From NCBI GenBank assembly GCA_903859375.1, contig CAIOMK010000030.1, positions 5,238 to 69,237 of the forward strand: a DNA stretch of 64,000 bases, written 5' to 3'. Below are positions 1 through 64,000 of this stretch, in pieces. A model generated the notes under the pieces. The model did no database searches and had not been told where the DNA came from. It saw only the letters and a list, made by a program, of their open reading frames with translations. Position 1 is the stretch's first letter; each line of letters opens with the position of its first letter. Both the position numbers and the translations under genes were made by a program. Origin of the DNA: Candidatus Moraniibacteriota bacterium (lineage in GTDB: Bacteria > Patescibacteriota > Minisyncoccia > Moranbacterales > UBA1568).

Positions 1-8
1 GTTGGACG

Positions 9-1178
9 TTATTTCTCTACCACGACGGTCTCATCGAGCTCGTCGAGATCGCGGGTCTTCTTTATAGTGAGTGATACCGATTCCTTGTCCGGCACTTTCG
101 CGGCGTCGATAGCCTGGCGTGCCGAAACGGGTAGAACGGGGAGAATCCCCTTGAGTGCCGTACCATTAATCTTCCTTATTTCGTCCCATTTGTCAAGGGG
201 CTCAAGTATCTCTTTGAGCGTATTTTCGTCATATTTCCATGTCCGACGGACTGATTTTCCGACGATGCCGGACGATCCGAACACACGATCTACCTGCTTT
301 TCGTCCATATAACTGAGCAGTTTCTCTTGGAGCTCTGCAAAGTGCGATTTGTCGGATTTCATCTTGTCGCGGAGTATCAGGACTTCCTCGATGGCGGTCT
401 GCGCGTCGTCGTCTTCGATCGTTTTTTCTTCGAGGAACTTGTGTTTGAAGAACGGGCACAGTCGTTGGAATCCACAGTAGTCACAAAGAGCCGTCAGTGT
501 CGGTTCGAACTCGGCGGCCTCGATATGCGAGATGACCTCGAGAAACTGTGCGTCGAGATTGTCGAGCTGTTCACGGGTGCGCGTCGAGGAGAGTTTCACT
601 CCGTGACGGAGATAATAGAGGCTCACAGTGATGCGATCGAGGTGTTCGGTCTCCTTGGGATAGCGGGCAAGGAACGCGCGCAGATAGATGGAGAGCTGGA
701 GGTCGTTGTCCACTTTCTCCTGTGACGGCATTTTGCGCGCGGTCTTGTAGTCGATGATTTCAAATCCGTCCGGAGTCGCGTCGATGCGGTCGATGGTGCC
801 GGCGATGATGTGTCTGCCGGTCGCATCGTCGCCGATCTCGATCGCGAACCTACTCTCCAGGTCCACTATGGTGAACTCATTCGGATCGTTCTTCGCGTAA
901 TAGTCCGAAATGATTTTCACGCCCTGTGAGAACGCCGTGCGTTCGGCTATCTCGTCGTCGTAGAGGTCGCTGTTCCATATCTGTGAGAACTGATTGAGCG
1001 CGGCATCGAGAGACGGCTGTACCGGTCCGGGAGTATGTATGTAGCGAAGCACCGAATGGACTATCGTCCCGAACACCTGTTCGCGGGACTTCGGTTCCCT
1101 GATGCGGTCGATATACTGGAACCGGTACTTGAGCGGACAGTTCTTGTATGAGTCGAGACCGGAATAGGAGATGCGCAT
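9..1178 (-). CDS. PD-(D/E)XK nuclease, Cas4/AddB-like with Fe-S cysteine cluster
   Basis: 389 aa ORF ending with TAA at 9-11. N-terminal Cys (NCPLKY) plus C-terminal CDYCGFQRLC cluster gives the 1+3 Cys arrangement of Cas4/AddB Fe-S nucleases. D...EIIDYK motif (TIDRID...FEIIDYKT) matches the PD-(D/E)XK core. Motif reading only, no search run. Confidence 0.6.
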   Translation of the reverse strand: MRISYSGLDSYKNCPLKYRFQYIDRIREPKSREQVFGTIVHSVLRYIHTPGPVQPSLDAALNQFSQIWNSDLYDDEIAERTAFSQGVKIISDYYAKNDPNEFTIVDLESRFAIEIGDDATGRHIIAGTIDRIDATPDGFEIIDYKTARKMPSQEKVDNDLQLSIYLRAFLARYPKETEHLDRITVSLYYLRHGVKLSSTRTREQLDNLDAQFLEVISHIEAAEFEPTLTALCDYCGFQRLCPFFKHKFLEEKTIEDDDAQTAIEEVLILRDKMKSDKSHFAELQEKLLSYMDEKQVDRVFGSSGIVGKSVRRTWKYDENTLKEILEPLDKWDEIRKINGTALKGILPVLPVSARQAIDAAKVPDKESVSLTIKKTRDLDELDETVVVEK

Positions 1179-1851
1179 AAGCAGGTGACACTTAACATGG
1201 AACAGAGAACAGGGATCAGGAGTCTTTCAAAAGAGATGAGCAGTTACTTGCCTCCTCTATTGTAGCAGAGAACAGCCCTGTGCGTCGTACGTAATATGTT
1301 TGACAGTATATTATATTCGTGTCCTTATATACAAATTTACGATTCAGCAGGGGAGGGGCGATTTATGAATTTGAAGATATCCGGTCGGTCTTTCGTATTT
1401 CGAATCGATATATGGAGGCATATCAGTCGTGACGAGGTATCTTGTGCTTGTTGTCCTTTATGTCGGAAAGGGATTACTGTGTGTGTATTCAAATATATTT
1501 GGCTTTATGTATGCTATTTTAATATAAATAGTACGTCGCCTAATGTAACTTATGCGACATACTATGTTAAAACTACGGAAGTATGGAGAAGTGTGTGCGT
1601 GATATGCCATTCGGCGATTCGGAGTGGCACTTCTGCCCCATATTCTTCCCCCCGTGTGTCCTACGATCATATATACGTATCCCCTTTCAATCATGAATCC
1701 GAAATGCTGTCGTCTCTGTCTGTGCGATTCTCTCGTTTGTGGTATTTCGGAAACGGTCAGTCAACCACTTCGTGTGATATATACATGGTCTGATGTTCGT
1801 CTTCTTTGTGTCATCGCTGGGACGATGCGCTAGGATCGTTTGTACGATCTG

Positions 1852-2190
1852 AGTGGCACCTGATGTACACCTGACGCGGTTCGAATTATACATTTTTACT
1901 TTTGTAATTTTTGAAGAGGTGTCCTCCCCTATATTTTTCAAAAATAACAGCAGGGCAGTATGGGTAAAATAATTATCGTGAAATGGACGGCATGTGGTGG
2001 TACCTGATGTACCCTTCGTATGAATCGAATTTTTAATTTTATAATTATATAATTTTTTACTGACCAGGCAGTAAGGGCGTCAGCGGAAATGCGAAATGAG
2101 CGATATGAAGTGGCACCTGATGTACACCTGATACTGCTCAATTTTTACATTTTTACTGTTGTAATTTTTGAAGGGCAGTACTCCCCTCTT
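1852..2190. repeat. Triplicated ~20-nt motif GTGG(C/T)ACCTGATGTAC(A/C)C at 1852-1874, 1994-2014 and 2109-2131. Copies 1 and 3 are each followed by a similar ~60 nt A/T-rich tail (ATTTTTAC..TGTAATTTTTGAAG..CTCCCCT).
   Basis: Direct reading of the sequence. Copy 2 contains the inverted repeat GGTAC-CTGAT-GTACC. The repeats lie in a ~38% GC noncoding stretch (1179-2262) between two minus-strand genes. Confidence 0.45.
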
Positions 2191-2262
2191 TATTATAAAA
2201 AAGAAGGGTGATGTTTCAGCTAAAATTATTCGGCAGTGCAGAACTTGTATGAAGCCGGTTTG

Positions 2263-2922
2263 TTATTTGAACAGTCTCGGAAAAGAATTGCCTCCGGCTT
2301 TGAATTTCGACGGTATCGGTCGGGGTCCGGCGCCGTGTCCTGAAATGGACGGAGAAATCGGATCCTGTCGTGAAGATTGGGACGTTTTTCTATTCAATCC
2401 CGATACGAACGACTTTCCGAAATAATTGTCGACAGCAGCCGTCCTCCGGGCGATAAATGAGGACCCGAACCGCTTCGGTTTTGAAGCGGTCGATGTCGAT
2501 CCGGCCTGAGGGGACTGCTCGGGTGATTTTTTGTTCGAATCGAACTCATAGAGTTCTTTGACGTATTCCCGTTTATAATGACCGGTCGACTTGAGTGTCT
2601 TCTCCGCGGCATGTATCGTCTCCTTGCGGTTCAGGGCACCTGATTTCCTCATGTCCTCGAGTGTCTTGATAAAATCACCCTCGGTATAACCGAAACGGTC
2701 TTTCGATTTTGAGACGGTTCCCCCACCGGCCTGGTATATTTCCTTGCCGAGCGCCTGTCGTTCCGAATGTCGGTTGAACACGCTTTTCAACTCCGGATGT
2801 TCCTTGAGAAACGCATCCGCGACACGGTATTCCTTGCCACCGGTCCCGAGTTTTTTGACCGTGTCCCGGCTCATGAGCGTCTGGTCCATCTTGGGCCTTT
2901 TCCCGAACAGGTATGATGCCAT
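2263..2922 (-). CDS. hypothetical basic protein, Lys/Ser/Gly-rich C-terminal half
   Basis: 219 aa ORF with no recognisable family; coding-like composition. Low-complexity C-terminus. Confidence 0.4.
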   Translation of the reverse strand: MASYLFGKRPKMDQTLMSRDTVKKLGTGGKEYRVADAFLKEHPELKSVFNRHSERQALGKEIYQAGGGTVSKSKDRFGYTEGDFIKTLEDMRKSGALNRKETIHAAEKTLKSTGHYKREYVKELYEFDSNKKSPEQSPQAGSTSTASKPKRFGSSFIARRTAAVDNYFGKSFVSGLNRKTSQSSRQDPISPSISGHGAGPRPIPSKFKAGGNSFPRLFK

Positions 2923-2961
2923 AAAACGTCTCGTGTGAAATACGGAACACGGCGTCGGACA

Positions 2962-3429
2962 TTATCCGAAGATCTTCCTCATGAGCGAATGCTTTTCGGT
3001 CTGAGTTCCCGGTTCGGTCGTGTCGGTATTCCTGATGTCTTCAGTTTTCATCTCATGAACGGACCCGGGATCCTTTTCTTGTTCCTGTTCCTTTTTCGCT
3101 TCCGGCTTTTCGGGATACGTGAAATATTTCGGATCGCGGTTTTCGGTCAGCAGGGCATCGGCAATACGTTCCACACTCCCCTTCGAGACATGCGAATTTC
3201 CGGCGTATAATTCACCGAACACCGCCCTGAGGCTGTCGGTATCGATTTCTCCATGCGCGTTGAGATGTCCGGACAAGGCCTCGAAAAAATCCCGTTGGCG
3301 GACGCGGTCGAGGAGGACGGACGCGACTTTCGGATTTTTCATGAGCTCCTCCATCGCCGGACTCGTATCGAATTTTTGTGATGCACTCCCCTTGAAATAT
3401 TCCCTTCCGAACATGACGGTATTTTTCAT
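2962..3429 (-). CDS. hypothetical protein
   Basis: 155 aa ORF immediately upstream of the 2263-2922 gene on the same strand. No recognisable motifs. Confidence 0.4.
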   Translation of the reverse strand: MKNTVMFGREYFKGSASQKFDTSPAMEELMKNPKVASVLLDRVRQRDFFEALSGHLNAHGEIDTDSLRAVFGELYAGNSHVSKGSVERIADALLTENRDPKYFTYPEKPEAKKEQEQEKDPGSVHEMKTEDIRNTDTTEPGTQTEKHSLMRKIFG

Positions 3430-3430
3430 A

Positions 3431-4744
3431 TCAGTTCTTGTTGTATATTATCATCTGATTTACCGACGTGGCACTCTTGTTTCCGAGGCTGCCGACAAGC
3501 GACCTCGAAGTATCCAGGTACATGTTCGCACCGAAATACGGATCATGGACGACATAGCGACCCTTGTTGTCTTTGGTGTGGATGACGACATAGTGACCGC
3601 CGCCGGAAGACCGTTTGATATAGACGATGACCGGATTGTCGTTTTTCAGTTCTTCATCGATCGTCTTCCAGTCGATATTCCCGTGCGCGATGGAAGAAGA
3701 CCGTTTGATCGTTTCGGACGACCAGGCATCGGGCCAGATGATGAGGTCGCGATCGAACAGGCTGTTCTTGTTGGCGAGTGTTCCCGGAGTCACGGTGGCA
3801 CCGAGCTTGGTGAAGGACATGGCGATCGAGGCGACGGCGCATCCCCAGTCGGCCATTTTTGAATTGGTTTTCCCGATATCTTCCGAGGCCCATCTGGAAT
3901 CCCTTTGTGAATAATACCAGGACGTGGATGCCCAATATTTTTGGTCAGGCTTGTCATAGGAAGAAATGCTCGCGAACACTTCGGAGAGGTTTGCGGAGGC
4001 GCTGAAATCAAGCAGTTCGGACTTCTGCTCTTTCACCTTGACCAGCAGGTCCTCGTACTTCGCCTGTTCCGTCTGTGTTTTTTGGAGCAGTACCGCCTTA
4101 CTTTTTTGTGTGATGACGAGCTCGGCATTCTGAGCCCCGAGAGAAGTTTTGAGCATATCGGCCTCTGTCTTTTTCCCGGTGAGTGTCTGCTTGTCCCCCT
4201 CCAAAGCTTTTTTGACGGAGGCCATATCGCGAAGGATGACGACGACACGATTATTGGTTTCCGACATCCAATCTTCCCGCTTCATAAGGAAATCAAAATC
4301 ACTTCCGCTCGATGCGAGTAGGATGTTCGATCCGTCATCAACACTCGAAGAATATTCCTGTATGAGTTGGGACAAAGTCCTCCGCTCGTGAGCCATGACG
4401 CTCTCCTTTTCGCTGATTTTTGCCTGCGTGTCGTCGATCTTTGCCGTCAGGTCGCGTAATTGCGATTCAGCTGAGACGATCTGATCCTTGAGCAATTTTG
4501 ATTTGTTCGTCAGTGTGGTTATCTGATTGGTCAATGTCGTGCCTTGGGCTATCTTCATGTCGACGATCTTCTGATAGGCTTTCGCTTTGGCGCTGAGCTG
4601 GTCGCATGTATCCTGTTGGTCGGGTGTCAGTAGTTCGTTATTGCACTCATCGGCACGAGCCTGTCTCGCCAAAAACAGCCCGGAGCAGATGCATCCGGTC
4701 ATTAAGACGACAAAAGAAAAAGATTTCATTCGTAAAGTCTTCAC
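3431..4744 (-). CDS. secreted coiled-coil protein with C-terminal papain-like (C39/CHAP-like) peptidase domain, PcsB-like architecture
   Basis: 437 aa. N-terminal signal/TM segment (MKSFSFVVLMTGCICSGLFLA). About 250 aa of heptad-rich, Q/K/L/E-rich sequence. C-terminus has a Cys motif DWGCAVASIAMSF and a downstream His motif GGGHYVVIH, as in peptidase C39-like / NlpC-CHAP folds. Confidence 0.55.
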   Translation of the reverse strand: MKTLRMKSFSFVVLMTGCICSGLFLARQARADECNNELLTPDQQDTCDQLSAKAKAYQKIVDMKIAQGTTLTNQITTLTNKSKLLKDQIVSAESQLRDLTAKIDDTQAKISEKESVMAHERRTLSQLIQEYSSSVDDGSNILLASSGSDFDFLMKREDWMSETNNRVVVILRDMASVKKALEGDKQTLTGKKTEADMLKTSLGAQNAELVITQKSKAVLLQKTQTEQAKYEDLLVKVKEQKSELLDFSASANLSEVFASISSYDKPDQKYWASTSWYYSQRDSRWASEDIGKTNSKMADWGCAVASIAMSFTKLGATVTPGTLANKNSLFDRDLIIWPDAWSSETIKRSSSIAHGNIDWKTIDEELKNDNPVIVYIKRSSGGGHYVVIHTKDNKGRYVVHDPYFGANMYLDTSRSLVGSLGNKSATSVNQMIIYNKN

Positions 4745-4790
4745 GACGGCATTATAGCACGGATTGGGAGTCCGGATAAGGGGGTCGGAG

Positions 4791-5183
4791 TCAATTCATG
4801 AAATCACGGTCGTGATCCAGACGTGCACGCCATGCCATGAAATTGGTATACAAAAAGAAAATCGTCACGGTGACAAGAAGCCCGACACGCCGTTCATGTT
4901 CGATGACGACATACTGTACGAAGAGATAGGTGGCCGGGAAGGCGACGAGCGGAAACAGGACGTCGGCAGTCTTGTTCCGGATATTCTCTTTGATTCGCTC
5001 CTGTACCTCGAAAAATTCCCAGATGATGGCCAAGATAAGGGTCGCGATAAATCCGAAAACGGCAGGAACAGCTATAACGACGGTCAGCAAGGCCGTTACT
5101 GCGCCGAAAAGGAAGTGCGGAATCGACCAATAATCAATCGAGTGTCTCATTTTGAGAAAACGAACGATGTCGGAGCGTTTCAT
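4791..5183 (-). CDS. small integral membrane protein (3-4 TM), function unknown
   Basis: Start trimmed to the ATG at 5181-5183 (MKRSDIV...), which overlaps the gltX stop as ATGA. The longer ORF-track start (5300) would lie inside gltX. Confidence 0.45.
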   Translation of the reverse strand: MKRSDIVRFLKMRHSIDYWSIPHFLFGAVTALLTVVIAVPAVFGFIATLILAIIWEFFEVQERIKENIRNKTADVLFPLVAFPATYLFVQYVVIEHERRVGLLVTVTIFFLYTNFMAWRARLDHDRDFMN

Positions 5184-6721
5184 AATACGTTTTGTGCTTC
5201 GATTATCCGTGACAAGGTGGCGTCCTTGCCGATGACCCAGGCGATGTCCTGCGGTGGCGGCGACTGTTTCGCTCCGGAGAGGGCGACCCGAAGAGGCCAC
5301 AAGAAGTCTCCTCGTTTCTCGCCGGCCGCTTCAAGCAGGATTTCCCCGAGGCGTTCCCGGGTCCATTCGGAGTCGGAAAGTCCCGCAAGCAGTATTCTCG
5401 CTTTTTCAAGTGATTCCGCGGTCATTTCCCTGTCGTTCCCCTTCCATGGAAGGAGGCTCGGATCGATGACAGGCTCGGCAAAGAAAAACGGGTGTTCGTC
5501 GCCGATCGCCGAAAGGACGGAGAGTCGCTCTTGACCGATAAGGGCGACGCGTCCGATGTAGTCGGCGGTTTTGCGATCTTCTGATGCCGAGAGGAAAAAC
5601 GGTTTTTCACGAAGAAACGGTGTGACTCGCGTCGCAAGCTCTCCGATCGGCAGGACCTTTATGTATTGGGCGTTCAGCCAGTCGAGTTTGCGCGTATCAA
5701 AAACGGCTCCCGATCGATTCACCTGTGAGAAATCGAAGGCTTCGGACAATTCGGGAAGCGTGAAAACTTCTTTCGTGCTCCCCTGCCCCGGATTCCATCC
5801 GAGGAGTGCGACGAAATTGATGAGTGCTTCGGGCAGATACCCTTTTGCGAGGTAGTCTTCGACGGCGACGTCGCCCTGCCGTTTGGAAAGCTTGCTTTTG
5901 TCCGGATTGAGCAGCAGCGGGAGGTGTGCGAATTCCGGCACCTGCCAATCGAACGCCTCGTAGAGGAGGACGTGTTTCGGCGTGCTCGGGAGCCACTCCT
6001 CGCCTCGGATGACATGTGTGATTTCCATCAGACGATCGTCGACGACACTCGCGAGATGATAGGTCGGATAGCCGTCGGTTTTCACGAGGATCTGGTCATC
6101 GATATTGCGTGCGTTTATGGTGACATCGCCCCGTACGAGATCATGGAAGACGATATCGTCACGGTCTTCCGGCACATCGAGGCGGATGACTGACGGTTCA
6201 CCGGCGGCAATGCGACGGGACACTTCCTCGTCCGACAGGGACAGGCAGAGTTTGTCATATTTCGGCGCTTCGTGATCGGCGGTCTGCTTCTCTCGCAAAA
6301 GGTCGAGCCGTTCACGGGAGCAGAAACATCGGTATGCCTTTTTGGATTCGATCAGTTTTTCCGCATAACCGGCATACAATTTCAGACGCTCGGACTGGAT
6401 GTACGGACCGTATGTGCCCACTTCCGAGACCCCTGGGTATGTTTCGGAGTGCCGGGATGCGACGCGTTCTGGGGTGTTCGGATCGTCTCGAAGGAAGACT
6501 CCCTCATCCGGAATGACGCCTATTCCCTCGAGGCTCCGGACAAGTCCTTCGAGCGCGCCTTCCACGAAACGGCCCTGGTCGGTATCCTCGATGCGGAGAA
6601 TGAACGTGCCTCCGTTTTTGCGGGCGAACAGGAAATTGTAGAGCGCCGTCCGAAGACCGCCGACATGGAGCATTCCTGTCGGGGAAGGTGCGAATCGTAC
6701 TCGGATCGGTCGGTCGGTCAT
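5180..6721 (-). CDS. gltX: glutamate--tRNA ligase
   Basis: 513 aa. Class I aaRS HIGH-type motif PSPTGMLHVGG near the N-terminus and KMSKS-type KLSKRQGD. Overall GluRS-like sequence. Confidence 0.9.
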   Translation of the reverse strand: MTDRPIRVRFAPSPTGMLHVGGLRTALYNFLFARKNGGTFILRIEDTDQGRFVEGALEGLVRSLEGIGVIPDEGVFLRDDPNTPERVASRHSETYPGVSEVGTYGPYIQSERLKLYAGYAEKLIESKKAYRCFCSRERLDLLREKQTADHEAPKYDKLCLSLSDEEVSRRIAAGEPSVIRLDVPEDRDDIVFHDLVRGDVTINARNIDDQILVKTDGYPTYHLASVVDDRLMEITHVIRGEEWLPSTPKHVLLYEAFDWQVPEFAHLPLLLNPDKSKLSKRQGDVAVEDYLAKGYLPEALINFVALLGWNPGQGSTKEVFTLPELSEAFDFSQVNRSGAVFDTRKLDWLNAQYIKVLPIGELATRVTPFLREKPFFLSASEDRKTADYIGRVALIGQERLSVLSAIGDEHPFFFAEPVIDPSLLPWKGNDREMTAESLEKARILLAGLSDSEWTRERLGEILLEAAGEKRGDFLWPLRVALSGAKQSPPPQDIAWVIGKDATLSRIIEAQNVL

Positions 6722-6803
6722 AGGGAAGTCTCTAAAGTTCGTAACGTTTGAAAAAATTCATAAAGCCGTGTAAGCCATGACTTTATGGACTTTCGACTTT
6801 TGA

Positions 6804-7538
6804 CTATCGACTATTGCTTATCCTATCAGAAAGGCAGAGAAAAGGGAAAATTACGGTCGCAGTCCATATCCTTTGCATTCTTTTCGGCTGGATAGCAAGA
6901 CGAAAAAGCCATTCCAGTCCGATTGAACGGATCCATTCCGGGGCTCGTTTCCGTTTGCCGGTAAGGAAATCGAATGACCCACCAACACCCATGGCGAGTC
7001 GTACCACGCTGTCCGTATGCCGAAGCGACTCGAGGAAGTATTCCTGTTCGGGAGCTCCGAAATTGCACAGCACCATATCCGCGTCACGGATGCCGTCCGG
7101 CAGGGAGAATGAGATGGGATTGAGATCGGCTCCGCATATACGCAGACGGGGAAACGATGTACGGAGTATCGTGCGTATTTCATTGAACGAAGAAAGCCCG
7201 TCTTTCCGTATGGCGAGATACACGGTTGACTCCTGTCCATTTGCCGTTGCCAGTATCGTTTTCAGGAAGTCCGCTCCCGGATAGCGGGTCAGGTGGCATC
7301 CGGAAAGCAATCCGGCGATGGCGATGCCGGTCCCATCGGCTATGCGGATATCCGCCGAGAGCAATGATGAAAGGAATGTCTCACTCCGTTTCGCTAGGAC
7401 TGCGAATTCAGGGTTCACCGTGGCGATACGGTGAAACGAGGTTCCCAAAAGATACTTCCGCACTACCGCATCCAGTTCGGCTTTGGAGCGCTTGTCTATG
7501 GTGATACCGAGAATCCTGCACGTGTCTGTCTTGCGCAT
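6804..7538 (-). CDS. WecB/TagA/CpsF-family glycosyltransferase (GT26)
   Basis: 244 aa. C-terminal GLEWLFRL..QPKR motif characteristic of the GT26 N-acetylmannosaminyltransferase family. Confidence 0.75.
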   Translation of the reverse strand: MRKTDTCRILGITIDKRSKAELDAVVRKYLLGTSFHRIATVNPEFAVLAKRSETFLSSLLSADIRIADGTGIAIAGLLSGCHLTRYPGADFLKTILATANGQESTVYLAIRKDGLSSFNEIRTILRTSFPRLRICGADLNPISFSLPDGIRDADMVLCNFGAPEQEYFLESLRHTDSVVRLAMGVGGSFDFLTGKRKRAPEWIRSIGLEWLFRLAIQPKRMQRIWTATVIFPFLCLSDRISNSR

Positions 7539-7591
7539 AGCTTCTGTGGTGACGTCCGTCGAAAGGGATATGACCGTTTATCCCGACGGTG

Positions 7592-8182
7592 TTACTCTTG
7601 TTGATCGTTGTCCGTCGAATGCTGATCATACCGACCCAGTGGAAATTCATCCATCGACAGATATTGACGTTTCGCGCCGGCGCCGATGCTTTCCAGGAGC
7701 AGGATCGATGATACGGGTTCCGCAAGCGAAACGGTCTGTGGGAACATGGCAAGCTTCTCTTCGGGAAGTAAGGGGAACTCGGCCCGCTTGACCTGGGCGA
7801 GCGTCACACGGGGACGGAACCGTTTGCCGTCGACTTTTTTTCCTGCCAGATCACGCTCCAGCGCATTGCGAAGGGCGAGCAGTTGAGGACTCTCTTCCCC
7901 GACCAGTTGGATCATTTTCGTCGGTCCTTCCGCCGGTGCGAGCTCGATCGTGTCGAACATCAGATCGAACGGCTCGAACTCGGCACAGACCGCTTCAGCT
8001 TTTTCGGCGATCTCGACCGCGTGTTCGTCCGTCACGAATCCGAGAAAAAGCACCGTTACGAAAAGATTCTCCGGACGGGTCGGAAACATCGGCAGACTCC
8101 CCCACTTGGAAATGCCCTGTGCCAGGCGTGTACTCAATTTTCCGGACAAAGGTATCCCGAGATAGAGCTTTCGTTCGTTCAT
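7592..8182 (-). CDS. 2H phosphoesterase-like protein (LigT/ThpR fold) with both catalytic His positions substituted
   Basis: Start placed at the ATG at 8180-8182 (MNERKLYLG). Two LigT-like repeats, ENLFVTVLFLG and FRPRVTLAQV, align to the H-x-T-x motifs (ENLHLTLAFLG / FHPHITLAR) with H->F and H->R. Confidence 0.5.
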   Translation of the reverse strand: MNERKLYLGIPLSGKLSTRLAQGISKWGSLPMFPTRPENLFVTVLFLGFVTDEHAVEIAEKAEAVCAEFEPFDLMFDTIELAPAEGPTKMIQLVGEESPQLLALRNALERDLAGKKVDGKRFRPRVTLAQVKRAEFPLLPEEKLAMFPQTVSLAEPVSSILLLESIGAGAKRQYLSMDEFPLGRYDQHSTDNDQQE

Positions 8183-8268
8183 AGTGTGGATATCGATATG
8201 GGTCCAGAGTAACAGGAAATCATCAATGACGGCAAGGAAGCGAGCCCCCGCACGTTCCGACACCCTCC

Positions 8269-9246
8269 TTATTTCCGTCCGTCACGTCCTTTGATCCACG
8301 TGCTCCCATCTTGATTCATGATGATTGGAATATCGCGAAACGAAAGATTTTTCGTCGTCATATCAACGGTCATTGAGACAAGCAACCCGTTTTTTGTATT
8401 CTCGTCCCCATATTGGTCGAAGATGAAATTGCCGAGGGAATAATATATCGTTTTGTCATTGTACGTTTCCGTCTCCTGTACGATATGTGGATGAGAGCCG
8501 ATGATCGCATCGCATCCCGCCTCGATGAACGAATGCGCGAGCGTGCGGATGTCGTCTTGGACCGGCAGATATTCCAAGCCCCAGTGGGCATAGAGAATAA
8601 CGATATCCGCTTCGCCACGCGCCTTCGTGATATCCGCAAACGCTTTCTCTTTCCCTTTGTATGCGAACGCATCGTAGTTCACGAACGCGATTTTCGTATC
8701 CGATATCGTCCGTATGGATATGCGGTCATCGGAAGTCGGATCACCGAAAAAAGTGACGCCGGCTTGGCTGAGATATTGTTTCGTTTCCGCGATACCGGGT
8801 GTCCCCTGATTGGATATGTGGTTGTTGCCGAGATTGACCGGGCCGATTTTTTCCGTGGCGAGCGTCGTGGCCCACCTCGGATCGAATGTGAAGTGATAGT
8901 TTTCACTTGACCCGATCTCGGAGCCGATACTCGTCGATACGGCATTGGTGATCGGGCCCTCGAGATTGGCCACTGTCATGTCGTGAGCCAGGATTTCGGT
9001 ACGTACGCCGTTGAAGACGAACCCATTCCCCTTCTTCGCGGTCATCTCCCGTATCCACCGATCGAACATCATGTCACCCCCGAATAGGATGCGGAATGTG
9101 CCGGCATCCCGCGAGACGGTCTGTTCTGAGACGACGCGTCTTGATGCGGCTTCGGAAGCCGACGACCGGACATACCACAAAAACATGACCAGGCCGATGG
9201 CAACCAGTCCCCCGAACACCGATATGATGATATGACGTGTCCTCAT
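8269..9246 (-). CDS. CapA-family (PGA_cap) metallophosphatase-like protein, membrane-anchored
   Basis: Start at MRTRHIII (ATG 9244-9246) avoids overlap with the upstream DUF1294 gene. N-terminal TM segment. CapA-like motifs (ILYAHWGLEY, GCDAIIGSHPH). Confidence 0.65.
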   Translation of the reverse strand: MRTRHIIISVFGGLVAIGLVMFLWYVRSSASEAASRRVVSEQTVSRDAGTFRILFGGDMMFDRWIREMTAKKGNGFVFNGVRTEILAHDMTVANLEGPITNAVSTSIGSEIGSSENYHFTFDPRWATTLATEKIGPVNLGNNHISNQGTPGIAETKQYLSQAGVTFFGDPTSDDRISIRTISDTKIAFVNYDAFAYKGKEKAFADITKARGEADIVILYAHWGLEYLPVQDDIRTLAHSFIEAGCDAIIGSHPHIVQETETYNDKTIYYSLGNFIFDQYGDENTKNGLLVSMTVDMTTKNLSFRDIPIIMNQDGSTWIKGRDGRK

Positions 9247-9257
9247 CCCGCTTCGCC

Positions 9258-9563
9258 TCAATGAATCAGCCGATCTCCGGATATGAATGCGTATGTGAGA
9301 TACAAAAAGGCGAGATTCTCGATCATGAGGATCGGGATACCGACCAGGAAATACCACTTGCGTATCTTGTGGTGTAGCAAAAACATGCCGGCATATATGC
9401 CGAAACTGCCAAATGCCGCGGCCATGAAAAATAGTATACCTTCGGGAATCCTTTGCGTGCCGTCTTTCCGTGAACGTTCCTTGTCGATAAACATAGTCGT
9501 TATCGCGACGATATTCGTGGCGATAAAGAAGGTGATGAAGATGAGTAATGCTGCGTTTCCCAT
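9258..9563 (-). CDS. DUF1294-like small membrane protein
   Basis: 101 aa, 3 predicted TM helices. Pattern GILFFMAAAFGSFG..HHKIRKW resembles DUF1294. Confidence 0.45.
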   Translation of the reverse strand: MGNAALLIFITFFIATNIVAITTMFIDKERSRKDGTQRIPEGILFFMAAAFGSFGIYAGMFLLHHKIRKWYFLVGIPILMIENLAFLYLTYAFISGDRLIH

Positions 9564-9716
9564 GGCGTTTTCGTATTCATGATCAAAAACAGTCGTCTGA
9601 TGTATCCGTCTCGCGTCACCATCCTAGCATTTACCGCACATATGCTCAATCGACATACCACGAACCGCGACGGTGTCAATATCGCTACATTGTCATTAAA
9701 ACTGTACAATGAAGCC

Positions 9717-11678
9717 ATGAAACGGAATATGATTTATTTTTGCGATATCGCGCCGGTTCTGCCTATCCCGCTGGGAAACAGGCAGGTGTTTTCCTATCTT
9801 TCGGAGTCGGAGATCAAAAGGGGCGCACTTGTATGGATACCGTTCGGACCACGTACCGTAAAGGGAGTCATCTTGGCGTGTGCCGAAATCACGCGTGCCG
9901 AACATCCGAGTGGCAGATTCAAATTCGTGAAGTCGGTCATACGGGAGGCGTTCCTCACCGACGGACAGGTGTCTCTCGCCGAATCCGTTTCCAAGGAATG
10001 TCTTACCCCTCTCGGCAAGACCTTTCGTCATTTTCTTCCGGCAGTCGTCAAAGAGCGCCAGAAAGATGCGATGGCCGATCCGATGGAAAAACCCCCGTTC
10101 CGAATGACGGATGACGAGAAGGAAGCCGTCGCCGTACTTACCGGGCCGTCCGATGGACGACCGTATTTTTTGGAGGCGGATATCGGACAATCACTTCGCA
10201 TCGTGATCGGTGCAAAGCGGACGCTCGGTCAGAAATCCCAGGTACTGGTTCTCGTTCCTGAAATTATTTCCATACCGTACGTGGAGCGTACGTTGCGAGA
10301 ACGGTTCGGTTCGGATTCCGTCGCGTCTTTGCATAGCGGACTCGGTTCCGGTGCGTTTTTCTCGGCATGGGAGCGGATACGAAGTGGAGAGGCGAACGTC
10401 ATCGTCGGGACGAGACAGGCTCTTTTCGCGCCGTTTCAGAATCTCGCACTCATTGCCATGCTCGAGGAGGCGGAAACGGTCGGCTACAAACAATGGGACA
10501 TGAGTCCGCGCTATGACGCCCGACATGTGGCATCCACGCTCGCCTCACTTCATACCGCACACATCTTGTTCGCCGGTTCGGTACAGGGTCTCGATACCGG
10601 ATTGCGTGAACGGCTCGGAGAGGTCCGTGTCCTGAGGATAGGAGAAAGTGAGCCTCTTCCGACACCACCGATCACGATGGTCGATATGCGGAAAGAACGA
10701 TGGAAGAAAAACTATTCCCTGTTTTCCGAAGATCTCCGAAGCGCCATCACCGATGCCCGCAGGAACGGCCGACATGTCATTCTGATAGCGAATCGTGGTG
10801 GACTCGACTCATTTTCAGTCTGTGTCTCGTGCAAGGAAGTGCCACGCTGTCCGGAATGCGATCGGGCGCTCCGTTCGACACGGGAAGGAAGTTTCCGCTG
10901 TCCGGCCTGTCCTTATAAGACGAAAACATTTCCCCGATGCGCGAAATGTGGATCACTCGAGTTCAAAAACATCGGATCCGGTACCGAAAAGATCGAACGC
11001 GAGGCGGCTCGTGCGTTTGGAAACGCGTCGCTGTTCCGTATCGACGAATCCTCATTCAGAAAGTCAGATCGGGAAAAGGCATACGATGCGGTGATTTCTT
11101 CCGGGATTGTCGTGGGGACCCCGTCCCTTCTCAATATCGGTAAGTTGCCTGATAGCCCGCTTATTGCTATCATGGATGCAGATAATTTCCTTTCATTTCC
11201 TGACTTTCAGGCAGATGAACGGTTCCTGAGGATCGTCGCCAAAGCACTTTCCATCGCCGGGGCGGGCGGACGGGTCATCATCCAGACATTTCATCCGGAA
11301 CGGGAGATGCTTATGCATATCTCGGACCAATCCGTCATCACATTGATGGAGAAAACATCCAGGGACCGGGAAGTTCTCCGATACCCCCCATATTTTAGGA
11401 TTTTCCGCATCGCTTTCCGAGATCGGGTCGAGGCGGAATCGATCCGCTTGGCGGACGAGGCATACACCCTCCTTTCGGCGCAGGGTGTCGCGGATGCGAA
11501 TATCCGCATTTCTCCCCCGATGAAACCGCTTTCTCCGAAAGCCCGCGGGCGATATGAACGGATTATCCTTGTCACCGGACCCCGGGATGAGCCTTTTCCG
11601 GAATCGTTACAATCCATATTACTCGGCATGTCCAAATCATGGGCATTCGATCCGGATCCCTTGTCCATGCTCGGATAA
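9717..11678 (+). CDS. priA: primosomal protein N' (PriA)-like with degenerate Walker A and DExH motifs
   Basis: Start at the ATG at 9717 (MKRNMIYF); the ORF-track start at 9579 adds a non-PriA-like extension. PriA-specific 4xCxxC zinc region is present (CVSCKEVPRCPECD...CPACPYK...CAKCGS), as is VLVLVPEI. Motif I reads ADIGQSLRI in place of GVTGSGKTE, and motif II reads MLEEAE in place of IDEEHD. Confidence 0.65.
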   Translation: MKRNMIYFCDIAPVLPIPLGNRQVFSYLSESEIKRGALVWIPFGPRTVKGVILACAEITRAEHPSGRFKFVKSVIREAFLTDGQVSLAESVSKECLTPLGKTFRHFLPAVVKERQKDAMADPMEKPPFRMTDDEKEAVAVLTGPSDGRPYFLEADIGQSLRIVIGAKRTLGQKSQVLVLVPEIISIPYVERTLRERFGSDSVASLHSGLGSGAFFSAWERIRSGEANVIVGTRQALFAPFQNLALIAMLEEAETVGYKQWDMSPRYDARHVASTLASLHTAHILFAGSVQGLDTGLRERLGEVRVLRIGESEPLPTPPITMVDMRKERWKKNYSLFSEDLRSAITDARRNGRHVILIANRGGLDSFSVCVSCKEVPRCPECDRALRSTREGSFRCPACPYKTKTFPRCAKCGSLEFKNIGSGTEKIEREAARAFGNASLFRIDESSFRKSDREKAYDAVISSGIVVGTPSLLNIGKLPDSPLIAIMDADNFLSFPDFQADERFLRIVAKALSIAGAGGRVIIQTFHPEREMLMHISDQSVITLMEKTSRDREVLRYPPYFRIFRIAFRDRVEAESIRLADEAYTLLSAQGVADANIRISPPMKPLSPKARGRYERIILVTGPRDEPFPESLQSILLGMSKSWAFDPDPLSMLG

Positions 11679-11711
11679 CCGATATTACCCTCTCCAGAAT
11701 TTTTCCTGTTT

Positions 11712-12182
11712 ATGTTCAATATCATCACATTTGACAATGACGATGCCGCCGTCTTGAGAAAGAAGGCTTCCCGTATCGCCGATCCGACCTCGCCCGAGAT
11801 GATCGCGCTCGTTCCGAAAATGATCGAGGCGATGAGACTCGCCGACGGCACCGGACTTGCCGCTCCGCAGGTCGGTCTTTCAATCCGCCTATTTGTCATC
11901 GAGACGGGCGGTCGTGTCACAGTCGTGTTCAACCCGGTCATCATCGAATATTCCGAGGAAAAGACCGTTTCCGAAGAGGGTTGCCTCAGTGTGCCGAACG
12001 AGTACTTTCCCATCGAGCGTTTCACCCGCATCAGGATGGAATATCAGGATATCGAAGGAAAGAAACATATAATAGACGCAGATGGGTTTCTTTCGACCGT
12101 GCTCCAACATGAGTACGATCATCTCGATGGAGTACTTATCATAGACCGTTTCACTCTGCAACATTCACCCGATCGCCTATGA
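11712..12182 (+). CDS. def: peptide deformylase
   Basis: 156 aa. Motifs GLAAPQVG, EGCLS and QHEYDHLDG are the three PDF signatures. Confidence 0.85.
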   Translation: MFNIITFDNDDAAVLRKKASRIADPTSPEMIALVPKMIEAMRLADGTGLAAPQVGLSIRLFVIETGGRVTVVFNPVIIEYSEEKTVSEEGCLSVPNEYFPIERFTRIRMEYQDIEGKKHIIDADGFLSTVLQHEYDHLDGVLIIDRFTLQHSPDRL

Positions 12183-13219
12183 CATTCGACATTACGCCGA
12201 AACAGGAACCGATACCCCCGATCGACACGGCCGAGGCGCAGGCAGCTGGCAGGATATCTCGTCCGGCGACACCGGACATCCGGGTCGTTTTCATGGGGAC
12301 GCCCGAATTTTCGAAAGACATACTCGAGGGGTTGCTCGACTGCGATTACCATATCGTCGCGTGTTACACGAGGCCGGACAAGCCTGTCGGACGAAAACAG
12401 GAATTGACGCTTTCTCCCGTGAAACGGCTTTCCATAGAGCGGAATATTCCCGTTGAACAGCCGATCAGATTCGATGTGGCAGCGATCGATCAGCTCCGTT
12501 CATATCATCCGGACCTCGTCGTCGTCGCCGCGTATGGCAGACTGCTCCCGGAACATGCGCTTTCCGTTCCGAAATTCGGATGCCTGAACGTCCATACGTC
12601 CCTTCTCCCCCGTTGGCGCGGTGCTTCGCCAGTCCAAAACGCATTGCTTGCCGGCGATACCGGTACCGGAGTTACCATAATCCATATGGACGCCGGAATG
12701 GACACCGGACCGATACTCGCACAGGAAGCGTTTCATATACGCGATAACGATACCCGAGATTCCCTCCTTTCACGCATGACGGAGGATGGGATTCGGCTTC
12801 TGGTAGACAGTATCCCGCGATGGGTCGAGCATCGGATTATTCCCCTTGAACAGGACGGCTCTCAGGCCACACTCTGCCAGCTTATAGAACGCGAAGACGG
12901 GCATATCTTTTGGAGCGAATCGGCCGAGTCTGTTTTGAACCGGTATCGGGCGCTTCATCCGTGGCCCGGCATTTTCACCTTTTGGAATCGTACGGAAGGC
13001 CTCCTCCGCCTCAAATTGGTCCGCATCTCGATCCAGAAGTCAGATCCGTCCACCAGTCATTCTTTCGGAGAAGTATTTCAATCGGGTGAGAAGATCGCTG
13101 TTCAGACCGGAGTGGGCTTGGTGTTCATCGAAGAGGTTCAGCCGGAAGGCAAAAATGTCATGCCTATACGTGATTTTCTGAACGGCCGGCCGGATTTTAT
13201 CGGTGCCATACTTACCTGA
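12179..13219 (+). CDS. fmt: methionyl-tRNA formyltransferase
   Basis: ATGA overlap with the def stop. Core begins RVVFMGTPEF; the HxSLLPxxRG motif is present (NVHTSLLPRWRGASP). A ~33 aa N-terminal extension is implied by the ATG at 12179. Confidence 0.85.
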   Translation: MTFDITPKQEPIPPIDTAEAQAAGRISRPATPDIRVVFMGTPEFSKDILEGLLDCDYHIVACYTRPDKPVGRKQELTLSPVKRLSIERNIPVEQPIRFDVAAIDQLRSYHPDLVVVAAYGRLLPEHALSVPKFGCLNVHTSLLPRWRGASPVQNALLAGDTGTGVTIIHMDAGMDTGPILAQEAFHIRDNDTRDSLLSRMTEDGIRLLVDSIPRWVEHRIIPLEQDGSQATLCQLIEREDGHIFWSESAESVLNRYRALHPWPGIFTFWNRTEGLLRLKLVRISIQKSDPSTSHSFGEVFQSGEKIAVQTGVGLVFIEEVQPEGKNVMPIRDFLNGRPDFIGAILT

Positions 13220-13303
13220 CCGATCGCATCCTCCCTGAAAAGTGGTATACTGTCGTCAATGATTGAAACGTTTCATTCATAATGTAAAACGAACAGGAAA
13301 ACT

Positions 13304-14107
13304 ATGAGACAACAGATTCTTTCCAGACAGGATGTGACAGCCGTAGTCGTCGGTTTCAGTCTTATCGTTGTAGTGAGCTCGTTTTTTCTTCTGAGGGGTT
13401 CTTTTGAGGATTCCAAGAAAACGCAATCTGCATCAGACCAAAGCGGTACCGCAAAAAAGGTACTGCTCCCATTCGTGGCCGTCCTCGATCTCCGGACGCT
13501 TCTGGTAACGGATGCCGCCGCCATACGAGTGGTGGATCTTAGGACTGATTCCGATTTTCGTCTCGCTCATGTGGTCGGTTCGGTTTTAGCCACTTCTCCC
13601 GACGCCGTTTCTGCCGTCAGTCTCCCGTCCGGAGGAACGCTCGTTCTCATTCCTTCCGGAAACGACGATATCAATCAGGCCGTTCAAGAGGATCTCTCCA
13701 AAGGTGAGCGGAAGTTCGCGTTTCTGAAAAACGGTCTCTCCGACTGGGTGTCCGCAGGTGGAACCATCGTTACCGAGCCGAATTTTTCATCGGCAATCGA
13801 CCGCTCGAAAGTCACCTTCATCAAGCCTGTCGCCTGGAACGATATGATTGCGAAGAAGGACATACGGTACCGCATTCTCGATGTCCGACCTTCATTCGAA
13901 TCATCCAAATCTGCCATAGTCGGAGCCTTGAATATTCCCTTTGATGAACTTGAAAACCGTCGCGCCGAGTTGCCGATAGCCAGCAATATAGCCCTGTGCG
14001 CAGGCAACACCGACGACGCGTACCGTGGGGCGATACGGCTTTTCGACCTTGGTTTCTTTTCGGTAAAGACTCTCGATGGGGCATGTTCCGATATCGCGGT
14101 GAAATAG
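13304..14107 (+). CDS. membrane-anchored rhodanese-like domain protein
   Basis: N-terminal TM helix. Rhodanese-homology features (RILDVRP...GALNIPFDEL; CAGNTDD loop). A canonical C-x5-R active-site loop is not evident. Confidence 0.55.
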   Translation: MRQQILSRQDVTAVVVGFSLIVVVSSFFLLRGSFEDSKKTQSASDQSGTAKKVLLPFVAVLDLRTLLVTDAAAIRVVDLRTDSDFRLAHVVGSVLATSPDAVSAVSLPSGGTLVLIPSGNDDINQAVQEDLSKGERKFAFLKNGLSDWVSAGGTIVTEPNFSSAIDRSKVTFIKPVAWNDMIAKKDIRYRILDVRPSFESSKSAIVGALNIPFDELENRRAELPIASNIALCAGNTDDAYRGAIRLFDLGFFSVKTLDGACSDIAVK

Positions 14108-14136
14108 TTTCCGAATCACGACCGCATCTTCATCTT

Positions 14137-14835
14137 ATGGAATTCGTACGTGGATACTCGAAAAAAGACGACGGGTCGATGTATCTGTCCGCGAACGGGT
14201 TCGATCCGGAGAACGTCTCGAACAGACGACGTTTTTTCAGTACGGAAGGACATGACGGGATGCCGGTCATCGCGGCCGGCCTGATACATGGCACGGCGAT
14301 ATCCGTCGTCGACTTGAAATCGCCGGTATACATCAGCGAGACAGACGCGCTTGTCACGGACAAGCCCGGTATCCTGCTATCGCTTACCGGAGCCGACTGT
14401 TTCCCTGTTTTTTTCGAGGATCCGTATGCCGGGAACATCGGTATCTGTCATGCAGGGTGGCGAGGTATCCTCGGTGGTATCGTGCCGGGAACAGCCGAGG
14501 CTCTCCATACGCTCGGTTCGGATACGAAGCATATCGCCGTTCATATCGGGTCGGGAATCTGTGCCGATCATTTTGAAATCGGACCGGATGTCGTCCCCTT
14601 CTTCGAGTCGTACAAAGAAGCGATTCATCATATCGGCACGGGTGATGACAAGAAAATTCTCGTCGATCTGAAACGGATTATACGACGCCAGCTTACTGAT
14701 ACCGGCATCACCGAGGACCATATTTCGGATGCGAATGAATGCACTTATTGCCTGGAGGAAACATACTATTCGTTTCGGCGGGACCATCCGGACACGCCGC
14801 AGACACAAGTCGCCTATATCGGAATGAGGGCATGA
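14137..14835 (+). CDS. YfiH/PgeF-family (DUF152, laccase-domain) protein
   Basis: Start at the ATG at 14137 (MEFVRGY), downstream of the rhodanese gene stop. Conserved LTGADC and HAGWRG motifs. Confidence 0.75.
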   Translation: MEFVRGYSKKDDGSMYLSANGFDPENVSNRRRFFSTEGHDGMPVIAAGLIHGTAISVVDLKSPVYISETDALVTDKPGILLSLTGADCFPVFFEDPYAGNIGICHAGWRGILGGIVPGTAEALHTLGSDTKHIAVHIGSGICADHFEIGPDVVPFFESYKEAIHHIGTGDDKKILVDLKRIIRRQLTDTGITEDHISDANECTYCLEETYYSFRRDHPDTPQTQVAYIGMRA

Positions 14836-14862
14836 AAAAACCACGGACACCCGTGGTTTTTC
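14836..14862. terminator. bidirectional intrinsic terminator between convergent yfiH-like and groES
   Basis: AAAAACCACGG-ACAC-CCGTGGTTTTT. A perfect GC-rich 6-bp stem is extended by an A-run on one side and a T-run on the other. Confidence 0.5.
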
Positions 14863-14876
14863 AGAAGATGGCGTTC

Positions 14877-15155
14877 TTATTTTTCCACAATCGCGAGTAC
14901 GTCTTTGGTGGCGACGATGACATGGTCGATACCGTCGACTTTGACGTCCGCACCACCGTAGCGGGTGTAAATGACGGTCTGCCCCTTCTTCACCTTGATC
15001 TTCTCACTGTCTCCGACAGCGATCACCTTGCCTTGCTGCGGCCGTTCTTCCGAGGCGTTTTCCGGAAGATAGATTCCGGCCGATGTCTTTTTCTCCGGCT
15101 TTTCCGGAGAGATGAGGATGTATTCCCCGAGCGGTTTTACGTTCGTTGTCGACAT
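14877..15155 (-). CDS. groS: co-chaperonin GroES
   Basis: 92 aa. Cpn10 pattern (PLGEYILIS..SAGIYLP...GKVIAVGD...VKKGQTVIY...VLAIV). No groEL immediately downstream. Confidence 0.8.
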   Translation of the reverse strand: MSTTNVKPLGEYILISPEKPEKKTSAGIYLPENASEERPQQGKVIAVGDSEKIKVKKGQTVIYTRYGGADVKVDGIDHVIVATKDVLAIVEK

Positions 15156-15175
15156 ATGTATTCGGTATTTTCTGA

Positions 15176-16498
15176 TTATTTCCCGATCAGCTTCAGCATA
15201 AGTTCGATCGCCTTGTCTTTTTGGGGATCATTACCGGCTTTGATATCGTCAATCGTTATGCCGACTTCCGTATCGGGAGAGATGCCTTTTTCATTGATCT
15301 GATTCCCATTCGGGGTGAGCCAGCGGGCGATGGTGACTTTGACCGACATGTCCGCGCCGACGGGAATGAGTTCCTGAACGGATCCTTTGCCATATGACTT
15401 CTTGCCGACAAGCGAGACATTTGTCCGGTCCTCACGAAGCGCTCCCGCGAGTATTTCCGATGCGCTCGCGCTTCCCTCATCGATAAGTACGATGGTCGGT
15501 ATATCGGACAACACGTCGCCGCCGAGCGTATTTTCAGCTTTCTTTTCGCCCTTGCCGTTCTCTTCCCAGACGACCGTCTTGCCGGATGGGATCATGAGAC
15601 TGGCCATGGATACCGCCGCGTCGAGGAGCCCTCCCGGATTGCTCCGTAGATCGAGGATGATGCCTTTCGGAGGTTTCGTTTTCAGTTGGGATACGGCGAC
15701 ATGGAATTCGCTGTCCGTGTCGTCACCGAATTTGCTGACCCGCAAGACGGCGATACCGTCGTCACGGACATCAAGTTTCACGCTCTTCACATTGATGACA
15801 TCGCGGATAACGGGAATTTCGCGTGATTCCAATTCACCGCTCCGATAGATGGTCAGTTTCACTTCCGTTCCTTTCTGTCCGCGTATCTTGCCTACAGCCT
15901 GTTCAAGCGCCATTCCTGTCGTCTTTTCGCCGTCTATTTTGAGCACCTTGTCGTTCGGACGAAGACCCGCTTTCTCTGCCGGGGTTCCGTCGAGTGGCGC
16001 GATAACGGTCAGGATGTCGTCCCGCATGCCCATTTCGGCACCGATCCCCTGGAACTTCCCGGACATATCTTCATTGAAAGACTTCTGTTCTTCCGGATCA
16101 AAAAATGTCGTATACGGATCTCCGGTCGCCGCAAGCATTCCCTTGATTGATCCGTAGAAAAGCTTTTTCGCATCAAGATTCCCCCGGTCGACATATTTAT
16201 CCTTGAGAATATTCCAGACTTTCCAGAACAGGGAGAAATCGATCGTGTTTTCTTGGTTGGCCGTGTTGGAAAAAACCGCCGAGCTCGGAGAAAGGACTGA
16301 TGAGGCATTCGAACCTGTCCCGATTGATCCCCGGTCCAGACCGAACAGATAAGAACCATACATGGCGGCACACACGAAAAACACACCGAGCACTTTGGTG
16401 ACGAGACGGCGGTTGCTTCGTTCCATGTTCGCCGGGTCCGGCGTCGGTTCGGAAGTATTGACTGCTTCTCCAGGTGTCGTTTGTTCTTCGTTCATCAT
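15176..16498 (-). CDS. ctpA: carboxyl-terminal processing protease (S41 family) with PDZ domain
   Basis: 440 aa. N-terminal TM anchor, PDZ-like segment, catalytic Ser motif GSASASEILAGAL and Lys motif SYGKGS. Confidence 0.8.
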   Translation of the reverse strand: MMNEEQTTPGEAVNTSEPTPDPANMERSNRRLVTKVLGVFFVCAAMYGSYLFGLDRGSIGTGSNASSVLSPSSAVFSNTANQENTIDFSLFWKVWNILKDKYVDRGNLDAKKLFYGSIKGMLAATGDPYTTFFDPEEQKSFNEDMSGKFQGIGAEMGMRDDILTVIAPLDGTPAEKAGLRPNDKVLKIDGEKTTGMALEQAVGKIRGQKGTEVKLTIYRSGELESREIPVIRDVINVKSVKLDVRDDGIAVLRVSKFGDDTDSEFHVAVSQLKTKPPKGIILDLRSNPGGLLDAAVSMASLMIPSGKTVVWEENGKGEKKAENTLGGDVLSDIPTIVLIDEGSASASEILAGALREDRTNVSLVGKKSYGKGSVQELIPVGADMSVKVTIARWLTPNGNQINEKGISPDTEVGITIDDIKAGNDPQKDKAIELMLKLIGK

Positions 16499-17373
16499 TC
16501 GTGTTTTGGAAGTGGTTTACCGAAATATTTCCAAAAATACTTCATTGCGCTCGATATATGATACCATGTCAGCCGATTCAGTAGAAGGGAACGGAGGAAG
16601 CTGCCGCTCGCACTCCCCTTTCCGTGATAATGGTAGACGGGAATGGATGGAACATGCATGACCTTCCATCCGGCATCCCAAAATCGGCGACACCAGTCGA
16701 CATCCTCCATATACATGAAAAATCTCGTATCCATGGATCCGATTTCCTCGGCCGCGGACCGGCGTACGAACATCGCCGAGCCCATGATCCAATCGACCGT
16801 CCGTGGGTCCTTCCGGTCATAGTCCTTCATGAGGAACCAATCGAGATGCCTCCGACCGAACGGAAGCTTTCCCAACATGGTTCGACGATAGAGAATCGTC
16901 CAGGGTCGATAGAAGCGGAAACAGGATACCTGCTCGCTCCCGTTGAAATTTATCTGTCTCGGTCCGATAACGCCGATATGTGGATCGGACTCCATGAACC
17001 GGATCAAGGAAGGAACCGTCTCTTCGGTCAGGATGATATCGTGATTAATAAGAAAGAGGAATTCCCCTTTTGATTCCTCGAGTGAGCGATTGAGTAGTAC
17101 ACGGAATCCGACATTGCGTTCATAGGGAAAAAACCGTGCCTGTGGAAATTCTTCCATTACGAGTCGGGTGGCCTCTTCGGTGTCACTGTCAACGACGAGC
17201 ACCTCGAAATCCTCCTTTCCTGCGAAGCGAAAAACCGACTCGAGGCAGAGACGGAGCAATTCCGGGTTGCGATAACTGTTGATGGCGATGGAAATTTTCG
17301 GTCGCATGTGTTTGGATTCATCTGATTCTGATACCGTCTCTTCAAGATTTCGGGAGAGTGCTATGGCTTTCAT
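16495..17373 (-). CDS. GT2-family glycosyltransferase
   Basis: GT-A features (ISIAINSYRNPE, VLVVDSDT, DxD-like DVDWCRR). Its stop overlaps the ctpA start as ATGA. An alternative start exists at 17307 (MRPKISIA). Confidence 0.7.
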   Translation of the reverse strand: MKAIALSRNLEETVSESDESKHMRPKISIAINSYRNPELLRLCLESVFRFAGKEDFEVLVVDSDTEEATRLVMEEFPQARFFPYERNVGFRVLLNRSLEESKGEFLFLINHDIILTEETVPSLIRFMESDPHIGVIGPRQINFNGSEQVSCFRFYRPWTILYRRTMLGKLPFGRRHLDWFLMKDYDRKDPRTVDWIMGSAMFVRRSAAEEIGSMDTRFFMYMEDVDWCRRFWDAGWKVMHVPSIPVYHYHGKGSASGSFLRSLLLNRLTWYHISSAMKYFWKYFGKPLPKHE

Positions 17374-17451
17374 CCACCATCCCCCTGGGAAAGGCTATCG
17401 CACTTGTGGCTCCCGGGCAAGCGGATGAACCCGCCTTGTCTCTCTGAATCG

Positions 17452-18615
17452 TCAGTCGGTCCGATCCGAAACGGACATATAACACGAAATCATCATTCCG
17501 GCGCTCGCGCCCCAGTCGAAGGATTCGAGCCTGATTTTTCCGGCCGTACCCGCCTTGCGAGCGGCTGTCTTGTCGACGAGGAGCATCCGCAACGAATCTG
17601 CGCAGGCGGAGACGTCCATCGGATCGAAGTACGTCACCGCTTCTCCCCCGACCTCGCGAAATGGCGGGATATCCGAAGCGACGACCGGAGTGCCGGCGGC
17701 AAACGCTTCGAGAAGTGGTATGCCGAATCCTTCATATCGTGACGGAAAAGCAAGTATCGACGCAAGACGATAGAGTGCAGGCATATCTTCTTGCTGCACA
17801 TACCCCGGAAAGACAATCGAATCTTCAAGTCCGTCTTCCGACTTGATAGCATCGTCAATCGCGGTATCATAGTGCCTGCCTCCATGACCGCCGACCAAGA
17901 CGAGTTTGAGGTTGGGAAACTCTTTTCGTATTTTGGCGAATGCTCCGATCAGGGTCGGTATATTTTTTCGCGGTTGCATCGTGCCGACGGACAGAATGAA
18001 AGATTCCGGAAGTCCGTTCCGTGATTGTGCGAGGGCAAGCATCTCCGTTGTCGGTTCGACGAGAAACGACGGGTCGACCGCGTTGTGTATGACGGTTATC
18101 CTGTCTTTGGAAACACCATACGAAGAGATGATCTCATCACGGGTGAACGCCGATGGAACGACGATCATTTCCGAGCGTCTCATGGTATGCGGTATGAAGA
18201 AAGAGAGAAACAACCGATCTGCCACCCCGATGTATTCCGGGAACATCCTGAAGGAGATGTCATGAATATGAGTGACGACTTTGGTTCTTCGGGGAACGAA
18301 TGACGGAAGGATATATTGCGTATGGAACACGTCCACCGATCGTTTCGATAGGAATAGGGGCACGGAAAAAAAATTCCATTCGTATCGGTTTCGGGCCCGA
18401 AGCACGACGATTTCCGCGTTCTCCGGAAGCCGTCCGTCTTTCCCGAGCAACGTCAATATACGGTCGGTCGATTCCGAGTCGGCCTTGTCGGTCAAGAGCA
18501 GGTATCGGTTGACGGTATCGGCCGTGAGCACTTCGCGGGTGAGATTCCGAAATACCGCTTCGTCTCCGGTGCGGTTTTGTCCGATAAGGCGTATGTCTAT
18601 GGCGATTGTGATCAT
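17452..18615 (-). CDS. GT4-family glycosyltransferase (GT-B)
   Basis: EGFGIPLLEAFAAGTPVVASD motif. Overlaps the upstream Wzy-like gene by 4 nt. Confidence 0.75.
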   Translation of the reverse strand: MITIAIDIRLIGQNRTGDEAVFRNLTREVLTADTVNRYLLLTDKADSESTDRILTLLGKDGRLPENAEIVVLRARNRYEWNFFSVPLFLSKRSVDVFHTQYILPSFVPRRTKVVTHIHDISFRMFPEYIGVADRLFLSFFIPHTMRRSEMIVVPSAFTRDEIISSYGVSKDRITVIHNAVDPSFLVEPTTEMLALAQSRNGLPESFILSVGTMQPRKNIPTLIGAFAKIRKEFPNLKLVLVGGHGGRHYDTAIDDAIKSEDGLEDSIVFPGYVQQEDMPALYRLASILAFPSRYEGFGIPLLEAFAAGTPVVASDIPPFREVGGEAVTYFDPMDVSACADSLRMLLVDKTAARKAGTAGKIRLESFDWGASAGMMISCYMSVSDRTD

Positions 18616-20192
18616 AACGTTTCGGAAAATTCAGAAACATGCGCCAGATACGATCCGGCGATGCCGAGTAATGCCCAGAAAAATCCGAGAAGAATGCCGG
18701 AATTGAAGAGGTCGAATACGATTAGCCCACCGAATGCCGAAAGGAGAAACAACGGGAATGTCCCTTTGTGGCGGGAGAAATCACGAACCGCCCCGGTGAC
18801 GAGCATGCACAGGAATCCGATCCAACCGATAATGCCGAGAAGCCCGCTTCCAAGCCAAATTTCGAGAAACACATCACTGGCGTTGAGACCCGCTCCGCGT
18901 GCGTCGATTCCGAGAGCCCGTGTCACACTTCCCCAACCGATGCCGAGTACAGGGTGTTCCCGACCGAGTGATACGGATCGTTCATATATTTGTTTGCGTA
19001 TGGATATGTTCGGATCGTTACGATTGATTTCGGTGACGAATCGTCCCGTCGATTTTTCCGTATCGATTTCATCGAGATCGATGTGTCGACAACCGAGCGA
19101 TGCAAGGTCTTCCACTGTGGCGACATACGCCGGCAACGCTGTTTCCCGTTCACAAGAGACCGTTATGGTCTGTAGTCCGGAGCCGATACTCCCCGCACGG
19201 CCGAACAGGTCGAAGGTAGTCAGCGGGATGGCTACGACGAGACAGATGGCCATGATACTGCCGGCCACGATACTCGCGGTCATGGTACCTGCGACCTGTC
19301 GTCGTTTCACGGCAAGCGGGAGGGCGACGGCAATGAGTACCGTGACGACCGTACCGAGCCATGCACTCCGACTGACCGACAAGACAAGCGCGACCAGGTT
19401 CATGGACAAGATGAAGAAGAGAGCGAGCGACCGCTTCATTCGGAAAAGTTCGCGTACCGATTCCGTCCGTGTCGCGATCATATACCACGCCGATATGAGT
19501 ACCGCGATGGATACGATAAGGAACATACCGAGCCAGTCCGGCTCCGCGAAAAAAGCGTTCGGTCGTCCCGGCATCACCTCGAGCAACCCGTTTCCATATA
19601 TGAAATACAGGTTCTGACCTATGGCTGCGACGACGGAAAGAAATGAGGAGACGATAAAAAAAGGAAGGATTCGTCCGACATCTTCCGAAGAGCGGATATA
19701 GATACGGAACAACGCATACAGCGCATAGTACGTGAAAAGAATGACTGAAAGCCGGAGTGATGCTCCCGGAGCGGATGCGTTGACGACGGCGAAGAGAGAC
19801 CCGATCGGAATCAGGAGCAACAACGCGTCGACCAGATGTGGCTTTGGAATGGCAGGGAGCGACCGGCGCATCAGAAATCGGATACCGAGTCCGACAATTA
19901 TCGACATCATCAGGAATTGATACGGGCGGATCCCCGTTCCAAAGGACGACGGCGCAAGATTGACTGTCTCGAGTGGCAATACGGATACGAGCAGAAGGAA
20001 CACCCATCCCGGCCGATATGCCGCTGCGAGCGAGACGATCAGGAAGAAAAAGAGGAAATCGGAAATGCGAAGAGGAACATAGCCCGCATATGCAAGCAAC
20101 GGCAGTATGATCGAGAGTCCGCTTCCCACATACAAGAGCGTCTTCGCGATGGTCGACATCGCAATCTTCGGAAAAAGGGCGCGGATATGCAT
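18612..20192 (-). CDS. O-antigen ligase/polymerase-family (Wzy_C) membrane protein
   Basis: About 12 TM helices. SRSAWLG motif in a large periplasmic loop, typical of the WaaL/Wzy_C domain. Start trimmed to the ATG at 20190-20192 to avoid overlap with the upstream GT4. Confidence 0.6.
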   Translation of the reverse strand: MHIRALFPKIAMSTIAKTLLYVGSGLSIILPLLAYAGYVPLRISDFLFFFLIVSLAAAYRPGWVFLLLVSVLPLETVNLAPSSFGTGIRPYQFLMMSIIVGLGIRFLMRRSLPAIPKPHLVDALLLLIPIGSLFAVVNASAPGASLRLSVILFTYYALYALFRIYIRSSEDVGRILPFFIVSSFLSVVAAIGQNLYFIYGNGLLEVMPGRPNAFFAEPDWLGMFLIVSIAVLISAWYMIATRTESVRELFRMKRSLALFFILSMNLVALVLSVSRSAWLGTVVTVLIAVALPLAVKRRQVAGTMTASIVAGSIMAICLVVAIPLTTFDLFGRAGSIGSGLQTITVSCERETALPAYVATVEDLASLGCRHIDLDEIDTEKSTGRFVTEINRNDPNISIRKQIYERSVSLGREHPVLGIGWGSVTRALGIDARGAGLNASDVFLEIWLGSGLLGIIGWIGFLCMLVTGAVRDFSRHKGTFPLFLLSAFGGLIVFDLFNSGILLGFFWALLGIAGSYLAHVSEFSETL

Positions 20193-20217
20193 ATGACCGT
20201 TGAAAATGATGTCGTGA

Positions 20218-21414
20218 TTAAGAGGTGATCGATATGTGCTTCGCGGCATCCTCCTTCAAGAGGACATAGTCCGAGACGATTTCCGTGTAGAGAGTTTCGG
20301 CGAACGAGTCCCAGGAGAATGCCTTGATCCGTTCCTTCCCCCGTTCGACAAGTGTTTCACGGAAAGAGGCATCATCGATCAGCCGCTCCAATCCGACGGC
20401 GATTGCGGCTATATCTTTCGTTTCTACCAGGAGCGCGGCTCCGCCCGTTATTTCGGGTACCGAGCCTGCCGTCTGACCGGCAAGAACCGGTGTCCCGACG
20501 GCGAAAGCTTCGACTATCGGCAACCCGAATCCTTCGTATAGTGATGGAAAAGCGAAAAAGAGCGCGCCGCGATACAGTGCCGGCAGATTTTCCTCCGGAA
20601 CGAATCCAAGAAGCTTCACGCACTCCCCAAGCCCGAGTTTCTCGATGATGCCGGAGACATCGGTCGCCAGCCGGTTGTGTCTGTCATGCACCCGTCCCGA
20701 GATGACGAGAGTCGGGATATCTGTGCGATCACTTCGCAACATCGCATACGCTCGCAACAGACGCTCTGTGTTCTTGCGCACTTCGAGGCCTCCTCCGTGG
20801 TAGATATAACCGGTCGTCAACCCGTATTCGCTGTTCAGATACGTGGCTTCCTGCAAGGAAAGAGATTTTCTGAACAAAGGGGCGCAATCTGGATAGGCGA
20901 CCGCTATGTGAGCCTCGTCTATGCCAAGATTGAGTACGAGGTCGCGTTTCGTCGTTTCCGAAACCGCAAAAATCCGGTCTGCGGCGGCGATCGCACCCGT
21001 GATGAGGTTCGAGTGAATCTGATTCATGAGCGTCCCCCGATAGGTCGGGAACAGAATCGGTACGATATCATGCACGATCATGATATGCCGGATGCCGGAT
21101 TTCTTTGGGAAAACGGTCGCCGATTGGGATAGGCTCACGAATGCGTCACAGCCGTCCTCCGATGCCTTGGAAGAGAGCATCCGTTCCCAAAGAATCTTTC
21201 TCGGTACGTCGTCCCGGGTCCACTTCGGAAGAAATATGTGTTTCTCGAAATTCCCCGAAAACATCGCGGTGTCGGCGTATTCCTCAAGATACAGTATGAA
21301 TCGGTGCCGTGCGGAGTCCGGCATGCGCGACAAAGCACAGAGCGTCTGTTCCGTCACCACCCCGATTCCGGTCCCGGGTTTCCGCAGAAATGAGGCGTCT
21401 ATGCCTATGATCAT
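20218..21414 (-). CDS. GT4-family glycosyltransferase
   Basis: EGFGLPIVEAFAVGTPVLAG motif; GT-B layout. Confidence 0.75.
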   Translation of the reverse strand: MIIGIDASFLRKPGTGIGVVTEQTLCALSRMPDSARHRFILYLEEYADTAMFSGNFEKHIFLPKWTRDDVPRKILWERMLSSKASEDGCDAFVSLSQSATVFPKKSGIRHIMIVHDIVPILFPTYRGTLMNQIHSNLITGAIAAADRIFAVSETTKRDLVLNLGIDEAHIAVAYPDCAPLFRKSLSLQEATYLNSEYGLTTGYIYHGGGLEVRKNTERLLRAYAMLRSDRTDIPTLVISGRVHDRHNRLATDVSGIIEKLGLGECVKLLGFVPEENLPALYRGALFFAFPSLYEGFGLPIVEAFAVGTPVLAGQTAGSVPEITGGAALLVETKDIAAIAVGLERLIDDASFRETLVERGKERIKAFSWDSFAETLYTEIVSDYVLLKEDAAKHISITS

Positions 21415-21536
21415 ACACTCAGTATATCCCGAAAGGATGAAAAAGGAAATTCGAAAAGTAAAGGGAGAGAGGCACGACCACGCGAAATGGTTTGGTTATT
21501 TTCCCGGGCATGGAGGTACTATTATTCGCATGATGA

Positions 21537-21565
21537 TTGATTTATTCCCGCTTTTTCGTTACAAT
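21537..21565 (+). promoter_or_regulatory. sigma70-like promoter TTGATT-17-TACAAT upstream of the nucleotide-sugar dehydrogenase
   Basis: TTGATT at 21537-21542, 17-nt spacer, TACAAT at 21560-21565. The gene start at 21592 lies about 27 nt downstream. Confidence 0.35.
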
Positions 21566-21591
21566 GCGTTTGAATCTCATAACACTATCCT

Positions 21592-22896
21592 ATGGCTGAA
21601 ATAGCCGTCAATCATTCCGGGAAGGACAAATCGGTCTGCGTCATCGGCCTCGGGTACGTCGGATTACCGATCGCCATGCGTGCGGTAGAGCGTGGGTATA
21701 CCGTTTTCGGACTCGACCTCGACGAACGCAAAATCGCACTTATCAATGACGGCAAGTCCCCTATAGAGGACGCCGGGATTTCCGAGGAACTTCCGAGGTA
21801 TCCGTTTACCGCAACCACCGATCCCTCCATCATTTCCGAGGCGGACATCATCCTCATCTGCGTGCCGACGCCCGTCGACGATCTGCATATGCCAGATCTT
21901 GGTCCGGTCAAAGGCGCGACCGACTTCATCGCGAAGCATGCGAAAAAAGGCGCCTTGGTAGTCCTCGAATCGACAGTCAATCCGGGCGTATCCGAAGAGA
22001 TCGTCAAACCGATTCTCGAAAGCGCCGGTTTTGTCGTCGGTAAAGATATGTTTCTCGCCCATTGTCCCGAGCGCATCAATCCCGGTGACAAGAAATGGTC
22101 GGTCAAGAACATCCCCCGTGTCGTCGGTGCGACCGATTCCATCGGACTGGAACGGGCAGCCGCCTTTTATCGGAGCATCGTTGACGGTGAAATCCGCCCG
22201 ATGAAGTCCATCCGCGAGGCGGAAGCCGTCAAGATCGTCGAGAATTCTTTCCGCGATATCAATATCGCATTTGTGAACGAGCTTGCGAAGTCTTTCGACC
22301 AGCTCGGTATCGATGTAAAAGATGTCATCAGAGGAGCGGCCACCAAGCCGTTCGCATTCATGGCGCATTATCCTTCCTGCGGTGTCGGCGGTCACTGTAT
22401 CCCGGTAGACCCGTACTACCTTATCGAACGTGCCAAGTTGTCCGGATTCGATCACCGATTCCTCAAGATCGCACGCGAGATCAATAATTCGATGCCCGCA
22501 TATACCGTCGAACTCCTGCAAGACGCGCTCAATTCGATCAGTCTGCCGTTGCAGGGAACCAAAGTTGGCGTCCTGGGCCTTGCTTACAAGCCGAACGTCG
22601 ACGACATGCGCGAATCCCCCGCCGAAGACGTCATCTTGGCGCTCGAACAGCATAGTGCCGATGTCGCGACGTTCGACCCACATGTACTGCGACTTTCGAC
22701 GACGAAGACGCTCACCGAGATACTGGAGCGTTCCGATGCGCTCATCCTGACGACCGCCCACAAGGAATTCATTGAATCGATCACGCCGGAGCTGCTCAAA
22801 GAGCATGGGATACGCGTCTTGATCGATGGACAGAACGCCTTCGACCGTGAGGCGATCACCGCTGCGGGAATCATTTACAAGGGCATAGGCCGATAA
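21592..22896 (+). CDS. UDP-sugar dehydrogenase family (WbpA/WecC/Cap5O-like UDP-N-acetylhexosamine dehydrogenase)
   Basis: GLGYVGLP Rossmann motif. Catalytic-Cys motif CGVGGHCIPVDP. 434 aa. Confidence 0.8.
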   Translation: MAEIAVNHSGKDKSVCVIGLGYVGLPIAMRAVERGYTVFGLDLDERKIALINDGKSPIEDAGISEELPRYPFTATTDPSIISEADIILICVPTPVDDLHMPDLGPVKGATDFIAKHAKKGALVVLESTVNPGVSEEIVKPILESAGFVVGKDMFLAHCPERINPGDKKWSVKNIPRVVGATDSIGLERAAAFYRSIVDGEIRPMKSIREAEAVKIVENSFRDINIAFVNELAKSFDQLGIDVKDVIRGAATKPFAFMAHYPSCGVGGHCIPVDPYYLIERAKLSGFDHRFLKIAREINNSMPAYTVELLQDALNSISLPLQGTKVGVLGLAYKPNVDDMRESPAEDVILALEQHSADVATFDPHVLRLSTTKTLTEILERSDALILTTAHKEFIESITPELLKEHGIRVLIDGQNAFDREAITAAGIIYKGIGR

Positions 22897-22905
22897 CTAT
22901 ACGCT

Positions 22906-23142
22906 ATGTTTTCTTTGCTCCGTCTCACTATCTGGATAGCGGGCATCATCACGGTAGCGACATTCGCGTTGGGGTATTTCGGATTCGCAATCAATACCGG
23001 CTATTTTGTCGAGCAAAAAGACCAGTGTGCGACCATTATTTCCGAATGCCGTGATACGTTCATTCAGAAAGGAACGGAGGGTGTCATTTCGAAGTGTCAG
23101 TGGAACTGTATCGATCTGCGTATGCTGGTCAGAAAAAAATAA
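22906..23142 (+). CDS. possible small Cys-containing membrane protein
   Basis: 78 aa ORF filling the gap between two genes. One TM helix and 5 Cys. No family recognised. Confidence 0.25.
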   Translation: MFSLLRLTIWIAGIITVATFALGYFGFAINTGYFVEQKDQCATIISECRDTFIQKGTEGVISKCQWNCIDLRMLVRKK

Positions 23143-23166
23143 CTTGTCCCAATTTTACGAAACGCT

Positions 23167-24120
23167 ATGAAACTGATCGTGAACATCCCCGCTTTCAACG
23201 AGGAGGAAAAGATAGGTGAGACCATCCGTCGGATACCCCGTTCTTTCAAAGGTGTGGATGAGGTCGTCATACAGGTCGTCGATGACGGTTCGAAAGACGG
23301 CACGGGTAAAATGGCCACCGAAGCGGGCGTCACGCTTCTTCGCACGCATAGGACGAATCGAGGCATCGGCAAGACATTCCGTACCGCCGTCGAATTCGCG
23401 CTCGAGAACGGCGCGGATATCATGGTGAATATCGACGCCGACGGCCAGTTCGATCCGAACGATATCGACAAGCTTATCGCGCCTATTCTTGCCGGTGACG
23501 CGGATATCGTGAGTGCCGACCGTTTCGACCATCTCAAGGCCAAGAACATCCCGTTCCTCAAAGACGTACTGAACCGTCTCGCCTCAAAAATCATCGGTGG
23601 ATTCATGAACGCCCGGATCAAGGATCTTACCTGTGGGTTCCGTGCCTATGACCGCGAGTCGCTTCTCCGACTCAACCTCCCCGGCGCGTTCACCTATACG
23701 CAGGAAGTCATTATCGATGCACTCGGCAAAGACCTGAAAGTCCGATGGGTTCCTGTCGAAGTCACCTATTTCGAAGGACGGAAATCCAGAGTCGTCAAAA
23801 GCGTATACAAATACGTGAACAACAGCGCCAAGCTTATCTTGAAGGCGGTACGCGACGTGCGACCGGTCAAGTTTTTCGGTGCTCCGGGATTATTCCTGCT
23901 TTTGGTTGGCTTTATCGGCTTCCTCGGCTTCCTGATACAGTATATCGCCAGCGGATTCAAGATTTCGCCCTACCTCAACTACCTCATATTGGGGAGTATT
24001 TCCTTCATCATCGGTTCACAACTGCTCATCTTCGCGTTCATAGCCGATATGATCAAGTCGAACCGGAATCTGATCGAGGAGCAGACCTATGCGATAAAGA
24101 AAGAGCGTTATCGGAAGTAA
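23167..24120 (+). CDS. polyprenyl-phosphate glycosyltransferase (GT2; Dpm1/ArnC/GtrB-like) with C-terminal TM helices
   Basis: NIPAFNEE, QVVDDGSKDGT and IDADGQ (DxD) motifs. Two C-terminal TM helices typical of the bactoprenol-phosphate sugar synthase subfamily. Confidence 0.75.
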   Translation: MKLIVNIPAFNEEEKIGETIRRIPRSFKGVDEVVIQVVDDGSKDGTGKMATEAGVTLLRTHRTNRGIGKTFRTAVEFALENGADIMVNIDADGQFDPNDIDKLIAPILAGDADIVSADRFDHLKAKNIPFLKDVLNRLASKIIGGFMNARIKDLTCGFRAYDRESLLRLNLPGAFTYTQEVIIDALGKDLKVRWVPVEVTYFEGRKSRVVKSVYKYVNNSAKLILKAVRDVRPVKFFGAPGLFLLLVGFIGFLGFLIQYIASGFKISPYLNYLILGSISFIIGSQLLIFAFIADMIKSNRNLIEEQTYAIKKERYRK

Positions 24121-24121
24121 T

Positions 24122-25237
24122 ATGAGGATACTTTTGATTTCACGAGCCTTCCCACCCGTTATCGGAGGTATCGAAAACCACAACCGAGATCTGGCTCTCT
24201 GGCTCGCGAAAAAAACCGACTGCACGCTTATCGCGAACCATCGCGGAAAAAGTTTTCTCCCGTTGTTTCTTCCATACGCCTTTATCAAGGCATTGTTTCT
24301 GATGCGTACACACGATGTACTCCTTCTTGGTGACGGCGTCCTTGCCCCGCTTGCGGCAGCGGTATCCCTGATCTATCCGCACAGGAAAACCGCCTGCGTG
24401 GTACATGGGCTCGATATCGCGTTCGGTACGAAACAGGGATTCTTATCGCGCGTCTACAAATCCGTAAACCTCCCGTCATTGCGCCGTCTCGATCGCATCT
24501 TCGCCGTTTCCGAGCATACCAGTCACGTTGCAATCGATGCCGGAGTGGATCCCGAACGCATCACGATTATACAGAACGGGATCGATCCGTTGGAATTGGT
24601 CGTCCCTCGAGATCGGGCCGCCCTCGATACTCTGCTCGGTGTCGAAACCGCACACCAGTTCGTTATCGTACGCATCGGCCGATATGTGAAACACAAAGGT
24701 GTCGAGTGGTTCATCAGGAATGTGGTACCCAGACTTTCCGATGATGTCCTCTTCGTCGCCGCGGGCGGTGTCGTCGCCGGAAAGACCGCCGGTGATGACG
24801 ATTACTTCCCCGCGTGCGAACAGGCAGTCCGAGATCTCGCCCTCGAAGGGAAAGTGAAGCTCCTCACGAATCTTCCCCGCGCAGACATCCTGACGCTGCT
24901 CAATTCATCCGACCTTGCCGTCTCACCGAATATTCCCGTTCCCGGAACGATGGAAGGATTCGGGATCAACGTCATCGAAGCGAACAGTTGCGGACTCCCT
25001 GTCATCGCGTCCGATCTCGAAGGACTTTCCGAAGCGGTCCACGACGGTGAAAACGGACGACTCGTACGTCCTTCTGATGCCGATGCGTATGTCGAGGCCA
25101 TCCGTCTGTATTCGGATGATCGACGACAACTCAAAATCGACGGCGAAAAAGCGGCTGCGTTCGTTTCATCCCATTTCCTCTGGGACACGCTTTCCGATCG
25201 ATACAAAGATGTCCTCGAAGCGGAACTCACCCGTTAG
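24122..25237 (+). CDS. GT4-family glycosyltransferase
   Basis: MEGFGINVIEANSCGLPVIASD motif. Starts 2 nt after the upstream stop. Confidence 0.7.
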   Translation: MRILLISRAFPPVIGGIENHNRDLALWLAKKTDCTLIANHRGKSFLPLFLPYAFIKALFLMRTHDVLLLGDGVLAPLAAAVSLIYPHRKTACVVHGLDIAFGTKQGFLSRVYKSVNLPSLRRLDRIFAVSEHTSHVAIDAGVDPERITIIQNGIDPLELVVPRDRAALDTLLGVETAHQFVIVRIGRYVKHKGVEWFIRNVVPRLSDDVLFVAAGGVVAGKTAGDDDYFPACEQAVRDLALEGKVKLLTNLPRADILTLLNSSDLAVSPNIPVPGTMEGFGINVIEANSCGLPVIASDLEGLSEAVHDGENGRLVRPSDADAYVEAIRLYSDDRRQLKIDGEKAAAFVSSHFLWDTLSDRYKDVLEAELTR

Positions 25238-25285
25238 CATATCCGTTTTTTTGGATTTCTTCGTTTCGTCGGGTATACTGTCCAT

Positions 25286-27253
25286 ATGATATTCATTTCA
25301 TTTCTTTCAGTCACACTCGCCATTCTCTTTTCCGGATTTCTGCTTCTTCGTGGCATATTCGGTGCGCGTATGCCACTCTCGTCGCTCGAACGACTCGTGA
25401 TGTCGTTCACCCTCGGAATCGGTTCCCTTGATTTCTCGATGATCGCGCTCGGAAAAGCCGGTATTCTCCTTTCCGCGAGAAACATAAATATCGCCATCTT
25501 CGCGGTACCGCTCGTGGCTGTGCTCCTCCGTCTCGCCTATGACCGGTTTTTTCCTTCACAATGGAAGCCGGCGATACGGACCAACGCAAAACCGGACAAC
25601 GTCCGTTTTTCTCCGACCGAACGCAAACTGTTCCTGCTCCTTATCGGACTCACATTGTTTCTGAAAACTATTTTTCTCTTGGGTACGGGGTTGCCGACTG
25701 CTACAGACCTCGGTCATCATATGTATTGGTCCAAGGTCATTTCCGATACCGGACGTCTGCCTGATTATTCGAAGAGTGAGATCGTCGACACGACCGACGG
25801 GCACACAGCGCTTTCCGAACCGACGCCGATTTCCGATTTCATCATCGGGGAACACCTCCCCTTCGCCGCAATCGCGAAGATTTCCGGCGTCTCTTTCTTC
25901 TCAGCCTTTCCGGTCTCATTCCTGCTCCTCGTGAATATCTTCTCCATTATCGCGCTCTTCCTCCTGACGATCCGATTTGCCGCGCTGTTGTTTCCGAAAA
26001 CCGGAATCTCAGCCGTTTCAGTCGGGCTCGCCGTCCTGTTTTTCGCAGGCCCGTTATTCGCGCTCTCCTCACCGGAAGCGAAATTCGTTTCCGGTGGCGT
26101 CATCGGCAACCTGTTCGGCAATCTCATCATACCGCTCGCGATCCTCGCCTTTTTCCGCGCATTCGTCGAAGAAGATTCACGTTTCCTCGGACTCGGCATC
26201 CTTCTTACACTCGTACTTGCCTATACCCATCATCTGTCGACATTCGTTCTCGCTTTCATTCTCTTCGGTATAGCCCTTTCCCTCGTCGCAGTCTCGTTCC
26301 GGAACATTCCCGGACTGTTCGCCCGCATCGGGAAGCTGTTTCTTTCACCATATGTGATACTGACCATCCTGTTTGTCTGCGCATTCTTTTTCCTTGTCGC
26401 CAAGCCGACCTATATCGAGACACAGGCCCTCGGCACCGTCGTCGGGACCCCGTCGAAAACGACCCGGACCGGCTTGTCGTTCGCTCAGACGTCCGGTTCC
26501 GCTGGGACGGCACGAATGGCGATCGGCCTTGTGGCACTCCTTATCGCATCGTCGCTCCGTTCCGTCCGTCGATCTCCGGCATTTCCATTTCTCCTCGGGT
26601 GGTCTGGTGCCCTACTCATCATGGCGCTCCGACCGGGATGGGTATTCCTCAATATTCCATCGAACCGCATCGGCACCTATCTCTCCTTCCCTTTTTCTAT
26701 CCTTGCCGGTCTGTTCCTCGCTTCGTTCCCTATCCTATTCCGCAATCCTGCCAAACATCCGTCGGGCGTCTTTCTCCCCGGAAACATATTCCTGTTCGCC
26801 TCACTCGTCTTATTCTCCTTCTCGGCATGGGACGGGTCACAGGACAACCAATCCTCCCTTCCGAGCGCCGGAAAGGCACAGGAGGCGCTCGAAGTCTTTC
26901 ACGCGTCGCGGTATCTCGCCGATCGGTCCAAGCCGTCGGATCTCTTGCTCAAAGACCACAATTATCTTTCCGCCGACTCATGGATGAAACTGTTTTTCAT
27001 GCGCGATTATGCCTACCCGCTTTCCCGCGGATATTTCAAACGGTATGAGGATGAGACGAATCCCCGCGAACAGTGTACGCTTCGAATGATCTCGGTCCCG
27101 AACCTTGCCGATGGTCGCGCCTGTTTCGATGACCTGCATGTGAATCTTATCGCCGTCAATCCCGCATATGACTCCGCCCAGTTTGAGAAATCCCGTGACT
27201 TCTCCCGTATCTACGCAGGAACAACAATACAAATCTATGAGCGCAACCGCTAA
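25286..27253 (+). CDS. large polytopic membrane protein (about 14 TM), function unknown; possibly a GT-C-like transferase or polymerase
   Basis: 655 aa, hydrophobic throughout, with a roughly 150 aa soluble C-terminal domain. No diagnostic motif recognised. Confidence 0.55.
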   Translation: MIFISFLSVTLAILFSGFLLLRGIFGARMPLSSLERLVMSFTLGIGSLDFSMIALGKAGILLSARNINIAIFAVPLVAVLLRLAYDRFFPSQWKPAIRTNAKPDNVRFSPTERKLFLLLIGLTLFLKTIFLLGTGLPTATDLGHHMYWSKVISDTGRLPDYSKSEIVDTTDGHTALSEPTPISDFIIGEHLPFAAIAKISGVSFFSAFPVSFLLLVNIFSIIALFLLTIRFAALLFPKTGISAVSVGLAVLFFAGPLFALSSPEAKFVSGGVIGNLFGNLIIPLAILAFFRAFVEEDSRFLGLGILLTLVLAYTHHLSTFVLAFILFGIALSLVAVSFRNIPGLFARIGKLFLSPYVILTILFVCAFFFLVAKPTYIETQALGTVVGTPSKTTRTGLSFAQTSGSAGTARMAIGLVALLIASSLRSVRRSPAFPFLLGWSGALLIMALRPGWVFLNIPSNRIGTYLSFPFSILAGLFLASFPILFRNPAKHPSGVFLPGNIFLFASLVLFSFSAWDGSQDNQSSLPSAGKAQEALEVFHASRYLADRSKPSDLLLKDHNYLSADSWMKLFFMRDYAYPLSRGYFKRYEDETNPREQCTLRMISVPNLADGRACFDDLHVNLIAVNPAYDSAQFEKSRDFSRIYAGTTIQIYERNR

Positions 27254-27659
27254 GCATCCCGAAAAACCAGCTTCACCTCAGTTGAAGCCCAAGAAACGCA
27301 CTTCCGGAGAAGCGATATCCGTGTTTGTCGTCCTTGTGCTGTTCGTCGTCGCCTCAGGTGTCCTATTCTCGAATGTCGATCGGAACATCGACCCGAACAT
27401 CGACAAGAACTGGTGGACACTCGCATTCGAGTCACGGGAGACGGAGAATTCTGATTTCACCGTGGAAAATCATTCTTCGACCACACGATTCACCTATACC
27501 GTCACCCGGGACAACGCCGTACTGAAGACCGGCGTGATTTCGATTGCCAAAGGTGCGCTTCGGACCGTATACCCCGCACTTCCGGCCAGCCCCGGACGGA
27601 CGACTGTGTCGGTTGTCGGTGATGACGGCTCCAAGAAGGACATTTACCGGGAACGGTAA
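27237..27659 (+). CDS. hypothetical membrane-anchored protein
   Basis: Start at MSATAK overlaps the upstream stop by 17 nt. One TM helix (ISVFVVLVLFVVASGVLF) followed by a ~100 aa soluble domain. Confidence 0.35.
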   Translation: MSATAKHPEKPASPQLKPKKRTSGEAISVFVVLVLFVVASGVLFSNVDRNIDPNIDKNWWTLAFESRETENSDFTVENHSSTTRFTYTVTRDNAVLKTGVISIAKGALRTVYPALPASPGRTTVSVVGDDGSKKDIYRER

Positions 27660-27744
27660 AAAGTTGCAGACATCAACAACGAGAAAATATAACGAAAAAG
27701 CCTTTTAATGGGCTTTTTTCTGTATATATCCTGAAATACGAATA

Positions 27745-27773
27745 TTGACAATAATTTAATTATGATATATAAT
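27745..27773 (+). promoter_or_regulatory. consensus sigma70 promoter TTGACA-17-TATAAT
   Basis: TTGACA at 27745-27750 and TATAAT at 27768-27773 with a 17-nt spacer. Perfect match to both hexamers in a ~25% GC intergenic stretch. Confidence 0.5.
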
Positions 27774-27823
27774 ATATAGTCAATTTGAAATGTTATTTTA
27801 CAAAACAACCAAACGGAGCAACC

Positions 27824-28090
27824 GTGAAATACAATCCAATCGCGCTCATATCTATCCTGTTCGCATTCGGTTTGACCGGAGGTGACGCATTACTTATTCC
27901 GGTCGATGATCATTATTATCACCGGGAGCGTGTACTCATAGTCCCCGAACAGCAATGTTATCCTCCTCCTGTACGGGAACGGGTGATATTTGTCCCACCT
28001 TTTCGGTATGTTCCCGTGATGCCACGGCCGATGTCGTTCCCACGATACAACGACGGCCACAGGAGACATGGAAGATACGGCAGATACTGA
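27824..28090 (+). CDS. small secreted Tyr/Pro/Arg-rich protein
   Basis: GTG start at 27824 preceded by GGAG at 27815-27818; the ORF-track alternative is the ATG at 27785. Signal-peptide-like N-terminus (KYNPIALISILFAFGLTGGDA). Mature part rich in Y, P, R, H. Confidence 0.45.
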   Translation: MKYNPIALISILFAFGLTGGDALLIPVDDHYYHRERVLIVPEQQCYPPPVRERVIFVPPFRYVPVMPRPMSFPRYNDGHRRHGRYGRY

Positions 28091-28112
28091 TATCCGGATT
28101 CCATATATACGC

Positions 28113-28141
28113 CTTACTTTCGAGTAAGGCGTGTTTTTTTA
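28113..28141 (+). terminator. intrinsic terminator
   Basis: CGCCTTAC-TTTCGAG-TAAGGCG hairpin followed by TGTTTTTTT. Confidence 0.55.
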
Positions 28142-28248
28142 TCGTCGTCATACGGAGGCCGATATCCGAAACGCGTGTTTTCCAAATGGCTCAAAATACG
28201 GTATGATATAAGGTAGATATCGCCGGATAATACACATTATACCGATTT

Positions 28249-29373
28249 ATGCTCGAAGAAAAGAACGTCCTCCTCGTCACCCGGCCACTGTGTCTCCCGT
28301 GGGACGAAGCATCCAAGAATTTCGCCTATTTTCTCGCCAAATCCATATCTGGTCCGTCATTGTCCGTCCTCACTCACGGCATCATACGCGGTCTGCCCGA
28401 ATCGGTCACACAAAAGCAGATATATTCGTCCGGCCGATTCGATTCTCCGGCCAAAATACGCCTTTTTTTCTCGCTTCTTTTTTCGCGTGGATCATACGAC
28501 ATCACTCACTATCTTTTCACGCCCACAAAGGTGAGTTCGTCTTTGTTCAAGACGATACTCCATCCGACGAAAGGCAAAACCATCCAGACCGTCGCCACAT
28601 TGCGGGAAGATCTCTATGCGACCGAGGATCTTCGAAGTATTTTTTTTGCAGACCGCATCATCACCTATTCCGACACCTCGAAGAAGCGTCTCGATGAGAT
28701 CGGATTCACGAATGTCAAGCGGATCTATCCGGGAATCGACCTCGAACTTTATCAGTCCAAACCGAAAGACCCGTCGCTCATGGCATGGTTCAAATTTACG
28801 GAAGAGGATTTCATCGTCATCTATCCGGGAGAATACGTACGCCTCGGTGCGACAGACATGCTTGCGGACGGCCTGATCGCCCATTATCGGGAACAGCCGG
28901 AATCAAAACTGCGTTTCATGTGGGCATGCCGTATCAAGAACGAGGCGGATGCGAGAAAAAAGGAAGAGGTGCGCAAGAAGTTCGCCGATGCTGGAATGGA
29001 AGACCGTTTCCTTTTTTCGGATACCTTTGCCGATATGCCGAAGCTGTACAACCTGGCGGACGTCATCGCGTTCCCGGTCGGCGACATGAAAGGAAAGTTC
29101 GACGTCCCGCTTATCATCATCGAGGCATATGCCTGTGGCAAGCCGGTCATTCTTTCCGATATTCCCCTCTTCCATGAGTTTTCGAATGCGGATATTTCGG
29201 CGACCGTTCCGCGCGGAGACGGCAAAGCCTTCTTCTCGGTCGTAGACGAATTGGCTCATGACAAAAATCGCGTGGAGACGATGGGAAAGGCCGCCCGTGC
29301 CTATGTCGAAAAGGAGTTCGACCTGCTCGTGACCGCGAAACAGTACACGGAAGTCTACCGAAGTCTCGAGTAA
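28249..29373 (+). CDS. GT-B fold glycosyltransferase (divergent GT4-like)
   Basis: 374 aa. C-terminal half has a GT4-like pattern (FPVGDMKGKFDVPLIIIEAYACGKPVILSD). The N-terminal half is divergent. Confidence 0.5.
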   Translation: MLEEKNVLLVTRPLCLPWDEASKNFAYFLAKSISGPSLSVLTHGIIRGLPESVTQKQIYSSGRFDSPAKIRLFFSLLFSRGSYDITHYLFTPTKVSSSLFKTILHPTKGKTIQTVATLREDLYATEDLRSIFFADRIITYSDTSKKRLDEIGFTNVKRIYPGIDLELYQSKPKDPSLMAWFKFTEEDFIVIYPGEYVRLGATDMLADGLIAHYREQPESKLRFMWACRIKNEADARKKEEVRKKFADAGMEDRFLFSDTFADMPKLYNLADVIAFPVGDMKGKFDVPLIIIEAYACGKPVILSDIPLFHEFSNADISATVPRGDGKAFFSVVDELAHDKNRVETMGKAARAYVEKEFDLLVTAKQYTEVYRSLE

Positions 29374-29418
29374 TCCCCTCTCAGACGGTCCGGTTCACAT
29401 AATCCGCAACGCAAACGT

Positions 29419-29688
29419 ATGAACACAGAAAAACCGATCCACATCGCGACGATTTCAATCCTCGTGAAGGAGCGCGAGACGCATGCCGGAATAGTGAACG
29501 AGATTCTCTCCCGGCACGGCGACCGCATCATCGCGCGTCTCGGTGTGAATCTCGGTCGTGCCGGCGTACGCACATACAGCGGACTTATCGAAATCGTCAT
29601 CGAAGGGTCAAACGAAGAAATCAAATCGCTCTCCGACGAGCTCGATGCCCTCTATGGCATCGTCGCCAAGACAAACATTTTGGATTGA
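29419..29688 (+). CDS. TM1266-family ACT-like small protein (family annotated as 'iron-only hydrogenase system regulator')
   Basis: 89 aa. Pattern IATISILVKERE..VNEILSRHGDRIIARLGV.....GLIEIVIEGSNEEIKSLSDELDALYGIVAKT matches the TM1266-like family as remembered. No search was run. Confidence 0.45.
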   Translation: MNTEKPIHIATISILVKERETHAGIVNEILSRHGDRIIARLGVNLGRAGVRTYSGLIEIVIEGSNEEIKSLSDELDALYGIVAKTNILD

Positions 29689-29721
29689 CCCGCCCGCTCA
29701 TCCGTTCAATCTGTTTTTATT

Positions 29722-30462
29722 GTGAATGCAGACACACTGCACCGTGCCGATATCATAGAGCAGTCACTCGTTGATACGGTCCGAAAAGCTCTGAGTACCG
29801 ATCTCGTCAGTTTGTTTGTCGTAGGCAGTTACGCGAACTATGACATCGTTGAAGGATACAGCGACTATGACGTGCTCGCTTTCGTCGATACCCCCGACCC
29901 GGCAGGCTCACAAATCGATTTCGCAGTCCTTTCGAAAAAGTACGCAGTCGAAATCAAATGCACGGTTCGTCCGTTGTCCGATTTTAAAAACAGGATCCTC
30001 GACAACGACCGTGCAACGAGATTCGTCGGCAATCTCACGTTGCTCGACTTGAAACTTCACGCCCGGCTACTGTACGGAAAAGATATAGTCTCATTGATAC
30101 CGGACGTCCGGGACTTGCTCACAAGAGATCTTCAATCCGAATTACAGGCAGAATATACGCATGCCCTCGACGTAGACAAAGAGAAGAACATCTTTGTCCG
30201 TGAACCGAGGGACTGGTGCAACTATGTCATCAACATGTGTGGCGCCCTTTTACTTGCCGTAGGAATATCGGCGCGAAAGGATACCTATCCGGAGCTGATT
30301 TCACGTCATCATCCGGAGTTCGGAGGTGTACCGTATCTCAAGGAAGCGTTGCAGTTGAGGTCGACGATGAGTGTGCTTCATGTGAGCGACACAGAGCGGG
30401 ATAATTTCAAAAATGTCCTTGCCCTTTTCTTGGATGAATATAGAAGGTATACTTTTAAATGA
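29722..30462 (+). CDS. pol-beta superfamily nucleotidyltransferase (KNTase-like, NTase plus helical domain)
   Basis: GTG start. GS-x11-DYD motif (VVGSYANYDIVEGYSDYDVLAF) followed by an alpha-helical C-terminal domain. Confidence 0.6.
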   Translation: MNADTLHRADIIEQSLVDTVRKALSTDLVSLFVVGSYANYDIVEGYSDYDVLAFVDTPDPAGSQIDFAVLSKKYAVEIKCTVRPLSDFKNRILDNDRATRFVGNLTLLDLKLHARLLYGKDIVSLIPDVRDLLTRDLQSELQAEYTHALDVDKEKNIFVREPRDWCNYVINMCGALLLAVGISARKDTYPELISRHHPEFGGVPYLKEALQLRSTMSVLHVSDTERDNFKNVLALFLDEYRRYTFK

Positions 30463-32009
30463 GCCTTTTCGGCATTCCTCAACCTCATAATGACGACCTT
30501 ATGACGAACGACCAGCGATTCACAAAGAAAGGCGACTTCAAGAGCGAGATGAAGACCGACCGGATGAAAGTACCGGTCGTGTTTCATATCCAAGACGATC
30601 TCCTGCCGGCCGAAGGCACACTCGCCCAGCTCGAAAGCGTCGCAAGCAACGACGGCCTGTTCCGCCATATCGCCGCGATGGCCGATGTCCACTCCAAGCC
30701 GGGACGCAAGAACGCGACCGGCACGACGGTAGCCTCGGAAAAATTCATACTCCCGCAGGTGAACGATACCGATCCGGCATGCGGTATGCGTCTCGTACGG
30801 ACGAACCTGACCGAGGATGATCTTTCCTCGGAGGACATCGATACGCTCTTCGCCGCGCTCGTCGACCGTGTCCCGACCAAGGCCCTCGTCGGCACAGTAC
30901 TCCCCTACCGTGTCATCGTGGACATCTGTCGCAAAGGCGTGGGTGCCGCCGTCGAATACCTCGGGATCGAGACGAAATACGAGCGGGAAAATTCTCTTGA
31001 CCGTGGAAACTTTTTTGGAGAAGAGGTTTCCAAAAAGAAAATCTATGAAGTCATACCACGACTGTTTCTCTTCTTCGCGAAATTCCGATTGGGCATACTC
31101 GGAGCCGCCGGCAACCACTTCCTCGACCTGATGAAGGTCACCGACCTGCCGGACCCGGTGCTTGCGGAAAAGCTCGGGATCAGGAAAGGACAGTATGTCT
31201 TCATGATTCACTGCGGTTCCGGCATCCTCGGTCAATACACGATGTACATGTACACCGCCAAGAAGCGTGAGCATCTTTCGCAGGCGTTCATGGCGTGGCT
31301 CGGACGGATGACGTTTTTCACGTCACGCAGACATGTCATCGACGCCATCGCAACGAAAATCAAAGACTTCGATTTCGGCACCAAAGAAGAGCTCTTCACC
31401 TTCGACGGCGACGGCGAGGACGGGCGCATATATATGGAGGCACGCAACGCCTGCTCAAACTTTGCCCATGCGAATCGCGCCATCATCGCGCACAATGTGT
31501 CGCAAACGATCAAGGAAGTCCTCGGGCGTGATCCGGGCTTCGAGCTCGTCTATGATATGCCACACATCCTGGTTTCCGAGGAGGAACACTACGGCAAGAG
31601 CGCATGGATCCACCGCAACGGCACGAGCCGTGCCTACGGGCCGACCCGCATGGCAGGCCATCCCGTTTTCAGCGAGACAGGCGAACCGGCTTTCATCCCG
31701 ACTTCGATGTCGACAGACGGCTATCTCTGTGTCGGTACGGATGGCAACGAATCGACGTTCTTCTCCTGCAACCACGGTGCCGGCAAACCCAAAGTCGCCG
31801 CCGAATCGGTCGTCCCGACCAGTCGCGAAGAGCTCGACAAAAAACTCGAGGCAAGAGGTGTCCGTCTCTATAACGGTCGCTCATCCAAAGTCATCGAACA
31901 GGATTCCGCCCATTACAAGAACGCCGATGCCGTCATCGCGAGCGTCAAGGAGAACAATATCGTCAAACCCGTCGCCAAACTCCAGCCGGTCGCGGTGATC
32001 ATGTACTAA
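30459..32009 (+). CDS. rtcB: RtcB-family RNA 3'-phosphate/5'-OH ligase
   Basis: ATGA overlap with the NTase stop. Conserved RtcB metal and GMP-binding residues are present: DTDPACGMR, GNHF, HCGSG, HNV and CNHGAG. Confidence 0.8.
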   Translation: MSLFGIPQPHNDDLMTNDQRFTKKGDFKSEMKTDRMKVPVVFHIQDDLLPAEGTLAQLESVASNDGLFRHIAAMADVHSKPGRKNATGTTVASEKFILPQVNDTDPACGMRLVRTNLTEDDLSSEDIDTLFAALVDRVPTKALVGTVLPYRVIVDICRKGVGAAVEYLGIETKYERENSLDRGNFFGEEVSKKKIYEVIPRLFLFFAKFRLGILGAAGNHFLDLMKVTDLPDPVLAEKLGIRKGQYVFMIHCGSGILGQYTMYMYTAKKREHLSQAFMAWLGRMTFFTSRRHVIDAIATKIKDFDFGTKEELFTFDGDGEDGRIYMEARNACSNFAHANRAIIAHNVSQTIKEVLGRDPGFELVYDMPHILVSEEEHYGKSAWIHRNGTSRAYGPTRMAGHPVFSETGEPAFIPTSMSTDGYLCVGTDGNESTFFSCNHGAGKPKVAAESVVPTSREELDKKLEARGVRLYNGRSSKVIEQDSAHYKNADAVIASVKENNIVKPVAKLQPVAVIMY

Positions 32010-32018
32010 ACGATTTGC

Positions 32019-32052
32019 ATAATAAACAACGACCCACTCTCTGCTGAGAGGG
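32019..32052. terminator. intrinsic terminator after rtcB
   Basis: ACGACCC-(15 nt loop)-GGGTCGT followed by TTTTTG. Confidence 0.5.
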
Positions 32053-32066
32053 GTCGTTTTTGTATC

Positions 32067-32300
32067 TTACGAAATATACCCGCCGGCCCATTCCGCATAC
32101 AACCGATCCAGCCGGAGTTTCAATGCGACGATCACGTGTATCCTTGAATAATCGATCATGCCGGTTCTTCGGGAATATTCTTCCGCGAGTCTCATCTCCT
32201 TCGCGATGGAGTTCTTCGTCTGCGCGATCTTGGTAGGCCGGTAATTTCCGCCTCCTAATGAAAACAGTCTGCTGACCGCCTTTTGATTCAGGAATGCCAT
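32067..32300 (-). CDS. hypothetical small protein
   Basis: 77 aa ORF downstream of the Wzy-like gene on the same strand. No motifs recognised. Confidence 0.25.
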   Translation of the reverse strand: MAFLNQKAVSRLFSLGGGNYRPTKIAQTKNSIAKEMRLAEEYSRRTGMIDYSRIHVIVALKLRLDRLYAEWAGGYIS

Positions 32301-32379
32301 ATTCGTCTCCGTTGACCTGTTATTGACGTAAAGAAACTATAATCGAACCTCATGACACTAGCGAACGATGAGGAATATG

Positions 32380-33690
32380 TCAATCATCAGACGTTGTGAT
32401 GCCGAGCGCGACGAAGAGAAACAGCAATCCGAAGTTGGAGTCCCAGAGGAAGTGATCGAGAAGAAGGCTTGGCAGAAAGACAAGGAATGTTCCGGCAAGG
32501 GTCGGGACATTTTTCTTTCGTAGCCACGGGAGCGCGAGTGAACCAAAGAAACAGAGTGACAAGACGAGACCCGGTATGCCGAGTTCGGAACAGATGAGCA
32601 GTGGCACGTCATGTGCCGGCTGGATATCCCAGAGAGGTTGTTCCGGTCGCAGTCGTATCAATTCCGCCGTCATATTCCCAACGCCGACTCCGAGAAGCGG
32701 ATGGACACAGATGATCCCGAGTGCGTCACGATAAGTCGTCATCCGGTCGGTCACTGACCGTTCCTGTCCGACTGTCGCCTGATCGAATCGAGGGAACACT
32801 GCCTCACGCAAGATGAAGGAAAATATAACACTGGAAAGCACGACGACACTTATCGTCGCGTACAGACGCATCCTGATGTGTCTCCCGCCACTGATAATCG
32901 TTTGTGCCATCAGGAAGGCGAATCCGATAGCGAACCCGGCCCATGCCGATCTGGAAAACGACAAGATGAGTCCGAGCAGAATAACCGGGACCACTCCGAC
33001 CGTCACGACCCTTTCAATCGTCTGTTCGGCACCGCGTGTCATCGACATGATCCGATGGGCCACCAAGAGCAATCCGACCGCAAGGAACAGCCCATATATA
33101 TTCGGGTGAGGAAAGGTCCCATATGCGCGGAGGAACCGTCCGGTATCGTTTTTCAATACCGATGTCCCCGCTTGCCAGGATTCATACGCGCTCGTCCCGA
33201 GCAAAGACGAGCGGAAACTCTCCTGCATCAGAAACTGCCCTATGCCTATACCGGCCTGTATGACGACGGCAAGGAGCAACACCGATATGACCTGTCTCAA
33301 CTTTCCACGACGCACCATATCCCGAGTCATGACAAACGCATCCGCAACGAGAAGAATCTTACAAAACGAATACATGGCCAGCATCGCATCCTGCGCCCAC
33401 AGAAGAGACAGACCCGACCACAATACGAACAGGAGCAAAAATGCATCAGTTTTTCTTTCCCGCCACAACGTCTCCATCCTGATGCCGATCGATATGTTCT
33501 GTATTTCTTTTTCTCGCGAGATCGCCACGATCAGTATCGCGATGGCCAGCACCAGTGATGAAGCATATATTCCGATCGTCCCATACTGCCATTTTTCACC
33601 ACCGATCATCGGCTCACGCAACAAATACACCGTCTGAAACGGCAGAATGAAGAGAAAAAACAGGAATAGTGAATCAGAAATTTTCCGCAT
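32380..33690 (-). CDS. O-antigen ligase/polymerase-family (Wzy_C) membrane protein, second copy
   Basis: 436 aa, about 11 TM helices. SRSAWAG motif in a periplasmic loop. Confidence 0.6.
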   Translation of the reverse strand: MRKISDSLFLFFLFILPFQTVYLLREPMIGGEKWQYGTIGIYASSLVLAIAILIVAISREKEIQNISIGIRMETLWRERKTDAFLLLFVLWSGLSLLWAQDAMLAMYSFCKILLVADAFVMTRDMVRRGKLRQVISVLLLAVVIQAGIGIGQFLMQESFRSSLLGTSAYESWQAGTSVLKNDTGRFLRAYGTFPHPNIYGLFLAVGLLLVAHRIMSMTRGAEQTIERVVTVGVVPVILLGLILSFSRSAWAGFAIGFAFLMAQTIISGGRHIRMRLYATISVVVLSSVIFSFILREAVFPRFDQATVGQERSVTDRMTTYRDALGIICVHPLLGVGVGNMTAELIRLRPEQPLWDIQPAHDVPLLICSELGIPGLVLSLCFFGSLALPWLRKKNVPTLAGTFLVFLPSLLLDHFLWDSNFGLLFLFVALGITTSDD

Positions 33691-33884
33691 GGATATCTCG
33701 TATTATTGCCCATTATAGCACTTTCTGGTACTCTAACGATAGGTTTGTAAGGGTTTCTGTAGGCTTATTGGAGACAATCGGTCCCGCTCGTCTTCATTTC
33801 CTGGGATTCCTGTTCCATTCGCGCCTCGTGCCGTATCCGGTATATGCATGGGAGCGTCGCACCTTCTTTCGGTTATTGAACGAT

Positions 33885-34499
33885 ATGTTGATAATCACCT
33901 TCTCCGGTACGGACGGGTCCGGGAAATCCACCCAGCTCGACCTTCTCCGGAAACATTTTGAAAGGATAGGCAAGAACGTCGCATATTTCCATGCGATAGA
34001 GTTTTCGCTGGCCAACAGGCTGAGCCGTGCAATCAAAGGGACAAAAACATTCACCCCGGGTCACGAGAAGGCATCGACGACCGCATCCCCGTTCCTGATA
34101 CTTCTGAGAAAGACGTTCCTTCTGATTGATCTTATCCGCTTCCGACTCTTTCTGCACGTCCTCCGCCAAGATGGCATCGATGTCCTCGTCTCGGACCGAT
34201 ACTTTTACGATTCGGTCGTCAACATCGAGTTCCTTGCCGGCTCCACCGGGAGAGAACGGTCGTTCCAGTTTTTCGACGAATTCATCCCTTCCCCGAACTG
34301 GTCATTCTTTCTCGATGTCGAACCGGATGTCATCGCGTCCCGTGAGCGGGTTCCGGAACAGGGAATAGAATACCTGACCCGTAAACACTCTCTCTTCCAA
34401 TCCGACGTGAAGCGTTGGGATCTCATCGTCATCGACGGCAACGGCGACCCCGAAGACATCAGCAGGCATATCTGGAAACGCATAGAAAAAACCTCCTGA
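33885..34499 (+). CDS. thymidylate kinase-like P-loop kinase
   Basis: Start at the ATG at 33885 (MLIITFSGTDGSGKSTQ), avoiding overlap with the upstream gene. P-loop G-x-DGSGKST and DRYFYDS (the TMPK DRY motif). Confidence 0.55.
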   Translation: MLIITFSGTDGSGKSTQLDLLRKHFERIGKNVAYFHAIEFSLANRLSRAIKGTKTFTPGHEKASTTASPFLILLRKTFLLIDLIRFRLFLHVLRQDGIDVLVSDRYFYDSVVNIEFLAGSTGRERSFQFFDEFIPSPNWSFFLDVEPDVIASRERVPEQGIEYLTRKHSLFQSDVKRWDLIVIDGNGDPEDISRHIWKRIEKTS

Positions 34500-34553
34500 T
34501 ATGTATCCGGTCCGAGAGATATTTTCTCATATTTTCATAAGACGAACACATCG

Positions 34554-36020
34554 ATGAAACACTTTTCCCGTGCCCTCTTGTGGCTCACCGTTTCCGAAAT
34601 AATTTTCAACGCCTCGGGGTATCTCATCCATTCCGTACTCGGACGATTGCTCGGACCGGCAGAGTACGGCCGATACGGTCTCATCGTGAATCTCACGACC
34701 ACCGTCATCATCCTCATCGGCAACGGCATTCCGACGGCAATGTCGAAATATCTCAGTGAGATATTCGAGACGCATCCCGAGAACATCCTCGGCATCAAAC
34801 GCAAAACGGTTCTCCTACAGACGATCGTCATGTCGGTGGTCACGCTCTTGTTTTTCCTGCTCGCACCCGCGGTCGCATCACTCCTCGGCGATCCGACCCT
34901 CACCCCGCTGTTCCAGCTCTCATCGCTCATCATCCCCGCTTTCGCCGCCGCGTCGTTTTATTTCTCGTATTTCACCGGCCTTCATTTTTTCCGGCTTCAG
35001 GCCGCACTCAAAACGACTCGCGCGATCACACGGATGGTTTTCATCATCCTGCTCGCCTGGTTTTTCGGCGTAAAGGGCGCCGTCGCCGGCTATATCGTCT
35101 CCCCGCTCGTCGTGTTCGGCGTCGCGCTCCTGCTCGATTTCATCTGGACCAAGAAATATTTCCCAGCCGTCGCGGAAAAAATATCTACGGCCTTTCCCGC
35201 CAAAAAACTTCTCGACTACGCCTGGCCACTCACGTTGTTCCTGCTTTTTTATCAGCTTATCACCTCACTCGATCTGTTCCTCGTGAAAGCGCTTCTGCGT
35301 GACGACCACCTGACCGGTCTCTATAATGCCGTCATCACCGTCGGCAATATCCCGTATTATCTCTTCTACGCGCTCACCATCATCTTGTTGCCGGCGATAT
35401 CCAAGACATCGGCGAACCGCGACGAGGCCGAGACCAGGTCCCTCGTCAACAAATCTTTGCGACTGCTCGCACTCATCTTATTCCCCATCGTCACATTGCT
35501 GTCGGTTTATGCCGGGCCGGTCATCAACCTGTTCTACGGCACCGCCTATGCCGATGCAACCGCTTCCATGGGAGTCTTCGCGATAGGCAACGGATTCCTG
35601 ACCGCCTTCTACGTCCTCGCATTCGCCGTCAGCGGAGCGGGACTGGTCCGGATCCCCATGTACGTCGCCGGCGTCGGCCTCGTCGCCTCGGGGGCGCTCA
35701 ATGCGTTCCTTATTCCCCTCTATGGAATCGTCGGCTCGGCGATCGCCACATCGGTTGTCGCGTTCATGCTCATGGTCGGCATCCTTATCTTCACCGACCG
35801 ACATTTCAAGGTCCGCATTCCTTTGAAATTATGGCTTGTCTCATTCGGCTCCTCCCTTATACTGATACTTTTTGCCGGACTGCTTCCGCAAGGCAGTATT
35901 TCTTTCATGGTATGTGGTGGAGTCCTGTTCCTGCTTCATTTCGGAATACTCCGAGTCTTCGGCGTTCTCGACAATGCCGATTTCGCCCCACTACTCCGTT
36001 TCATTCCCGGTCGCGCATGA
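34554..36020 (+). CDS. wzx: polysaccharide/oligosaccharide flippase (MOP superfamily, Wzx-like)
   Basis: 488 aa, about 12-14 TM helices. Composition and size typical of Wzx/RfbX lipid-linked oligosaccharide flippases. Confidence 0.65.
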   Translation: MKHFSRALLWLTVSEIIFNASGYLIHSVLGRLLGPAEYGRYGLIVNLTTTVIILIGNGIPTAMSKYLSEIFETHPENILGIKRKTVLLQTIVMSVVTLLFFLLAPAVASLLGDPTLTPLFQLSSLIIPAFAAASFYFSYFTGLHFFRLQAALKTTRAITRMVFIILLAWFFGVKGAVAGYIVSPLVVFGVALLLDFIWTKKYFPAVAEKISTAFPAKKLLDYAWPLTLFLLFYQLITSLDLFLVKALLRDDHLTGLYNAVITVGNIPYYLFYALTIILLPAISKTSANRDEAETRSLVNKSLRLLALILFPIVTLLSVYAGPVINLFYGTAYADATASMGVFAIGNGFLTAFYVLAFAVSGAGLVRIPMYVAGVGLVASGALNAFLIPLYGIVGSAIATSVVAFMLMVGILIFTDRHFKVRIPLKLWLVSFGSSLILILFAGLLPQGSISFMVCGGVLFLLHFGILRVFGVLDNADFAPLLRFIPGRA

Positions 36021-36062
36021 CATCGGCGGATGGTACCCGACAGAACTCTCCAGACAAAAGAA

Positions 36063-36100
36063 AGCCCCCTCTAGCCGTTATGGCCGGAGGGGGTTTTGTT
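36063..36100. terminator. bidirectional intrinsic terminator between convergent wzx and the 36108-36662 gene
   Basis: CCCCCTC-(15 nt)-GAGGGGG stem with a T-run downstream on the plus strand and an A-run on the other side. Confidence 0.45.
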
Positions 36101-36107
36101 GTTGATA

Positions 36108-36662
36108 TCAGTTCATGTTCATGGGACGATCATTGAACAGTTCGAAGCTATGCACGCGTTCAAACCGTTCCTGACCCTCCGGAATATGAAGATATCCGAT
36201 AGACTCGACAGTGAGCATCGTGGCGTCGTCCTGTCCGTCATCAAGTTCGGGACAAGACTTGCCTTTTTTCTTCATCGCGCGATACCAGGGATTCGAGTTC
36301 ACCCGGTCAGCGACATACATTCTCGCCTGATCGGACAGCCAGTTCGATTCCATTTCCTCGCCGAGGAGTGATTTGTTCGCCCGTTTCTTCAGGGACTTCA
36401 ATTCATTCCTGAACTTCGGTTTCGTAAAATCTTCGAACTGACAGAGCAGGCTGTCTATGCACATCTGCATCGCGTTCGAATACCGGAAGTCGTCCTCGAA
36501 GTATTCATCCGCTTCCCCTTCATCGGTGATTCCAATCATGAACGCGATGAGGTCATCGATCCCCTCGGACTTGTCATCATCCAAAAAGAGCTCATGTTCT
36601 TCATTAACATCATAGAACAACAGGTTCAGGATGTCCCCGATATAAAACTTTCTCTTGCTCAT
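36108..36662 (-). CDS. hypothetical acidic cytoplasmic protein
   Basis: 184 aa, strongly acidic (D/E-rich). No recognisable family. Confidence 0.45.
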   Translation of the reverse strand: MSKRKFYIGDILNLLFYDVNEEHELFLDDDKSEGIDDLIAFMIGITDEGEADEYFEDDFRYSNAMQMCIDSLLCQFEDFTKPKFRNELKSLKKRANKSLLGEEMESNWLSDQARMYVADRVNSNPWYRAMKKKGKSCPELDDGQDDATMLTVESIGYLHIPEGQERFERVHSFELFNDRPMNMN

Positions 36663-36791
36663 TGTGAAGGTTCCGGTTTCGTTCCCGCAAACGCCGCGGT
36701 GGGCTCAGCCGTCTCTTTCAACGTCAGTGTAGCGCATATTCCCACAAAAATGCAATGTGACGCGGTTATCGTCCGCGGACGACCATGACGG

Positions 36792-38405
36792 TCATTTCCG
36801 GATTAGTTGCTCGATGGAAAATCTTCCATAGATGCCAAAGTCTGGGGCGCTGTATGTTTCAGCGACCGATTTCGTGAGTTTTCCCTTGCTCTTCGCATTT
36901 CCGATGAGGACGATCGGTTCGCTTCCGGTCAACTGCTTTTTTTTGGACAACGGCTTGAGGGCGACACCCTTTTGTGCCGTGAAATACTCGATCGATTTCA
37001 GATATTTGAAGATATAGGTCTGCTTGCCTTTCAGAAGCACCGTCTCGCCGGACTGGAAATGGCTTGTAATGTATTCCGCTATGCCCTCGACTTCCCCAAG
37101 GGTGATTTCGGTCGAGGTCGATCCACTGACCAGAGTCTTCCCGGAATGATCGAGGAAGGCCGTCCATACGGCCATACTATTCGTACACAGGACGATTGCG
37201 AGTATCGAGAGCGTCGCTATGAGCATCTGCTTCCGATATGTACCCGCGAATACGGAAAGTGCCTCTATCCACAATCCGAGCAGTATGAACGGGACGAACA
37301 TCGACGCCAGATAAAACCGCAAGGAGATCTCATTGGCAAGCGGTATGAACAGAATGAAATTTATCAGGGCATACATGCCGGTCAGCTGGAGAAAAAGCTT
37401 CACCTGTCCGTCCGTCGATTTTCTGATTGCGCGTATCCACAGCCACGCGCCACCGACTGAAAACAAGACGGAAAGGAATAGTCCCACCAGAAACGGCAAC
37501 TTTCCCGACAGGCCTTTCGCCTTTTGATAAGTCGAGATGACCATGTCGGTCCCACATTCGTCATCGTTGCCGATTCCGGAAATGATGAATGCGTCGGCCT
37601 GTGCCTGACATACGGCATCGGTCGCCAGATCTCCGAGAAGGGTCTTCCCGTTCGCCGTCTTCGTCGTCGTGGCTCCGAAGAATGCCTTTACGTTCGCACC
37701 GTTCGTCTGTGCCAGATCGATGACCTGTCCGATATTGAGCGCGAACGCCACGGCAAAGACGATCGCCGCCGGACGCCACAATGAAGGAGTCTTTCTGCCG
37801 ATGAACATGAAAAAGAGTAGCGCGGTTATCGGCATGACAACCAGAAGTACGGTGTGGAGCTGTACGCCGATGCCGAGCGCCACGCCGGCGACCAGAGCCC
37901 ACCGCAACTTCTTCACGGTCTTCGCGTCCGCAATCGCGAGCAGCGCGTAGAGGAACAGTATCGAATACAACGGCGCCGAATTCGGATTCCATGCGAAGCG
38001 AGCATACTTTATCGCGAAAACGCTCACACTTAGGCCGGCGGTCAGCAGGAGTGCCGTACGAGCCTGAAACGCCCTACGCATCAATAGAAACAGGAGCGGG
38101 ATGGTCAGTATGGACGCGAACAGGTCCGGATAGGCCATCTTGTCAGGGCTGTTTCCGAACACTTTCGCGGAAACGATCTGCAGATAATAAAATGCACCAC
38201 CGAGCTTGAACGTCGTGCCTCCTGCCTTCGGACCGAGCAACGGCCATGCCACATTGCCATCAACCACATGACTCACCAATGACGCGTCACGGGACTGATC
38301 CGCGTTGAACCGGAGCCAATCATGGAACTGATAGGTCCTGAGGAATATCCCGACCGATATGATGCCGAACAGGATGAGTGCGACTGTATTGATTCTTATC
38401 TTCAT
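36792..38405 (-). CDS. GT-C fold glycosyltransferase, ArnT/PMT-like (GT39/GT83-type), paralog A
   Basis: 537 aa, about 11-13 TM helices. N-terminal signature FLRTYQFHDWLRFNADQSRDA in the first extracytoplasmic loop. Divergent C-terminal soluble domain. Confidence 0.7.
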   Translation of the reverse strand: MKIRINTVALILFGIISVGIFLRTYQFHDWLRFNADQSRDASLVSHVVDGNVAWPLLGPKAGGTTFKLGGAFYYLQIVSAKVFGNSPDKMAYPDLFASILTIPLLFLLMRRAFQARTALLLTAGLSVSVFAIKYARFAWNPNSAPLYSILFLYALLAIADAKTVKKLRWALVAGVALGIGVQLHTVLLVVMPITALLFFMFIGRKTPSLWRPAAIVFAVAFALNIGQVIDLAQTNGANVKAFFGATTTKTANGKTLLGDLATDAVCQAQADAFIISGIGNDDECGTDMVISTYQKAKGLSGKLPFLVGLFLSVLFSVGGAWLWIRAIRKSTDGQVKLFLQLTGMYALINFILFIPLANEISLRFYLASMFVPFILLGLWIEALSVFAGTYRKQMLIATLSILAIVLCTNSMAVWTAFLDHSGKTLVSGSTSTEITLGEVEGIAEYITSHFQSGETVLLKGKQTYIFKYLKSIEYFTAQKGVALKPLSKKKQLTGSEPIVLIGNAKSKGKLTKSVAETYSAPDFGIYGRFSIEQLIRK

Positions 38406-38414
38406 ATGTTTTCA

Positions 38415-40073
38415 TTATCGGGCACTATTCGCCATAACCGTATATACGTATGTTTTCTGACCTATTTTCTCATACTCCGTATTATTTTCCGAATCCAATT
38501 CATTGTTCACGTAAAATACGGGGGCACCGGAACGCGAAAACGTCCCGATATCCGTATCATCCACCCATATGAGGTTTTTTCCTTGTTCCGCAATCAGATA
38601 GGACAACGGCTGAAATGAATAATCCATGATTTTGTAATCCCCTCCCAGGTAGATGTCTGTCTGTCCGCCAGAATGGTCAATCAGATATTTCACTATCGGT
38701 TCGATCTCGCCCAAGACGACCGAATGCGAATAGATACGTTTCTGAGCCTGCAGTTCTTCGATGATGGACGAGTATGCCTTGGCATTCGACGCCAGTAAAA
38801 TCAAGAAAACGAGAGAGACAATCGCCCACCCCCATTTTTTATGGAGCCCGATCGCATATTCGGTCAGGAAACCGAGAAACATGAACGGCACGAAAAATGC
38901 GAAGCTGAAATATCTGAGTTCAAGCTTCTCTCCGACGATAGGCAACATGATCAACAGTGACAATCCGAGATATGAAACGACGAACCTGATCCACATTCGT
39001 TTATCACGGTCTTTCTCCCGCAGGAAGCGGTATGCGAGCATCACGTACCCGAATATCGAGAATGCGAGTCCGGCGAACAGCGATGGCATGAATATCCGAC
39101 TCTTGAAATCTTTCAACGTCCTTCCGAATAACAAGGAGTCATAATAGTATGCACAGCTGTCCTGTCCGAATGACGAAATCATATACGAGTTCGCTTCGAT
39201 ATGACAGCCGATATCGTTTATCGGTCCATATCCGCGATTGACAGACGCTTGCCCATCGACCGCCTCGCTCTGTGCAAAATAGTTCAGGAATATTCCCATA
39301 TTAGCGAAACCCGTCTCCGCCTCACTCCGTATCTGTCCGATGTTCAACGCTGCCGCAATGACGCACACGACGAGCAATCGTTTCCATACGCCTCTTTGCC
39401 GGACCAACATATGAACGGATACGAGCAGAAAGAACGATGAGAACAATATGAGCAGTATGACATGCAGCTGGATTCCCACACCGAGTGCCGTCCCCAGAAG
39501 GACAACCCATCGCCATCGAGCCTGTTCACCCTTGATTTTGAATTCATACAGGGAAAGCAGAAACAACAGGACAAAGAACGGTATGAGGTTCGAATTCCAT
39601 GCGAAACGCGAAAAGCGGACAGCGAAGAATGAGACGGCATACAGGCCCGTCAGAGCAAGTGATACGCTGTCATCAAAGAGCTTCTTAAAAAAGAAAAATA
39701 GGAGCGGGATGGACAGGATACCGAAAAAAACATCAGGATACGCCATAGCCTCGGCTTTCATACCGAATATTTTCGCCGAAAGTATCTGGAAATAATAATA
39801 TATCGGGCCCACTTTGAAATGCGTTCCGTTGTCGGTCGAATAGTTTCCCATCGCCGGCCCGAGGAGCGGCCACACCGCACCGTTCTCGACGACGCCTTGA
39901 ACCAGGCTCGCATCTCGGGACTGATCGCCCTTGAACTCGAGCCAGTCGTGGAAATGGTATGTGCGCAGGAAGAGTCCGACTGCCAATATCGAAAACAATG
40001 CCGTCAGAAGAGCAACTTTTTTTGATATCCGCAGGCCATGTATAACGTATTCGTTCATAGTTGTGGGTATCAT
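38415..40073 (-). CDS. GT-C ArnT/PMT-like glycosyltransferase, paralog B
   Basis: 552 aa. FLRTYHFHDWLEFKGDQSRDASLV signature. Lies 9 nt from paralog A. Confidence 0.7.
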   Translation of the reverse strand: MIPTTMNEYVIHGLRISKKVALLTALFSILAVGLFLRTYHFHDWLEFKGDQSRDASLVQGVVENGAVWPLLGPAMGNYSTDNGTHFKVGPIYYYFQILSAKIFGMKAEAMAYPDVFFGILSIPLLFFFFKKLFDDSVSLALTGLYAVSFFAVRFSRFAWNSNLIPFFVLLFLLSLYEFKIKGEQARWRWVVLLGTALGVGIQLHVILLILFSSFFLLVSVHMLVRQRGVWKRLLVVCVIAAALNIGQIRSEAETGFANMGIFLNYFAQSEAVDGQASVNRGYGPINDIGCHIEANSYMISSFGQDSCAYYYDSLLFGRTLKDFKSRIFMPSLFAGLAFSIFGYVMLAYRFLREKDRDKRMWIRFVVSYLGLSLLIMLPIVGEKLELRYFSFAFFVPFMFLGFLTEYAIGLHKKWGWAIVSLVFLILLASNAKAYSSIIEELQAQKRIYSHSVVLGEIEPIVKYLIDHSGGQTDIYLGGDYKIMDYSFQPLSYLIAEQGKNLIWVDDTDIGTFSRSGAPVFYVNNELDSENNTEYEKIGQKTYVYTVMANSAR

Positions 40074-40076
40074 TTC

Positions 40077-41729
40077 CTATTCTTGTTTCACTGTCTGATA
40101 TATATACAGGCTTTCACCACTCCAGCGATTCAGAACGTCCTTCTGATCTGTCGTTTTTGCACAGCCCATAAAGAACGTCCGGGCATCCTCCGGAACATTA
40201 CCATACGAATCATTCGCCCTCATCACTGTAACTCCCCGTTTATCCGCCAAATATATTACCGAATTGAGTGCAGACGACAACCGCCTGTCTTTGGACACAT
40301 ACACGCTTTCCCTGTCCGAATGGGCGGAAATAAAATTCACGAGAGGCTCGATTTCACCAAGCGTCGTCGCGCCGGAACAGGTTGCGTTCTGCGCCGAAAG
40401 TACCGCGGACTTTCCTCCGACGACGGTCAGATTGAAGAAGGCAATCAATATGAACAAAATGACGACAAACACAATCGCATTCACACGGTTCCAACTCTCG
40501 AATATTGATTTTACAAGCAATCCGAACAAGACATACGGCACAAAAAAGATGAAACTGAAATATCTCAGGTCGGCGATGGAACCGTCACTCAAAGGGTACA
40601 TGACGATGAACCCGAGTCCGCAATATAAAGCGAACAATCGGAGGAAATATGACTTTCTTTCTGTGTTTTCTTTCCAGACATTCCGAGCCAACAAGACATA
40701 TCCGGCAGTGGACAAAACGAGACCGAGGAGCAGAAGAGCAGCATCGCTCGCACTATGAGGATTCCTTACGTGGATATCACTGAAGTCTCCTGAAAGAATT
40801 TTGGCATAATCATGGGTGCAGTTGCTGAGCCCGAACGACGATCCATATGATGACAGATACAGGAAATTCGCCTCGATATGACAGCTCACGTCGTTTCCCA
40901 GCTTGTTCAGGATACCTCCACTGGCAGGATTTATCGAGGCGTCTGTGTTGGAAAAAAATCCAAAGAAGGCTTTGGTATTGCCGAAATCCGTCATCGACTC
41001 GTTCACTATCTGACTCCCGTTCAATAACAAGAATATCGAAAGGACAATCGCCCATTCTTTCCATATGACAGGGTCCTTCCTCATCGAAAAGAAAAAGACG
41101 AAAAAAACCACACCTGAGAAAAGGATCATCGTTATGGCATGCAGTTGGAAACCAACCCCCCATGCGATTCCGAGCAATATCGCCCACAACCACGGACGTT
41201 TCTCTTTCTCCCCTATGAATTTCAGGAGGGAATACAGGAAGAGCAGGACAAAAAACGGGATCGGGTTGCTGCTCCATGCGAATCGTGAATAACTGATGAG
41301 ATATGCCGATATCGAATAGAGGCCCGTAAGACCCAATGATAGGTTCCTATCGAAATACATCCTCATGAAGAGAAAGAATAGAGGGAGTGAAAGTATGGAG
41401 AAGAACACGTCCGGATATGCCAACGTATCCGGATAATTCCCAAACACTTTTGCCGATACGATCTGGAAATAATAATAGATTGGTCCCACATGGAAGGACT
41501 CTGCCTCAGTGGCTCCCGAATGGCTCAAAAAAGGTCCGAGGAGAGGCCATGAGGATTCTCCGGAGATGACTTGGTCTACACGGATCGCATCCCTACTCTG
41601 ATCGTCTCTGAATTGCAGCCAATCGTGAAAATTGTAGGTACGAAGAAAAACACCGACTGCCATGATGGCGAGCAGAATCCATATATGCCTCGAAACAGGC
41701 CACATCTTCCTCCACGAAAATGGCGTCAT
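40077..41729 (-). CDS. GT-C ArnT/PMT-like glycosyltransferase, paralog C
   Basis: 550 aa. FLRTYNFHDWLQFRDDQSRDAIRV signature. 3-nt gap to paralog B. Confidence 0.7.
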   Translation of the reverse strand: MTPFSWRKMWPVSRHIWILLAIMAVGVFLRTYNFHDWLQFRDDQSRDAIRVDQVISGESSWPLLGPFLSHSGATEAESFHVGPIYYYFQIVSAKVFGNYPDTLAYPDVFFSILSLPLFFLFMRMYFDRNLSLGLTGLYSISAYLISYSRFAWSSNPIPFFVLLFLYSLLKFIGEKEKRPWLWAILLGIAWGVGFQLHAITMILFSGVVFFVFFFSMRKDPVIWKEWAIVLSIFLLLNGSQIVNESMTDFGNTKAFFGFFSNTDASINPASGGILNKLGNDVSCHIEANFLYLSSYGSSFGLSNCTHDYAKILSGDFSDIHVRNPHSASDAALLLLGLVLSTAGYVLLARNVWKENTERKSYFLRLFALYCGLGFIVMYPLSDGSIADLRYFSFIFFVPYVLFGLLVKSIFESWNRVNAIVFVVILFILIAFFNLTVVGGKSAVLSAQNATCSGATTLGEIEPLVNFISAHSDRESVYVSKDRRLSSALNSVIYLADKRGVTVMRANDSYGNVPEDARTFFMGCAKTTDQKDVLNRWSGESLYIYQTVKQE

Positions 41730-41741
41730 ATCTTCGAACGT

Positions 41742-43361
41742 TTATCGGATCCGATATATACCCACCTGCCCGACGTCCCGATGGTCGATGAAGGTCATCC
41801 CGCCGATTTCCCGATTACCGCCATCCCCGAGTATCGACCCCACATAGAATGCAGAAGCACCGGAAGGGACGCCTCCGATATCGATGCCTCGTTTTAGGGT
41901 CAACCCCTTTTCAGCAGACAGATATATGAGTGTCTTGTTGTATGGGGAATAGTATTTGGTTCCGCCGAACAGGTATGCCGTCTGTCCGGAAGAATTTTCG
42001 ACGATAAAATCGGCAAGCAGTTGAGCCGCATCCAAAACGAGATATCCGGAATCCGCGCGCGTCTTGTCCGCCAACGAAAGAGCCTCGGTACGGATGGACG
42101 AGAGGTTTGTTCCGATAAGGATGGCGAACAGTGCAATCGTTATCGCAAGATATTTCCTCGGATAGTTCCGCTTCAGGTATCCGATCAACAGGCCGATGAA
42201 GACGAACGGCAGAAACGTCATGTGGATGAAATAGCGCATCGGTGCCAGATCGATGATCGGCAACATGACCAGAAATGACATCACGGAATACAGGAGGACG
42301 ACTCCGGTGAAGTATTTTTTCGTCTTTTCCTGTTCCTTCCACGTCATATATACGAGCATCCCATACCCGAAGACCGAAAAACAGAGGCTCGCGAATATTC
42401 CAAGCCGGGCGGATTTACTGCTCGGCAGACGCAATGCGGAATTCGGTTTCATATTTCTCGCCTTCGAGTAGAGAAAATCGCAGTTCTCCTTGTTGCCGAG
42501 AGACGAGGAAATAAGAGAATTCGCCTGCGCCGTACACGCGATATCGAGCACCGTATTCCTCAGGAACCGGCTTCCCCCGCTATTGTCAGACTTGTCCGAA
42601 AACGATGCGAGGAAGACTTTCGTATTCGCGTAATCGGTTCGCTGTTCATGAATAATCTGACCGGTATTCGCCGCGACGACGAGTACGGCTACCACCGCCC
42701 ACCGACTCCATGTCTTCCGACTTTTTATCATCAGGAACAGGAACGACACTCCGGCTGTTCCCAGCATGGTCAGGAGCAGTATCGCGTGCAATTGGGAGCC
42801 TATCCCGATTGAAATACCCAAAAGGATGATCCATATCCATCGAGTCTTTTCTTTCGCAAGAAGAAACTCCCAAAGTGAAATCAGGAACAGTATCACGAAG
42901 AACGGAATCGGGTTCGGATTCCATGCGAACCGTGAATACTCGATCGCATAATACGATATGCCGTACAGTCCCGTCAGGGACAATGCGACTTTTTTATCGA
43001 AATACCGCTTCAGGAACACGTAGAGGAGCGGGATGGACAGAAGATTGAAGAACAGGTCCGGATACGCCAGCTTGTCGGGACCGATTCCGAATATCTTTAC
43101 CGAAACGATCTGAAAATAATAGTATGCCGGACCGAGGAGGAATCCGGTATTCCCCATCGACGATCCGAGCAGCGGCCAAGGGGCGTTGTTTTTCACCACG
43201 TTCTCCACGAGGAATGCGTCCCGAGCCTGATCGTTCCCGAAATGAAGCCAATCGTGGAAATTATATGTCCGAAAAAAGACGGCGAGCACGAAGAGAGCTA
43301 CGATCATAAAATAAAACGTCCGTTCCGACCGGATAATCCGGCAGATTCGTTCCTTCATCAT
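41742..43361 (-). CDS. GT-C ArnT/PMT-like glycosyltransferase, paralog D
   Basis: 539 aa. FFRTYNFHDWLHFGNDQARDAFLV signature. Confidence 0.7.
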   Translation of the reverse strand: MMKERICRIIRSERTFYFMIVALFVLAVFFRTYNFHDWLHFGNDQARDAFLVENVVKNNAPWPLLGSSMGNTGFLLGPAYYYFQIVSVKIFGIGPDKLAYPDLFFNLLSIPLLYVFLKRYFDKKVALSLTGLYGISYYAIEYSRFAWNPNPIPFFVILFLISLWEFLLAKEKTRWIWIILLGISIGIGSQLHAILLLTMLGTAGVSFLFLMIKSRKTWSRWAVVAVLVVAANTGQIIHEQRTDYANTKVFLASFSDKSDNSGGSRFLRNTVLDIACTAQANSLISSSLGNKENCDFLYSKARNMKPNSALRLPSSKSARLGIFASLCFSVFGYGMLVYMTWKEQEKTKKYFTGVVLLYSVMSFLVMLPIIDLAPMRYFIHMTFLPFVFIGLLIGYLKRNYPRKYLAITIALFAILIGTNLSSIRTEALSLADKTRADSGYLVLDAAQLLADFIVENSSGQTAYLFGGTKYYSPYNKTLIYLSAEKGLTLKRGIDIGGVPSGASAFYVGSILGDGGNREIGGMTFIDHRDVGQVGIYRIR

Positions 43362-45016
43362 TTTTTCATTAATGTATATATCATGATCCTCCCGAACCGT
43401 TCATATCCGAGAATGGCGTTGCCATCTACCTTGTCCCCGATCATATACGGCCTCGATTTGATACCGTCTATGTAGAAAAATCGTGTCCCACTTACGAAGG
43501 GTTCCTTGTTTCCCGGACGTACCACAACAGACCCCGATCGTTTGGCGATATAATCGAACGGTTTGAGAAATCGTTTCAGATACATCGTCGATCCATCGAT
43601 ATGGACGGTCCCAAGAGAATCGGTATTCGCGATGAGAAAGGCGACCATCGATTCGGCTTCGCCCAATATGCTGTCGTCGACGGAACTTGCGCTTTTGTCC
43701 ACATACGGCCGTGCCGAAACTATCAGCACAGACACATTCACAAAGAGGAACATCACCATGACAAGTACGTCGGCGGCACCCAGTCGTATCGCTTTCATTT
43801 TTTTCCCAGCGCATGTGTCCAACCAGAGTCCGAGCAAAATGAACGGGATGAAAAACAGGATACTGAAATAACGGACTTCTATCTGGGAAGCCACCGGAAC
43901 GAGCACGATGAACGAAATGAAATTATAGAAAAGTATCAATCCGAGGAACGTGCGTTTCTCTTCGCGCGGTTCCTTTCTCAGGGCTCGTATGGCGAGAACG
44001 TATCCGCCGATTGAGAACAACAATGTCGCAATCATCTCCGCAATGAACAAAACGCCATTTACTGTGGCTCCCGCCGGAACCAACCGGTTTATTTTGAAAC
44101 TCTTGGCAATATTGAACATTCCTCCGCATTCCTGTACGTTTATCGCGGAAAATATGATATGAGTGTTCGCCTGCATCTGACACGATGTGATGAGCGATAT
44201 GTTCCGCAGCAACGTATTCCCCTGCACGCTTGATTCACTGCCGGCACCCCTAAATAACTGACTGCTATTGGCGCCACCGGTACGTAGCTCGTACGAGATC
44301 TGGCCGTAATTCATCAGGAGAAAGAAAGAGAGCACCACTACGAAAATCTGCCACGTAAGATTTTTTTTCACGAGCAGGTACACGCACATTCCGACGGCTG
44401 TCAGAGGCATGATCAAAAACAGCAGGGTATGCAATTGGATGCCGACGCCCATACCGACACCGACCGATATGGCCGAACGATATTTTCCCGCTTTTCCATT
44501 GTCCGCAAGGCCGAGGAGTCCGTAGAGGAACAGGAGCGTGAAAAAAGGGATAGTATTAGGATTTGATGCGAACCGCGAAATCTGAATCGCGAAAAGCGAC
44601 ACACTCAGCAATGCGCTCAGGAAAAGTGACATTCGTACGGAAAAATATTTCCGCAGGAAGAGAAACAGCATCGGAATCGAGAGAATCGAAAAAATCAAAT
44701 CAAAATAGGCGATCTTGTCAGGAGCGTTTCCGAAAACGAGGGCCGACACATATTCGGCCTGATAGTAGAGCGGGCCGAGATAGAACTGTGTATTCCCCGC
44801 CTGCGGACCGAGCGCTGGAAGAGGCGCCTTGCCCGTGATGGCGTCGCTGATATAAGTCGCATCACGCGCCTCGTCGGGGCTGAATCGGAGCCAGTCATGA
44901 AACTGGTATGTACGGCAGAATACGCCCACGATCATGATGGCGAGCAATACCCAGAAATATTTCGGAACCGCCCTGATCCGCGAAACGATAGCTTTATTCG
45001 TCATAGGAAACAACAC
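43358..45016 (-). CDS. GT-C ArnT/PMT-like glycosyltransferase, paralog E
   Basis: 552 aa. FCRTYQFHDWLRFSPDEARDATYI signature. 4-nt overlap with paralog D. Confidence 0.7.
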   Translation of the reverse strand: MLFPMTNKAIVSRIRAVPKYFWVLLAIMIVGVFCRTYQFHDWLRFSPDEARDATYISDAITGKAPLPALGPQAGNTQFYLGPLYYQAEYVSALVFGNAPDKIAYFDLIFSILSIPMLFLFLRKYFSVRMSLFLSALLSVSLFAIQISRFASNPNTIPFFTLLFLYGLLGLADNGKAGKYRSAISVGVGMGVGIQLHTLLFLIMPLTAVGMCVYLLVKKNLTWQIFVVVLSFFLLMNYGQISYELRTGGANSSQLFRGAGSESSVQGNTLLRNISLITSCQMQANTHIIFSAINVQECGGMFNIAKSFKINRLVPAGATVNGVLFIAEMIATLLFSIGGYVLAIRALRKEPREEKRTFLGLILFYNFISFIVLVPVASQIEVRYFSILFFIPFILLGLWLDTCAGKKMKAIRLGAADVLVMVMFLFVNVSVLIVSARPYVDKSASSVDDSILGEAESMVAFLIANTDSLGTVHIDGSTMYLKRFLKPFDYIAKRSGSVVVRPGNKEPFVSGTRFFYIDGIKSRPYMIGDKVDGNAILGYERFGRIMIYTLMKK

Positions 45017-45017
45017 T

Positions 45018-47165
45018 TTATTTGGACTCTATCGTTATCGAATCGACCAGGGCCGCCTGGTGCTTTTTCTTCGCCGTCGAGATCTGCACCGCTTTTCCCG
45101 CATCATCACGTATCGAGAATGGGACATCGTTTTCTCCGGGCTTAAGAGTACTCGTGACGACATACTCCCGCAGATCGCCGTCAAGGGTACCCGCGGACTG
45201 CACATCGTTTTGGATCGAGAATTTCAGACCGGACGAAGCCCCTTTCAACGAAACATGTATCGTCACCGTCTTGGCGACCGTATCCATATTGAAGATTTTG
45301 AGCCCCGCGCCGTCGCCGATCTCGCGGTATTGCTTTTTGTCATCACCTGCGAACTGAGTCGAGATCTGATCGTTCTTCAATCCGAGCGAGAAATAATATC
45401 CGGTCGGAACCTTCTGTGCGATTTCGTAGGCGATCAGAGAGTCGTCCTCATACCGGTTTGCATAAGCGATATATTTCTCGATGAACGACTGTGCGAGCCG
45501 TTGCATGGCCTCGTCGGCATACGTCTTGCTGATGGTGACATATCTCACATGATGATAATTCAGGATGTCGGTCGCCTGCGACCAATCAAACCCCTTCAGG
45601 ATATCGGTCATGTCCTTCTTGTCCGGATCGTTTCCTTTTGGAATCGTATACAGCAGTTGCTTGATGATCGGCGTCTCCTGTTGCATGTCGAACTGACCGC
45701 TGATCTTGCGTGCAAGTGGCATGCCGTTGAGCACTGGCTTCTTATGCACGGTATCGGTCAGCATCGCGTAACTGGCGAACTCGTAATTCGTCGAACCGGG
45801 TATCTCGATGAGTGAGTACGACTCGGTATCTTTCGCGATTCGGTCGTAAAACGGCGAATAGGCAACCATCATGGTCGACATCGGCGCCACCCAGAACTCG
45901 AACAGGATCACCACTGAAAACAAGGCGGTGTACACGTTTTTTTTCAGCGTATATTTTGTCTGCAGGAACGCCGACGCATACGCGGTCAGCATTGCCACTC
46001 CCGCCATCGAGATGACGAAGATGCGTCCCGTCGTACGGATATTCTCATAGAAAGGGACGAACTTATAGATCAGATAGTACGGCAGATACACGGTGAATGA
46101 CCCGAGAGAAAAGGATGCTCCGAGCGCGAGCACGTAAAATACCACCGTCACGGCACCCCACAATATCAGATCCTGGCGATATCCCTTATCCTTGAATCCG
46201 ACGCCCTTGTCGCGTACGAGGAAGTACAGGAAATACGCGATTACTGCCAGGACGGCGAATCCGACGAAGTACGATCCCCTGTTGGAATCGCCGAATACAT
46301 GGTCTTGGATCTTCGCACTGAGACCGCCCCATATCGCATGGAAGACCGGAGGCATGATCGGGTCGAGTATCTTGATGGAATATTTGTTCGCCGCGTTCAT
46401 GCCCGCGGACAAGAAGTTGTTGTCCGATGTGGCGACTTTCAACATATCCCCGAACATGCCGAATATCACTATCGTGAGCAGGCACGCCGAACCGACGACG
46501 TAGAACCAGAATTTTCGATTGCGGACCGTTTCACGGTTCACATATATCCGATATGCCGCGAAAAAGACGACATAGATCAGTGTGAATGCGAGAAATTGAT
46601 GCTCGCTCATCGCGATAAGAAAGGCGAACAGTCCGGTCGTCGCGAAATGCCTGAATCGCAGATCATCGAAAAATTTGGCCAGGAACAGCATCAGGAAAGG
46701 CAACCATTGCTGTTGCATTGTCCCGAGATGCACCGCGACCGATTGGTAATAATGAAACGGGGCGAACGCGAACACCAACCCTGCCACGAACGACGCACGG
46801 TCGTTTTTCGTGTAGTGTCTCGCCAGAAGAAACATGCCCACTCCGCTGAGAACGTACGTCAGGAGAAATATCACATTGTACGCCGCTATCTTTCCCATCA
46901 GCAGGCCCAGGAGGACATATGGTGTGAACGTGTTCAGACTTTTCAGGATGGACAGGGAGCCGTGGATGAAATCCGACGATCGGACCTGCACTATCCTGGT
47001 ATCGATACTGGAAATGACCTGATAGACGTCTCCCCCACCCTTCGGGATCTCATTTCCCATCCTCAATACCAACGGGAACGTGAACAACAGGGCTATCACG
47101 AAATACAGCGCGGAAGCGGTAAGGACGGGATGCTTTTCCGCCAATTTCAGTATCGTTCTTTTCAT
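45018..47165 (-). CDS. large polytopic membrane protein, possibly YfhO-like (GT-C-related)
   Basis: Start at the ATG at 47165 (MKRTILKLAEKH). About 715 aa, multi-TM N-terminal two-thirds and soluble C-terminus. Gene-level confidence is higher than the family guess (about 0.3). Confidence 0.55.
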   Translation of the reverse strand: MKRTILKLAEKHPVLTASALYFVIALLFTFPLVLRMGNEIPKGGGDVYQVISSIDTRIVQVRSSDFIHGSLSILKSLNTFTPYVLLGLLMGKIAAYNVIFLLTYVLSGVGMFLLARHYTKNDRASFVAGLVFAFAPFHYYQSVAVHLGTMQQQWLPFLMLFLAKFFDDLRFRHFATTGLFAFLIAMSEHQFLAFTLIYVVFFAAYRIYVNRETVRNRKFWFYVVGSACLLTIVIFGMFGDMLKVATSDNNFLSAGMNAANKYSIKILDPIMPPVFHAIWGGLSAKIQDHVFGDSNRGSYFVGFAVLAVIAYFLYFLVRDKGVGFKDKGYRQDLILWGAVTVVFYVLALGASFSLGSFTVYLPYYLIYKFVPFYENIRTTGRIFVISMAGVAMLTAYASAFLQTKYTLKKNVYTALFSVVILFEFWVAPMSTMMVAYSPFYDRIAKDTESYSLIEIPGSTNYEFASYAMLTDTVHKKPVLNGMPLARKISGQFDMQQETPIIKQLLYTIPKGNDPDKKDMTDILKGFDWSQATDILNYHHVRYVTISKTYADEAMQRLAQSFIEKYIAYANRYEDDSLIAYEIAQKVPTGYYFSLGLKNDQISTQFAGDDKKQYREIGDGAGLKIFNMDTVAKTVTIHVSLKGASSGLKFSIQNDVQSAGTLDGDLREYVVTSTLKPGENDVPFSIRDDAGKAVQISTAKKKHQAALVDSITIESK

Positions 47166-47176
47166 GTGAGATATGG

Positions 47177-48982
47177 TTATTCGGCACCGTCGATTCGGAT
47201 AGCGTTCGCATTGTCGTCCGTGATACCGAACACATCCTTCCAAAAAACTCGGTCGGTGTTGGTCTTCGCCTTGTTGAATTTATATTCCTCCACGATACGG
47301 TTCGGGAAGTTCAATTCATACACCATCAGCTGTCCGAACTGTTTCGAATCGATGGCGGTGATGTCGGTCCCGAATTTCTTGGTCACGGGAGCGAGTCCGT
47401 TCTTGGCCGGCGTGACCGCAAAGAACTGCGCGTCGGCATCGGTCTTGTTCGTCATCGTTGCCGATCTCAGGCTCGCATCATGCTTCGAGTAGAACAGGAA
47501 TTCGATCGGCCTCACATGCTCCGGCTTCACATAATAGTACAATGTCGACCCTTCCTTGTGGCGCGCGTACATCCAATCGGTCACTCCTTTCAGCTGTCCC
47601 AGGGTAACCCCGTCCTTCGCTTTCAGGATCAAGGTCCGTTTCACAGTGAAATCGCTCTTCTGAGACTTCGCCTGCTCTTTGAACCATGCGTACGTCCCAT
47701 AGGTGTTCCATCCCACAATACCCGCTGTGAGGAGGAGTGCGATCGCGATGGCATGCGTGCGTTTCAGCTTCTCATCCAGATATTCGAAGACGAGTCCGAG
47801 CAGTATGAACGGGACCGCGAACACCACGATATAGAACCGCGGCCGGAGCTGGAACGCGACCGGCACCGTCAGTATCGTAAACACCGCCACCCAGGCGATG
47901 ATCAGGACGAGGAAGTCCTGTTGCGTGTCCGTGAGCGTTTTTTTCCTCAGATTGCGGAATATGAGGACGGCGCCGGCAAGAAATATGAGCGCCGTGACGG
48001 AAAGCGCCGGCAATTCAGCGGTCATCGAACCGCCATAGCACTGGGATGTCGTCACGAGGCAGTAATACTTGGCATTCTCCGTCACCGTCTTCACGAGCTT
48101 GTCGGCAAACGGCTTTTTCTCAGCCTTCGATCCGAGCGCCTCGATGAAATTCTTGGTGTTCTGTCCGTTCTTATAGTATTCGCTGATGAACACCGGCGTA
48201 TAGAAGAACGAGAACACGAGCAGTGCGATTCCGGAATACAGCGCGATCTTTTTGAGCGTTTCTTTCTTCACGCATGCGACAATCGACTCCTTCTTCCAGA
48301 GTCGGAAATGCGTGATAAACAACAGTCCGGAAATACCAACGAGACTGAAAAATCCGAAAAAGTGCAGCTGCGAGCCGATCGTAATACCGGTCGCCCACAT
48401 GATCAGCCACCATTTCCTACGTCTCCCGTCCGGCTCGTTCAGGAATCGGAGCAAGCCGTAGAAACTGAGCAACAAGAAGAATTGGAGCGAATTCGGATTC
48501 CACGCGAATCGCGAATACTGGATGATGATGAACGAGAACGCATACATCGCCGTTATGAGCAGAGCGTTCCGTTTGGAGAAGTACAGACCGGCGAGGAGGA
48601 ATACCAGCGGTATCGCGAGTATGGAAAACAGTAGATCAGGGTAGGCGTAGACATACGGCTCCGTCGAATTGAACAACACTCCGGACGCGTATTGGAAATA
48701 ATAGAATATCGGCCCGAGGCGCAGAAACCCGTGTTTGAGAGCCACAGCACCGGCGCGAGCACCGAGCAAAGGCAAATATTGCGGCCCGTTCAAGACGGCA
48801 TTGCTGATAAGGAGCGCGTCCCGGCTTTGGTCCATCTTGAAATAGAGCCAGTCGTCGAATGTGTAGGTGCGCACGAATATCGCCGCGAGGAGGATGGCCA
48901 GGAGCGCCAACCACACCGCATTTTTGCTGATGAATTTTTTCAGGTTCTGCATATGTTCGTTACTACTCTTCGAGACTGTCAT
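47177..48982 (-). CDS. GT-C ArnT/PMT-like glycosyltransferase, paralog G
   Basis: 601 aa. FVRTYTFDDWLYFKMDQSRDALLI signature. Confidence 0.7.
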   Translation of the reverse strand: MTVSKSSNEHMQNLKKFISKNAVWLALLAILLAAIFVRTYTFDDWLYFKMDQSRDALLISNAVLNGPQYLPLLGARAGAVALKHGFLRLGPIFYYFQYASGVLFNSTEPYVYAYPDLLFSILAIPLVFLLAGLYFSKRNALLITAMYAFSFIIIQYSRFAWNPNSLQFFLLLSFYGLLRFLNEPDGRRRKWWLIMWATGITIGSQLHFFGFFSLVGISGLLFITHFRLWKKESIVACVKKETLKKIALYSGIALLVFSFFYTPVFISEYYKNGQNTKNFIEALGSKAEKKPFADKLVKTVTENAKYYCLVTTSQCYGGSMTAELPALSVTALIFLAGAVLIFRNLRKKTLTDTQQDFLVLIIAWVAVFTILTVPVAFQLRPRFYIVVFAVPFILLGLVFEYLDEKLKRTHAIAIALLLTAGIVGWNTYGTYAWFKEQAKSQKSDFTVKRTLILKAKDGVTLGQLKGVTDWMYARHKEGSTLYYYVKPEHVRPIEFLFYSKHDASLRSATMTNKTDADAQFFAVTPAKNGLAPVTKKFGTDITAIDSKQFGQLMVYELNFPNRIVEEYKFNKAKTNTDRVFWKDVFGITDDNANAIRIDGAE

Positions 48983-49200
48983 AATAATGACGTATTATCA
49001 CAGTTTTTGGCTTATTTGAGAGGACTTTTTATTTTTTTTTCGGTATATGCCCGTACCGACTAAAAACGCCTCTTCCAAACGGAATTATACCTGTAAACAA
49101 CCCCCTTGCGCAAGCCACCGAAGCCGGTCCGAAACTCCATAAAACGTTATTTTTATGCTACTATACGAATATTATATTCTAATCGACGAGACCAAACCGT

Positions 49201-51045
49201 ATGTGTCGTATACTTCAAAAATACACCGTTCATTTCATCATCTTCATAGTTCTCGCGCTCAACCTCTTTCTCAGCCTTTCCCGACTCGGTACCTATTCCG
49301 CGGTCGACGAACCGTACTGGACCTACGGTCGCACGTCCAAGTTCTGGACCGCCGTCGATCAACATAAGTGGAAATCGACCAATATCAACGACAAGCCGGG
49401 TATCACGGTGGCCCTCTTGTCAGGTTTCGGTCTGCTGAAATACGACCCGATGCAGTACGAGCATATCAGAGGCGAGATCAAAACAGATGCGCAACGGGCG
49501 GATATCGACTCGATCAATTTCTTTTTCCGACTACCGATTTTCCTCTTCTGCACCTTCATGCTTCCGCTCTTTTATTTTTTCCTCCGTAAACTGTTCAGCA
49601 AGACGACGGCGCTCATCGGGTTCGTCTTCATCGGTCTCTCGCCGATCCTACTCGGTATCTCACTCATCATCAATCCGGACTCGCTTCTCTGGATATTCCT
49701 CCCGCTTTCCCTCCTCGCCTACCTCACCTACCAAAAGAAGCAAAAAACGGGTTATCTGATCGCGACCAGCGTCCTCCTCGGACTTTCGCTTTTGACGAAG
49801 TATGTCGCGAACATACTCTATATCTTCTTTTTCATCCTCCCGTTCCTCGAATATGTCTTCGCGGAAAAAAAGCCAGAGCTGAAAGGATATCTGATTAAAT
49901 CATCCAAAGACTATCTCGTCATCGCCACCGTCTCGATGGCGACCTACTATCTCCTGTACCCCGCCGCATGGGCACATCTGAACGTGCTTCTCGAGGGGAC
50001 GTTCCTCAGCAAAGCCTTCGTGAAAGTCTGGCCCGTCTTCGTCGGCATCATCGCCCTGATGGCCGCCGACATATATCTGTTCAAGAACCGTCTCACGCAA
50101 CCGCTCCTCGACGTCCTGTCGCGGTACCGGACCGTCCTCTCGACGGCGCTCATATCCGTCTTCATTATTCTCATCGCCGTCACGATGGCAGACACCTATC
50201 TGGGAATGAAACCATTCGACCTCGAGGCGATACTCGCTTCTCCGAAAGGCATAGGCATAAGCGGGAGCGGACTTCCGGCCGCCATCGCCGGAGCATTCCT
50301 TGCGAACACATACAGTCTCATTTTCGGAATGGATCCGATCGTCTTCATTTTCCTCATACTCGGACTGTTCTCCGTACCGTTTTCGAAACAGACGTATTCA
50401 TGGGAGAAGAAAACCACGATCTATTTCGTCTTGTTCATCGTCCTCTATTATTCCGCTTCCACGTTCAACGACGTGATCGCGACGATCCGGTACCAGATAA
50501 TCCTCTATCCGCTCGCGTTCATCATCGCCGCCATCGGCGCCACACGGCTTCTGTCATGTGAACGGGTGCGCCGGCACGTCCCATCAATCGCCGCGACGGG
50601 AGCGCTCCTCCTTATCCTCGCGATTCCGTTGTTTCAGGTAAAACCGTTCTATTTCACGTACGCCTCGCCACTTCTTCCCGAACAGTATCTCCTCAACACC
50701 AAGGACATGGGAGACGGGAGCTTCGAGGCCGCCTCCATGCTCAACGCCCTTCCGAACGCACGCGATCTCGTCGTCTGGTCAGACAAGGGAGCGGTCTGTA
50801 CCGAATTCATCGGCACCTGCAATATCGGCTTCAGCAAGAAAGATATAACCGGCAAGAGCTTCGATTATTTCGTCATCTCGACGGGGCGCATCAGCCGATC
50901 GATGAAACTTTCGGGTGCCGTGAACGACATCATCGACTTCAGGAAGCTGTACGATGAGAATACACCATACGAGGCCAGTATCGTCGTCGGTGGCCGTCCG
51001 GACAATTTCGTGAGGGTTATCAAAGCGTCGGCAATCGCCAAATGA
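49201..51045 (+). CDS. GT-C ArnT/PMT-like glycosyltransferase with canonical DE-type loop motif, paralog H
   Basis: 614 aa. AVDEPYWTYGR in the first loop is the classical DE motif of the PMT/ArnT family (DEPYY-like). Multi-TM. Confidence 0.65.
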   Translation: MCRILQKYTVHFIIFIVLALNLFLSLSRLGTYSAVDEPYWTYGRTSKFWTAVDQHKWKSTNINDKPGITVALLSGFGLLKYDPMQYEHIRGEIKTDAQRADIDSINFFFRLPIFLFCTFMLPLFYFFLRKLFSKTTALIGFVFIGLSPILLGISLIINPDSLLWIFLPLSLLAYLTYQKKQKTGYLIATSVLLGLSLLTKYVANILYIFFFILPFLEYVFAEKKPELKGYLIKSSKDYLVIATVSMATYYLLYPAAWAHLNVLLEGTFLSKAFVKVWPVFVGIIALMAADIYLFKNRLTQPLLDVLSRYRTVLSTALISVFIILIAVTMADTYLGMKPFDLEAILASPKGIGISGSGLPAAIAGAFLANTYSLIFGMDPIVFIFLILGLFSVPFSKQTYSWEKKTTIYFVLFIVLYYSASTFNDVIATIRYQIILYPLAFIIAAIGATRLLSCERVRRHVPSIAATGALLLILAIPLFQVKPFYFTYASPLLPEQYLLNTKDMGDGSFEAASMLNALPNARDLVVWSDKGAVCTEFIGTCNIGFSKKDITGKSFDYFVISTGRISRSMKLSGAVNDIIDFRKLYDENTPYEASIVVGGRPDNFVRVIKASAIAK

Positions 51046-52787
51046 CACAACCTATGCCCATCACATCGTTACAAGAGCGACTGCTCCGATATTTCAACGG
51101 GAACCGAAGAGAAATCATCGCCCTCATACTGATACTCTGCATCGGTATTTTCTTGCGCACCTACCACTTTTCAGATTGGCTCCATTTCGAAATGGATCAG
51201 GCCATCGATTACGATCTCGTCTCACCCGCGGTCGACTTCGGTCCCGGTCATCTCCCTCTCCTTGGGCCCAATGTCGGCGGAGGATTGCTTCGTCTCGGCC
51301 CCGCATTCTATTACATGGAATATGTGAGTGCGGTCATCTTCGGCAATACGCCGACCGGACATGCCATGCAGGTATTGATCCTTTCGATACTCTCGCTCCC
51401 GCTGTTCTACATATATTGCCGACGGTTTTTCTCCACAATCGAGTCTCTCGGATTGTTGGCTGTCTTTTCGACCTCAGTCTACCTCGTGATGTATTCGCGT
51501 TTTTCCTGGAGTCCGAATGTCCTGCCGTTCCTGTTCCTCGCATCGTTCTATGCGCTTCTCCGGTCCGTATCCCCCGGCGAGCGCCATCCGGCGAGATGGT
51601 TCCTCACGGCAGTCGTAGCGGTCACCATCACTTCACAGATACACTTCAATTCATTCTTCGTTACCCCGCTTATCGCAGTGGCATTCACGGCGATCAAACG
51701 GCCGCGTTTTCCCCTCAAGGTCTGGCTCGCGGGCCTCGCGATCATCCTCACCCTGTATTCCCCGGTCATTCTCAATGACATCCACAACAACAGGGAGAAT
51801 CTGCATTATCTCCGTGAAAAATTCGACAAGACGAAGCCGGGCAGTCTCGTCATGACGGACACGTTGATCCAGACAGTCGAATATGACGCCTACGAATTCT
51901 TTTTCATCACGACCGGAACCGATCTGATCAACGGCATCAAACTGAAAGACTACGGGTTCTCATGCAAGACGTGCGGCGAAAACATGGGACTGAAAATATT
52001 CTCACTCGCGCTCTTCCTCACCGGCCTGGTGTCTATCGCAATCATGGTATGGAAAGAGCGTGACGCGAAGCGGAAGGACTTCCACATCCTGACGCTCCTC
52101 TGGTGCCTGGTGTCCTTTTATCTCATATATTCCATCGCCGATGGCTACCGGATGTATCCGAGATTTTTTCTTCTGCTCGCGCCGCTTGCGGTCATCCTCT
52201 ACGGGTATATCCTGCATCTCATCCAACCGAAACACGGACGAGTCCGATTCTGGATATTTATCTCAATCATCGTAACACTCGTCACGCTCAATATCCACGC
52301 GATCCTGCCCATATTCGACCAGCTCCGGAACGAATCGTTGTCCAAAGGCATGGAAATCGAGGTCGGTGACATCTTCCCGAATACGAACCGCATCACACTC
52401 GCACAACAGACCGCCATCGTCGACTATATCGTGTCGAAATACCGGGACAACGAATACCCGACGTATCTACAGTCGGAATCGGAGTACGAACCGGCTTTCT
52501 GGGCGCTTCTGGAAAGGCACGGTATCCGATACCGTGACGAGATCCGCGACAGCTCGCTCTATTCCGAAGGAAATTACTTCGATATCCGATATGCGGATGA
52601 TACATTCGATACGGATTCAAAGTACACCGTTCTCGAAACGAAACCGTTCGGTACACTGACAGTGAGGTTCTTCAAACCACTTGATGCGGTCGTCGTGGGA
52701 ACCCGTCAATCCGATTCCGAATACAAACAATCCGAAGTGGTCACCGTCATCTCGAAACTACTCAGATGGGACGAGCTGTTTAGATAA
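51042..52787 (+). CDS. GT-C ArnT/PMT-like glycosyltransferase, paralog I
   Basis: 581 aa. FLRTYHFSDWLHFEMDQAIDYDLV signature. ATGA overlap with paralog H. Confidence 0.7.
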   Translation: MTQPMPITSLQERLLRYFNGNRREIIALILILCIGIFLRTYHFSDWLHFEMDQAIDYDLVSPAVDFGPGHLPLLGPNVGGGLLRLGPAFYYMEYVSAVIFGNTPTGHAMQVLILSILSLPLFYIYCRRFFSTIESLGLLAVFSTSVYLVMYSRFSWSPNVLPFLFLASFYALLRSVSPGERHPARWFLTAVVAVTITSQIHFNSFFVTPLIAVAFTAIKRPRFPLKVWLAGLAIILTLYSPVILNDIHNNRENLHYLREKFDKTKPGSLVMTDTLIQTVEYDAYEFFFITTGTDLINGIKLKDYGFSCKTCGENMGLKIFSLALFLTGLVSIAIMVWKERDAKRKDFHILTLLWCLVSFYLIYSIADGYRMYPRFFLLLAPLAVILYGYILHLIQPKHGRVRFWIFISIIVTLVTLNIHAILPIFDQLRNESLSKGMEIEVGDIFPNTNRITLAQQTAIVDYIVSKYRDNEYPTYLQSESEYEPAFWALLERHGIRYRDEIRDSSLYSEGNYFDIRYADDTFDTDSKYTVLETKPFGTLTVRFFKPLDAVVVGTRQSDSEYKQSEVVTVISKLLRWDELFR

Positions 52788-52806
52788 GACTGATACGATA
52801 TTCACA

Positions 52807-54486
52807 ATGACTCATCGTATGAAACATATCGCGAGATGGGGAATAGGCATGCTTTTCCTCCTGACCTTGGCAGGCGCGTTTTCGCCGTTTCCGAAACGGA
52901 TACTCGATACGGCCGAATGGGCGTGGATACCGGACAGGGTCGACATCCCGTCCCAATCCGCATCTCTGCTGCACCCATCCTCTCCTCTTCCGGCCCGTTA
53001 CGAAACGACCGAACTCGCGATATTCAATGACGGAAGCACGGTCACGCCGCCATTCGATATGCCGACCATCGTCCAACCGGTGTTCCCCGACCGGACCTGC
53101 GACATCTCCTCATATGGCTCCGTCGATGGAGGAATCGTCAAGAATACCAAGGCGATCGACGATGCCATCTCCGATTGTGCAAAGCAAGGCGGCGGTCATG
53201 TCGTGATTCCGAAAGGAACCTGGCTTACCGGAGCGGTGCATCTACAGGACAATATCGACCTTCATTTGGAACCGGACGCTTCACTCGTGTTCAGCCCCGA
53301 TCCGAACGACTATCTCCCCGTCGTACTTTCGCGATATGAAGGCATCGACGTCTACAATTACTCCCCGCTCGTCTATGCATACGGGAAGCAGAACATCGCC
53401 ATCACCGGCAAAGGGAAACTGGTCGGCAACGGAAAAAATTGGGAAGGCCTCGGTGACCTGGGTGTCACACACGATCTGTATGCCATGGGAGCCTCGGGTG
53501 TCCCGGTCCCGGAGCGCGTCTTCGGATCGACCGAAAAAATGCTTCGACCCTCGTTCGTCGAATTCCTGAACAGCCGATATATCCTGCTCGAGGATTTCTC
53601 CATCGACGGCGGTCCGATGTGGACGCTGCATCCGACTTATAGCCGGGATATCGTCGTCCGGAACGTTTCCGTCATCACGGACGGTCAGAACAACGACGGT
53701 CTGGACATAGATTCCTCACAGAACGTGCTCGTCGAAAATTCACTTTTCAACACGAATGACGATGCCATTGCGATCAAATCCGGCAAGGCGCAGGACGGTT
53801 TGAAAGTCGGTATTCCCACGGAAAATGTCATCATCCGGAACAATGTCGTCGAAGGCGGTCATGGTGGGATAGCTATCGGAAGCGAAATCGCCGGAGGGGT
53901 ACACAATGTGTTCGGTTACGATTGCACCATGCGCGGCATCCAATATGGCATCAGGTTGAAGGCGCTTGCGACTGAGCAGGTCTCAGCAAGCGACCTGTGG
54001 TTCCGCAATATCATCGCGGACAAAGTCTTGTTCGACACTATACAGATGACCATGCACTACGGTTCTGATCAGGCGGAGGGCGAACCGACAGGAGTACCCG
54101 TTTTCAAAAATATATACTTTTCCGGCATTACGAGTCCCCGAACCCGCGGGTCGATAGAGCTCGACGCGCTCGAGAGCAGCCCGATACAAAACGTGACGAT
54201 CGAGAACACGGATATCACGGCCGGAACCGGTGCGACCATGAATAACGTTATCGACATAACCCTGAAATCCGTTTCTATAAAACCAAAATACGAACCATTG
54301 TTCACCATCACGAACGGTCGCAACGTGTTCATCGATCCGCTGCCATGCACCGCCCCGATGAAGATATGTGCCACAATCGACGGTGCCCTGACGGAAAGTG
54401 TCTCATTGAAACCGAAAACCGGGTCCCTGCCACAGAAAAAAATCCGGATAGGCGCCGACGTCCCGGACGGACAGGTAACCTACTGA
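52807..54486 (+). CDS. secreted glycoside hydrolase family 28-like (right-handed beta-helix; polygalacturonase/rhamnogalacturonase-type)
   Basis: Start at the ATG at 52807 (MTHRMKHIARWGIGMLFLLTLAGA, signal-like). Four GH28 signature segments: QNNDGLDID (NTD-like), NTNDDAIAIKSG (DD), GGHGGIAIGSE (GHG) and GIRLKA (RIK-like). Confidence 0.65.
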   Translation: MTHRMKHIARWGIGMLFLLTLAGAFSPFPKRILDTAEWAWIPDRVDIPSQSASLLHPSSPLPARYETTELAIFNDGSTVTPPFDMPTIVQPVFPDRTCDISSYGSVDGGIVKNTKAIDDAISDCAKQGGGHVVIPKGTWLTGAVHLQDNIDLHLEPDASLVFSPDPNDYLPVVLSRYEGIDVYNYSPLVYAYGKQNIAITGKGKLVGNGKNWEGLGDLGVTHDLYAMGASGVPVPERVFGSTEKMLRPSFVEFLNSRYILLEDFSIDGGPMWTLHPTYSRDIVVRNVSVITDGQNNDGLDIDSSQNVLVENSLFNTNDDAIAIKSGKAQDGLKVGIPTENVIIRNNVVEGGHGGIAIGSEIAGGVHNVFGYDCTMRGIQYGIRLKALATEQVSASDLWFRNIIADKVLFDTIQMTMHYGSDQAEGEPTGVPVFKNIYFSGITSPRTRGSIELDALESSPIQNVTIENTDITAGTGATMNNVIDITLKSVSIKPKYEPLFTITNGRNVFIDPLPCTAPMKICATIDGALTESVSLKPKTGSLPQKKIRIGADVPDGQVTY

Positions 54487-54517
54487 GTCGGCTCTAAATC
54501 ACGAGATCACTCCAATC

Positions 54518-55741
54518 ATGAAAAGTCTTATTCCGTACAAAAGACAGGCGGCCTTTGTCGCACTCATCGTTTTCGCCTTCGTGGTCTGGATCGCCGTCAT
54601 CGTGCTCGGTGACAAGAGTTATGTCGACGAAGGGACGCACGCACGGCAGATCCAACGGTTTTTCAAGGGCAACTATTCGATGCTGGACGACCTGACCAAT
54701 ATCCCCGGTTATCACGTGACCGTGGCAACCATCGAAAAAATAGTTCATCCGAACGAGAAGTATCCCCCGCTTGCGGAATCCAGATCGGTCAGTCTCGCCT
54801 TGTCAGCCACCTCTCTGCTGTTGTTTTATCTCATCTCCAAAAAAATCGGCATAGGCGATCCGAAAATGCGGACCCTTCAATACGCATTTTTTCCGATAAC
54901 ATTTCTCTATTTCCCCCTCGTCTACACGGACATATTCTCACTCGCGTTGCTACTTGCCGCGTTCCTTCCGATCCTCTACCGCAAATACACGCTTTCCGCG
55001 GTCATATCGCTTCTCTGTCTTGCGGTCAGACAGGATGCCATCGTCTGGGTCGGTTTTTTCTGGCTGTTCGCCTTTGTCTCGGAATACGGATTCGTTCTCT
55101 CCATTCGGAATATTTCCCGCCATTTCAGGAACACGATCGGCTACGTGGCGGTATTGATCCTCTTTCTGTCCTTTGTCCTGTTCAACGGTGGCATAGCGAT
55201 CGGTGACAAGGAAAGTCACGTGGTCGGACTGTACTCGGGTGGCATATATTTCTTTTTGGCAACGGTCGGATTCCTGTTCCTTCCCACCCTCGTCACCTTT
55301 TTCAAAACCGCCGATTGGAACCGACTGAAAGGATATCTCACATACATATTGCCTATCGGTACCGTCCTAGGCTTGTCGTTCGTTCTATTTCCTCCGGCGT
55401 TACACAAGTACAATCTCGACGCCCACTTCATACGCAACCTCGTGTTGGAGCAGGCATATACACGATATTGGTGGCTTTATGCCGTTTCGATCGTCCTCGG
55501 TTTTTCGGCGATATACGTCATGAAAATTCAGGGGCGCTTCATCGCGCTTCTCCCGATCATCGTCCTCAGCCTGATACCGTCATTCCTGATCGAACAGCGA
55601 TATTTCATCGTTCCGCTCGTTTTTCTCCTGCTGTTCAGGACCGAATCCACAAAGCATACCGAGCGGGCCCTCACCGTCTTTTTTCTCTCCCTGTCGCTCT
55701 CACTGGTATACATGTTGCTTCGGATGGACTTGTTCTTCTAG
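54518..55741 (+). CDS. DIE2/ALG10-family-like GT-C glycosyltransferase (lipid-linked alpha-1,2-glucosyltransferase homolog)
   Basis: 407 aa, about 10-12 TM helices. First-loop motif YVDEGTHARQIQRFFKGNYS...LTNIPGYH parallels the eukaryotic Alg10 Y-x-DE-x-F-H-x-x-Q-A-Q...G...TTPPGLY block. Confidence 0.5.
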   Translation: MKSLIPYKRQAAFVALIVFAFVVWIAVIVLGDKSYVDEGTHARQIQRFFKGNYSMLDDLTNIPGYHVTVATIEKIVHPNEKYPPLAESRSVSLALSATSLLLFYLISKKIGIGDPKMRTLQYAFFPITFLYFPLVYTDIFSLALLLAAFLPILYRKYTLSAVISLLCLAVRQDAIVWVGFFWLFAFVSEYGFVLSIRNISRHFRNTIGYVAVLILFLSFVLFNGGIAIGDKESHVVGLYSGGIYFFLATVGFLFLPTLVTFFKTADWNRLKGYLTYILPIGTVLGLSFVLFPPALHKYNLDAHFIRNLVLEQAYTRYWWLYAVSIVLGFSAIYVMKIQGRFIALLPIIVLSLIPSFLIEQRYFIVPLVFLLLFRTESTKHTERALTVFFLSLSLSLVYMLLRMDLFF

Positions 55742-56685
55742 TCTCCGGAGGTCATCCGGCTTTTCAGATACATCGGAAGGGCCGTGAAGCTGACGAACAT
55801 CTGCACGATCCTGATGACGATAGATACCGCTATCACCGCCGAAGCGTCGACACCGAAATATCCGAAGAATGTCACGTACGCCCATTCCTGGACGCCGATA
55901 TTGTTGATGCTTATTGGGGCTGCCGAGACGATGCTGATGAGGAATATGACGGACAGGTAATCGAGTATGCCCACGTGGATACCGAGCGCCTGGAACATGA
56001 CGTAGTTCTGCAGAGCCAGACCGACCAGACTGAACGATACCGACAGAATCATCGCGCGTGCGAATACCCCCTTGTGTTCGTAGTATTCGTGCAGTGCGGA
56101 CAGGAATTCCAGGATCTTTTTCGGAATATGTCGCGAAAAACGATCCCAGAACGAGAACTTCATCACGTAGCCGAGGCTCGCGACCCCGATCAGACACAAC
56201 AGTATGCCGATCGTGATATACGAAAGCACGGCGTGTCCGATCACGGTGCGCCAATTGAAAATCGCAAAGAGTACAGAGAGAACCATCGCTCCGATCAATC
56301 CCGTCAACCGATCCATGACCACACTCGCGGCGGCATCCGGGAAACGCCCGCTTCGTCTGCCGATCTGATATGCCCGGTAGGTGTCCCCTCCTATGAAGGA
56401 AGGGAAGAAATTATTGATGAACGATCCGGTCAGATACAAACCGAATGCTTCCGGAAGCGAAATTTCCAATCCTTTGAACTTGGCCAACACCCGCCATTTG
56501 TAGGCGGAAAGAGTCATACCGCAAAGCAACACCGCCACATAGAGTGCGATGTGACCGATCGACAGTCGGGACAGGTACGTTCCGACCTCGGTCCACTCCA
56601 CGCGCAAGACGAGCAGATACAGGAGGATCGCGCTGACGATCAGTTTGAACGAGAATGACAGTACTTTCTTCTTGTCCATAGTCAT
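55738..56685 (-). CDS. MprF-TM-like (lysylphosphatidylglycerol synthase TM region / UPF0104) flippase-like membrane protein
   Basis: 315 aa, 8 TM helices. Conserved FINNFFPSFIGGDTYRAYQIGRRSG block typical of the LPG_synthase_TM family. No C-terminal aminoacyl-transferase domain. Confidence 0.6.
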   Translation of the reverse strand: MTMDKKKVLSFSFKLIVSAILLYLLVLRVEWTEVGTYLSRLSIGHIALYVAVLLCGMTLSAYKWRVLAKFKGLEISLPEAFGLYLTGSFINNFFPSFIGGDTYRAYQIGRRSGRFPDAAASVVMDRLTGLIGAMVLSVLFAIFNWRTVIGHAVLSYITIGILLCLIGVASLGYVMKFSFWDRFSRHIPKKILEFLSALHEYYEHKGVFARAMILSVSFSLVGLALQNYVMFQALGIHVGILDYLSVIFLISIVSAAPISINNIGVQEWAYVTFFGYFGVDASAVIAVSIVIRIVQMFVSFTALPMYLKSRMTSGD

Positions 56686-58601
56686 GATGCGACTGAGGCG
56701 TTATGCGAATCATCGTCGAAAAAAACGAGGAACCACTGCTCCAACATGATGAGCGTCCAGAGTTGCTGCGCGTGACTGACGCCCGTCTTACAGTGCTCGT
56801 CGAGCAACCGTTTCACTTCTTCCCTACGGAAGATATTCCGACTCATGGCGACGTCCGACAGCAGCAGATCATAGGCATACGTCTTGAGTTCCCCACGCAA
56901 CCACACATCGACCGGCACACCGAATCCCATCTTCTTCCGATACAGGATATTTTTCGGAATGATCTCTTCCAGTGCTTTCTTGAGTATGTGTTTTTTGTCG
57001 TTCGAGCCATTGATTTTGAGATCGTTCGGTATCTTCGCCGTCAATTCGAGGAATTCATGATCCAAGAACGGACTGCGCGATTCCAACGAGACGGCCATCG
57101 TGTCTATATCCGTCTTCGCCATCAGATCATCCGGCAAGTACGTCATGAAATCGGCATAGAGCATCTGGTCGAGCGGATCCTCGGAACCGGACTGGGTGAA
57201 ATGTCTCGAAACGTTGAGGTATGAATCCTTGTGTGCCATTTTCTCCAGGAAACCGTCTGTATACATCCGTTCTTTGGCGTCATTCGAAAAGATGCAGATA
57301 TAATTCACGTACCGATACGCGTACGGTTCGGCCATCGTTTTTGCGAAGCGGTAGGCGCGGTCAAAAAACGTGTTCCGTATAATACCGGAAACAATCCATA
57401 ATATCGGCTTCACCACGAAGCGGTTCAGTATCCGCAGGCTCTCATACCGGAGGGAGAATTTCATGATGGCATGACGCTGGTACCCCGCGAAGTTCTCGTC
57501 CCCACCGTCCCCGTTGAGCGCGACGGTCACGAAATCACGCGTCATCTTGCTCACATAATACGTCGGCAAAGCGCTCTTGTCCGCATACGGTTCCTCGAAA
57601 TGATGCGCAAGGAGCGGCACCATCCCTATGGCATCGGATTTGACGATGAATTCCTTGTGATCCGTACCGAACAGTTCCGAGATCTGCTTGGCGTAAGCGA
57701 GCTCGTTGTATTTTTCTTCCTCGAACCCGATGGTGTAAGTCTTGACCGGAGTGTCACTGAGTTTCGTCATCAGCGCGACGACCGCACTCGAATCGATACC
57801 GCCGGAAAGGAACGCACCCACCGGCACATCTGAAATCATACGGAGGCGGACAGATTCCTCCAATTTTTCCAGGATGCGTTTCTTCCACTCGTCCTCCGAC
57901 AAGTCGAGTTTTTCGGAATAATCCAGTTTCCAATACCGTTCATTCTCGACCTTTTTCGTTTTCAGGTCGATGAACAGAAAATGTGCCGGTTCGAGCTTCC
58001 TGATATCTTTGAAACCGGTCAAAGGGGCCGGACAGTACTGGAGCGTCAGATAATGATGTATCGCCTCGTAGTCGGGAGCCTTCTCGTACTCCGGCTGTGT
58101 CAGGATCGACTTCAGCTCGGACGCGAACATGAACACGTCGTCGTCGATATAATACTTGAACGGTTTCTTGCCGACCCGGTCCCGTGCGCAGAAAATGGTC
58201 CGGTCGTGCTCGTCGTAGATCGCGAACGCAAACATGCCACGGAGATGTCGCAGGCATTTTTTCCCGTATTTGTAGTACAGCGCCAAGATGACTTCCGTAT
58301 CGGATTTCGAAGCGAACGAATACCCCTCTTTCTCGAGCATCTCACGCTTCTCCCGAAAATTGTAGATTTCGCCGTTGAAGACGATCTTGTACCGACTAAG
58401 ATACCCCATCGGCTGGTGTCCGAGAGGCGAAAGGTCGATAATCGAGAGTCTCCTATGCCCGAGTCCGACTTTCCGGTCGGGTGAGACATAGACACCGGTG
58501 TCATCAGGTCCCCGATGCGTGATGGCATCGTTCATCTTTTTGACGTCTTTCGCGGTGACTTCGCCGTCTTTGAGAAATATCTTACCGGTGATTCCACACA
58601 T
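56682..58601 (-). CDS. asnB: asparagine synthase (glutamine-hydrolysing)-family amidotransferase
   Basis: 639 aa. N-terminal MCGITG (class II GATase nucleophile Cys2) and PP-loop AFLSGGIDSS. 4-nt overlap with the downstream gene. Confidence 0.85.
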   Translation of the reverse strand: MCGITGKIFLKDGEVTAKDVKKMNDAITHRGPDDTGVYVSPDRKVGLGHRRLSIIDLSPLGHQPMGYLSRYKIVFNGEIYNFREKREMLEKEGYSFASKSDTEVILALYYKYGKKCLRHLRGMFAFAIYDEHDRTIFCARDRVGKKPFKYYIDDDVFMFASELKSILTQPEYEKAPDYEAIHHYLTLQYCPAPLTGFKDIRKLEPAHFLFIDLKTKKVENERYWKLDYSEKLDLSEDEWKKRILEKLEESVRLRMISDVPVGAFLSGGIDSSAVVALMTKLSDTPVKTYTIGFEEEKYNELAYAKQISELFGTDHKEFIVKSDAIGMVPLLAHHFEEPYADKSALPTYYVSKMTRDFVTVALNGDGGDENFAGYQRHAIMKFSLRYESLRILNRFVVKPILWIVSGIIRNTFFDRAYRFAKTMAEPYAYRYVNYICIFSNDAKERMYTDGFLEKMAHKDSYLNVSRHFTQSGSEDPLDQMLYADFMTYLPDDLMAKTDIDTMAVSLESRSPFLDHEFLELTAKIPNDLKINGSNDKKHILKKALEEIIPKNILYRKKMGFGVPVDVWLRGELKTYAYDLLLSDVAMSRNIFRREEVKRLLDEHCKTGVSHAQQLWTLIMLEQWFLVFFDDDSHNASVAS

Positions 58602-58671
58602 ACGATGTTATCAATGATATATAACCAGACCGAGACGGCCACACGGCCTGCCGTACACCCGCATGATGCTC

Positions 58672-59616
58672 TTATTCGACGTTCCTTCTGCGTACGACAT
58701 ACATCGGACGACCTATGACCTCCTTATGGATATTCGCGACATAGATTGCCAACAACCCGATGGACATGAGCAGTATACCGACCAGAAACAGCAACAGTAT
58801 CGCGAGATTCTCGGAATCGGAAAAGGTCGACGCGAACTCCGAACGAAAAAAGTATTTTCCCAGGAAGATATACAGCCCGGAAGCACCCGCGAAGAGCGTT
58901 ATGAATATGCCGAGAAAACCAGCGAGTTTGAGAGGCATCAGGCTCAGAGATATGAAACTGTCGATTGCGAGCCGGAACAGCCGGATGAAACTGTAGCTGG
59001 CCGTGCCGAACAGACGTTCGTTGGCGTCAAAATGGATGAAATCCCGTCGGAACCCGAGCCAATCGATGAGCGCCCTCGTCATACGGCTCTTTTCCGTGAA
59101 CCGGTTGAACTCGTTCACGACGGCCTTGTCGATGAGTCTGAAGTCGGTCGCATTCGGGACGACGTGCACCTCGGCGATCCTGTTGATGATATGATAGAAC
59201 AGCTTCGATCCCATCTTCTTGATCAGTCCCTCACTACGGTTCTTGTTGCGAACCCCGATGACGACGTCGAACCCGCTCTCCCACCGTCGTATGAATTCCG
59301 GTATGAGTCCGACCGGATGCTGGAGGTCTGCATCAATCATGATACAGGCGTCGGCCGTCGATGCGTTGATACCCGCGGTGGTCGCGACCTCTTTCCCGAA
59401 ATTCCTCGAAAAATCGATATACCGGACCGCCGTGTCGACGGTGGCCAGCTTCATTATTTCGCCGATCGTGTCGTCGGTACTCCCATCGTTCACGAACAGG
59501 ATCTGAAACGAATACGTGCCCGAAAACGGCGCGGACACTTCTTTGAGCGCGTCATACACCGGTCGGATGTTCTTCTCCTCGTTACAGGCGGGAATGATGA
59601 TGAGGATCGATTTCAT
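58672..59616 (-). CDS. polyprenyl-phosphate glycosyltransferase (GT2; Dpm1/ArnC/GtrB-like), second copy
   Basis: IIIPACNEE, FVNDGSTDDT, IMIDADLQH (DxD) and two C-terminal TM helices. Confidence 0.75.
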   Translation of the reverse strand: MKSILIIIPACNEEKNIRPVYDALKEVSAPFSGTYSFQILFVNDGSTDDTIGEIMKLATVDTAVRYIDFSRNFGKEVATTAGINASTADACIMIDADLQHPVGLIPEFIRRWESGFDVVIGVRNKNRSEGLIKKMGSKLFYHIINRIAEVHVVPNATDFRLIDKAVVNEFNRFTEKSRMTRALIDWLGFRRDFIHFDANERLFGTASYSFIRLFRLAIDSFISLSLMPLKLAGFLGIFITLFAGASGLYIFLGKYFFRSEFASTFSDSENLAILLLFLVGILLMSIGLLAIYVANIHKEVIGRPMYVVRRRNVE

Positions 59617-59721
59617 TGGGTTTCACGGTCATATTTCAAGCCGATCCGACATGACATTCACATGCAGAGTATACCATGAAACGGCACGCCGAGAGCATAC
59701 CGAAGCGAAGTCGCCCGTTCC

Positions 59722-60678
59722 TTATGGGCCGTCCATCCCGTAGGTCTTTTTCTCACGGAAGAAGAACGGCGCACCGACGAGACTGACGAGAATCTGTATG
59801 AAACGGACGAGCAACGCGACGGCGAGCGCCGACTCCGGCCGGATGCCAATGAGCGGAAAGAACGTATAGTATGCCCATTCCTTGAATCCGATGTTGTTGA
59901 TCGATACCGGCAGACTCGAGACGAGACTGATCAAGAATACCGTCGCGAGATACGGGAAGATCGGCACATGCTCACCGAGCGCATAAAAGAGCACGAGATT
60001 GAACAGACCGACCCCGACGATCGCGAATGCCGTCGCAAGCGCGAAGTTTTCACGCAGAAAAGTCCATTTCGCGTACCGGTCTATCTCCTTGAAAAATTTC
60101 CTCAACCGGCCGGGCAACCGATCGAACAGGCTTTGGCAACGCGGATGAGCATATCCGTATGTGAGCGCCACATTCACGAGCATGAACAAGAACAATCCGA
60201 TACCGAACCACGCAAAGAGCGGTTTCGCGAAAATATGATCGTAACCGAGAAAGCCGAACACGAAAAAAAGGATGATGGTCGTCCACAATCCGATGAAACG
60301 CGTGAACATGACCGTCGAGATTGCCGCAGGATAGCGTTTCTCCGACTTCCCGAGGATATAGCTCTGATACGCGTCACCGCCGAAAAATGACGGGAGAAAA
60401 TTGTTCAGGAAGAGTCCGGCGAAATAGTATTCCGTCGCATTTCGGAATGTCATGGAGAACTTCTTGAACTGCGCCGCACGCCACCACCGCTCGATACACA
60501 TGAACAAACCGATGACATACAGCAGGAGTGCGAGCAACAACAGTGGCAACGAGGCCTGCGCGACCTCGGACCATATCGGCGCCCAATCGACATTCCGGAC
60601 GAGAAGAGAAATCAATGTGACCGCCATGACGGTCTTGAACACGAAAAATAATTTTTTACTTAGGTTTGTTTTCTCCAC
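59722..60678 (-). CDS. MprF-TM-like flippase-like membrane protein, second copy
   Basis: 318 aa, 8 TM helices. FLNNFLPSFFGGDAYQSYILGKSE block, paralogous to the 55738-56685 gene. Confidence 0.55.
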   Translation of the reverse strand: MEKTNLSKKLFFVFKTVMAVTLISLLVRNVDWAPIWSEVAQASLPLLLLALLLYVIGLFMCIERWWRAAQFKKFSMTFRNATEYYFAGLFLNNFLPSFFGGDAYQSYILGKSEKRYPAAISTVMFTRFIGLWTTIILFFVFGFLGYDHIFAKPLFAWFGIGLFLFMLVNVALTYGYAHPRCQSLFDRLPGRLRKFFKEIDRYAKWTFLRENFALATAFAIVGVGLFNLVLFYALGEHVPIFPYLATVFLISLVSSLPVSINNIGFKEWAYYTFFPLIGIRPESALAVALLVRFIQILVSLVGAPFFFREKKTYGMDGP

Positions 60679-60699
60679 GATGTTCCGATTAGGACTCCC

Positions 60700-61842
60700 T
60701 TACGATATGCTCCGACGATATTCTTCCACGTATTTCTCCGCCACGGCGCGCCAGCTCATGGCCTCCGCGCGGACACGGCTCGCGTCACCCATACGGATCC
60801 GTAGTCCGGGGTCGGCGACGAGCGTACCGAGTTTCTCCGCGAGATCTTCGGCCGATCCTGTGTCCACGAAAAACCCGTTCTCCCCGTCTTTCACCAACTC
60901 CTGAGTCCCACCGGTGACCGTCGCCACGATAGGAAGTCCAGATGATATCGCTTCGAGCACGGTGTTGCTCATGCCTTCGTTGAGCGACGGGAGACAGAAG
61001 ATGTCCGCCCCACGATAGACGTCCGGCAAATCCCCATGTGTGATTAGACCGGCGAACTCCACGCGGGAGGTCACGTCGACCTCCTTCGCAAGCGCTTCCA
61101 GGTTCGGCCGTTCGCCACCTCCGCCGACGATGACCAATCGTGCCGTTTTCGGCAGAAGTGCCATGGCACGTATCATAAATCTGATACCTTTTCGCGGAGT
61201 GAGGCGGGATACGATCAATATGCGGACACTGTCGGCCACGGATTTCCGGCTACCCGGTGAAAATTCTTCCGTATCGACCCCGTTCGGTATGACTGGGATA
61301 TCCCGTTTCGAATCCGTCTTGTATGCGAGGTCACGCAGTCCCGTACTATTGGACACGACCCGTCGTGCCCGACGCCAGATGAGTCGGACGACCGGTCGGA
61401 GTACGGCATACAACGCGGTGAAGCGCTCGCTATATCCGGGCACATCCGCCCCACGGAGCGAGACGATATATGGCAGACCGTATTCGATCCGAAGCGCGAG
61501 TGCGAGGAATCCACACGGCACCGTGAAAAAGGCGTGTACAAGGTCGAAATTCCCTTCCGTCCGAATCAGTTTCCGTGAGAAAAAATATGCTTTCCACGAA
61601 TATGTGAGCAGGTTGTTGCGCGATTGATAGTGGAGATTCTTCGGATCCTTTCCGATAGGCAGACGATGGATGACGATGCTGTCTCCTATCGTCTCGCGGG
61701 AGTAGTCCCCGCCCACAGCCGATGTGACCAGATGGACTTCGAGGTCCGCCACCTTCGCGTACTCACGGAGAAGATACGCCGTGGCGTTTCCTGCCCCGCC
61801 GCCAAGCGGTGGATATTCATAATTTAAAAAGAGGATTTTCAT
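60700..61842 (-). CDS. GT4-family glycosyltransferase
   Basis: YPPLGGGAGNATAYL near the N-terminus. C-terminal NEGMSNTVLEAISSGLPIVAT (EX7E-like) motif. Confidence 0.75.
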   Translation of the reverse strand: MKILFLNYEYPPLGGGAGNATAYLLREYAKVADLEVHLVTSAVGGDYSRETIGDSIVIHRLPIGKDPKNLHYQSRNNLLTYSWKAYFFSRKLIRTEGNFDLVHAFFTVPCGFLALALRIEYGLPYIVSLRGADVPGYSERFTALYAVLRPVVRLIWRRARRVVSNSTGLRDLAYKTDSKRDIPVIPNGVDTEEFSPGSRKSVADSVRILIVSRLTPRKGIRFMIRAMALLPKTARLVIVGGGGERPNLEALAKEVDVTSRVEFAGLITHGDLPDVYRGADIFCLPSLNEGMSNTVLEAISSGLPIVATVTGGTQELVKDGENGFFVDTGSAEDLAEKLGTLVADPGLRIRMGDASRVRAEAMSWRAVAEKYVEEYRRSIS

Positions 61843-61843
61843 A

Positions 61844-63169
61844 TTATCTCCCTATCGAACGGTATTCGAAACCGAGTTCTTTCATTTTCTTCGGCTCATA
61901 CAACAGCCGACCATCGAAGACGAGCGGTTCGTTCAATGCCGTCCTGATACGATCGAAATCCGGTGTGCGGAATTCCTTCCATTCAGTGACGACGATCATG
62001 GCATCCGCGCCGGCAAGCGCCTCATATTTGTCTTCAAAATACGTGATGGACAGATTGTCACCGAAATATTCCGGTGTCCGTGCCATTTTCATGGCTTCCG
62101 GATCATGTGCACGGATAACCGCTCCCCGTTCGATCAGCATATTCACGAGCGTGATCGCGGGCGATTCGCGCATATCATCCGTACCGGCCTTGAAAGCCAA
62201 GCCCCATACACCGAATATCTTGCCGGTCAGGTCATCGCCCATTTCGTCCGTCACCATCGTGGCCAAGACGAGTTTCTGCTTTTCGTTGGTATCGAGTGTC
62301 TGCCTGAGCATCAGGGCATCGTATCCGAAATCGCCGGCCGTCTTCACGAGTGCCTTCACGTCCTTCGGGAAACATGACCCGCCAAATCCGGCACTCGCAT
62401 ACAGGAACGCATCACCGATACGAGGATCCGCACCCATGGCCTTGCGGACATTCTCATAGTCCGCACCCGTCTTCGAACAAATGTTTGCCAATTCGTTCGA
62501 TGCCGAAATCTTGACTGCGAGGAAACAGTTCGAGGCATATTTCACGATCTCGGCTGTCTTCGCGTCCATCGCAAAGAACCGACCTTCCCGACGCATGAAC
62601 GGTTCGTACAGTTCCTTCATCGTCTCGATTGCCTTCTGATCGTCGGAGCCGACGACGATACGGCTCGGTTCCAGGAAATCCTTCACTGCCGTTCCCTGTG
62701 CCAAAAACTCCGGATTGCTCACCACCTGAAATGGGATCTCGACACCGCGCGCTTTCAGTTGCTCGGCGATCGTGTTCGAGACCAATTCGGCGGTCCCGAC
62801 CGGCACTGTCGATTTGTCCACGACGATGATCTCGTGATCCATGCATCGCCCGAGGTCGGCAGCCACGCCCAACACATGGCTCAGATCGGCGCTTCCATCC
62901 TCATTCGGCGGAGTACCGACGGCGATGAATATGATATCGCTTGTACTGAGTGCAGCCTCGAAATCGGTCGTGAACGACAGTGTCTTGTTCTTCAGATTCC
63001 GCAAGACGAGCTCATCCAACCCCTTCTCATGAAGCGGGGCTTTTCCTGATTCGAATTTGGCGATCTTGGCCTGGTCCTTGTCGACGCATATGACCGTATT
63101 GCCCATTTCCGCGAAGCACGCGCCGGTCACCGAACCGACATATCCCGTCCCGATTACAGCAATATTCAT
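61844..63169 (-). CDS. ugd: UDP-glucose 6-dehydrogenase
   Basis: 441 aa. GTGYVGSV Rossmann motif and catalytic GFGGSCFPKD. 1-nt gap to the GT4 downstream. Confidence 0.85.
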   Translation of the reverse strand: MNIAVIGTGYVGSVTGACFAEMGNTVICVDKDQAKIAKFESGKAPLHEKGLDELVLRNLKNKTLSFTTDFEAALSTSDIIFIAVGTPPNEDGSADLSHVLGVAADLGRCMDHEIIVVDKSTVPVGTAELVSNTIAEQLKARGVEIPFQVVSNPEFLAQGTAVKDFLEPSRIVVGSDDQKAIETMKELYEPFMRREGRFFAMDAKTAEIVKYASNCFLAVKISASNELANICSKTGADYENVRKAMGADPRIGDAFLYASAGFGGSCFPKDVKALVKTAGDFGYDALMLRQTLDTNEKQKLVLATMVTDEMGDDLTGKIFGVWGLAFKAGTDDMRESPAITLVNMLIERGAVIRAHDPEAMKMARTPEYFGDNLSITYFEDKYEALAGADAMIVVTEWKEFRTPDFDRIRTALNEPLVFDGRLLYEPKKMKELGFEYRSIGR

Positions 63170-63182
63170 ATGTCAGTATGTC

Positions 63183-64000
63183 CTATGAAGTGATAACCTC
63201 CCTGATGTTGTAATTCATTTTCCCCTGAACCTTGTAGTAGTTCTTCAGCATGATATCGGCCAAGAGTCCGAACACGAACAACTGGATACCGACGAGCACG
63301 AAGAACACACCGACCAACGGCCAATTTCTGGTAGCGATCGCCTGGCCCTGATATTTCTCTATCGCCATCCATACCAGGACAAGGAAACCCGTTGCCGCAA
63401 AGACGATACCCGTACCGCCGAACAGATGCAACGGCCGGTTGGAATATTTGCGCCAGAACCAGATCGAGATCATGTCCACGAATCCCTTCATCCCCCGCTT
63501 CCAATTGTATTTCGTCACGCCCGACACCCGCGGATGATGACTCACTTTGACTTCGCCGACGCTGTACCCCTGCATTTCCAATATCGCCGGAATAAAACGG
63601 TGCATCTCGCCGAACAGATCCAGATCCTCGAAACAAATCCGCTTATATGCCTTCAGCGAACAACCGCTGTCATGGATCTTGTCCTGTATCAGGACCTTGC
63701 GCAAAAGATTGGCCGTGCGCGAAAAAATCTTTTTTCCGAGACTGTCCTTTCGCTTGAAGCGCCAACCGGTGACCACATCGAAGCCTTCATCCATTTTTTC
63801 CAACAAAAGTCCGATATCTGCCGGATCGTTCTGGAGATCGCCGTCCATCATGACGATTACTTCGCCTTTCGATTGCTTGATTCCGGCATCGAAGGAGGCC
63901 GTCTGACCGAAATTTTTCCGAAACCGTATCAGCGTAAGCGGGGAAAGACCGACACAATTTCCTACTGTGGCATCCGTAGAACCGTCATCCACGAAAATGA
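63183..64000 (-). CDS. polyprenyl-phosphate glycosyltransferase (GT2; Dpm1/ArnC/GtrB-like), third copy, N-terminus cut by window edge
   Basis: The reading frame stays open to position 64000 (..IFVDDGSTD). MMDGDLQND (DxD) and two C-terminal TM helices. Partial gene. Confidence 0.7.
   Translation of the reverse strand, partial: IFVDDGSTDATVGNCVGLSPLTLIRFRKNFGQTASFDAGIKQSKGEVIVMMDGDLQNDPADIGLLLEKMDEGFDVVTGWRFKRKDSLGKKIFSRTANLLRKVLIQDKIHDSGCSLKAYKRICFEDLDLFGEMHRFIPAILEMQGYSVGEVKVSHHPRVSGVTKYNWKRGMKGFVDMISIWFWRKYSNRPLHLFGGTGIVFAATGFLVLVWMAIEKYQGQAIATRNWPLVGVFFVLVGIQLFVFGLLADIMLKNYYKVQGKMNYNIREVITS

What the first reader, a model, noticed from the sequence alone, without database searches (positions are those of the whole stretch)
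54518..55741. ALG10/DIE2-like lipid-linked glucosyltransferase homolog in a bacterial glycan island
The 407-aa polytopic protein has a first-loop block Y-V-DE-G-T-H-A-R-Q-I-Q-R-F-F-K-G...L-T-N-I-P-G-Y. This is very close to the Alg10 consensus Y-x-DE-I-F-H-x-P-Q-A-Q-x-Y-x-x-G...I-T-T-P-P-G-L-Y. Alg10 adds the terminal alpha-1,2-glucose to the eukaryotic N-glycan precursor from Dol-P-Glc. Bacterial members of this family are essentially uncharacterised. It lies directly downstream of the GH28 and the GT-C array, and near Dpm1-like synthases that could supply Pren-P-Glc. This suggests a capping glucosylation step.
Basis: partly seen in the sequence, partly recalled or inferred. Interest (0 to 1): 0.6.

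Follow-up and report, generated by a model that had tools for sequence, protein, structure and literature searches.

The report
Bacterial ALG10-family membrane glycosyltransferase
This gene from an uncultivated ultra-small (CPR/Patescibacteria) bacterium encodes a true relative of ALG10, the eukaryotic ER enzyme that adds the last glucose to the N-glycan precursor; it most likely adds a lipid-carried sugar to a cell-surface glycan, showing that a family usually described as eukaryote-only also exists in prokaryotes.

Summary
ORF 54518-55741(+) encodes a 407-aa polytopic protein carrying the quoted loop-1 motif. It hits Pfam PF04922 (DIE2/ALG10) at 129 bits (cutoff 27) and hits no other family. 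An HMM built only from eukaryotic ALG10 scores it 109 bits. About 20 positions, including D37-E38, YTD136-138, RQ171-172 and E359/R361/Y362, are at least 90% conserved in 182 prokaryotic and 107 eukaryotic sequences. The AlphaFold model (pLDDT 96) is a 13-helix GT-C fold.

The gene is the last in a GT-C/GT-C/GH28 operon. Nearby are three polyprenyl-phosphate-sugar synthase-type GT2s, two flippase-like proteins, UDP-glucose dehydrogenase and an AsnB-type amidotransferase. The module is conserved in Moraniibacteriota relatives.

Homologues occur sparsely across Patescibacteria, Peribacteria, cultured Motilimonas, Nitrospirales, Planctomycetes and a DPANN archaeon. Dpm1-type GT2 and other GT-C genes are the only recurrent neighbours.

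It is most likely an extracytoplasmic, polyprenyl-phosphate-sugar-dependent glycosyltransferase. The donor sugar (glucose or a uronic acid) and the acceptor remain undetermined, so "capping glucosylation" is unproven. It is a new member of a known family, and of moderate interest because the literature calls ALG10 eukaryote-specific.

The parts
54518..55741 (+). ALG10/DIE2-family (GT59-like) GT-C glycosyltransferase, 407 aa, ~13 TM helices, N-terminus in
   Evidence: ORF. PF04922 at 129 bits. Eukaryote-only ALG10 HMM at 109 bits. AF2 model pLDDT 95.9. All credible PDB fold matches are GT-C enzymes.
54626..54631 (+). Codons for D37-E38, the candidate catalytic base pair at the start of the first helix of extracytoplasmic loop 1
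   Evidence: Sequence. D and E are present in 176 of 182 prokaryotic and 106 of 107 eukaryotic sequences, and the exceptions are gaps. Helix 38-49 follows TM1 (4-30) in the model. GT-C_A enzymes carry the catalytic base in the first helix of luminal loop 1 (PMC13503287).
52849..54486 (+). GH28 glycoside hydrolase with an N-terminal hydrophobic anchor or signal, immediately upstream in the same operon
   Evidence: PF00295 at 100.6 bits. The closest NCBIfam is alpha-D-galacturonidase BT4155 at 330 bits, below the equivalog cutoff. Adjacency is conserved in L001, L002, L040 and L041.
49201..52787 (+). Two PMT_2-type GT-C genes (49201-51045 and 51042-52787, 4-bp overlap) heading the same transcription unit
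   Evidence: PF13231/PF02366. Syntenic in L001, L002 and L040.
36792..48982 (-). Array of six PMT_2-type GT-C paralogues plus one DUF6311 membrane protein (45018-47243)
   Evidence: DUF6311 comes from the precomputed Pfam hit. GT-C genes flank the ALG10-like gene in all 13 Moraniibacteriota/Paceibacteria-clade loci. hhalign shows the array family is distinct from the ALG10-like family, probability 17%.
34554..36020 (+). Wzx/MurJ-type (MOP) flippase bordering the GT-C array
   Evidence: PF01943/PF13440/PF03023. Orthologues border the array in L004, L006, L007 and L008.
55738..56685 (-). PF03706 'flippase-like' membrane protein, convergent with the ALG10-like gene and overlapping its stop by 4 bp; candidate polyprenyl-P-sugar flippase
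   Evidence: PF03706 at 138 bits. TIGR00374 flippase-like domain at 84 bits against a cutoff of 43. Conserved position in L001, L002 and L040. The flippase role is inferred.
56682..58601 (-). AsnB-type glutamine amidotransferase
   Evidence: PF00733 at 333 bits. The closest NCBIfam is the XrtA/PEP-CTERM EPS amidotransferase at 604 bits, below cutoff. Conserved in L001, L002 and L040.
58672..59616 (-). GtrB/PgfS-type GT2, a candidate polyprenyl-phosphate-hexose synthase
   Evidence: Full-length match to Synechocystis GtrB 5EKP, E=6.7e-64, then ArnC and Dol-P-Man synthase. The closest NCBIfam is PgfS at 216 bits, below cutoff.
59722..60678 (-). Second PF03706 flippase-like membrane protein
   Evidence: TIGR00374 at 64 bits against a cutoff of 43.
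60700..63169 (-). GT4 glycosyltransferase (60700-61842) and UDP-glucose 6-dehydrogenase (61844-63169)
   Evidence: The UGDH is closest to TuaD at 463 bits. Conserved in L002, L008, L009, L012 and L040.
63183..64000 (-). ArnC/PgfS-type GT2 (313 aa in the full contig; runs off the window end), a second candidate polyprenyl-P-sugar synthase
   Evidence: Orthologues score 479-571 bits in L002, L009 and L012.
23167..24120 (+). AglJ/Dol-P-Man-synthase-type GT2, a third candidate polyprenyl-P-sugar synthase, 31 kb upstream
   Evidence: Best PDB match is Pyrococcus DPMS 5MLZ, E=2.7e-14. Closest NCBIfam families are AglJ at 122 bits, PpgS at 94 and Dol-P-hexose transferase at 67.

Best explanation
The gene encodes a genuine prokaryotic member of the ALG10/DIE2 (CAZy GT59, Pfam PF04922) family of GT-C-fold membrane glycosyltransferases, in a Moraniibacteriota-like (CPR/Patescibacteria) bacterium. 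The proposed mechanism has four steps. (1) A GtrB/ArnC/Dpm1-type GT2 on the cytoplasmic face charges polyprenyl phosphate with a sugar from a UDP-sugar. (2) The lipid-linked sugar is flipped, with the two adjacent PF03706 'flippase-like' proteins as candidates. (3) On the outer face, the ALG10-like enzyme uses the D37-E38 pair in the first helix of extracytoplasmic loop 1 as catalytic base. (4) It transfers the sugar, with inversion, onto an envelope glycan or lipid-linked oligosaccharide that is also worked on by the neighbouring PMT_2-type GT-C enzymes and trimmed or remodelled by the co-transcribed GH28. Shown here: family membership, fold, conservation of about 20 active-site-candidate positions, and conserved gene context. 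Inferred: donor class, topology, flippase role and operon. Unknown: which sugar is transferred (glucose by family precedent, a hexuronic acid by context) and what the acceptor is. The acceptor cannot be the eukaryotic Glc2Man9GlcNAc2-PP-dolichol.
For: Family: PF04922 at 129 bits against a cutoff of 27, and no other Pfam family. A eukaryote-only ALG10 HMM scores the protein 109 bits and hits all 182 collected prokaryotic members. The alignment with eukaryotic ALG10 is collinear over the full length. D37, E38, H41, Q44, P63, R89, P126, Y136-T137-D138, R171-Q172, W177, N223, G229, H296, E359, R361 and Y362 are at least 90% conserved in both 182 prokaryotic and 107 eukaryotic sequences.

Fold: AF2 pLDDT 95.9 and pTM 0.94. 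All credible Foldseek PDB matches are GT-C enzymes: ALG12, Pmt1/2, STT3, ArnT, ALG9, AglB, Emb, AftB, PglB and PimE. The 13-helix N-in parse puts every conserved motif in outside loops and the K/R-rich loops inside, matching the published 13-TMD ALG10 model (PMC6801728).

Distinct from neighbours: hhalign probability is 17% against the PMT_2 array.

Donor class: three polyprenyl-P-sugar-synthase-type GT2s are in the window, along with two flippase-like proteins above the NCBIfam cutoff. In 17 distant loci the only recurrent neighbour families are GT2 (7 of 58 proteins) and PMT/PMT_2 (4 of 58). The three neighbouring GT2s that were checked hit Dol-P-Man synthase, ArnC and GtrB best. L036 carries a complete GtrA + GT2 + GT-C set beside the gene.

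Conservation: the module GT-C, GT-C, GH28 and ALG10-like, converging on flippase-like, AsnB, flippase-like, GT4, UGDH and GT2, is retained at 53-57% protein identity. The three-component logic (Und-P-sugar synthase, flippase, GT-C) is established for bacteria (PMC11127046).
Against: No prokaryotic family member has been characterised, and no ALG10 structure exists, so activity, donor and acceptor all rest on homology and context. In several lineages the gene has no glycan-related neighbours: Minisyncoccus and Motilimonas, P0049, P0149 and P0023. The context signal is therefore clade-specific. Foldseek E-values to solved GT-Cs are weak (3e-3 and above, TM 0.35-0.46). The libraries that would hold ALG10 AlphaFold models were unavailable. 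Promoter and terminator scans are at background level, so the operon is inferred from spacing only. PF03706 proteins have not been shown to flip polyprenyl-P-sugars.
Confidence: 0.78

Rival explanations
1. One reading: the enzyme is functionally ALG10-like. It would transfer glucose from polyprenyl-P-glucose, made by the GtrB-like GT2, in alpha linkage as a terminal 'cap' on the glycan built by the GT-C array.
For: Every characterised member of the family is a Dol-P-Glc-dependent alpha-1,2-glucosyltransferase (PMC10859629). The GT2 at 58672-59616 matches Synechocystis GtrB, a Und-P-Glc synthase family, at E=6.7e-64. The gene is last in its operon. Active-site-candidate residues are shared with eukaryotic ALG10.
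Against: Identity to eukaryotic ALG10 is only 21-27%. GT-C families can mix donor sugars (my own knowledge: GT83 includes both ArnT and the Rhizobium GalA transferases). The GtrB-like GT2 is absent from the 53%-identical orthologous locus, whereas the UGDH and ArnC-like GT2 pair is retained. Positions 65, 299 and 307 differ systematically between the domains. Nothing identifies the step as terminal.
Confidence: 0.28
2. The enzyme transfers a hexuronic acid (GalA or GlcA, possibly later amidated) from polyprenyl-P-uronate onto a teichuronic-acid-like wall polymer. This would be analogous to the Rhizobium RgtE (GT2) / RgtA-D (GT-C) system.
For: The conserved module contains UDP-glucose 6-dehydrogenase (closest to TuaD), an ArnC-type GT2 next to it, an AsnB-type amidotransferase closest to EPS amidotransferases, and a co-transcribed GH28 closest to alpha-D-galacturonidase. 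A second UGDH lies at 21592-22896 and a TagA/WecG-type transferase at 6804-7538. An inverting GT-C acting on a beta-linked polyprenyl-P-sugar would give the alpha linkage that GH28 enzymes cleave (inference).
Against: No UDP-GlcA 4-epimerase was found in the window. None of the NCBIfam matches reach equivalog cutoffs. GH28 adjacency is confined to the closest relatives: L001, L002, L008 and L040. Any of the eight PMT_2 GT-Cs could be the uronosyl transferase instead. The Rgt precedent is recalled from memory and was not checked here.
Confidence: 0.25
3. It glycosylates proteins directly, acting as a PMT/PgfM-like O-glycosyltransferase on pilins or surface proteins rather than on a glycan or lipid-linked oligosaccharide.
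For: The neighbours are PMT/PMT_2-family proteins. The closest NCBIfam for the GtrB-like GT2 is PgfS, of the S. mutans protein O-glycosylation machinery. Two Wzy_C-domain proteins are in the window, and this domain occurs in O-oligosaccharyltransferases (my own knowledge).
Against: All characterised ALG10 enzymes act on a lipid-linked oligosaccharide. No candidate acceptor protein is conserved next to the gene. The PgfS match is far below cutoff, at 216 against 500 bits.
Confidence: 0.1
4. It is not a bacterial enzyme at all: either eukaryotic contamination or recent transfer from a eukaryote, or a decayed non-catalytic membrane protein.
For: Published surveys describe ALG10 as eukaryote-specific (PMC4973528; bioRxiv 2024.10.30.621208).
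Against: The gene sits among bacterial genes (PriA, Fmt, GltX, CtpA) with matching GC content. The identical protein is recorded on about 102 contigs. Orthologues are syntenic in 13 Patescibacteria genomes, and homologues occur in complete genomes of Minisyncoccus and Motilimonas. At least 137 clusters at 50% identity are of the short prokaryote type. All catalytic-candidate residues are intact.
Confidence: 0.02

Closest known systems
Eukaryotic ALG10/DIE2 (Dol-P-Glc:Glc2Man9GlcNAc2-PP-Dol alpha-1,2-glucosyltransferase; CAZy GT59; Pfam PF04922)
   Same: Same Pfam family, well above threshold. Full-length collinear alignment. About 20 shared near-invariant positions, including the loop-1 DE..H..Q motif, YTD, RQ..W, N.G...GD...H and E.RY. 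Same predicted 13-TM N-in topology and GT-C fold.
   Different: Only 21-27% identical. About 60 residues shorter (median 410 against 472 aa), lacking the eukaryotic insertion after W177 and the C-terminal extension. Positions 65, 299 and 307 differ by domain. The host has no ER and no Glc2Man9GlcNAc2 acceptor. The lipid carrier would be a bacterial polyprenol rather than dolichol. Donor sugar is unverified.
Bacterial three-component extracytoplasmic glycosylation systems (GtrA/GtrB/Gtr*; CsbB/GtcA/YfhO; PgfS/PgfM; ORF15/14/12 with GT136)
   Same: Same logic and same types of parts in the locus: GtrB-type GT2 polyprenyl-P-sugar synthase(s), candidate flippase(s), and GT-C transferase(s) acting outside the membrane.
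   Different: The GT-C here belongs to the ALG10/GT59 family, not to any GT-C family used by described bacterial systems. The window has PF03706 flippase-like proteins rather than GtrA/SMR or MATE flippases, although L036 does have a GtrA-family protein. The locus holds about 10 GT-C genes rather than one.
PMT_2/ArnT-type GT-C enzymes (Pfam PF13231/PF02366; GT39/GT83), the neighbours in the array
   Same: GT-C_A-type fold, polyprenyl-P-sugar donors, extracytoplasmic catalysis, and a loop-1 acidic catalytic residue. ArnT and Pmt1/2 are among the best structural matches.
   Different: No sequence-profile relationship beyond a 57-column patch: hhalign probability 17%. No PMT or PMT_2 Pfam hit even at E<=10. 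It is shorter and has no large soluble domain.
ER-luminal ALG3/ALG9/ALG12/ALG6/ALG8 GT-C enzymes
   Same: GT-C fold. ALG12 and ALG9 are among the top Foldseek matches. The concept is shared: successive GT-Cs elaborate a flipped lipid-linked glycan.
   Different: Different CAZy and Pfam families. No ALG6/ALG8 (GT57) or ALG3 (GT58) homologue was detected in the window. A GT22 (PF03901) gene sits near an ALG10-like gene only in the unrelated locus L035.

Membership tests
DIE2/ALG10 family (Pfam PF04922; CAZy GT59) | Scores above the curated gathering threshold of the family HMM, with no better-scoring competing family | tested here: met
   129.2 bits against a cutoff of 27, E=3.1e-37. It is the only Pfam hit at E<=10. 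All 17 close homologues carry a precomputed PF04922 hit.
DIE2/ALG10 family (Pfam PF04922; CAZy GT59) | Homology to bona fide eukaryotic ALG10 that does not depend on prokaryotic sequences in the model, and that runs the full length | tested here: met
   An HMM built from 9 eukaryotic ALG10 sequences only gives 109 bits, E=2.5e-33. The alignment is collinear from residue 34 to the C-terminus. The best single Pfam stretch covers profile positions 4-164 only, with two further stretches.
DIE2/ALG10 family (Pfam PF04922; CAZy GT59) | Conserved loop motifs of ALG10 (loop-1 DE..H..Q, ..PG, YTD, RQ..W, N.G...GD...H, E.RY) | tested here: met
   All are present in the window protein. Each is at least 90% conserved in 182 prokaryotic and 107 eukaryotic sequences, except D230 and H234 at about 75-80% in prokaryotes.
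DIE2/ALG10 family (Pfam PF04922; CAZy GT59) | 13-TM topology with N-terminus cytoplasmic and conserved motifs in luminal/extracytoplasmic loops (model of PMC6801728) | tested here: met
   DSSP helices of the pLDDT-96 model, combined with loop charge distribution, give 13 TM segments and N-in, with the motifs in alternate (outside) loops. This is a prediction only, with no experimental topology.
DIE2/ALG10 family (Pfam PF04922; CAZy GT59) | Structural superposition on an ALG10 structure or model | not testable with these tools
DIE2/ALG10 family (Pfam PF04922; CAZy GT59) | Catalytic activity: alpha-1,2-glucosyl transfer from Dol-P-Glc to Glc2Man9GlcNAc2-PP-Dol | not testable with these tools
   This needs biochemistry. 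The eukaryotic acceptor is not expected in a bacterium, and no ALG6/ALG8/ALG3 homologues are in the window. The protein is therefore filed as a family member, not as a functional equivalent.
GT-C fold superfamily, class GT-C_A | Polytopic membrane protein with a conserved N-terminal TM module, whose first extracytoplasmic loop has two helices, the first carrying an acidic catalytic base (PMC13503287) | tested here: met
   TM1 spans 4-30. Loop-1 helices span 38-49 (beginning right after D37-E38) and 64-76, followed by TM2 at 85-110. The top Foldseek hits are all GT-C enzymes at probability 0.97-1.00, though with modest TM-scores of 0.35-0.46.
Bacterial three-component extracytoplasmic glycosylation system | Co-located polyprenyl-P-sugar synthase (GT2), flippase and GT-C | tested here: met
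   The window holds GT2s at 58672, 63183 and 23167, flippase-like proteins at 55738 and 59722, and the GT-C at 54518. L036 holds GtrA_DPMS_TM, two GT2s, PMT_2 genes and the ALG10-like gene. Which synthase and flippase serve which GT-C is unknown.
Bacterial three-component extracytoplasmic glycosylation system | Demonstrated post-assembly modification of a defined glycan | not testable with these tools
   No glycan structure is known for any host organism.
PMT_2 / ArnT-like GT-C (PF13231, PF02366) | Profile match to the family | tested here: not met
   No PF13231 or PF02366 hit at E<=10. hhalign against the window's own PMT_2 paralogues gives probability 17%.

The most novel reading that the evidence does not exclude
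The ALG10-like enzyme may be one step of a prokaryotic counterpart of the ER-luminal phase of N-glycan precursor assembly. In this reading, a lipid-linked oligosaccharide is built in the cytoplasm (GT4/GT2 genes) and flipped by the MOP/Wzx flippase bordering the array. It is then elaborated sugar by sugar outside the membrane by about 10 GT-C enzymes fed by several polyprenyl-P-sugars, and finally transferred by a Wzy_C-type ligase or oligosaccharyltransferase. Eukaryotic ALG10 would then descend from this widespread prokaryotic family rather than being a eukaryotic invention. Cultured carriers (Motilimonas, Minisyncoccus) would make the first GT59 mechanism and the origin question directly testable.
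Probability: 0.15. Interest if true: 0.8.

Novelty: new member of a known kind. Interest (0 to 1): 0.48.

Why it matters
ALG10 and the other ER-luminal ALG glycosyltransferases are described in evolutionary surveys as unique to eukaryotes, or as arising at the origin of eukaryotes (PMC4973528; bioRxiv 2024.10.30.621208). This window holds a prokaryotic protein that shares about 20 near-invariant positions and the predicted topology with eukaryotic ALG10. It belongs to a family of at least 137 clusters at 50% identity, spread over several bacterial phyla and a DPANN archaeon. That bears on the origin of the N-glycosylation pathway.

GT59 is also among the ER-luminal ALG glycosyltransferase families without a solved structure. 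A compact 400-aa bacterial homologue from culturable hosts would be a practical route to one.

For CPR biology, it adds to the picture of an unusually GT-C-rich system for decorating the envelope outside the membrane. These organisms depend on surface contact with their hosts.

Standard annotation already tags these proteins with PF04922, and function remains inferred, so this is an incremental finding rather than a new kind of system.

Tried and rejected
1. NCBIfam and PDB sequence searches with the protein returned only noise.
3. The first genome scan, using the 60-sequence alignment, failed because no block was conserved enough. It was repeated with a closer 15-sequence alignment.
4. Contexts in the cultured hosts Minisyncoccus and Motilimonas are uninformative: Lcl_C and ankyrin in one, and AraC, a solute-binding protein, an acyltransferase_3, IS21 and an unknown 432-aa protein in the other.
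5. I suspected that the ~420-435-aa Pfam-less proteins next to the gene in many distant loci were a hidden conserved partner. All-against-all phmmer shows they are unrelated to each other, so this was rejected.
6. Fusion partners of the 770-890-aa fused homologues have no Pfam match and no similarity to any window protein, so they give no functional hint.
7. Promoter and terminator scans are at background level.
8. The idea that the gene is a diverged copy of the adjacent PMT_2 array was rejected by hhalign.
9. Phage- or plasmid-borne seroconversion-module origin was rejected: no relatives in viral contigs, phages or plasmids.
10. The rough NJ tree cannot resolve whether eukaryotes branch within or beside the prokaryotes. 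Midpoint rooting separates them, eukaryote monophyly is only 65/100, and the eukaryote sample is almost all metazoan.
11. The profile search of the 5.8-billion-protein set was swamped by fish ALG10 and added no new prokaryotic names.
12. The count of 705 clusters at E<=1e-10 cannot be read as prokaryotic, because metazoan ALG10s reach 68 bits.
Full report
**1. The observation.** The ORF listing returns one ATG-initiated ORF at 54518-55741(+), 407 aa. D37 and E38 are codons 54626-54631. GC content of the region (0.51) matches the window range of 0.47-0.55. Other genes in the window are typically bacterial: PriA, Fmt, GltX and CtpA.

Pfam gives a single hit, PF04922 DIE2_ALG10, E=3.1e-37, 129.2 bits against a gathering cutoff of 27. 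Nothing else appears even at E<=10. NCBIfam and PDB sequence searches return only noise; NCBI has no model for this family and no ALG10 structure exists. To exclude the possibility that the Pfam hit depends on bacterial sequences in the model, I built an HMM from nine eukaryotic ALG10 sequences only. It scores the window protein 109 bits (E=2.5e-33) and hits all 182 prokaryotic relatives collected. The alignment with eukaryotic ALG10 is collinear over the full length.

Across 182 prokaryotic and 107 eukaryotic sequences, the following are at least 90% conserved in both groups: D37, E38, H41, Q44, P63, R89, P126, Y136, T137, D138, R171, Q172, W177, F219, N223, G225, G229, H296, E359, R361 and Y362. 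Three positions are fixed differently in the two domains: Y65 against L, N299 against L, and N307 against K/R.

The helix list and loop charges give 13 TM helices with the N-terminus inside. K/R-rich short loops fall on one face and every conserved motif falls on the other. This agrees with the published 13-TMD model of ALG10 (PMC6801728). It also agrees with the GT-C_A rule that the catalytic base lies in the first helix of luminal loop 1 (PMC13503287). Here D37-E38 sit immediately before helix 38-49, which follows TM1.

**4. Not a copy of its neighbours.** The window holds eight PMT_2-type GT-C genes (36792-52787) plus a DUF6311 membrane protein. A profile-profile comparison of the ALG10-like family with these paralogues gives only 17% probability over 57 columns. 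The gene is therefore a distinct GT-C family embedded in the array.

**5. Local context.**
- *Same strand, tightly spaced:* GT-C 49201-51045, GT-C 51042-52787, GH28 52849-54486, then the ALG10-like gene.
- *Convergent set:* a PF03706 flippase-like protein (55738-56685), an AsnB-type amidotransferase, a GtrB-type GT2 (58672-59616), a second flippase-like protein, a GT4, UDP-glucose dehydrogenase, and an ArnC/PgfS-type GT2 that runs off the window.
- *GtrB-type GT2:* it matches Synechocystis GtrB 5EKP at E=6.7e-64 over its full length.
- *Third polyprenyl-P-sugar-synthase-type GT2:* at 23167-24120, with best hits to Pyrococcus Dol-P-Man synthase, AglJ and PpgS.
- *Flippase-like proteins:* both pass the NCBIfam TIGR00374 cutoff.
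- *GH28:* closest to alpha-D-galacturonidase BT4155.
- *UGDH:* closest to TuaD.
- *AsnB:* closest to an EPS-associated amidotransferase.
- *Caveat on these three:* all three matches are below equivalog cutoffs.
- *Elsewhere in the window:* a second UGDH, GT4s, two Wzy_C proteins, a Wzx-type flippase, a TagA/WecG-type transferase and a PGA_cap protein.
- *Promoter and terminator scans:* at background level, so the operon is inferred from spacing.

**6. Relatives and their contexts.** The word-indexed search found 17 relatives. The nearest named one is from Candidatus Moraniibacteriota at 57% identity. The exhaustive search of 1.84 billion representatives found 1282 clusters at E<=1e-3 and 137 at E<=1e-30. 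Metazoan ALG10s reach at most 68 bits against the query, so those 137 clusters (median length 410 aa against 472 aa for eukaryotes) are the prokaryote-type subfamily. The remainder is a mixture.

A scan of GTDB species representatives gave 33 loci. They come from Moraniibacteriota, Paceibacteria and other Patescibacteria, including the complete genome of cultured Minisyncoccus archaeiphilus. They also come from Peribacteria, four cultured Motilimonas genomes, Phycisphaeraceae, Elusimicrobia, Gemmatimonadetes, Nitrospirales, Omnitrophica and a Woesearchaeote. NCBI names the Minisyncoccus and Motilimonas proteins 'hypothetical protein', while one JGI/IMG fragment is auto-named 'alpha-1,2-glucosyltransferase'. 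The identical window protein is recorded on about 102 contigs. No relatives occur in phage, plasmid or viral collections.

In all 13 loci of the Moraniibacteriota/Paceibacteria clade, the gene is flanked by 3-9 PMT_2-type GT-C genes. The orthologous loci at 53-57% identity keep the whole module: GT-C, GT-C, GH28 and ALG10-like, converging on flippase-like, AsnB, flippase-like, GT4, UGDH and GT2. L036 adds a GtrA-family flippase and two GT2s.

In 17 non-redundant distant loci, the only recurrent families among the 58 nearest neighbours are GT2 (7) and PMT/PMT_2 (4). The three neighbouring GT2s I checked (two Peribacteria, one Elusimicrobium) hit Dol-P-Man synthase best, followed by ArnC and/or GtrB. 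Other contexts are uninformative.

**7. Mechanism.** The best-supported reading is an extracytoplasmic, inverting GT-C transferase that takes a sugar from a polyprenyl-phosphate carrier. The carrier would be charged by one of the co-located GtrB/ArnC/Dpm1-type GT2s and flipped by a co-located flippase-like protein. The sugar would be added to an envelope glycan that the neighbouring GT-Cs also build and that GH28 may trim. This is the logic of bacterial three-component glycosylation systems (PMC11127046), with a GT59-family enzyme as the GT-C.

- *Shown:* family, fold, residue conservation and conserved context.
- *Inferred:* donor class, sidedness, flippase role and operon.
- *Undetermined:* sugar and acceptor.

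Family precedent favours glucose. The conserved UGDH, ArnC-type GT2, AsnB and GH28 neighbours favour a uronic acid. I rate these two about equally, at roughly 0.25-0.3 each.

**8. Comparison with what is known.** In the membership tests the protein meets the sequence, motif, topology and fold criteria of PF04922/GT59. Catalytic equivalence cannot be tested, and the eukaryotic acceptor cannot exist here. It is therefore a family member but not a functional equivalent of ALG10. It fails membership of PMT_2.

The literature held here contains no description of prokaryotic PF04922 members. Two evolutionary studies state that ALG10 and the other luminal ALG enzymes are eukaryote-specific (PMC4973528; bioRxiv 2024.10.30.621208). 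My rough NJ tree puts the sampled eukaryotes (almost all metazoan) on one long branch, with monophyly at 65/100. Prokaryotic diversity (31% mean identity) is at least as great as that of the eukaryotic sample (43%), but the tree cannot decide the direction of descent.

**9. Verdict.** The 'capping glucosylation' suggestion is plausible but unproven, and it has a serious rival. The finding is a new, uncharacterised prokaryotic member of a known family. Its interest is moderate, because it conflicts with the 'eukaryote-only' description of ALG10 and because cultured carriers make it testable.

Noticed in passing
window 36792-52787: Eight PMT_2-type GT-C paralogues (17-21% identical to each other) plus a 715-741-aa DUF6311 membrane protein (45018-47243) form one contiguous array. 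Related Moraniibacteriota loci carry 3-9 such genes around the ALG10-like gene. This is an unusually high density of GT-C genes for a small genome.
   Followed up: partly
L035 1328-6070: In a prokaryotic metagenome contig (ribosomal protein L17 upstream), an ALG10-like gene lies two genes from a PF03901 Glyco_transf_22 (ALG9/ALG12-type) gene. That makes two 'ER-type' GT-C families side by side.
   Followed up: no
P0051, P0113, P0125, P0149 (N-terminal ~430 aa); P0112, P0159 (N-terminal ~175 aa): Some homologues are fusions. Four share a homologous 6-7-TM N-terminal domain with no Pfam match, possibly another GT-C-like module. Two others share a ~175-aa N-terminal extension. P0126 has a different, unrelated N-terminus.
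   Followed up: partly
L029 9645-12754; L024 9620-13786: Nitrospirales has tandem duplicates of the ALG10-like gene. Elusimicrobia has two copies separated by a GT4, with Dpm1-type GT2 genes adjacent.
   Followed up: partly
L032 6894-8096: A Woesearchaeota (DPANN archaeon) MAG carries a family member that scores as well against the eukaryotic ALG10 HMM (109.5 bits) as the window protein does. The archaeal label rests on MAG binning only.
   Followed up: no
L016 vs L017: A contig labelled Patescibacteria and one labelled Gammaproteobacteria carry near-identical ALG10-like genes and the same gene order. One of the two MAG assignments is probably a binning error.
   Followed up: no
window 55738-56685 and 59722-60678: Two PF03706 (MprF-type 'flippase-like') membrane proteins sit inside the glycan module, and their positions are conserved in relatives. 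They are candidate polyprenyl-P-sugar flippases, a role not established for this family as far as I know.
   Followed up: partly
window 18612-20249 and 32380-33690: Two Wzy_C (O-antigen ligase / O-oligosaccharyltransferase-type) membrane proteins occur in an organism expected to lack LPS. They could be polymerases, ligases or protein O-oligosaccharyltransferases.
   Followed up: no
window 25286-27253, 36108-36662, 45018-47243: These large ORFs inside the glycan island (655, 184 and 741 aa) have no Pfam-A hit in my scans. The third has only a precomputed DUF6311 hit.
   Followed up: no
window 6804-9357: A TagA/WecG-type transferase (6804-7538), a LigT-like 2'-5' RNA ligase (7592-8263) and a PGA_cap (poly-gamma-glutamate capsule-type) protein (8269-9357) lie upstream of the island. 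TagA suggests a Gram-positive-type wall-polymer linkage unit.
   Followed up: no
window 9-1178 and 3431-4744: A PD-(D/E)XK nuclease / DUF2800-like protein and a C39-like peptidase-domain protein lie at the start of the window. Both appear unrelated to the finding.
   Followed up: no
L026 11171-12469 (Motilimonas): A 432-aa protein with no Pfam hit lies 10 bp downstream of the ALG10-like gene in all Motilimonas genomes, so it is probably co-transcribed. It is not homologous to the similarly sized neighbours in other phyla.
   Followed up: partly

What the first reader, a model, noticed from the sequence alone, without database searches (positions are those of the whole stretch)
55738..64000. 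Lipid-linked monosaccharide donor module: three Dpm1/ArnC/GtrB-like synthases plus two MprF-TM-like flippase-like proteins
Three GT2 proteins (23167-24120, 58672-59616, 63183-64000) have the GT-A DxD catalytic domain plus two C-terminal TM helices. These are diagnostic of polyprenyl-phosphate sugar synthases (Dpm1, ArnC, GtrB, Ppm1). Two LPG_synthase_TM-only proteins (55738-56685, 59722-60678) sit next to them. This domain is the flippase half of MprF, and stand-alone copies are proposed lipid flippases.

Together these are exactly the upstream steps GT-C enzymes require: make Pren-P-sugar in the cytoplasm, flip it, and hand it to ArnT/PMT-like transferases. Three synthases imply up to three different lipid-linked monosaccharide donors feeding about 11 GT-C enzymes. 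Such a complete, concentrated donor/flippase/transferase set appears unusual.
Basis: partly seen in the sequence, partly recalled or inferred. Interest (0 to 1): 0.6.

Follow-up and report, generated by a model that had tools for sequence, protein, structure and literature searches.

The report
Moranbacteria lipid-linked sugar assembly locus
A tiny-genome candidate-phylum bacterium (Moranbacteria) carries a large gene cluster for building surface sugars on membrane lipids.

Summary
The window is a Candidatus Moranbacteria (Patescibacteria) contig. It encodes three divergent GT2 enzymes, each with a DxD GT-A domain and a C-terminal two-helix membrane hairpin. Each matches a different solved polyprenyl-phosphate glycosyltransferase best: GtrB and ArnC end to end, DPMS more weakly. 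It also encodes two complete stand-alone PF03706 (MprF-TM, "PplT") proteins and 9 firm GT-C genes, plus 1-2 possible ones.

In 80 related loci, the constant partner of the PF03706 gene is the GT4 directly upstream (64/74 loci), not a GT2. The pair often sits in a recurrent cassette, ArnC-like GT2-Ugd-GT4-PF03706, usually next to GT-C genes. In at least 23 protein clusters, GT4 and PF03706 are fused into one ~695-aa protein, in the same slot where examined. This mirrors MprF, GpgSDF and HexSDF, which pair a synthase with a flippase for a modified lipid.

My best reading is that GT4 makes a lipid-linked glycan primer, the PF03706 protein translocates it, and the GT2s supply Pren-P-sugar donors to the GT-C array, as in LM/LAM synthesis. 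Whether PF03706 also flips Pren-P-sugars remains open. The general scheme was predicted for archaea in 2015. I found no description of this cassette or of the fusion in this slot.

The parts
63183..64000 (-). GT2C: ArnC-like polyprenyl-phosphate glycosyltransferase. It is the first gene of the cassette. Its N-terminal ~41 aa lie beyond the window end; the full gene is 313 aa.
   Evidence: Pfam PF00535 at 1.9e-19. ArnC 9BHC at 5.8e-31 over residues 2-269, including the TM hairpin. Two C-terminal TM helices. DGD-LQ motif. 313-aa gene on the longer identical contig. Orthologues are 63-92% identical in 41/80 loci.
61844..63169 (-). Ugd: UDP-glucose 6-dehydrogenase, which makes UDP-glucuronate.
   Evidence: Three UDPG_MGDP_dh domains at 8e-63, 7e-35 and 1e-32. 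TIGR03026 scores 437 bits, above its cutoff. The best equivalog is TuaD at 463 bits, below its cutoff. There is a 1-nt gap to the GT4 start.
60700..61842 (-). GT4 (GT-B fold) cytoplasmic glycosyltransferase, the conserved direct partner of the PF03706 gene.
   Evidence: Glycos_transf_1 at 8e-39 and Glyco_transf_4 at 5.5e-20. No convincing TM span (one isolated hydropathy peak). An orthologue (46-56% identity) sits immediately upstream of the PF03706 gene in 64/74 loci. It is 46% identical over its full length to the N-terminal half of the 694-aa GT4::PF03706 fusion P0121.
59722..60678 (-). LPG2: stand-alone PF03706 / MprF-TM-like (PplT) membrane protein. The ORF is 318 aa from a GTG start; the gene caller's version is 301 aa, starting at about 60627 (my estimate from the 301-aa length).
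   Evidence: PF03706 at 2.5e-34, covering 2-302 of 302. TIGR00374 at 1.9e-17. About 8 hydrophobic segments. Homologues at 55-70% identity occupy the GT2-Ugd-GT4-[PF03706] slot in other Moranbacteria.
58672..59616 (-). GT2B: GtrB-like polyprenyl-phosphate glycosyltransferase.
   Evidence: PF00535 at 3.5e-26. GtrB 5EKP at 6.7e-64 full length. NCBIfam PgfS scores 216 bits and ArnC 128 bits, both below their cutoffs. Two C-terminal TM helices. DAD-LQ motif.
56682..58601 (-). AsnB-like glutamine-dependent amidotransferase, a polysaccharide-locus type. I infer that it amidates a uronic-acid carboxylate.
   Evidence: Asn_synthase at 4e-99 and GATase_7 at 6.5e-43. TIGR03108 'XrtA/PEP-CTERM system amidotransferase' scores 604 bits full length, below its cutoff of 817. 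It starts with Met-Cys-Gly. A 4-nt overlap joins it to the LPG1 start. AsnB lies directly upstream of LPG1 in 4/74 related loci.
55738..56685 (-). LPG1: stand-alone PF03706 / MprF-TM-like (PplT) membrane protein. It is the type found next to GT4 in most Moranbacteria.
   Evidence: PF03706 at 4.5e-40. The AF2 model has pLDDT 84.5. Foldseek matches only MprF TM domains, with TM-score 0.65-0.69. 363 homologues at E <= 1e-5, the named ones from Moranbacteria or Parcubacteria. The central PF03706 gene in all 80 loci is LPG1-type.
54518..55741 (+). ALG10/DIE2-family GT-C glycosyltransferase, convergent with LPG1.
   Evidence: PF04922 at 3.1e-37, 129 bits against a cutoff of 27. About 10-12 hydrophobic segments. 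Present in 5/80 related loci.
52849..54486 (+). GH28 exo-polygalacturonosidase-like hydrolase embedded among the GT-C genes.
   Evidence: PF00295 at 1.2e-28. T. maritima exo-poly-alpha-D-galacturonosidase 3JUR at 5.9e-83. Present in 13/80 related loci.
49201..52787 (+). Two PMT_2/PMT-type GT-C genes: 49201-51045 and 51042-52787.
   Evidence: PMT_2 at 1.6e-11 and 7.6e-5; PMT at 7.6e-7. These are the most widely conserved GT-C types beside the cassette, in 49/80 and 44/80 loci.
47177..48982 (-). PMT-type GT-C gene.
   Evidence: PF02366 at 9.6e-11 and PF13231 at 2.2e-6.
45018..47165 (-). DUF6311-type polytopic membrane protein, a candidate GT-C. The gene caller gives 715 aa; the longest ORF runs to 47243.
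   Evidence: The precomputed Pfam hit is PF19830. There was no hit in the local Pfam scan. hhalign against the window's PMT_2 GT-Cs gives 89.7% probability, but only over the C-terminal TM region.
36792..45016 (-). Tandem array of five paralogous PMT_2-type GT-C genes: 36792-38405, 38415-40073, 40077-41729, 41742-43361 and 43358-45016.
   Evidence: PMT_2 at 2.4e-10 to 2.6e-5. Pairwise identity is 32-40%. Each has 8-11 hydrophobic segments.
34554..36020 (+). Wzx/MOP-family flippase candidate, an alternative translocase in the locus.
   Evidence: Polysacc_synt at 1.2e-26 and MurJ at 9.6e-13. It neighbours the cassette or GT-C block in 14/80 loci.
21592..27253 (+). Parallel module A: nucleotide-sugar 6-dehydrogenase (21592-22896), GT2A DPMS/AglJ-like synthase (23167-24120), GT4 (24122-25237) and an unassigned 655-aa polytopic protein (25286-27253).
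   Evidence: There is a 1-nt gap between GT2A and GT4. The block GT2A-GT4-unk is conserved in L070 and L080. The unknown protein has ~14 hydrophobic segments. Its profile does not match the window's PMT_2 GT-Cs (probability 3.9%).

Best explanation
This is the expanded version of a recurrent envelope-glycan assembly locus of Candidatus Moranbacteria.

Shown by homology:
- Seven co-directional, tightly spaced genes encode, in order: an ArnC-like GT2, Ugd, a GT4, a PF03706 protein, a GtrB-like GT2, an AsnB-like amidotransferase and a second PF03706 protein.
- Next to them lie nine or more GT-C transferases and a GH28 hydrolase.

Inferred mechanism:
1. The three GT2s load different sugars onto polyprenyl phosphate at the cytoplasmic face. 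With two nucleotide-sugar 6-dehydrogenases beside them, these probably include uronic acids.
2. The GT4 makes a separate lipid-linked glycan. By analogy with GpgS/HexS and PimA/B, this is most likely a glycosylated glycerolipid that serves as primer or acceptor.
3. The PF03706 protein, which is physically coupled to the GT4 and fused to it in some relatives, moves that product to the outer leaflet, as MprF does for its own product.
4. The GT-C array then elaborates it outside, using the Pren-P-sugar donors. The result would be a uronic-acid-containing lipoglycan or wall glycan, an LM/LAM-like division of labour. The AsnB-like enzyme would amidate carboxylates and the GH28 would trim.

Which protein flips the Pren-P-sugar donors is not settled. 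Candidates are the same promiscuous PF03706 proteins, the Wzx-like protein, or something outside the window.
For: GT2 identity as Pren-P sugar synthases: GtrB and ArnC match end to end including the TM hairpins, and DPMS matches over residues 1-257.

PF03706 identity: Pfam and NCBIfam matches plus the MprF-TM fold.

Organism and cassette: among 80 loci, all those with informative titles are Moranbacteria, Parcubacteria or Patescibacteria. The order GT2C-Ugd-GT4-PF03706 recurs and is usually followed by PMT_2 genes.

GT4-PF03706 coupling:
- A GT4 orthologue lies immediately upstream on the same strand in 64/74 loci.
- GT2C lies within 4.5 kb upstream in only 30/59 loci, against 55/59 for GT4.
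- A single-ORF GT4::PF03706 fusion was found in L080.
- At least 23 fusion clusters of ~690-718 aa exist.
- The fusion's halves are 46% identical to the window GT4 and 36% identical to LPG1.
- The fusion occupies the same slot, GT2-Ugd-[fusion]-PMT.

Precedents for a GT-B synthase plus a stand-alone PF03706 acting on glycerolipids: gpgSDF and hexSDF. GT-B::PplT fusions are widespread. The MprF TM domain scrambles PG, PE and PC in vitro.

Uronic-acid theme: Ugd and a second dehydrogenase each sit beside a TM-GT2. The GH28 resembles an exo-polygalacturonosidase. The AsnB-like gene is translationally coupled to LPG1.

A GT4 + Pren-P-sugar synthase + GT-C array is the known logic of PIM/LM/LAM synthesis (abstracts listed).
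Against: - No biochemical data exist for any protein here, so the lipid acceptor of the GT4 is unknown.
- GT4s also act on polyprenyl-linked acceptors. NCBIfam hits include PglH, PglJ and Agl16 at similar weak scores.
- The GlcNAc-PG synthase model scores only 53 bits, so the GT4 is not a GpgS orthologue.
- Flippase activity is unproven even for GpgF and HexF.
- Mirror-tree correlation of LPG1 with GT2C (r = 0.69) is as high as with GT4 (r = 0.63). Co-evolution therefore does not favour GT4.
- CPR bacteria generally lack glycerolipid synthesis (my own knowledge), so a glycerolipid acceptor would have to be scavenged.
- No GtrA/SMR-type flippase was found in the window. This leaves PF03706 as a natural candidate for the Pren-P-sugars too.
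- Archaeal AglD is a Dol-P-hexose GT2 fused to this same domain.
Confidence: 0.42

Rival explanations
1. The PF03706 proteins are the flippases for the Pren-P-monosaccharide donors made by the GT2s. This would be a classical three-component system with a PplT-type flippase in place of GtrA, SMR or MATE. The GT4 serves another step.
For: - The GT2C-Ugd-GT4-PF03706 cassette keeps a Pren-P-sugar synthase in the same gene block as PF03706 in about half of the loci.
- LPG2 is directly followed by GT2B in the window.
- In L085 the fusion overlaps the start of a 313-aa GT2.
- No GtrA/SMR-type flippase was found in the window.
- Archaeal AglD is a Dol-P-hexose GT2 fused to UPF0104, and archaeal neighbourhoods combine UPF0104, an AglD-like GT2 and a PMT/STT3-like GT-C.
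- Mirror-tree r(LPG1, GT2C) = 0.69.
- MprF-TM is a promiscuous scramblase and shares its hairpin motif with DedA proteins. From my own knowledge, the DedA family includes Und-P translocases.
Against: - GT4, not GT2, is the invariant neighbour (64/74 against 30/59).
- The fusion partner in this lineage is GT4.
- About half of the loci keep GT4-PF03706 with no TM-GT2 within 4.5 kb upstream.
- No PF03706 protein has been shown to move a polyprenyl lipid.
- A Wzx/MOP-type candidate exists in the locus. A MATE-type protein fills this role in a characterised three-component system.
Confidence: 0.2
2. Priming model, like archaeal AglJ followed by AglG/AglI. The TM-GT2 puts the first sugar on polyprenyl phosphate. 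The GT4 extends it, for example with GlcA from Ugd. PF03706 flips the Pren-P-oligosaccharide, and a GT-C transfers it.
For: - The conserved gene order GT2C-Ugd-GT4-PF03706 reads as a linear pathway.
- A second, non-homologous module repeats the pattern dehydrogenase-GT2A-GT4-polytopic protein, with a 1-nt GT2A/GT4 gap.
- The best NCBIfam hit of GT2A is AglJ. Ugd hits AglM at 385 bits. The GT4 hits Agl16, PglH and PglJ.
- A fusion of the last cytoplasmic enzyme to the flippase fits this model.
- LPG1 co-varies equally with GT2C and GT4.
Against: - Characterised ArnT/PMT-type GT-Cs use Pren-P-monosaccharide donors (my own knowledge).
- All NCBIfam equivalog hits are far below their cutoffs.
- Half of the loci lack GT2C next to GT4-PF03706.
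- There is no precedent in bacteria.
Confidence: 0.2
3. The PF03706 proteins are general phospholipid scramblases, like E. coli YbhN/PplT. They would be needed by a lipid-scavenging CPR cell to equilibrate imported lipids between leaflets. Their position in the glycan locus would be incidental.
For: PaMprF scrambles unmodified PG, PE and PC. E. coli YbhN is linked to bulk phospholipid enzymes. CPR bacteria depend on external lipids (my own knowledge).
Against: The same-strand adjacency to GT4 is conserved (64/74). Recurrent fusions to GT4 sit in the same slot. AsnB-LPG1 are translationally coupled. Both paralogue types sit in the same cassette slot.
Confidence: 0.08
4. The TM-bearing GT2s are not lipid-phosphate sugar synthases. 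They would instead be ordinary or processive polysaccharide GT2s, and the locus would make a conventional exopolysaccharide.
For: The window also holds Wzx, two Wzy_C proteins, WecG/TagA, several GT4s and a soluble GT2. Weak N-terminal hits to PgaC and NodC models exist.
Against: The alignments to GtrB and ArnC are full length and include the juxtamembrane region and TM hairpin; GT2A matches DPMS over residues 1-257 and AglJ over residues 4-299. The PgaC hits cover only the first ~100 residues. No BcsA-, HAS- or chitin-synthase-type chain was hit. The proteins are ~315 aa with only 2 TM helices.
Confidence: 0.03

Closest known systems
Three-component / multi-component transmembrane glycosylation systems (GtrB-GtrA-GtrV; CsbB-GtcA-YfhO; ArnC-ArnE/F-ArnT; the pentofuranose systems of Kelly et al. 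2024, PMC11127046)
   Same: GtrB/ArnC-type GT2 synthases sit next to GT-C transferases. Sugars are activated on polyprenyl phosphate inside and used outside.
   Different: No GtrA/SMR/MATE-type small flippase is adjacent. Instead there are PF03706 proteins whose fixed partner is a GT4. There are three synthases and at least 9 GT-Cs in one locus rather than one of each. Ugd, an AsnB-like gene and a GH28 are integrated.
gpgSDF (P. aeruginosa GlcN-PG; PMC12713373) and hexSDF (C. difficile aminohexosyl glycolipid; PMC10128005)
   Same: A cytoplasmic GT-B glycosyltransferase (GpgS is GT4) is encoded with a stand-alone MprF-TM-like protein. In both operons a modifying enzyme lies between synthase and flippase, as in GT2B-AsnB-LPG1 here.
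   Different: There is no deacetylase here; the modifier is an amidotransferase. The GT4 is not an orthologue of GpgS (53 bits against a cutoff of 480). The locus is attached to Pren-P-sugar synthases and a GT-C array, which those operons lack.
MprF (bifunctional aminoacyl-PG synthase and flippase/scramblase; 7DUW, 9J8S)
   Same: The fold matches the N-terminal TM domain (TM-score 0.65-0.69). In relatives, a synthase domain is fused to this TM domain.
   Different: There is no DUF2156/aminoacyl-PG synthase domain. The protein is ~315 aa with ~8 TM segments. phmmer finds no MprF chain, and Foldseek sequence identity is 12-15%. In the fusions the enzyme domain is N-terminal and is a glycosyltransferase.
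Archaeal AglD (GT2::UPF0104 fusion) and the UPF0104 + AglD-like GT2 + PMT/STT3-like neighbourhood (Makarova et al. 2015, PMC5898192)
   Same: The same three protein families are linked by genomic context.
   Different: That work concerns archaea, Dol-P and N-glycosylation, with the fusion partner being the GT2. Here the organism is a CPR bacterium, the fusion and adjacency partner is a GT4, and the GT-Cs are PMT_2- and ALG10-type.
Mycobacterial/corynebacterial PIM-LM-LAM pathway (PimA/PimB GT4s, Ppm1 GT2, and the GT-C array PimE/MptA-C/Emb/Aft)
   Same: The division of labour is the same. GT4s build a glycolipid on the cytoplasmic face, a GT2 makes polyprenyl-P-sugar, and many GT-Cs elongate outside (abstracts listed). 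PimA and PimB' are among the PDB hits of the GT4.
   Different: This is an analogy only. The PDB matches are weak (1e-13 to 1e-18). No inositol-lipid genes are present. The flippase for PIMs is unknown (my own knowledge), so no PF03706 role is established there.
Rhizobium RgtE/RgtA-D (dodecaprenyl-P-GalA synthase plus ArnT-like GalA transferases). This entry is from my own knowledge and was not tested here.
   Same: A lipid-phosphate uronic-acid donor is used by ArnT-like GT-Cs. That fits Ugd, the ArnC-like GT2 and the GH28 galacturonosidase-like gene.
   Different: No sequence comparison with RgtE was possible. The target there is LPS, which Moranbacteria are not expected to have.

Membership tests
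Polyprenyl-phosphate glycosyltransferases (GtrB/ArnC/DPMS type GT2) | GT-A catalytic domain with a DxD metal/nucleotide-sugar motif | tested here: met
   PF00535 at 1e-19 to 4e-26 for all three. Motifs are IDADGQ, IDADLQ and MDGDLQ.
Polyprenyl-phosphate glycosyltransferases (GtrB/ArnC/DPMS type GT2) | Full-length homology to a characterised member, extending through the juxtamembrane region and the C-terminal TM hairpin | tested here: met
   GT2B matches GtrB residues 4-308 vs 28-326 (6.7e-64). GT2C matches ArnC residues 2-269 vs 45-314 (5.8e-31). GT2A matches DPMS residues 1-257 vs 23-278 (2.7e-14) and AglJ residues 4-299. Each has two C-terminal TM helices. GT2A is the weakest case.
Polyprenyl-phosphate glycosyltransferases (GtrB/ArnC/DPMS type GT2) | Transfers a sugar from a nucleotide sugar to polyprenyl phosphate; identity of the sugar | not testable with these tools
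   All NCBIfam equivalog scores are below their cutoffs (PgfS 216/500, ArnC 128/529, AglJ 122/325). Sugar specificity therefore cannot be assigned.
PF03706 / UPF0104 / PplT (MprF flippase-domain family) | Sequence match above the curated threshold over the whole domain | tested here: met
   138.4 and 119.6 bits against a cutoff of 33.4, covering about 298-301 of 302 positions. TIGR00374 scores 84 and 64 bits against a cutoff of 43.
PF03706 / UPF0104 / PplT (MprF flippase-domain family) | MprF TM-domain fold with two helix-break-helix hairpins | tested here: met
   The AF2 model (pLDDT 84.5) matches 9J8S, 9J8Q, 9GOE and 7DUW with TM-score 0.65-0.69 and nothing else. Invariant NN..PS..GGD and P.S.NNIG.EW motifs sit at the breaks between helices 77-93/99-112 and 240-255/265-275.
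PF03706 / UPF0104 / PplT (MprF flippase-domain family) | Lipid translocation activity and substrate | not testable with these tools
   Activity has been shown in vitro only for PaMprF with glycerophospholipids. It is unproven for GpgF and HexF.
Bifunctional MprF | C-terminal aminoacyl-PG synthase domain (DUF2156) in the same protein or nearby | tested here: not met
   Both ORFs stop after the TM domain. No such domain was found in any scanned ORF of the window. NF033480 scores 28 bits against a cutoff of 600.
Classical three-component periplasmic glycosylation system | Pren-P-sugar synthase and GT-C transferase encoded together | tested here: met
   GT2B and GT2C lie within 1-8 kb of ALG10- and PMT_2-type genes. 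GT-C genes occur in 63/80 related loci.
Classical three-component periplasmic glycosylation system | Dedicated small GtrA/SMR-type (or MATE-type) flippase encoded with them | tested here: inconclusive
   No GtrA/SMR-like ORF was found in the window. A Wzx/MOP protein lies at 34554-36020. PF03706 proteins occupy the position, but their substrate is unknown.
gpgSDF/hexSDF-type glycolipid synthase-modifier-flippase operons | GT-B lipid glycosyltransferase adjacent to a stand-alone PF03706 gene | tested here: met
   GT4-LPG2 are 21 nt apart in the window. The arrangement holds in 64/74 related loci, and fusions exist.
gpgSDF/hexSDF-type glycolipid synthase-modifier-flippase operons | Polysaccharide-deacetylase-type modifier and orthology of the synthase to GpgS/HexS | tested here: not met
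   No deacetylase is present in the locus. The GlcNAc-PG synthase model scores 52.7 bits against a cutoff of 480. The modifier present is AsnB-like.
GT-C glycosyltransferases (PMT_2/ArnT-like; ALG10) | Pfam match above threshold and polytopic N-terminal membrane domain | tested here: met
   Six of eight PMT_2-type ORFs exceed the PMT_2 cutoff of 26.1 bits. 43358-45016 (24.9 bits) and 51042-52787 (23.4 bits) fall just below it, but both are clear paralogues of the others. ALG10 scores 129 bits. Each has 8-12 hydrophobic segments. DUF6311-like 45018-47165 and unk 25286-27253 are not established.

The most novel reading that the evidence does not exclude
The GT4::PF03706 proteins and their split versions in this window are an 'MprF for glycolipids'. 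On this reading they form a dedicated synthase-translocase couple that hands a lipid-linked glycan across the membrane to a large GT-C assembly line. Moranbacteria would then build an LM/LAM-like, uronic-acid-rich lipoglycan. If the substrate proved to be polyprenyl-phosphate-linked, PF03706 would be a new class of Pren-P-glycan flippase. That would give a tractable candidate family for flipping steps that remain unassigned elsewhere, such as PIM intermediates and Dol-P-sugars.
Probability: 0.25. Interest if true: 0.7.

Novelty: new variant of a known kind. Interest (0 to 1): 0.45.

Why it matters
Almost nothing is known experimentally about the cell envelope of Patescibacteria (CPR). These organisms live attached to other cells and cannot make their own lipids.

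This organism devotes roughly 49 kb of the window to lipid-linked glycan assembly. By comparison, a complete Moranbacteria genome in the search is 1.29 Mb. The core cassette recurs across the 80 related loci examined, so the product is probably central to their surface biology.

The recurrent GT4::PF03706 fusion is a clean comparative-genomic pointer to what stand-alone MprF-TM-like proteins do. It suggests they translocate the product of the adjacent lipid-glycosylating enzyme. It also gives a simple testable system, two or four genes expressible in E. coli, for a family whose flippase activity is unproven outside MprF itself.

Tried and rejected
- phmmer of LPG1 against PDB sequences found nothing, even at E <= 1. 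The link to MprF needed Pfam plus a structure model.
- phmmer of the ALG10-like protein against the PDB found nothing.
- NCBIfam on the GT-C genes gave only weak sub-threshold hits to ArnT and Agl23, so no acceptor could be assigned.
- Profile-profile comparison of the unassigned 655-aa membrane protein with the window's PMT_2 GT-Cs gave 3.9% probability. For the DUF6311-like protein it gave 89.7%, but only over C-terminal helices. I therefore do not count either as an established GT-C.
- The promoter/terminator scan of 54000-64000 found fewer promoter-like sites than shuffles did, and no terminator in the intergenic gaps. It does not define operon boundaries.
- Mirror-tree correlation across 31 loci did not separate GT4 from GT2C. 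Correlations with LPG1 were r = 0.63 for GT4, 0.69 for GT2C and 0.43 for Ugd.
- No GtrA/SMR-like flippase turned up in any scanned ORF of the window.
- Three literature searches for this cassette in CPR, Patescibacteria or Moranbacteria returned nothing relevant.
- HpnL (TIGR03476) was considered as a closer subfamily. Scores of 50 and 19 bits against a cutoff of 196 exclude membership, and its function is unknown anyway.
- I considered and rejected that the PF03706 ORFs are MprF fragments and that the GT2s are processive synthases (see the membership tests).

Full report
**1. What is in the sequence**

The region 55738-64000 is a block of seven co-directional minus-strand ORFs. The gaps between them run from -4 to 105 nt. 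In order they are:
- GT2C (63183 to beyond 64000)
- Ugd (61844-63169)
- GT4 (60700-61842)
- LPG2 (59722-60678)
- GT2B (58672-59616)
- an AsnB-like amidotransferase (56682-58601)
- LPG1 (55738-56685)

All sit at the stated coordinates. Pfam assigns Glycos_transf_2 to the three GT2s (1e-19 to 4e-26) and LPG_synthase_TM to the two membrane proteins (4.5e-40 and 2.5e-34, nearly full model length). GT2C is cut by the window end. A longer metagenomic contig carrying the identical LPG1 protein and the same gene order shows it as a 313-aa gene.

**2. The GT2s are GtrB/ArnC/DPMS-type enzymes**

Each has a DxD motif in the context (I/M)D(A/G)D(G/L)Q and two C-terminal hydrophobic helices. Against all PDB sequences:
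- GT2B aligns end to end with GtrB sll0501 (5EKP, 6.7e-64).
- GT2C aligns with ArnC (9BHC, 5.8e-31, through the TM hairpin).
- GT2A aligns with P. furiosus DPMS (5MLZ, 2.7e-14).

The NCBIfam best hits are PgfS, ArnC, AglJ and PpgS. All are polyprenyl/dolichyl-phosphate sugar synthases, and all score below their equivalog cutoffs. Matches to processive synthases such as PgaC and NodC cover only the first ~100 residues, and no such chain appears in the PDB searches. The three proteins are ~27% identical to one another. Sugar specificity cannot be read from sequence.

**3. The PF03706 proteins are complete stand-alone MprF-TM homologues**

They are 32% identical paralogues with about eight hydrophobic segments each. 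phmmer finds no PDB relative. An AlphaFold model of LPG1 built on 13 homologues (pLDDT 84.5, pTM 0.80) matches only the transmembrane domain of MprF (9J8S, 9J8Q, 9GOE, 7DUW; TM-score 0.65-0.69). The next hits are noise. Two invariant motifs, NN..PS..GGD and P.S.NNIG.EW, lie at helix-break-helix elements. This fits the double hairpin described for MprF. No aminoacyl-PG synthase domain occurs in any scanned ORF. Homologues are consistently ~310-aa proteins.

**4. Organism and conservation**

Named homologues, and the informatively titled records among the 80 loci retrieved from species-representative genomes, are Candidatus Moranbacteria/Moraniibacteriota, Parcubacteria group or Patescibacteria group, that is, CPR bacteria.

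I compared the ORFs of those loci with the window's proteins. A recurrent co-directional cassette emerged: ArnC-like GT2, then Ugd, then GT4, then PF03706, usually followed by PMT_2-type GT-C genes. The counts are:
- The GT4 orthologue (46-56% identity) lies immediately upstream of the PF03706 gene in 64 of 74 loci with enough sequence. AsnB takes that position in 4.
- Within 4.5 kb upstream, GT4 is present in 55/59 loci, Ugd in 32/59 and GT2C in 30/59.
- A GT-C gene is present in 63/80 loci.

All 80 central PF03706 genes are LPG1-type. LPG2-type homologues (55-70% identity) occupy the same GT2-Ugd-GT4-[PF03706]-PMT slot in other Moranbacteria. The window and its nearest relative L003 carry both types. 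Here a block of LPG2, GT2B and AsnB lies between GT4 and LPG1.

**5. A gene fusion**

In L080 the slot after Ugd holds a single 694-aa ORF with an N-terminal GT4 and a C-terminal PF03706 domain. At least 23 clusters (90% identity level) of such ~690-718-aa proteins exist. The named ones are from Moranbacteria or Parcubacteria. The N-terminal half is 46% identical over its full length to the window's GT4. The C-terminal half is 36% identical to LPG1. Two further contigs show the fusion in the order GT2 (311 aa)-Ugd-[fusion]-PMT. Together with the adjacency data, this is the strongest evidence on what the PF03706 protein works with: the GT4.

**6. What is known about this family**

- PF03706 is the flippase domain of MprF. 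PaMprF is a promiscuous scramblase of PG, PE, PC and aminoacyl-PG in vitro (PMC11980842).
- Stand-alone "PplT" proteins and fusions to GT-A and GT-B domains are widespread (bioRxiv 10.1101/2022.03.11.483950).
- Two operons pair a GT-B lipid glycosyltransferase with a stand-alone PF03706 protein and a deacetylase. They are gpgSDF, which makes GlcN-PG (PMC12713373), and hexSDF, which makes an aminohexosyl glycolipid (PMC10128005). Flipping has been shown in neither.
- Makarova et al. (PMC5898192) identified the C-terminal domain of archaeal AglD, a Dol-P-hexose GT2, as this domain. They also described a conserved neighbourhood of UPF0104, an AglD-like GT2 and a PMT/STT3-like protein, and predicted a flippase role in glycosylation.
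- Characterised three-component systems use GtrA/SMR- or MATE-type flippases (PMC11127046).

**7. Mechanism**

Established by homology: there are three Pren-P-sugar-synthase-type GT2s, a UDP-Glc dehydrogenase, and a second nucleotide-sugar dehydrogenase beside GT2A. There is a GT4 and two MprF-TM-type proteins. There is an AsnB-type amidotransferase with an N-terminal Cys. There are 8 PMT_2-type GT-Cs and one ALG10-type GT-C. A GH28 closely resembles an exo-poly-alpha-galacturonosidase (3JUR, 5.9e-83).

Inferred: each family does what its characterised relatives do.
- The GT2s make Pren-P-sugar donors.
- The GT4 makes a lipid-linked glycan on the inner face.
- The coupled PF03706 protein moves that product outward.
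- The GT-C array elaborates it outside.

This division of labour is the one known from PIM/LM/LAM synthesis. Ugd, the amidotransferase and the GH28 point to uronic acids or uronamides in the product.

I give this specific reading about 0.4. The broader statement that PF03706 handles the GT4 product rather than the GT2 monosaccharide donors gets about 0.6.

Two rivals remain live at about 0.2 each. The second is an AglJ-like priming model, in which the GT2 primes Pren-P, the GT4 extends, and PF03706 flips the Pren-P-oligosaccharide. The second is encouraged by a parallel module in the window: dehydrogenase, GT2A, GT4 and a polytopic protein at 21592-27253. A mirror-tree test did not discriminate: LPG1 against GT4 gave r = 0.63, and against GT2C r = 0.69.

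**8. Comparison and novelty**

[quoted passage not shown] It is a member of neither in the strict sense. No GtrA/SMR flippase and no deacetylase are present, and the GT4 is not a GpgS orthologue.

The concept is known, and the PF03706-glycosylation link was predicted in 2015. I found no description of three things: the recurrent GT2-Ugd-GT4-PF03706 cassette in CPR bacteria, the GT4::PF03706 fusion in that slot, or the coupling to a large GT-C array. I rate it a new variant of a known kind, with interest 0.45.

The 'unusual concentration' is real but lineage-typical. Related 20-kb loci usually carry up to about five GT-C-type genes. The window adds five tandem paralogues (32-40% identity).

Noticed in passing
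window 36792-45016 (-): Five tandem paralogous PMT_2-type GT-C genes of ~540-552 aa and 32-40% pairwise identity. This is a local expansion beyond what related Moranbacteria loci show.
   Followed up: partly
window 52849-54486 (+): A GH28 enzyme close to T. maritima exo-poly-alpha-D-galacturonosidase (3JUR, 5.9e-83) sits between GT-C genes. It recurs in 13/80 related loci. This hints that the glycan contains alpha-linked galacturonate-type residues. Alternatively, the organism may feed on pectin-like polymers.
   Followed up: partly
window 54518-55741 (+): A DIE2/ALG10-family protein in a CPR bacterium (Pfam 3.1e-37). The eukaryotic enzyme is the Dol-P-Glc alpha-1,2-glucosyltransferase. The gene is convergent with LPG1 and overlaps it by 4 nt. 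It occurs in 5/80 related loci. No PDB sequence relative was found.
   Followed up: partly
window 25286-27253 (+); also L067 14130-16181, L074 5276-7237, L080 17209-19149: A conserved 655-aa protein with ~14 hydrophobic segments and invariant motifs such as TDLGHH and IIGEH. It has no Pfam or NCBIfam match. It follows GT2A-GT4 in the position that PF03706 takes after GT2C-Ugd-GT4. Its profile does not match the window's PMT_2 GT-Cs.
   Followed up: partly
window 21592-25237 (+) and 60700-64000 (-): GT2A and GT2C, two of the three TM-bearing GT2s, each sit beside a nucleotide-sugar 6-dehydrogenase and a GT4. GT2A is next to a UDP-ManNAc-dehydrogenase-like enzyme, and GT2C is next to Ugd. This repeated pattern suggests uronic-acid chemistry in both modules.
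   Followed up: partly
window 6804-9357, 18612-20249, 32380-36020: The same window holds WecG/TagA-family, PGA_cap (CapA-like), two Wzy_C and one Wzx/MOP gene. At least one conventional Und-PP-dependent polymer pathway therefore coexists with the GT-C system.
   Followed up: no
window 7592-8263 (-), 29722-32009 (+): RNA-repair-type genes are interspersed in the glycan island: LigT-like 2',5' RNA ligase, a weak nucleotidyltransferase-domain ORF, and RtcB. RtcB keeps its place next to Wzx in several relatives (L065, L067, L070, L080).
   Followed up: no
L085 5262-5609; unnamed contig; L083 6526-7035; L082 5484-6670: In relatives the cassette is interrupted by small unrelated ORFs. These include a 23S rRNA intervening-sequence protein PF05635, a SemiSWEET-like 90-aa protein, NUDIX, a methyltransferase, NYN and Metallophos. 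The flanking order is kept.
   Followed up: no
window 56682-56685 and 58601: The AsnB-like gene starts Met-Cys-Gly (an intact glutaminase nucleophile). Its stop overlaps the LPG1 start by 4 nt, which suggests translational coupling of the amidotransferase and the PF03706 protein.
   Followed up: partly
L086 13960-17923 (= L080 6901-10864): In the fusion-bearing genome, a second stand-alone LPG1-type PF03706 gene follows two ~500-aa ORFs with no Pfam match. PF03706 paralogues therefore also pair with other, unknown partners.
   Followed up: no
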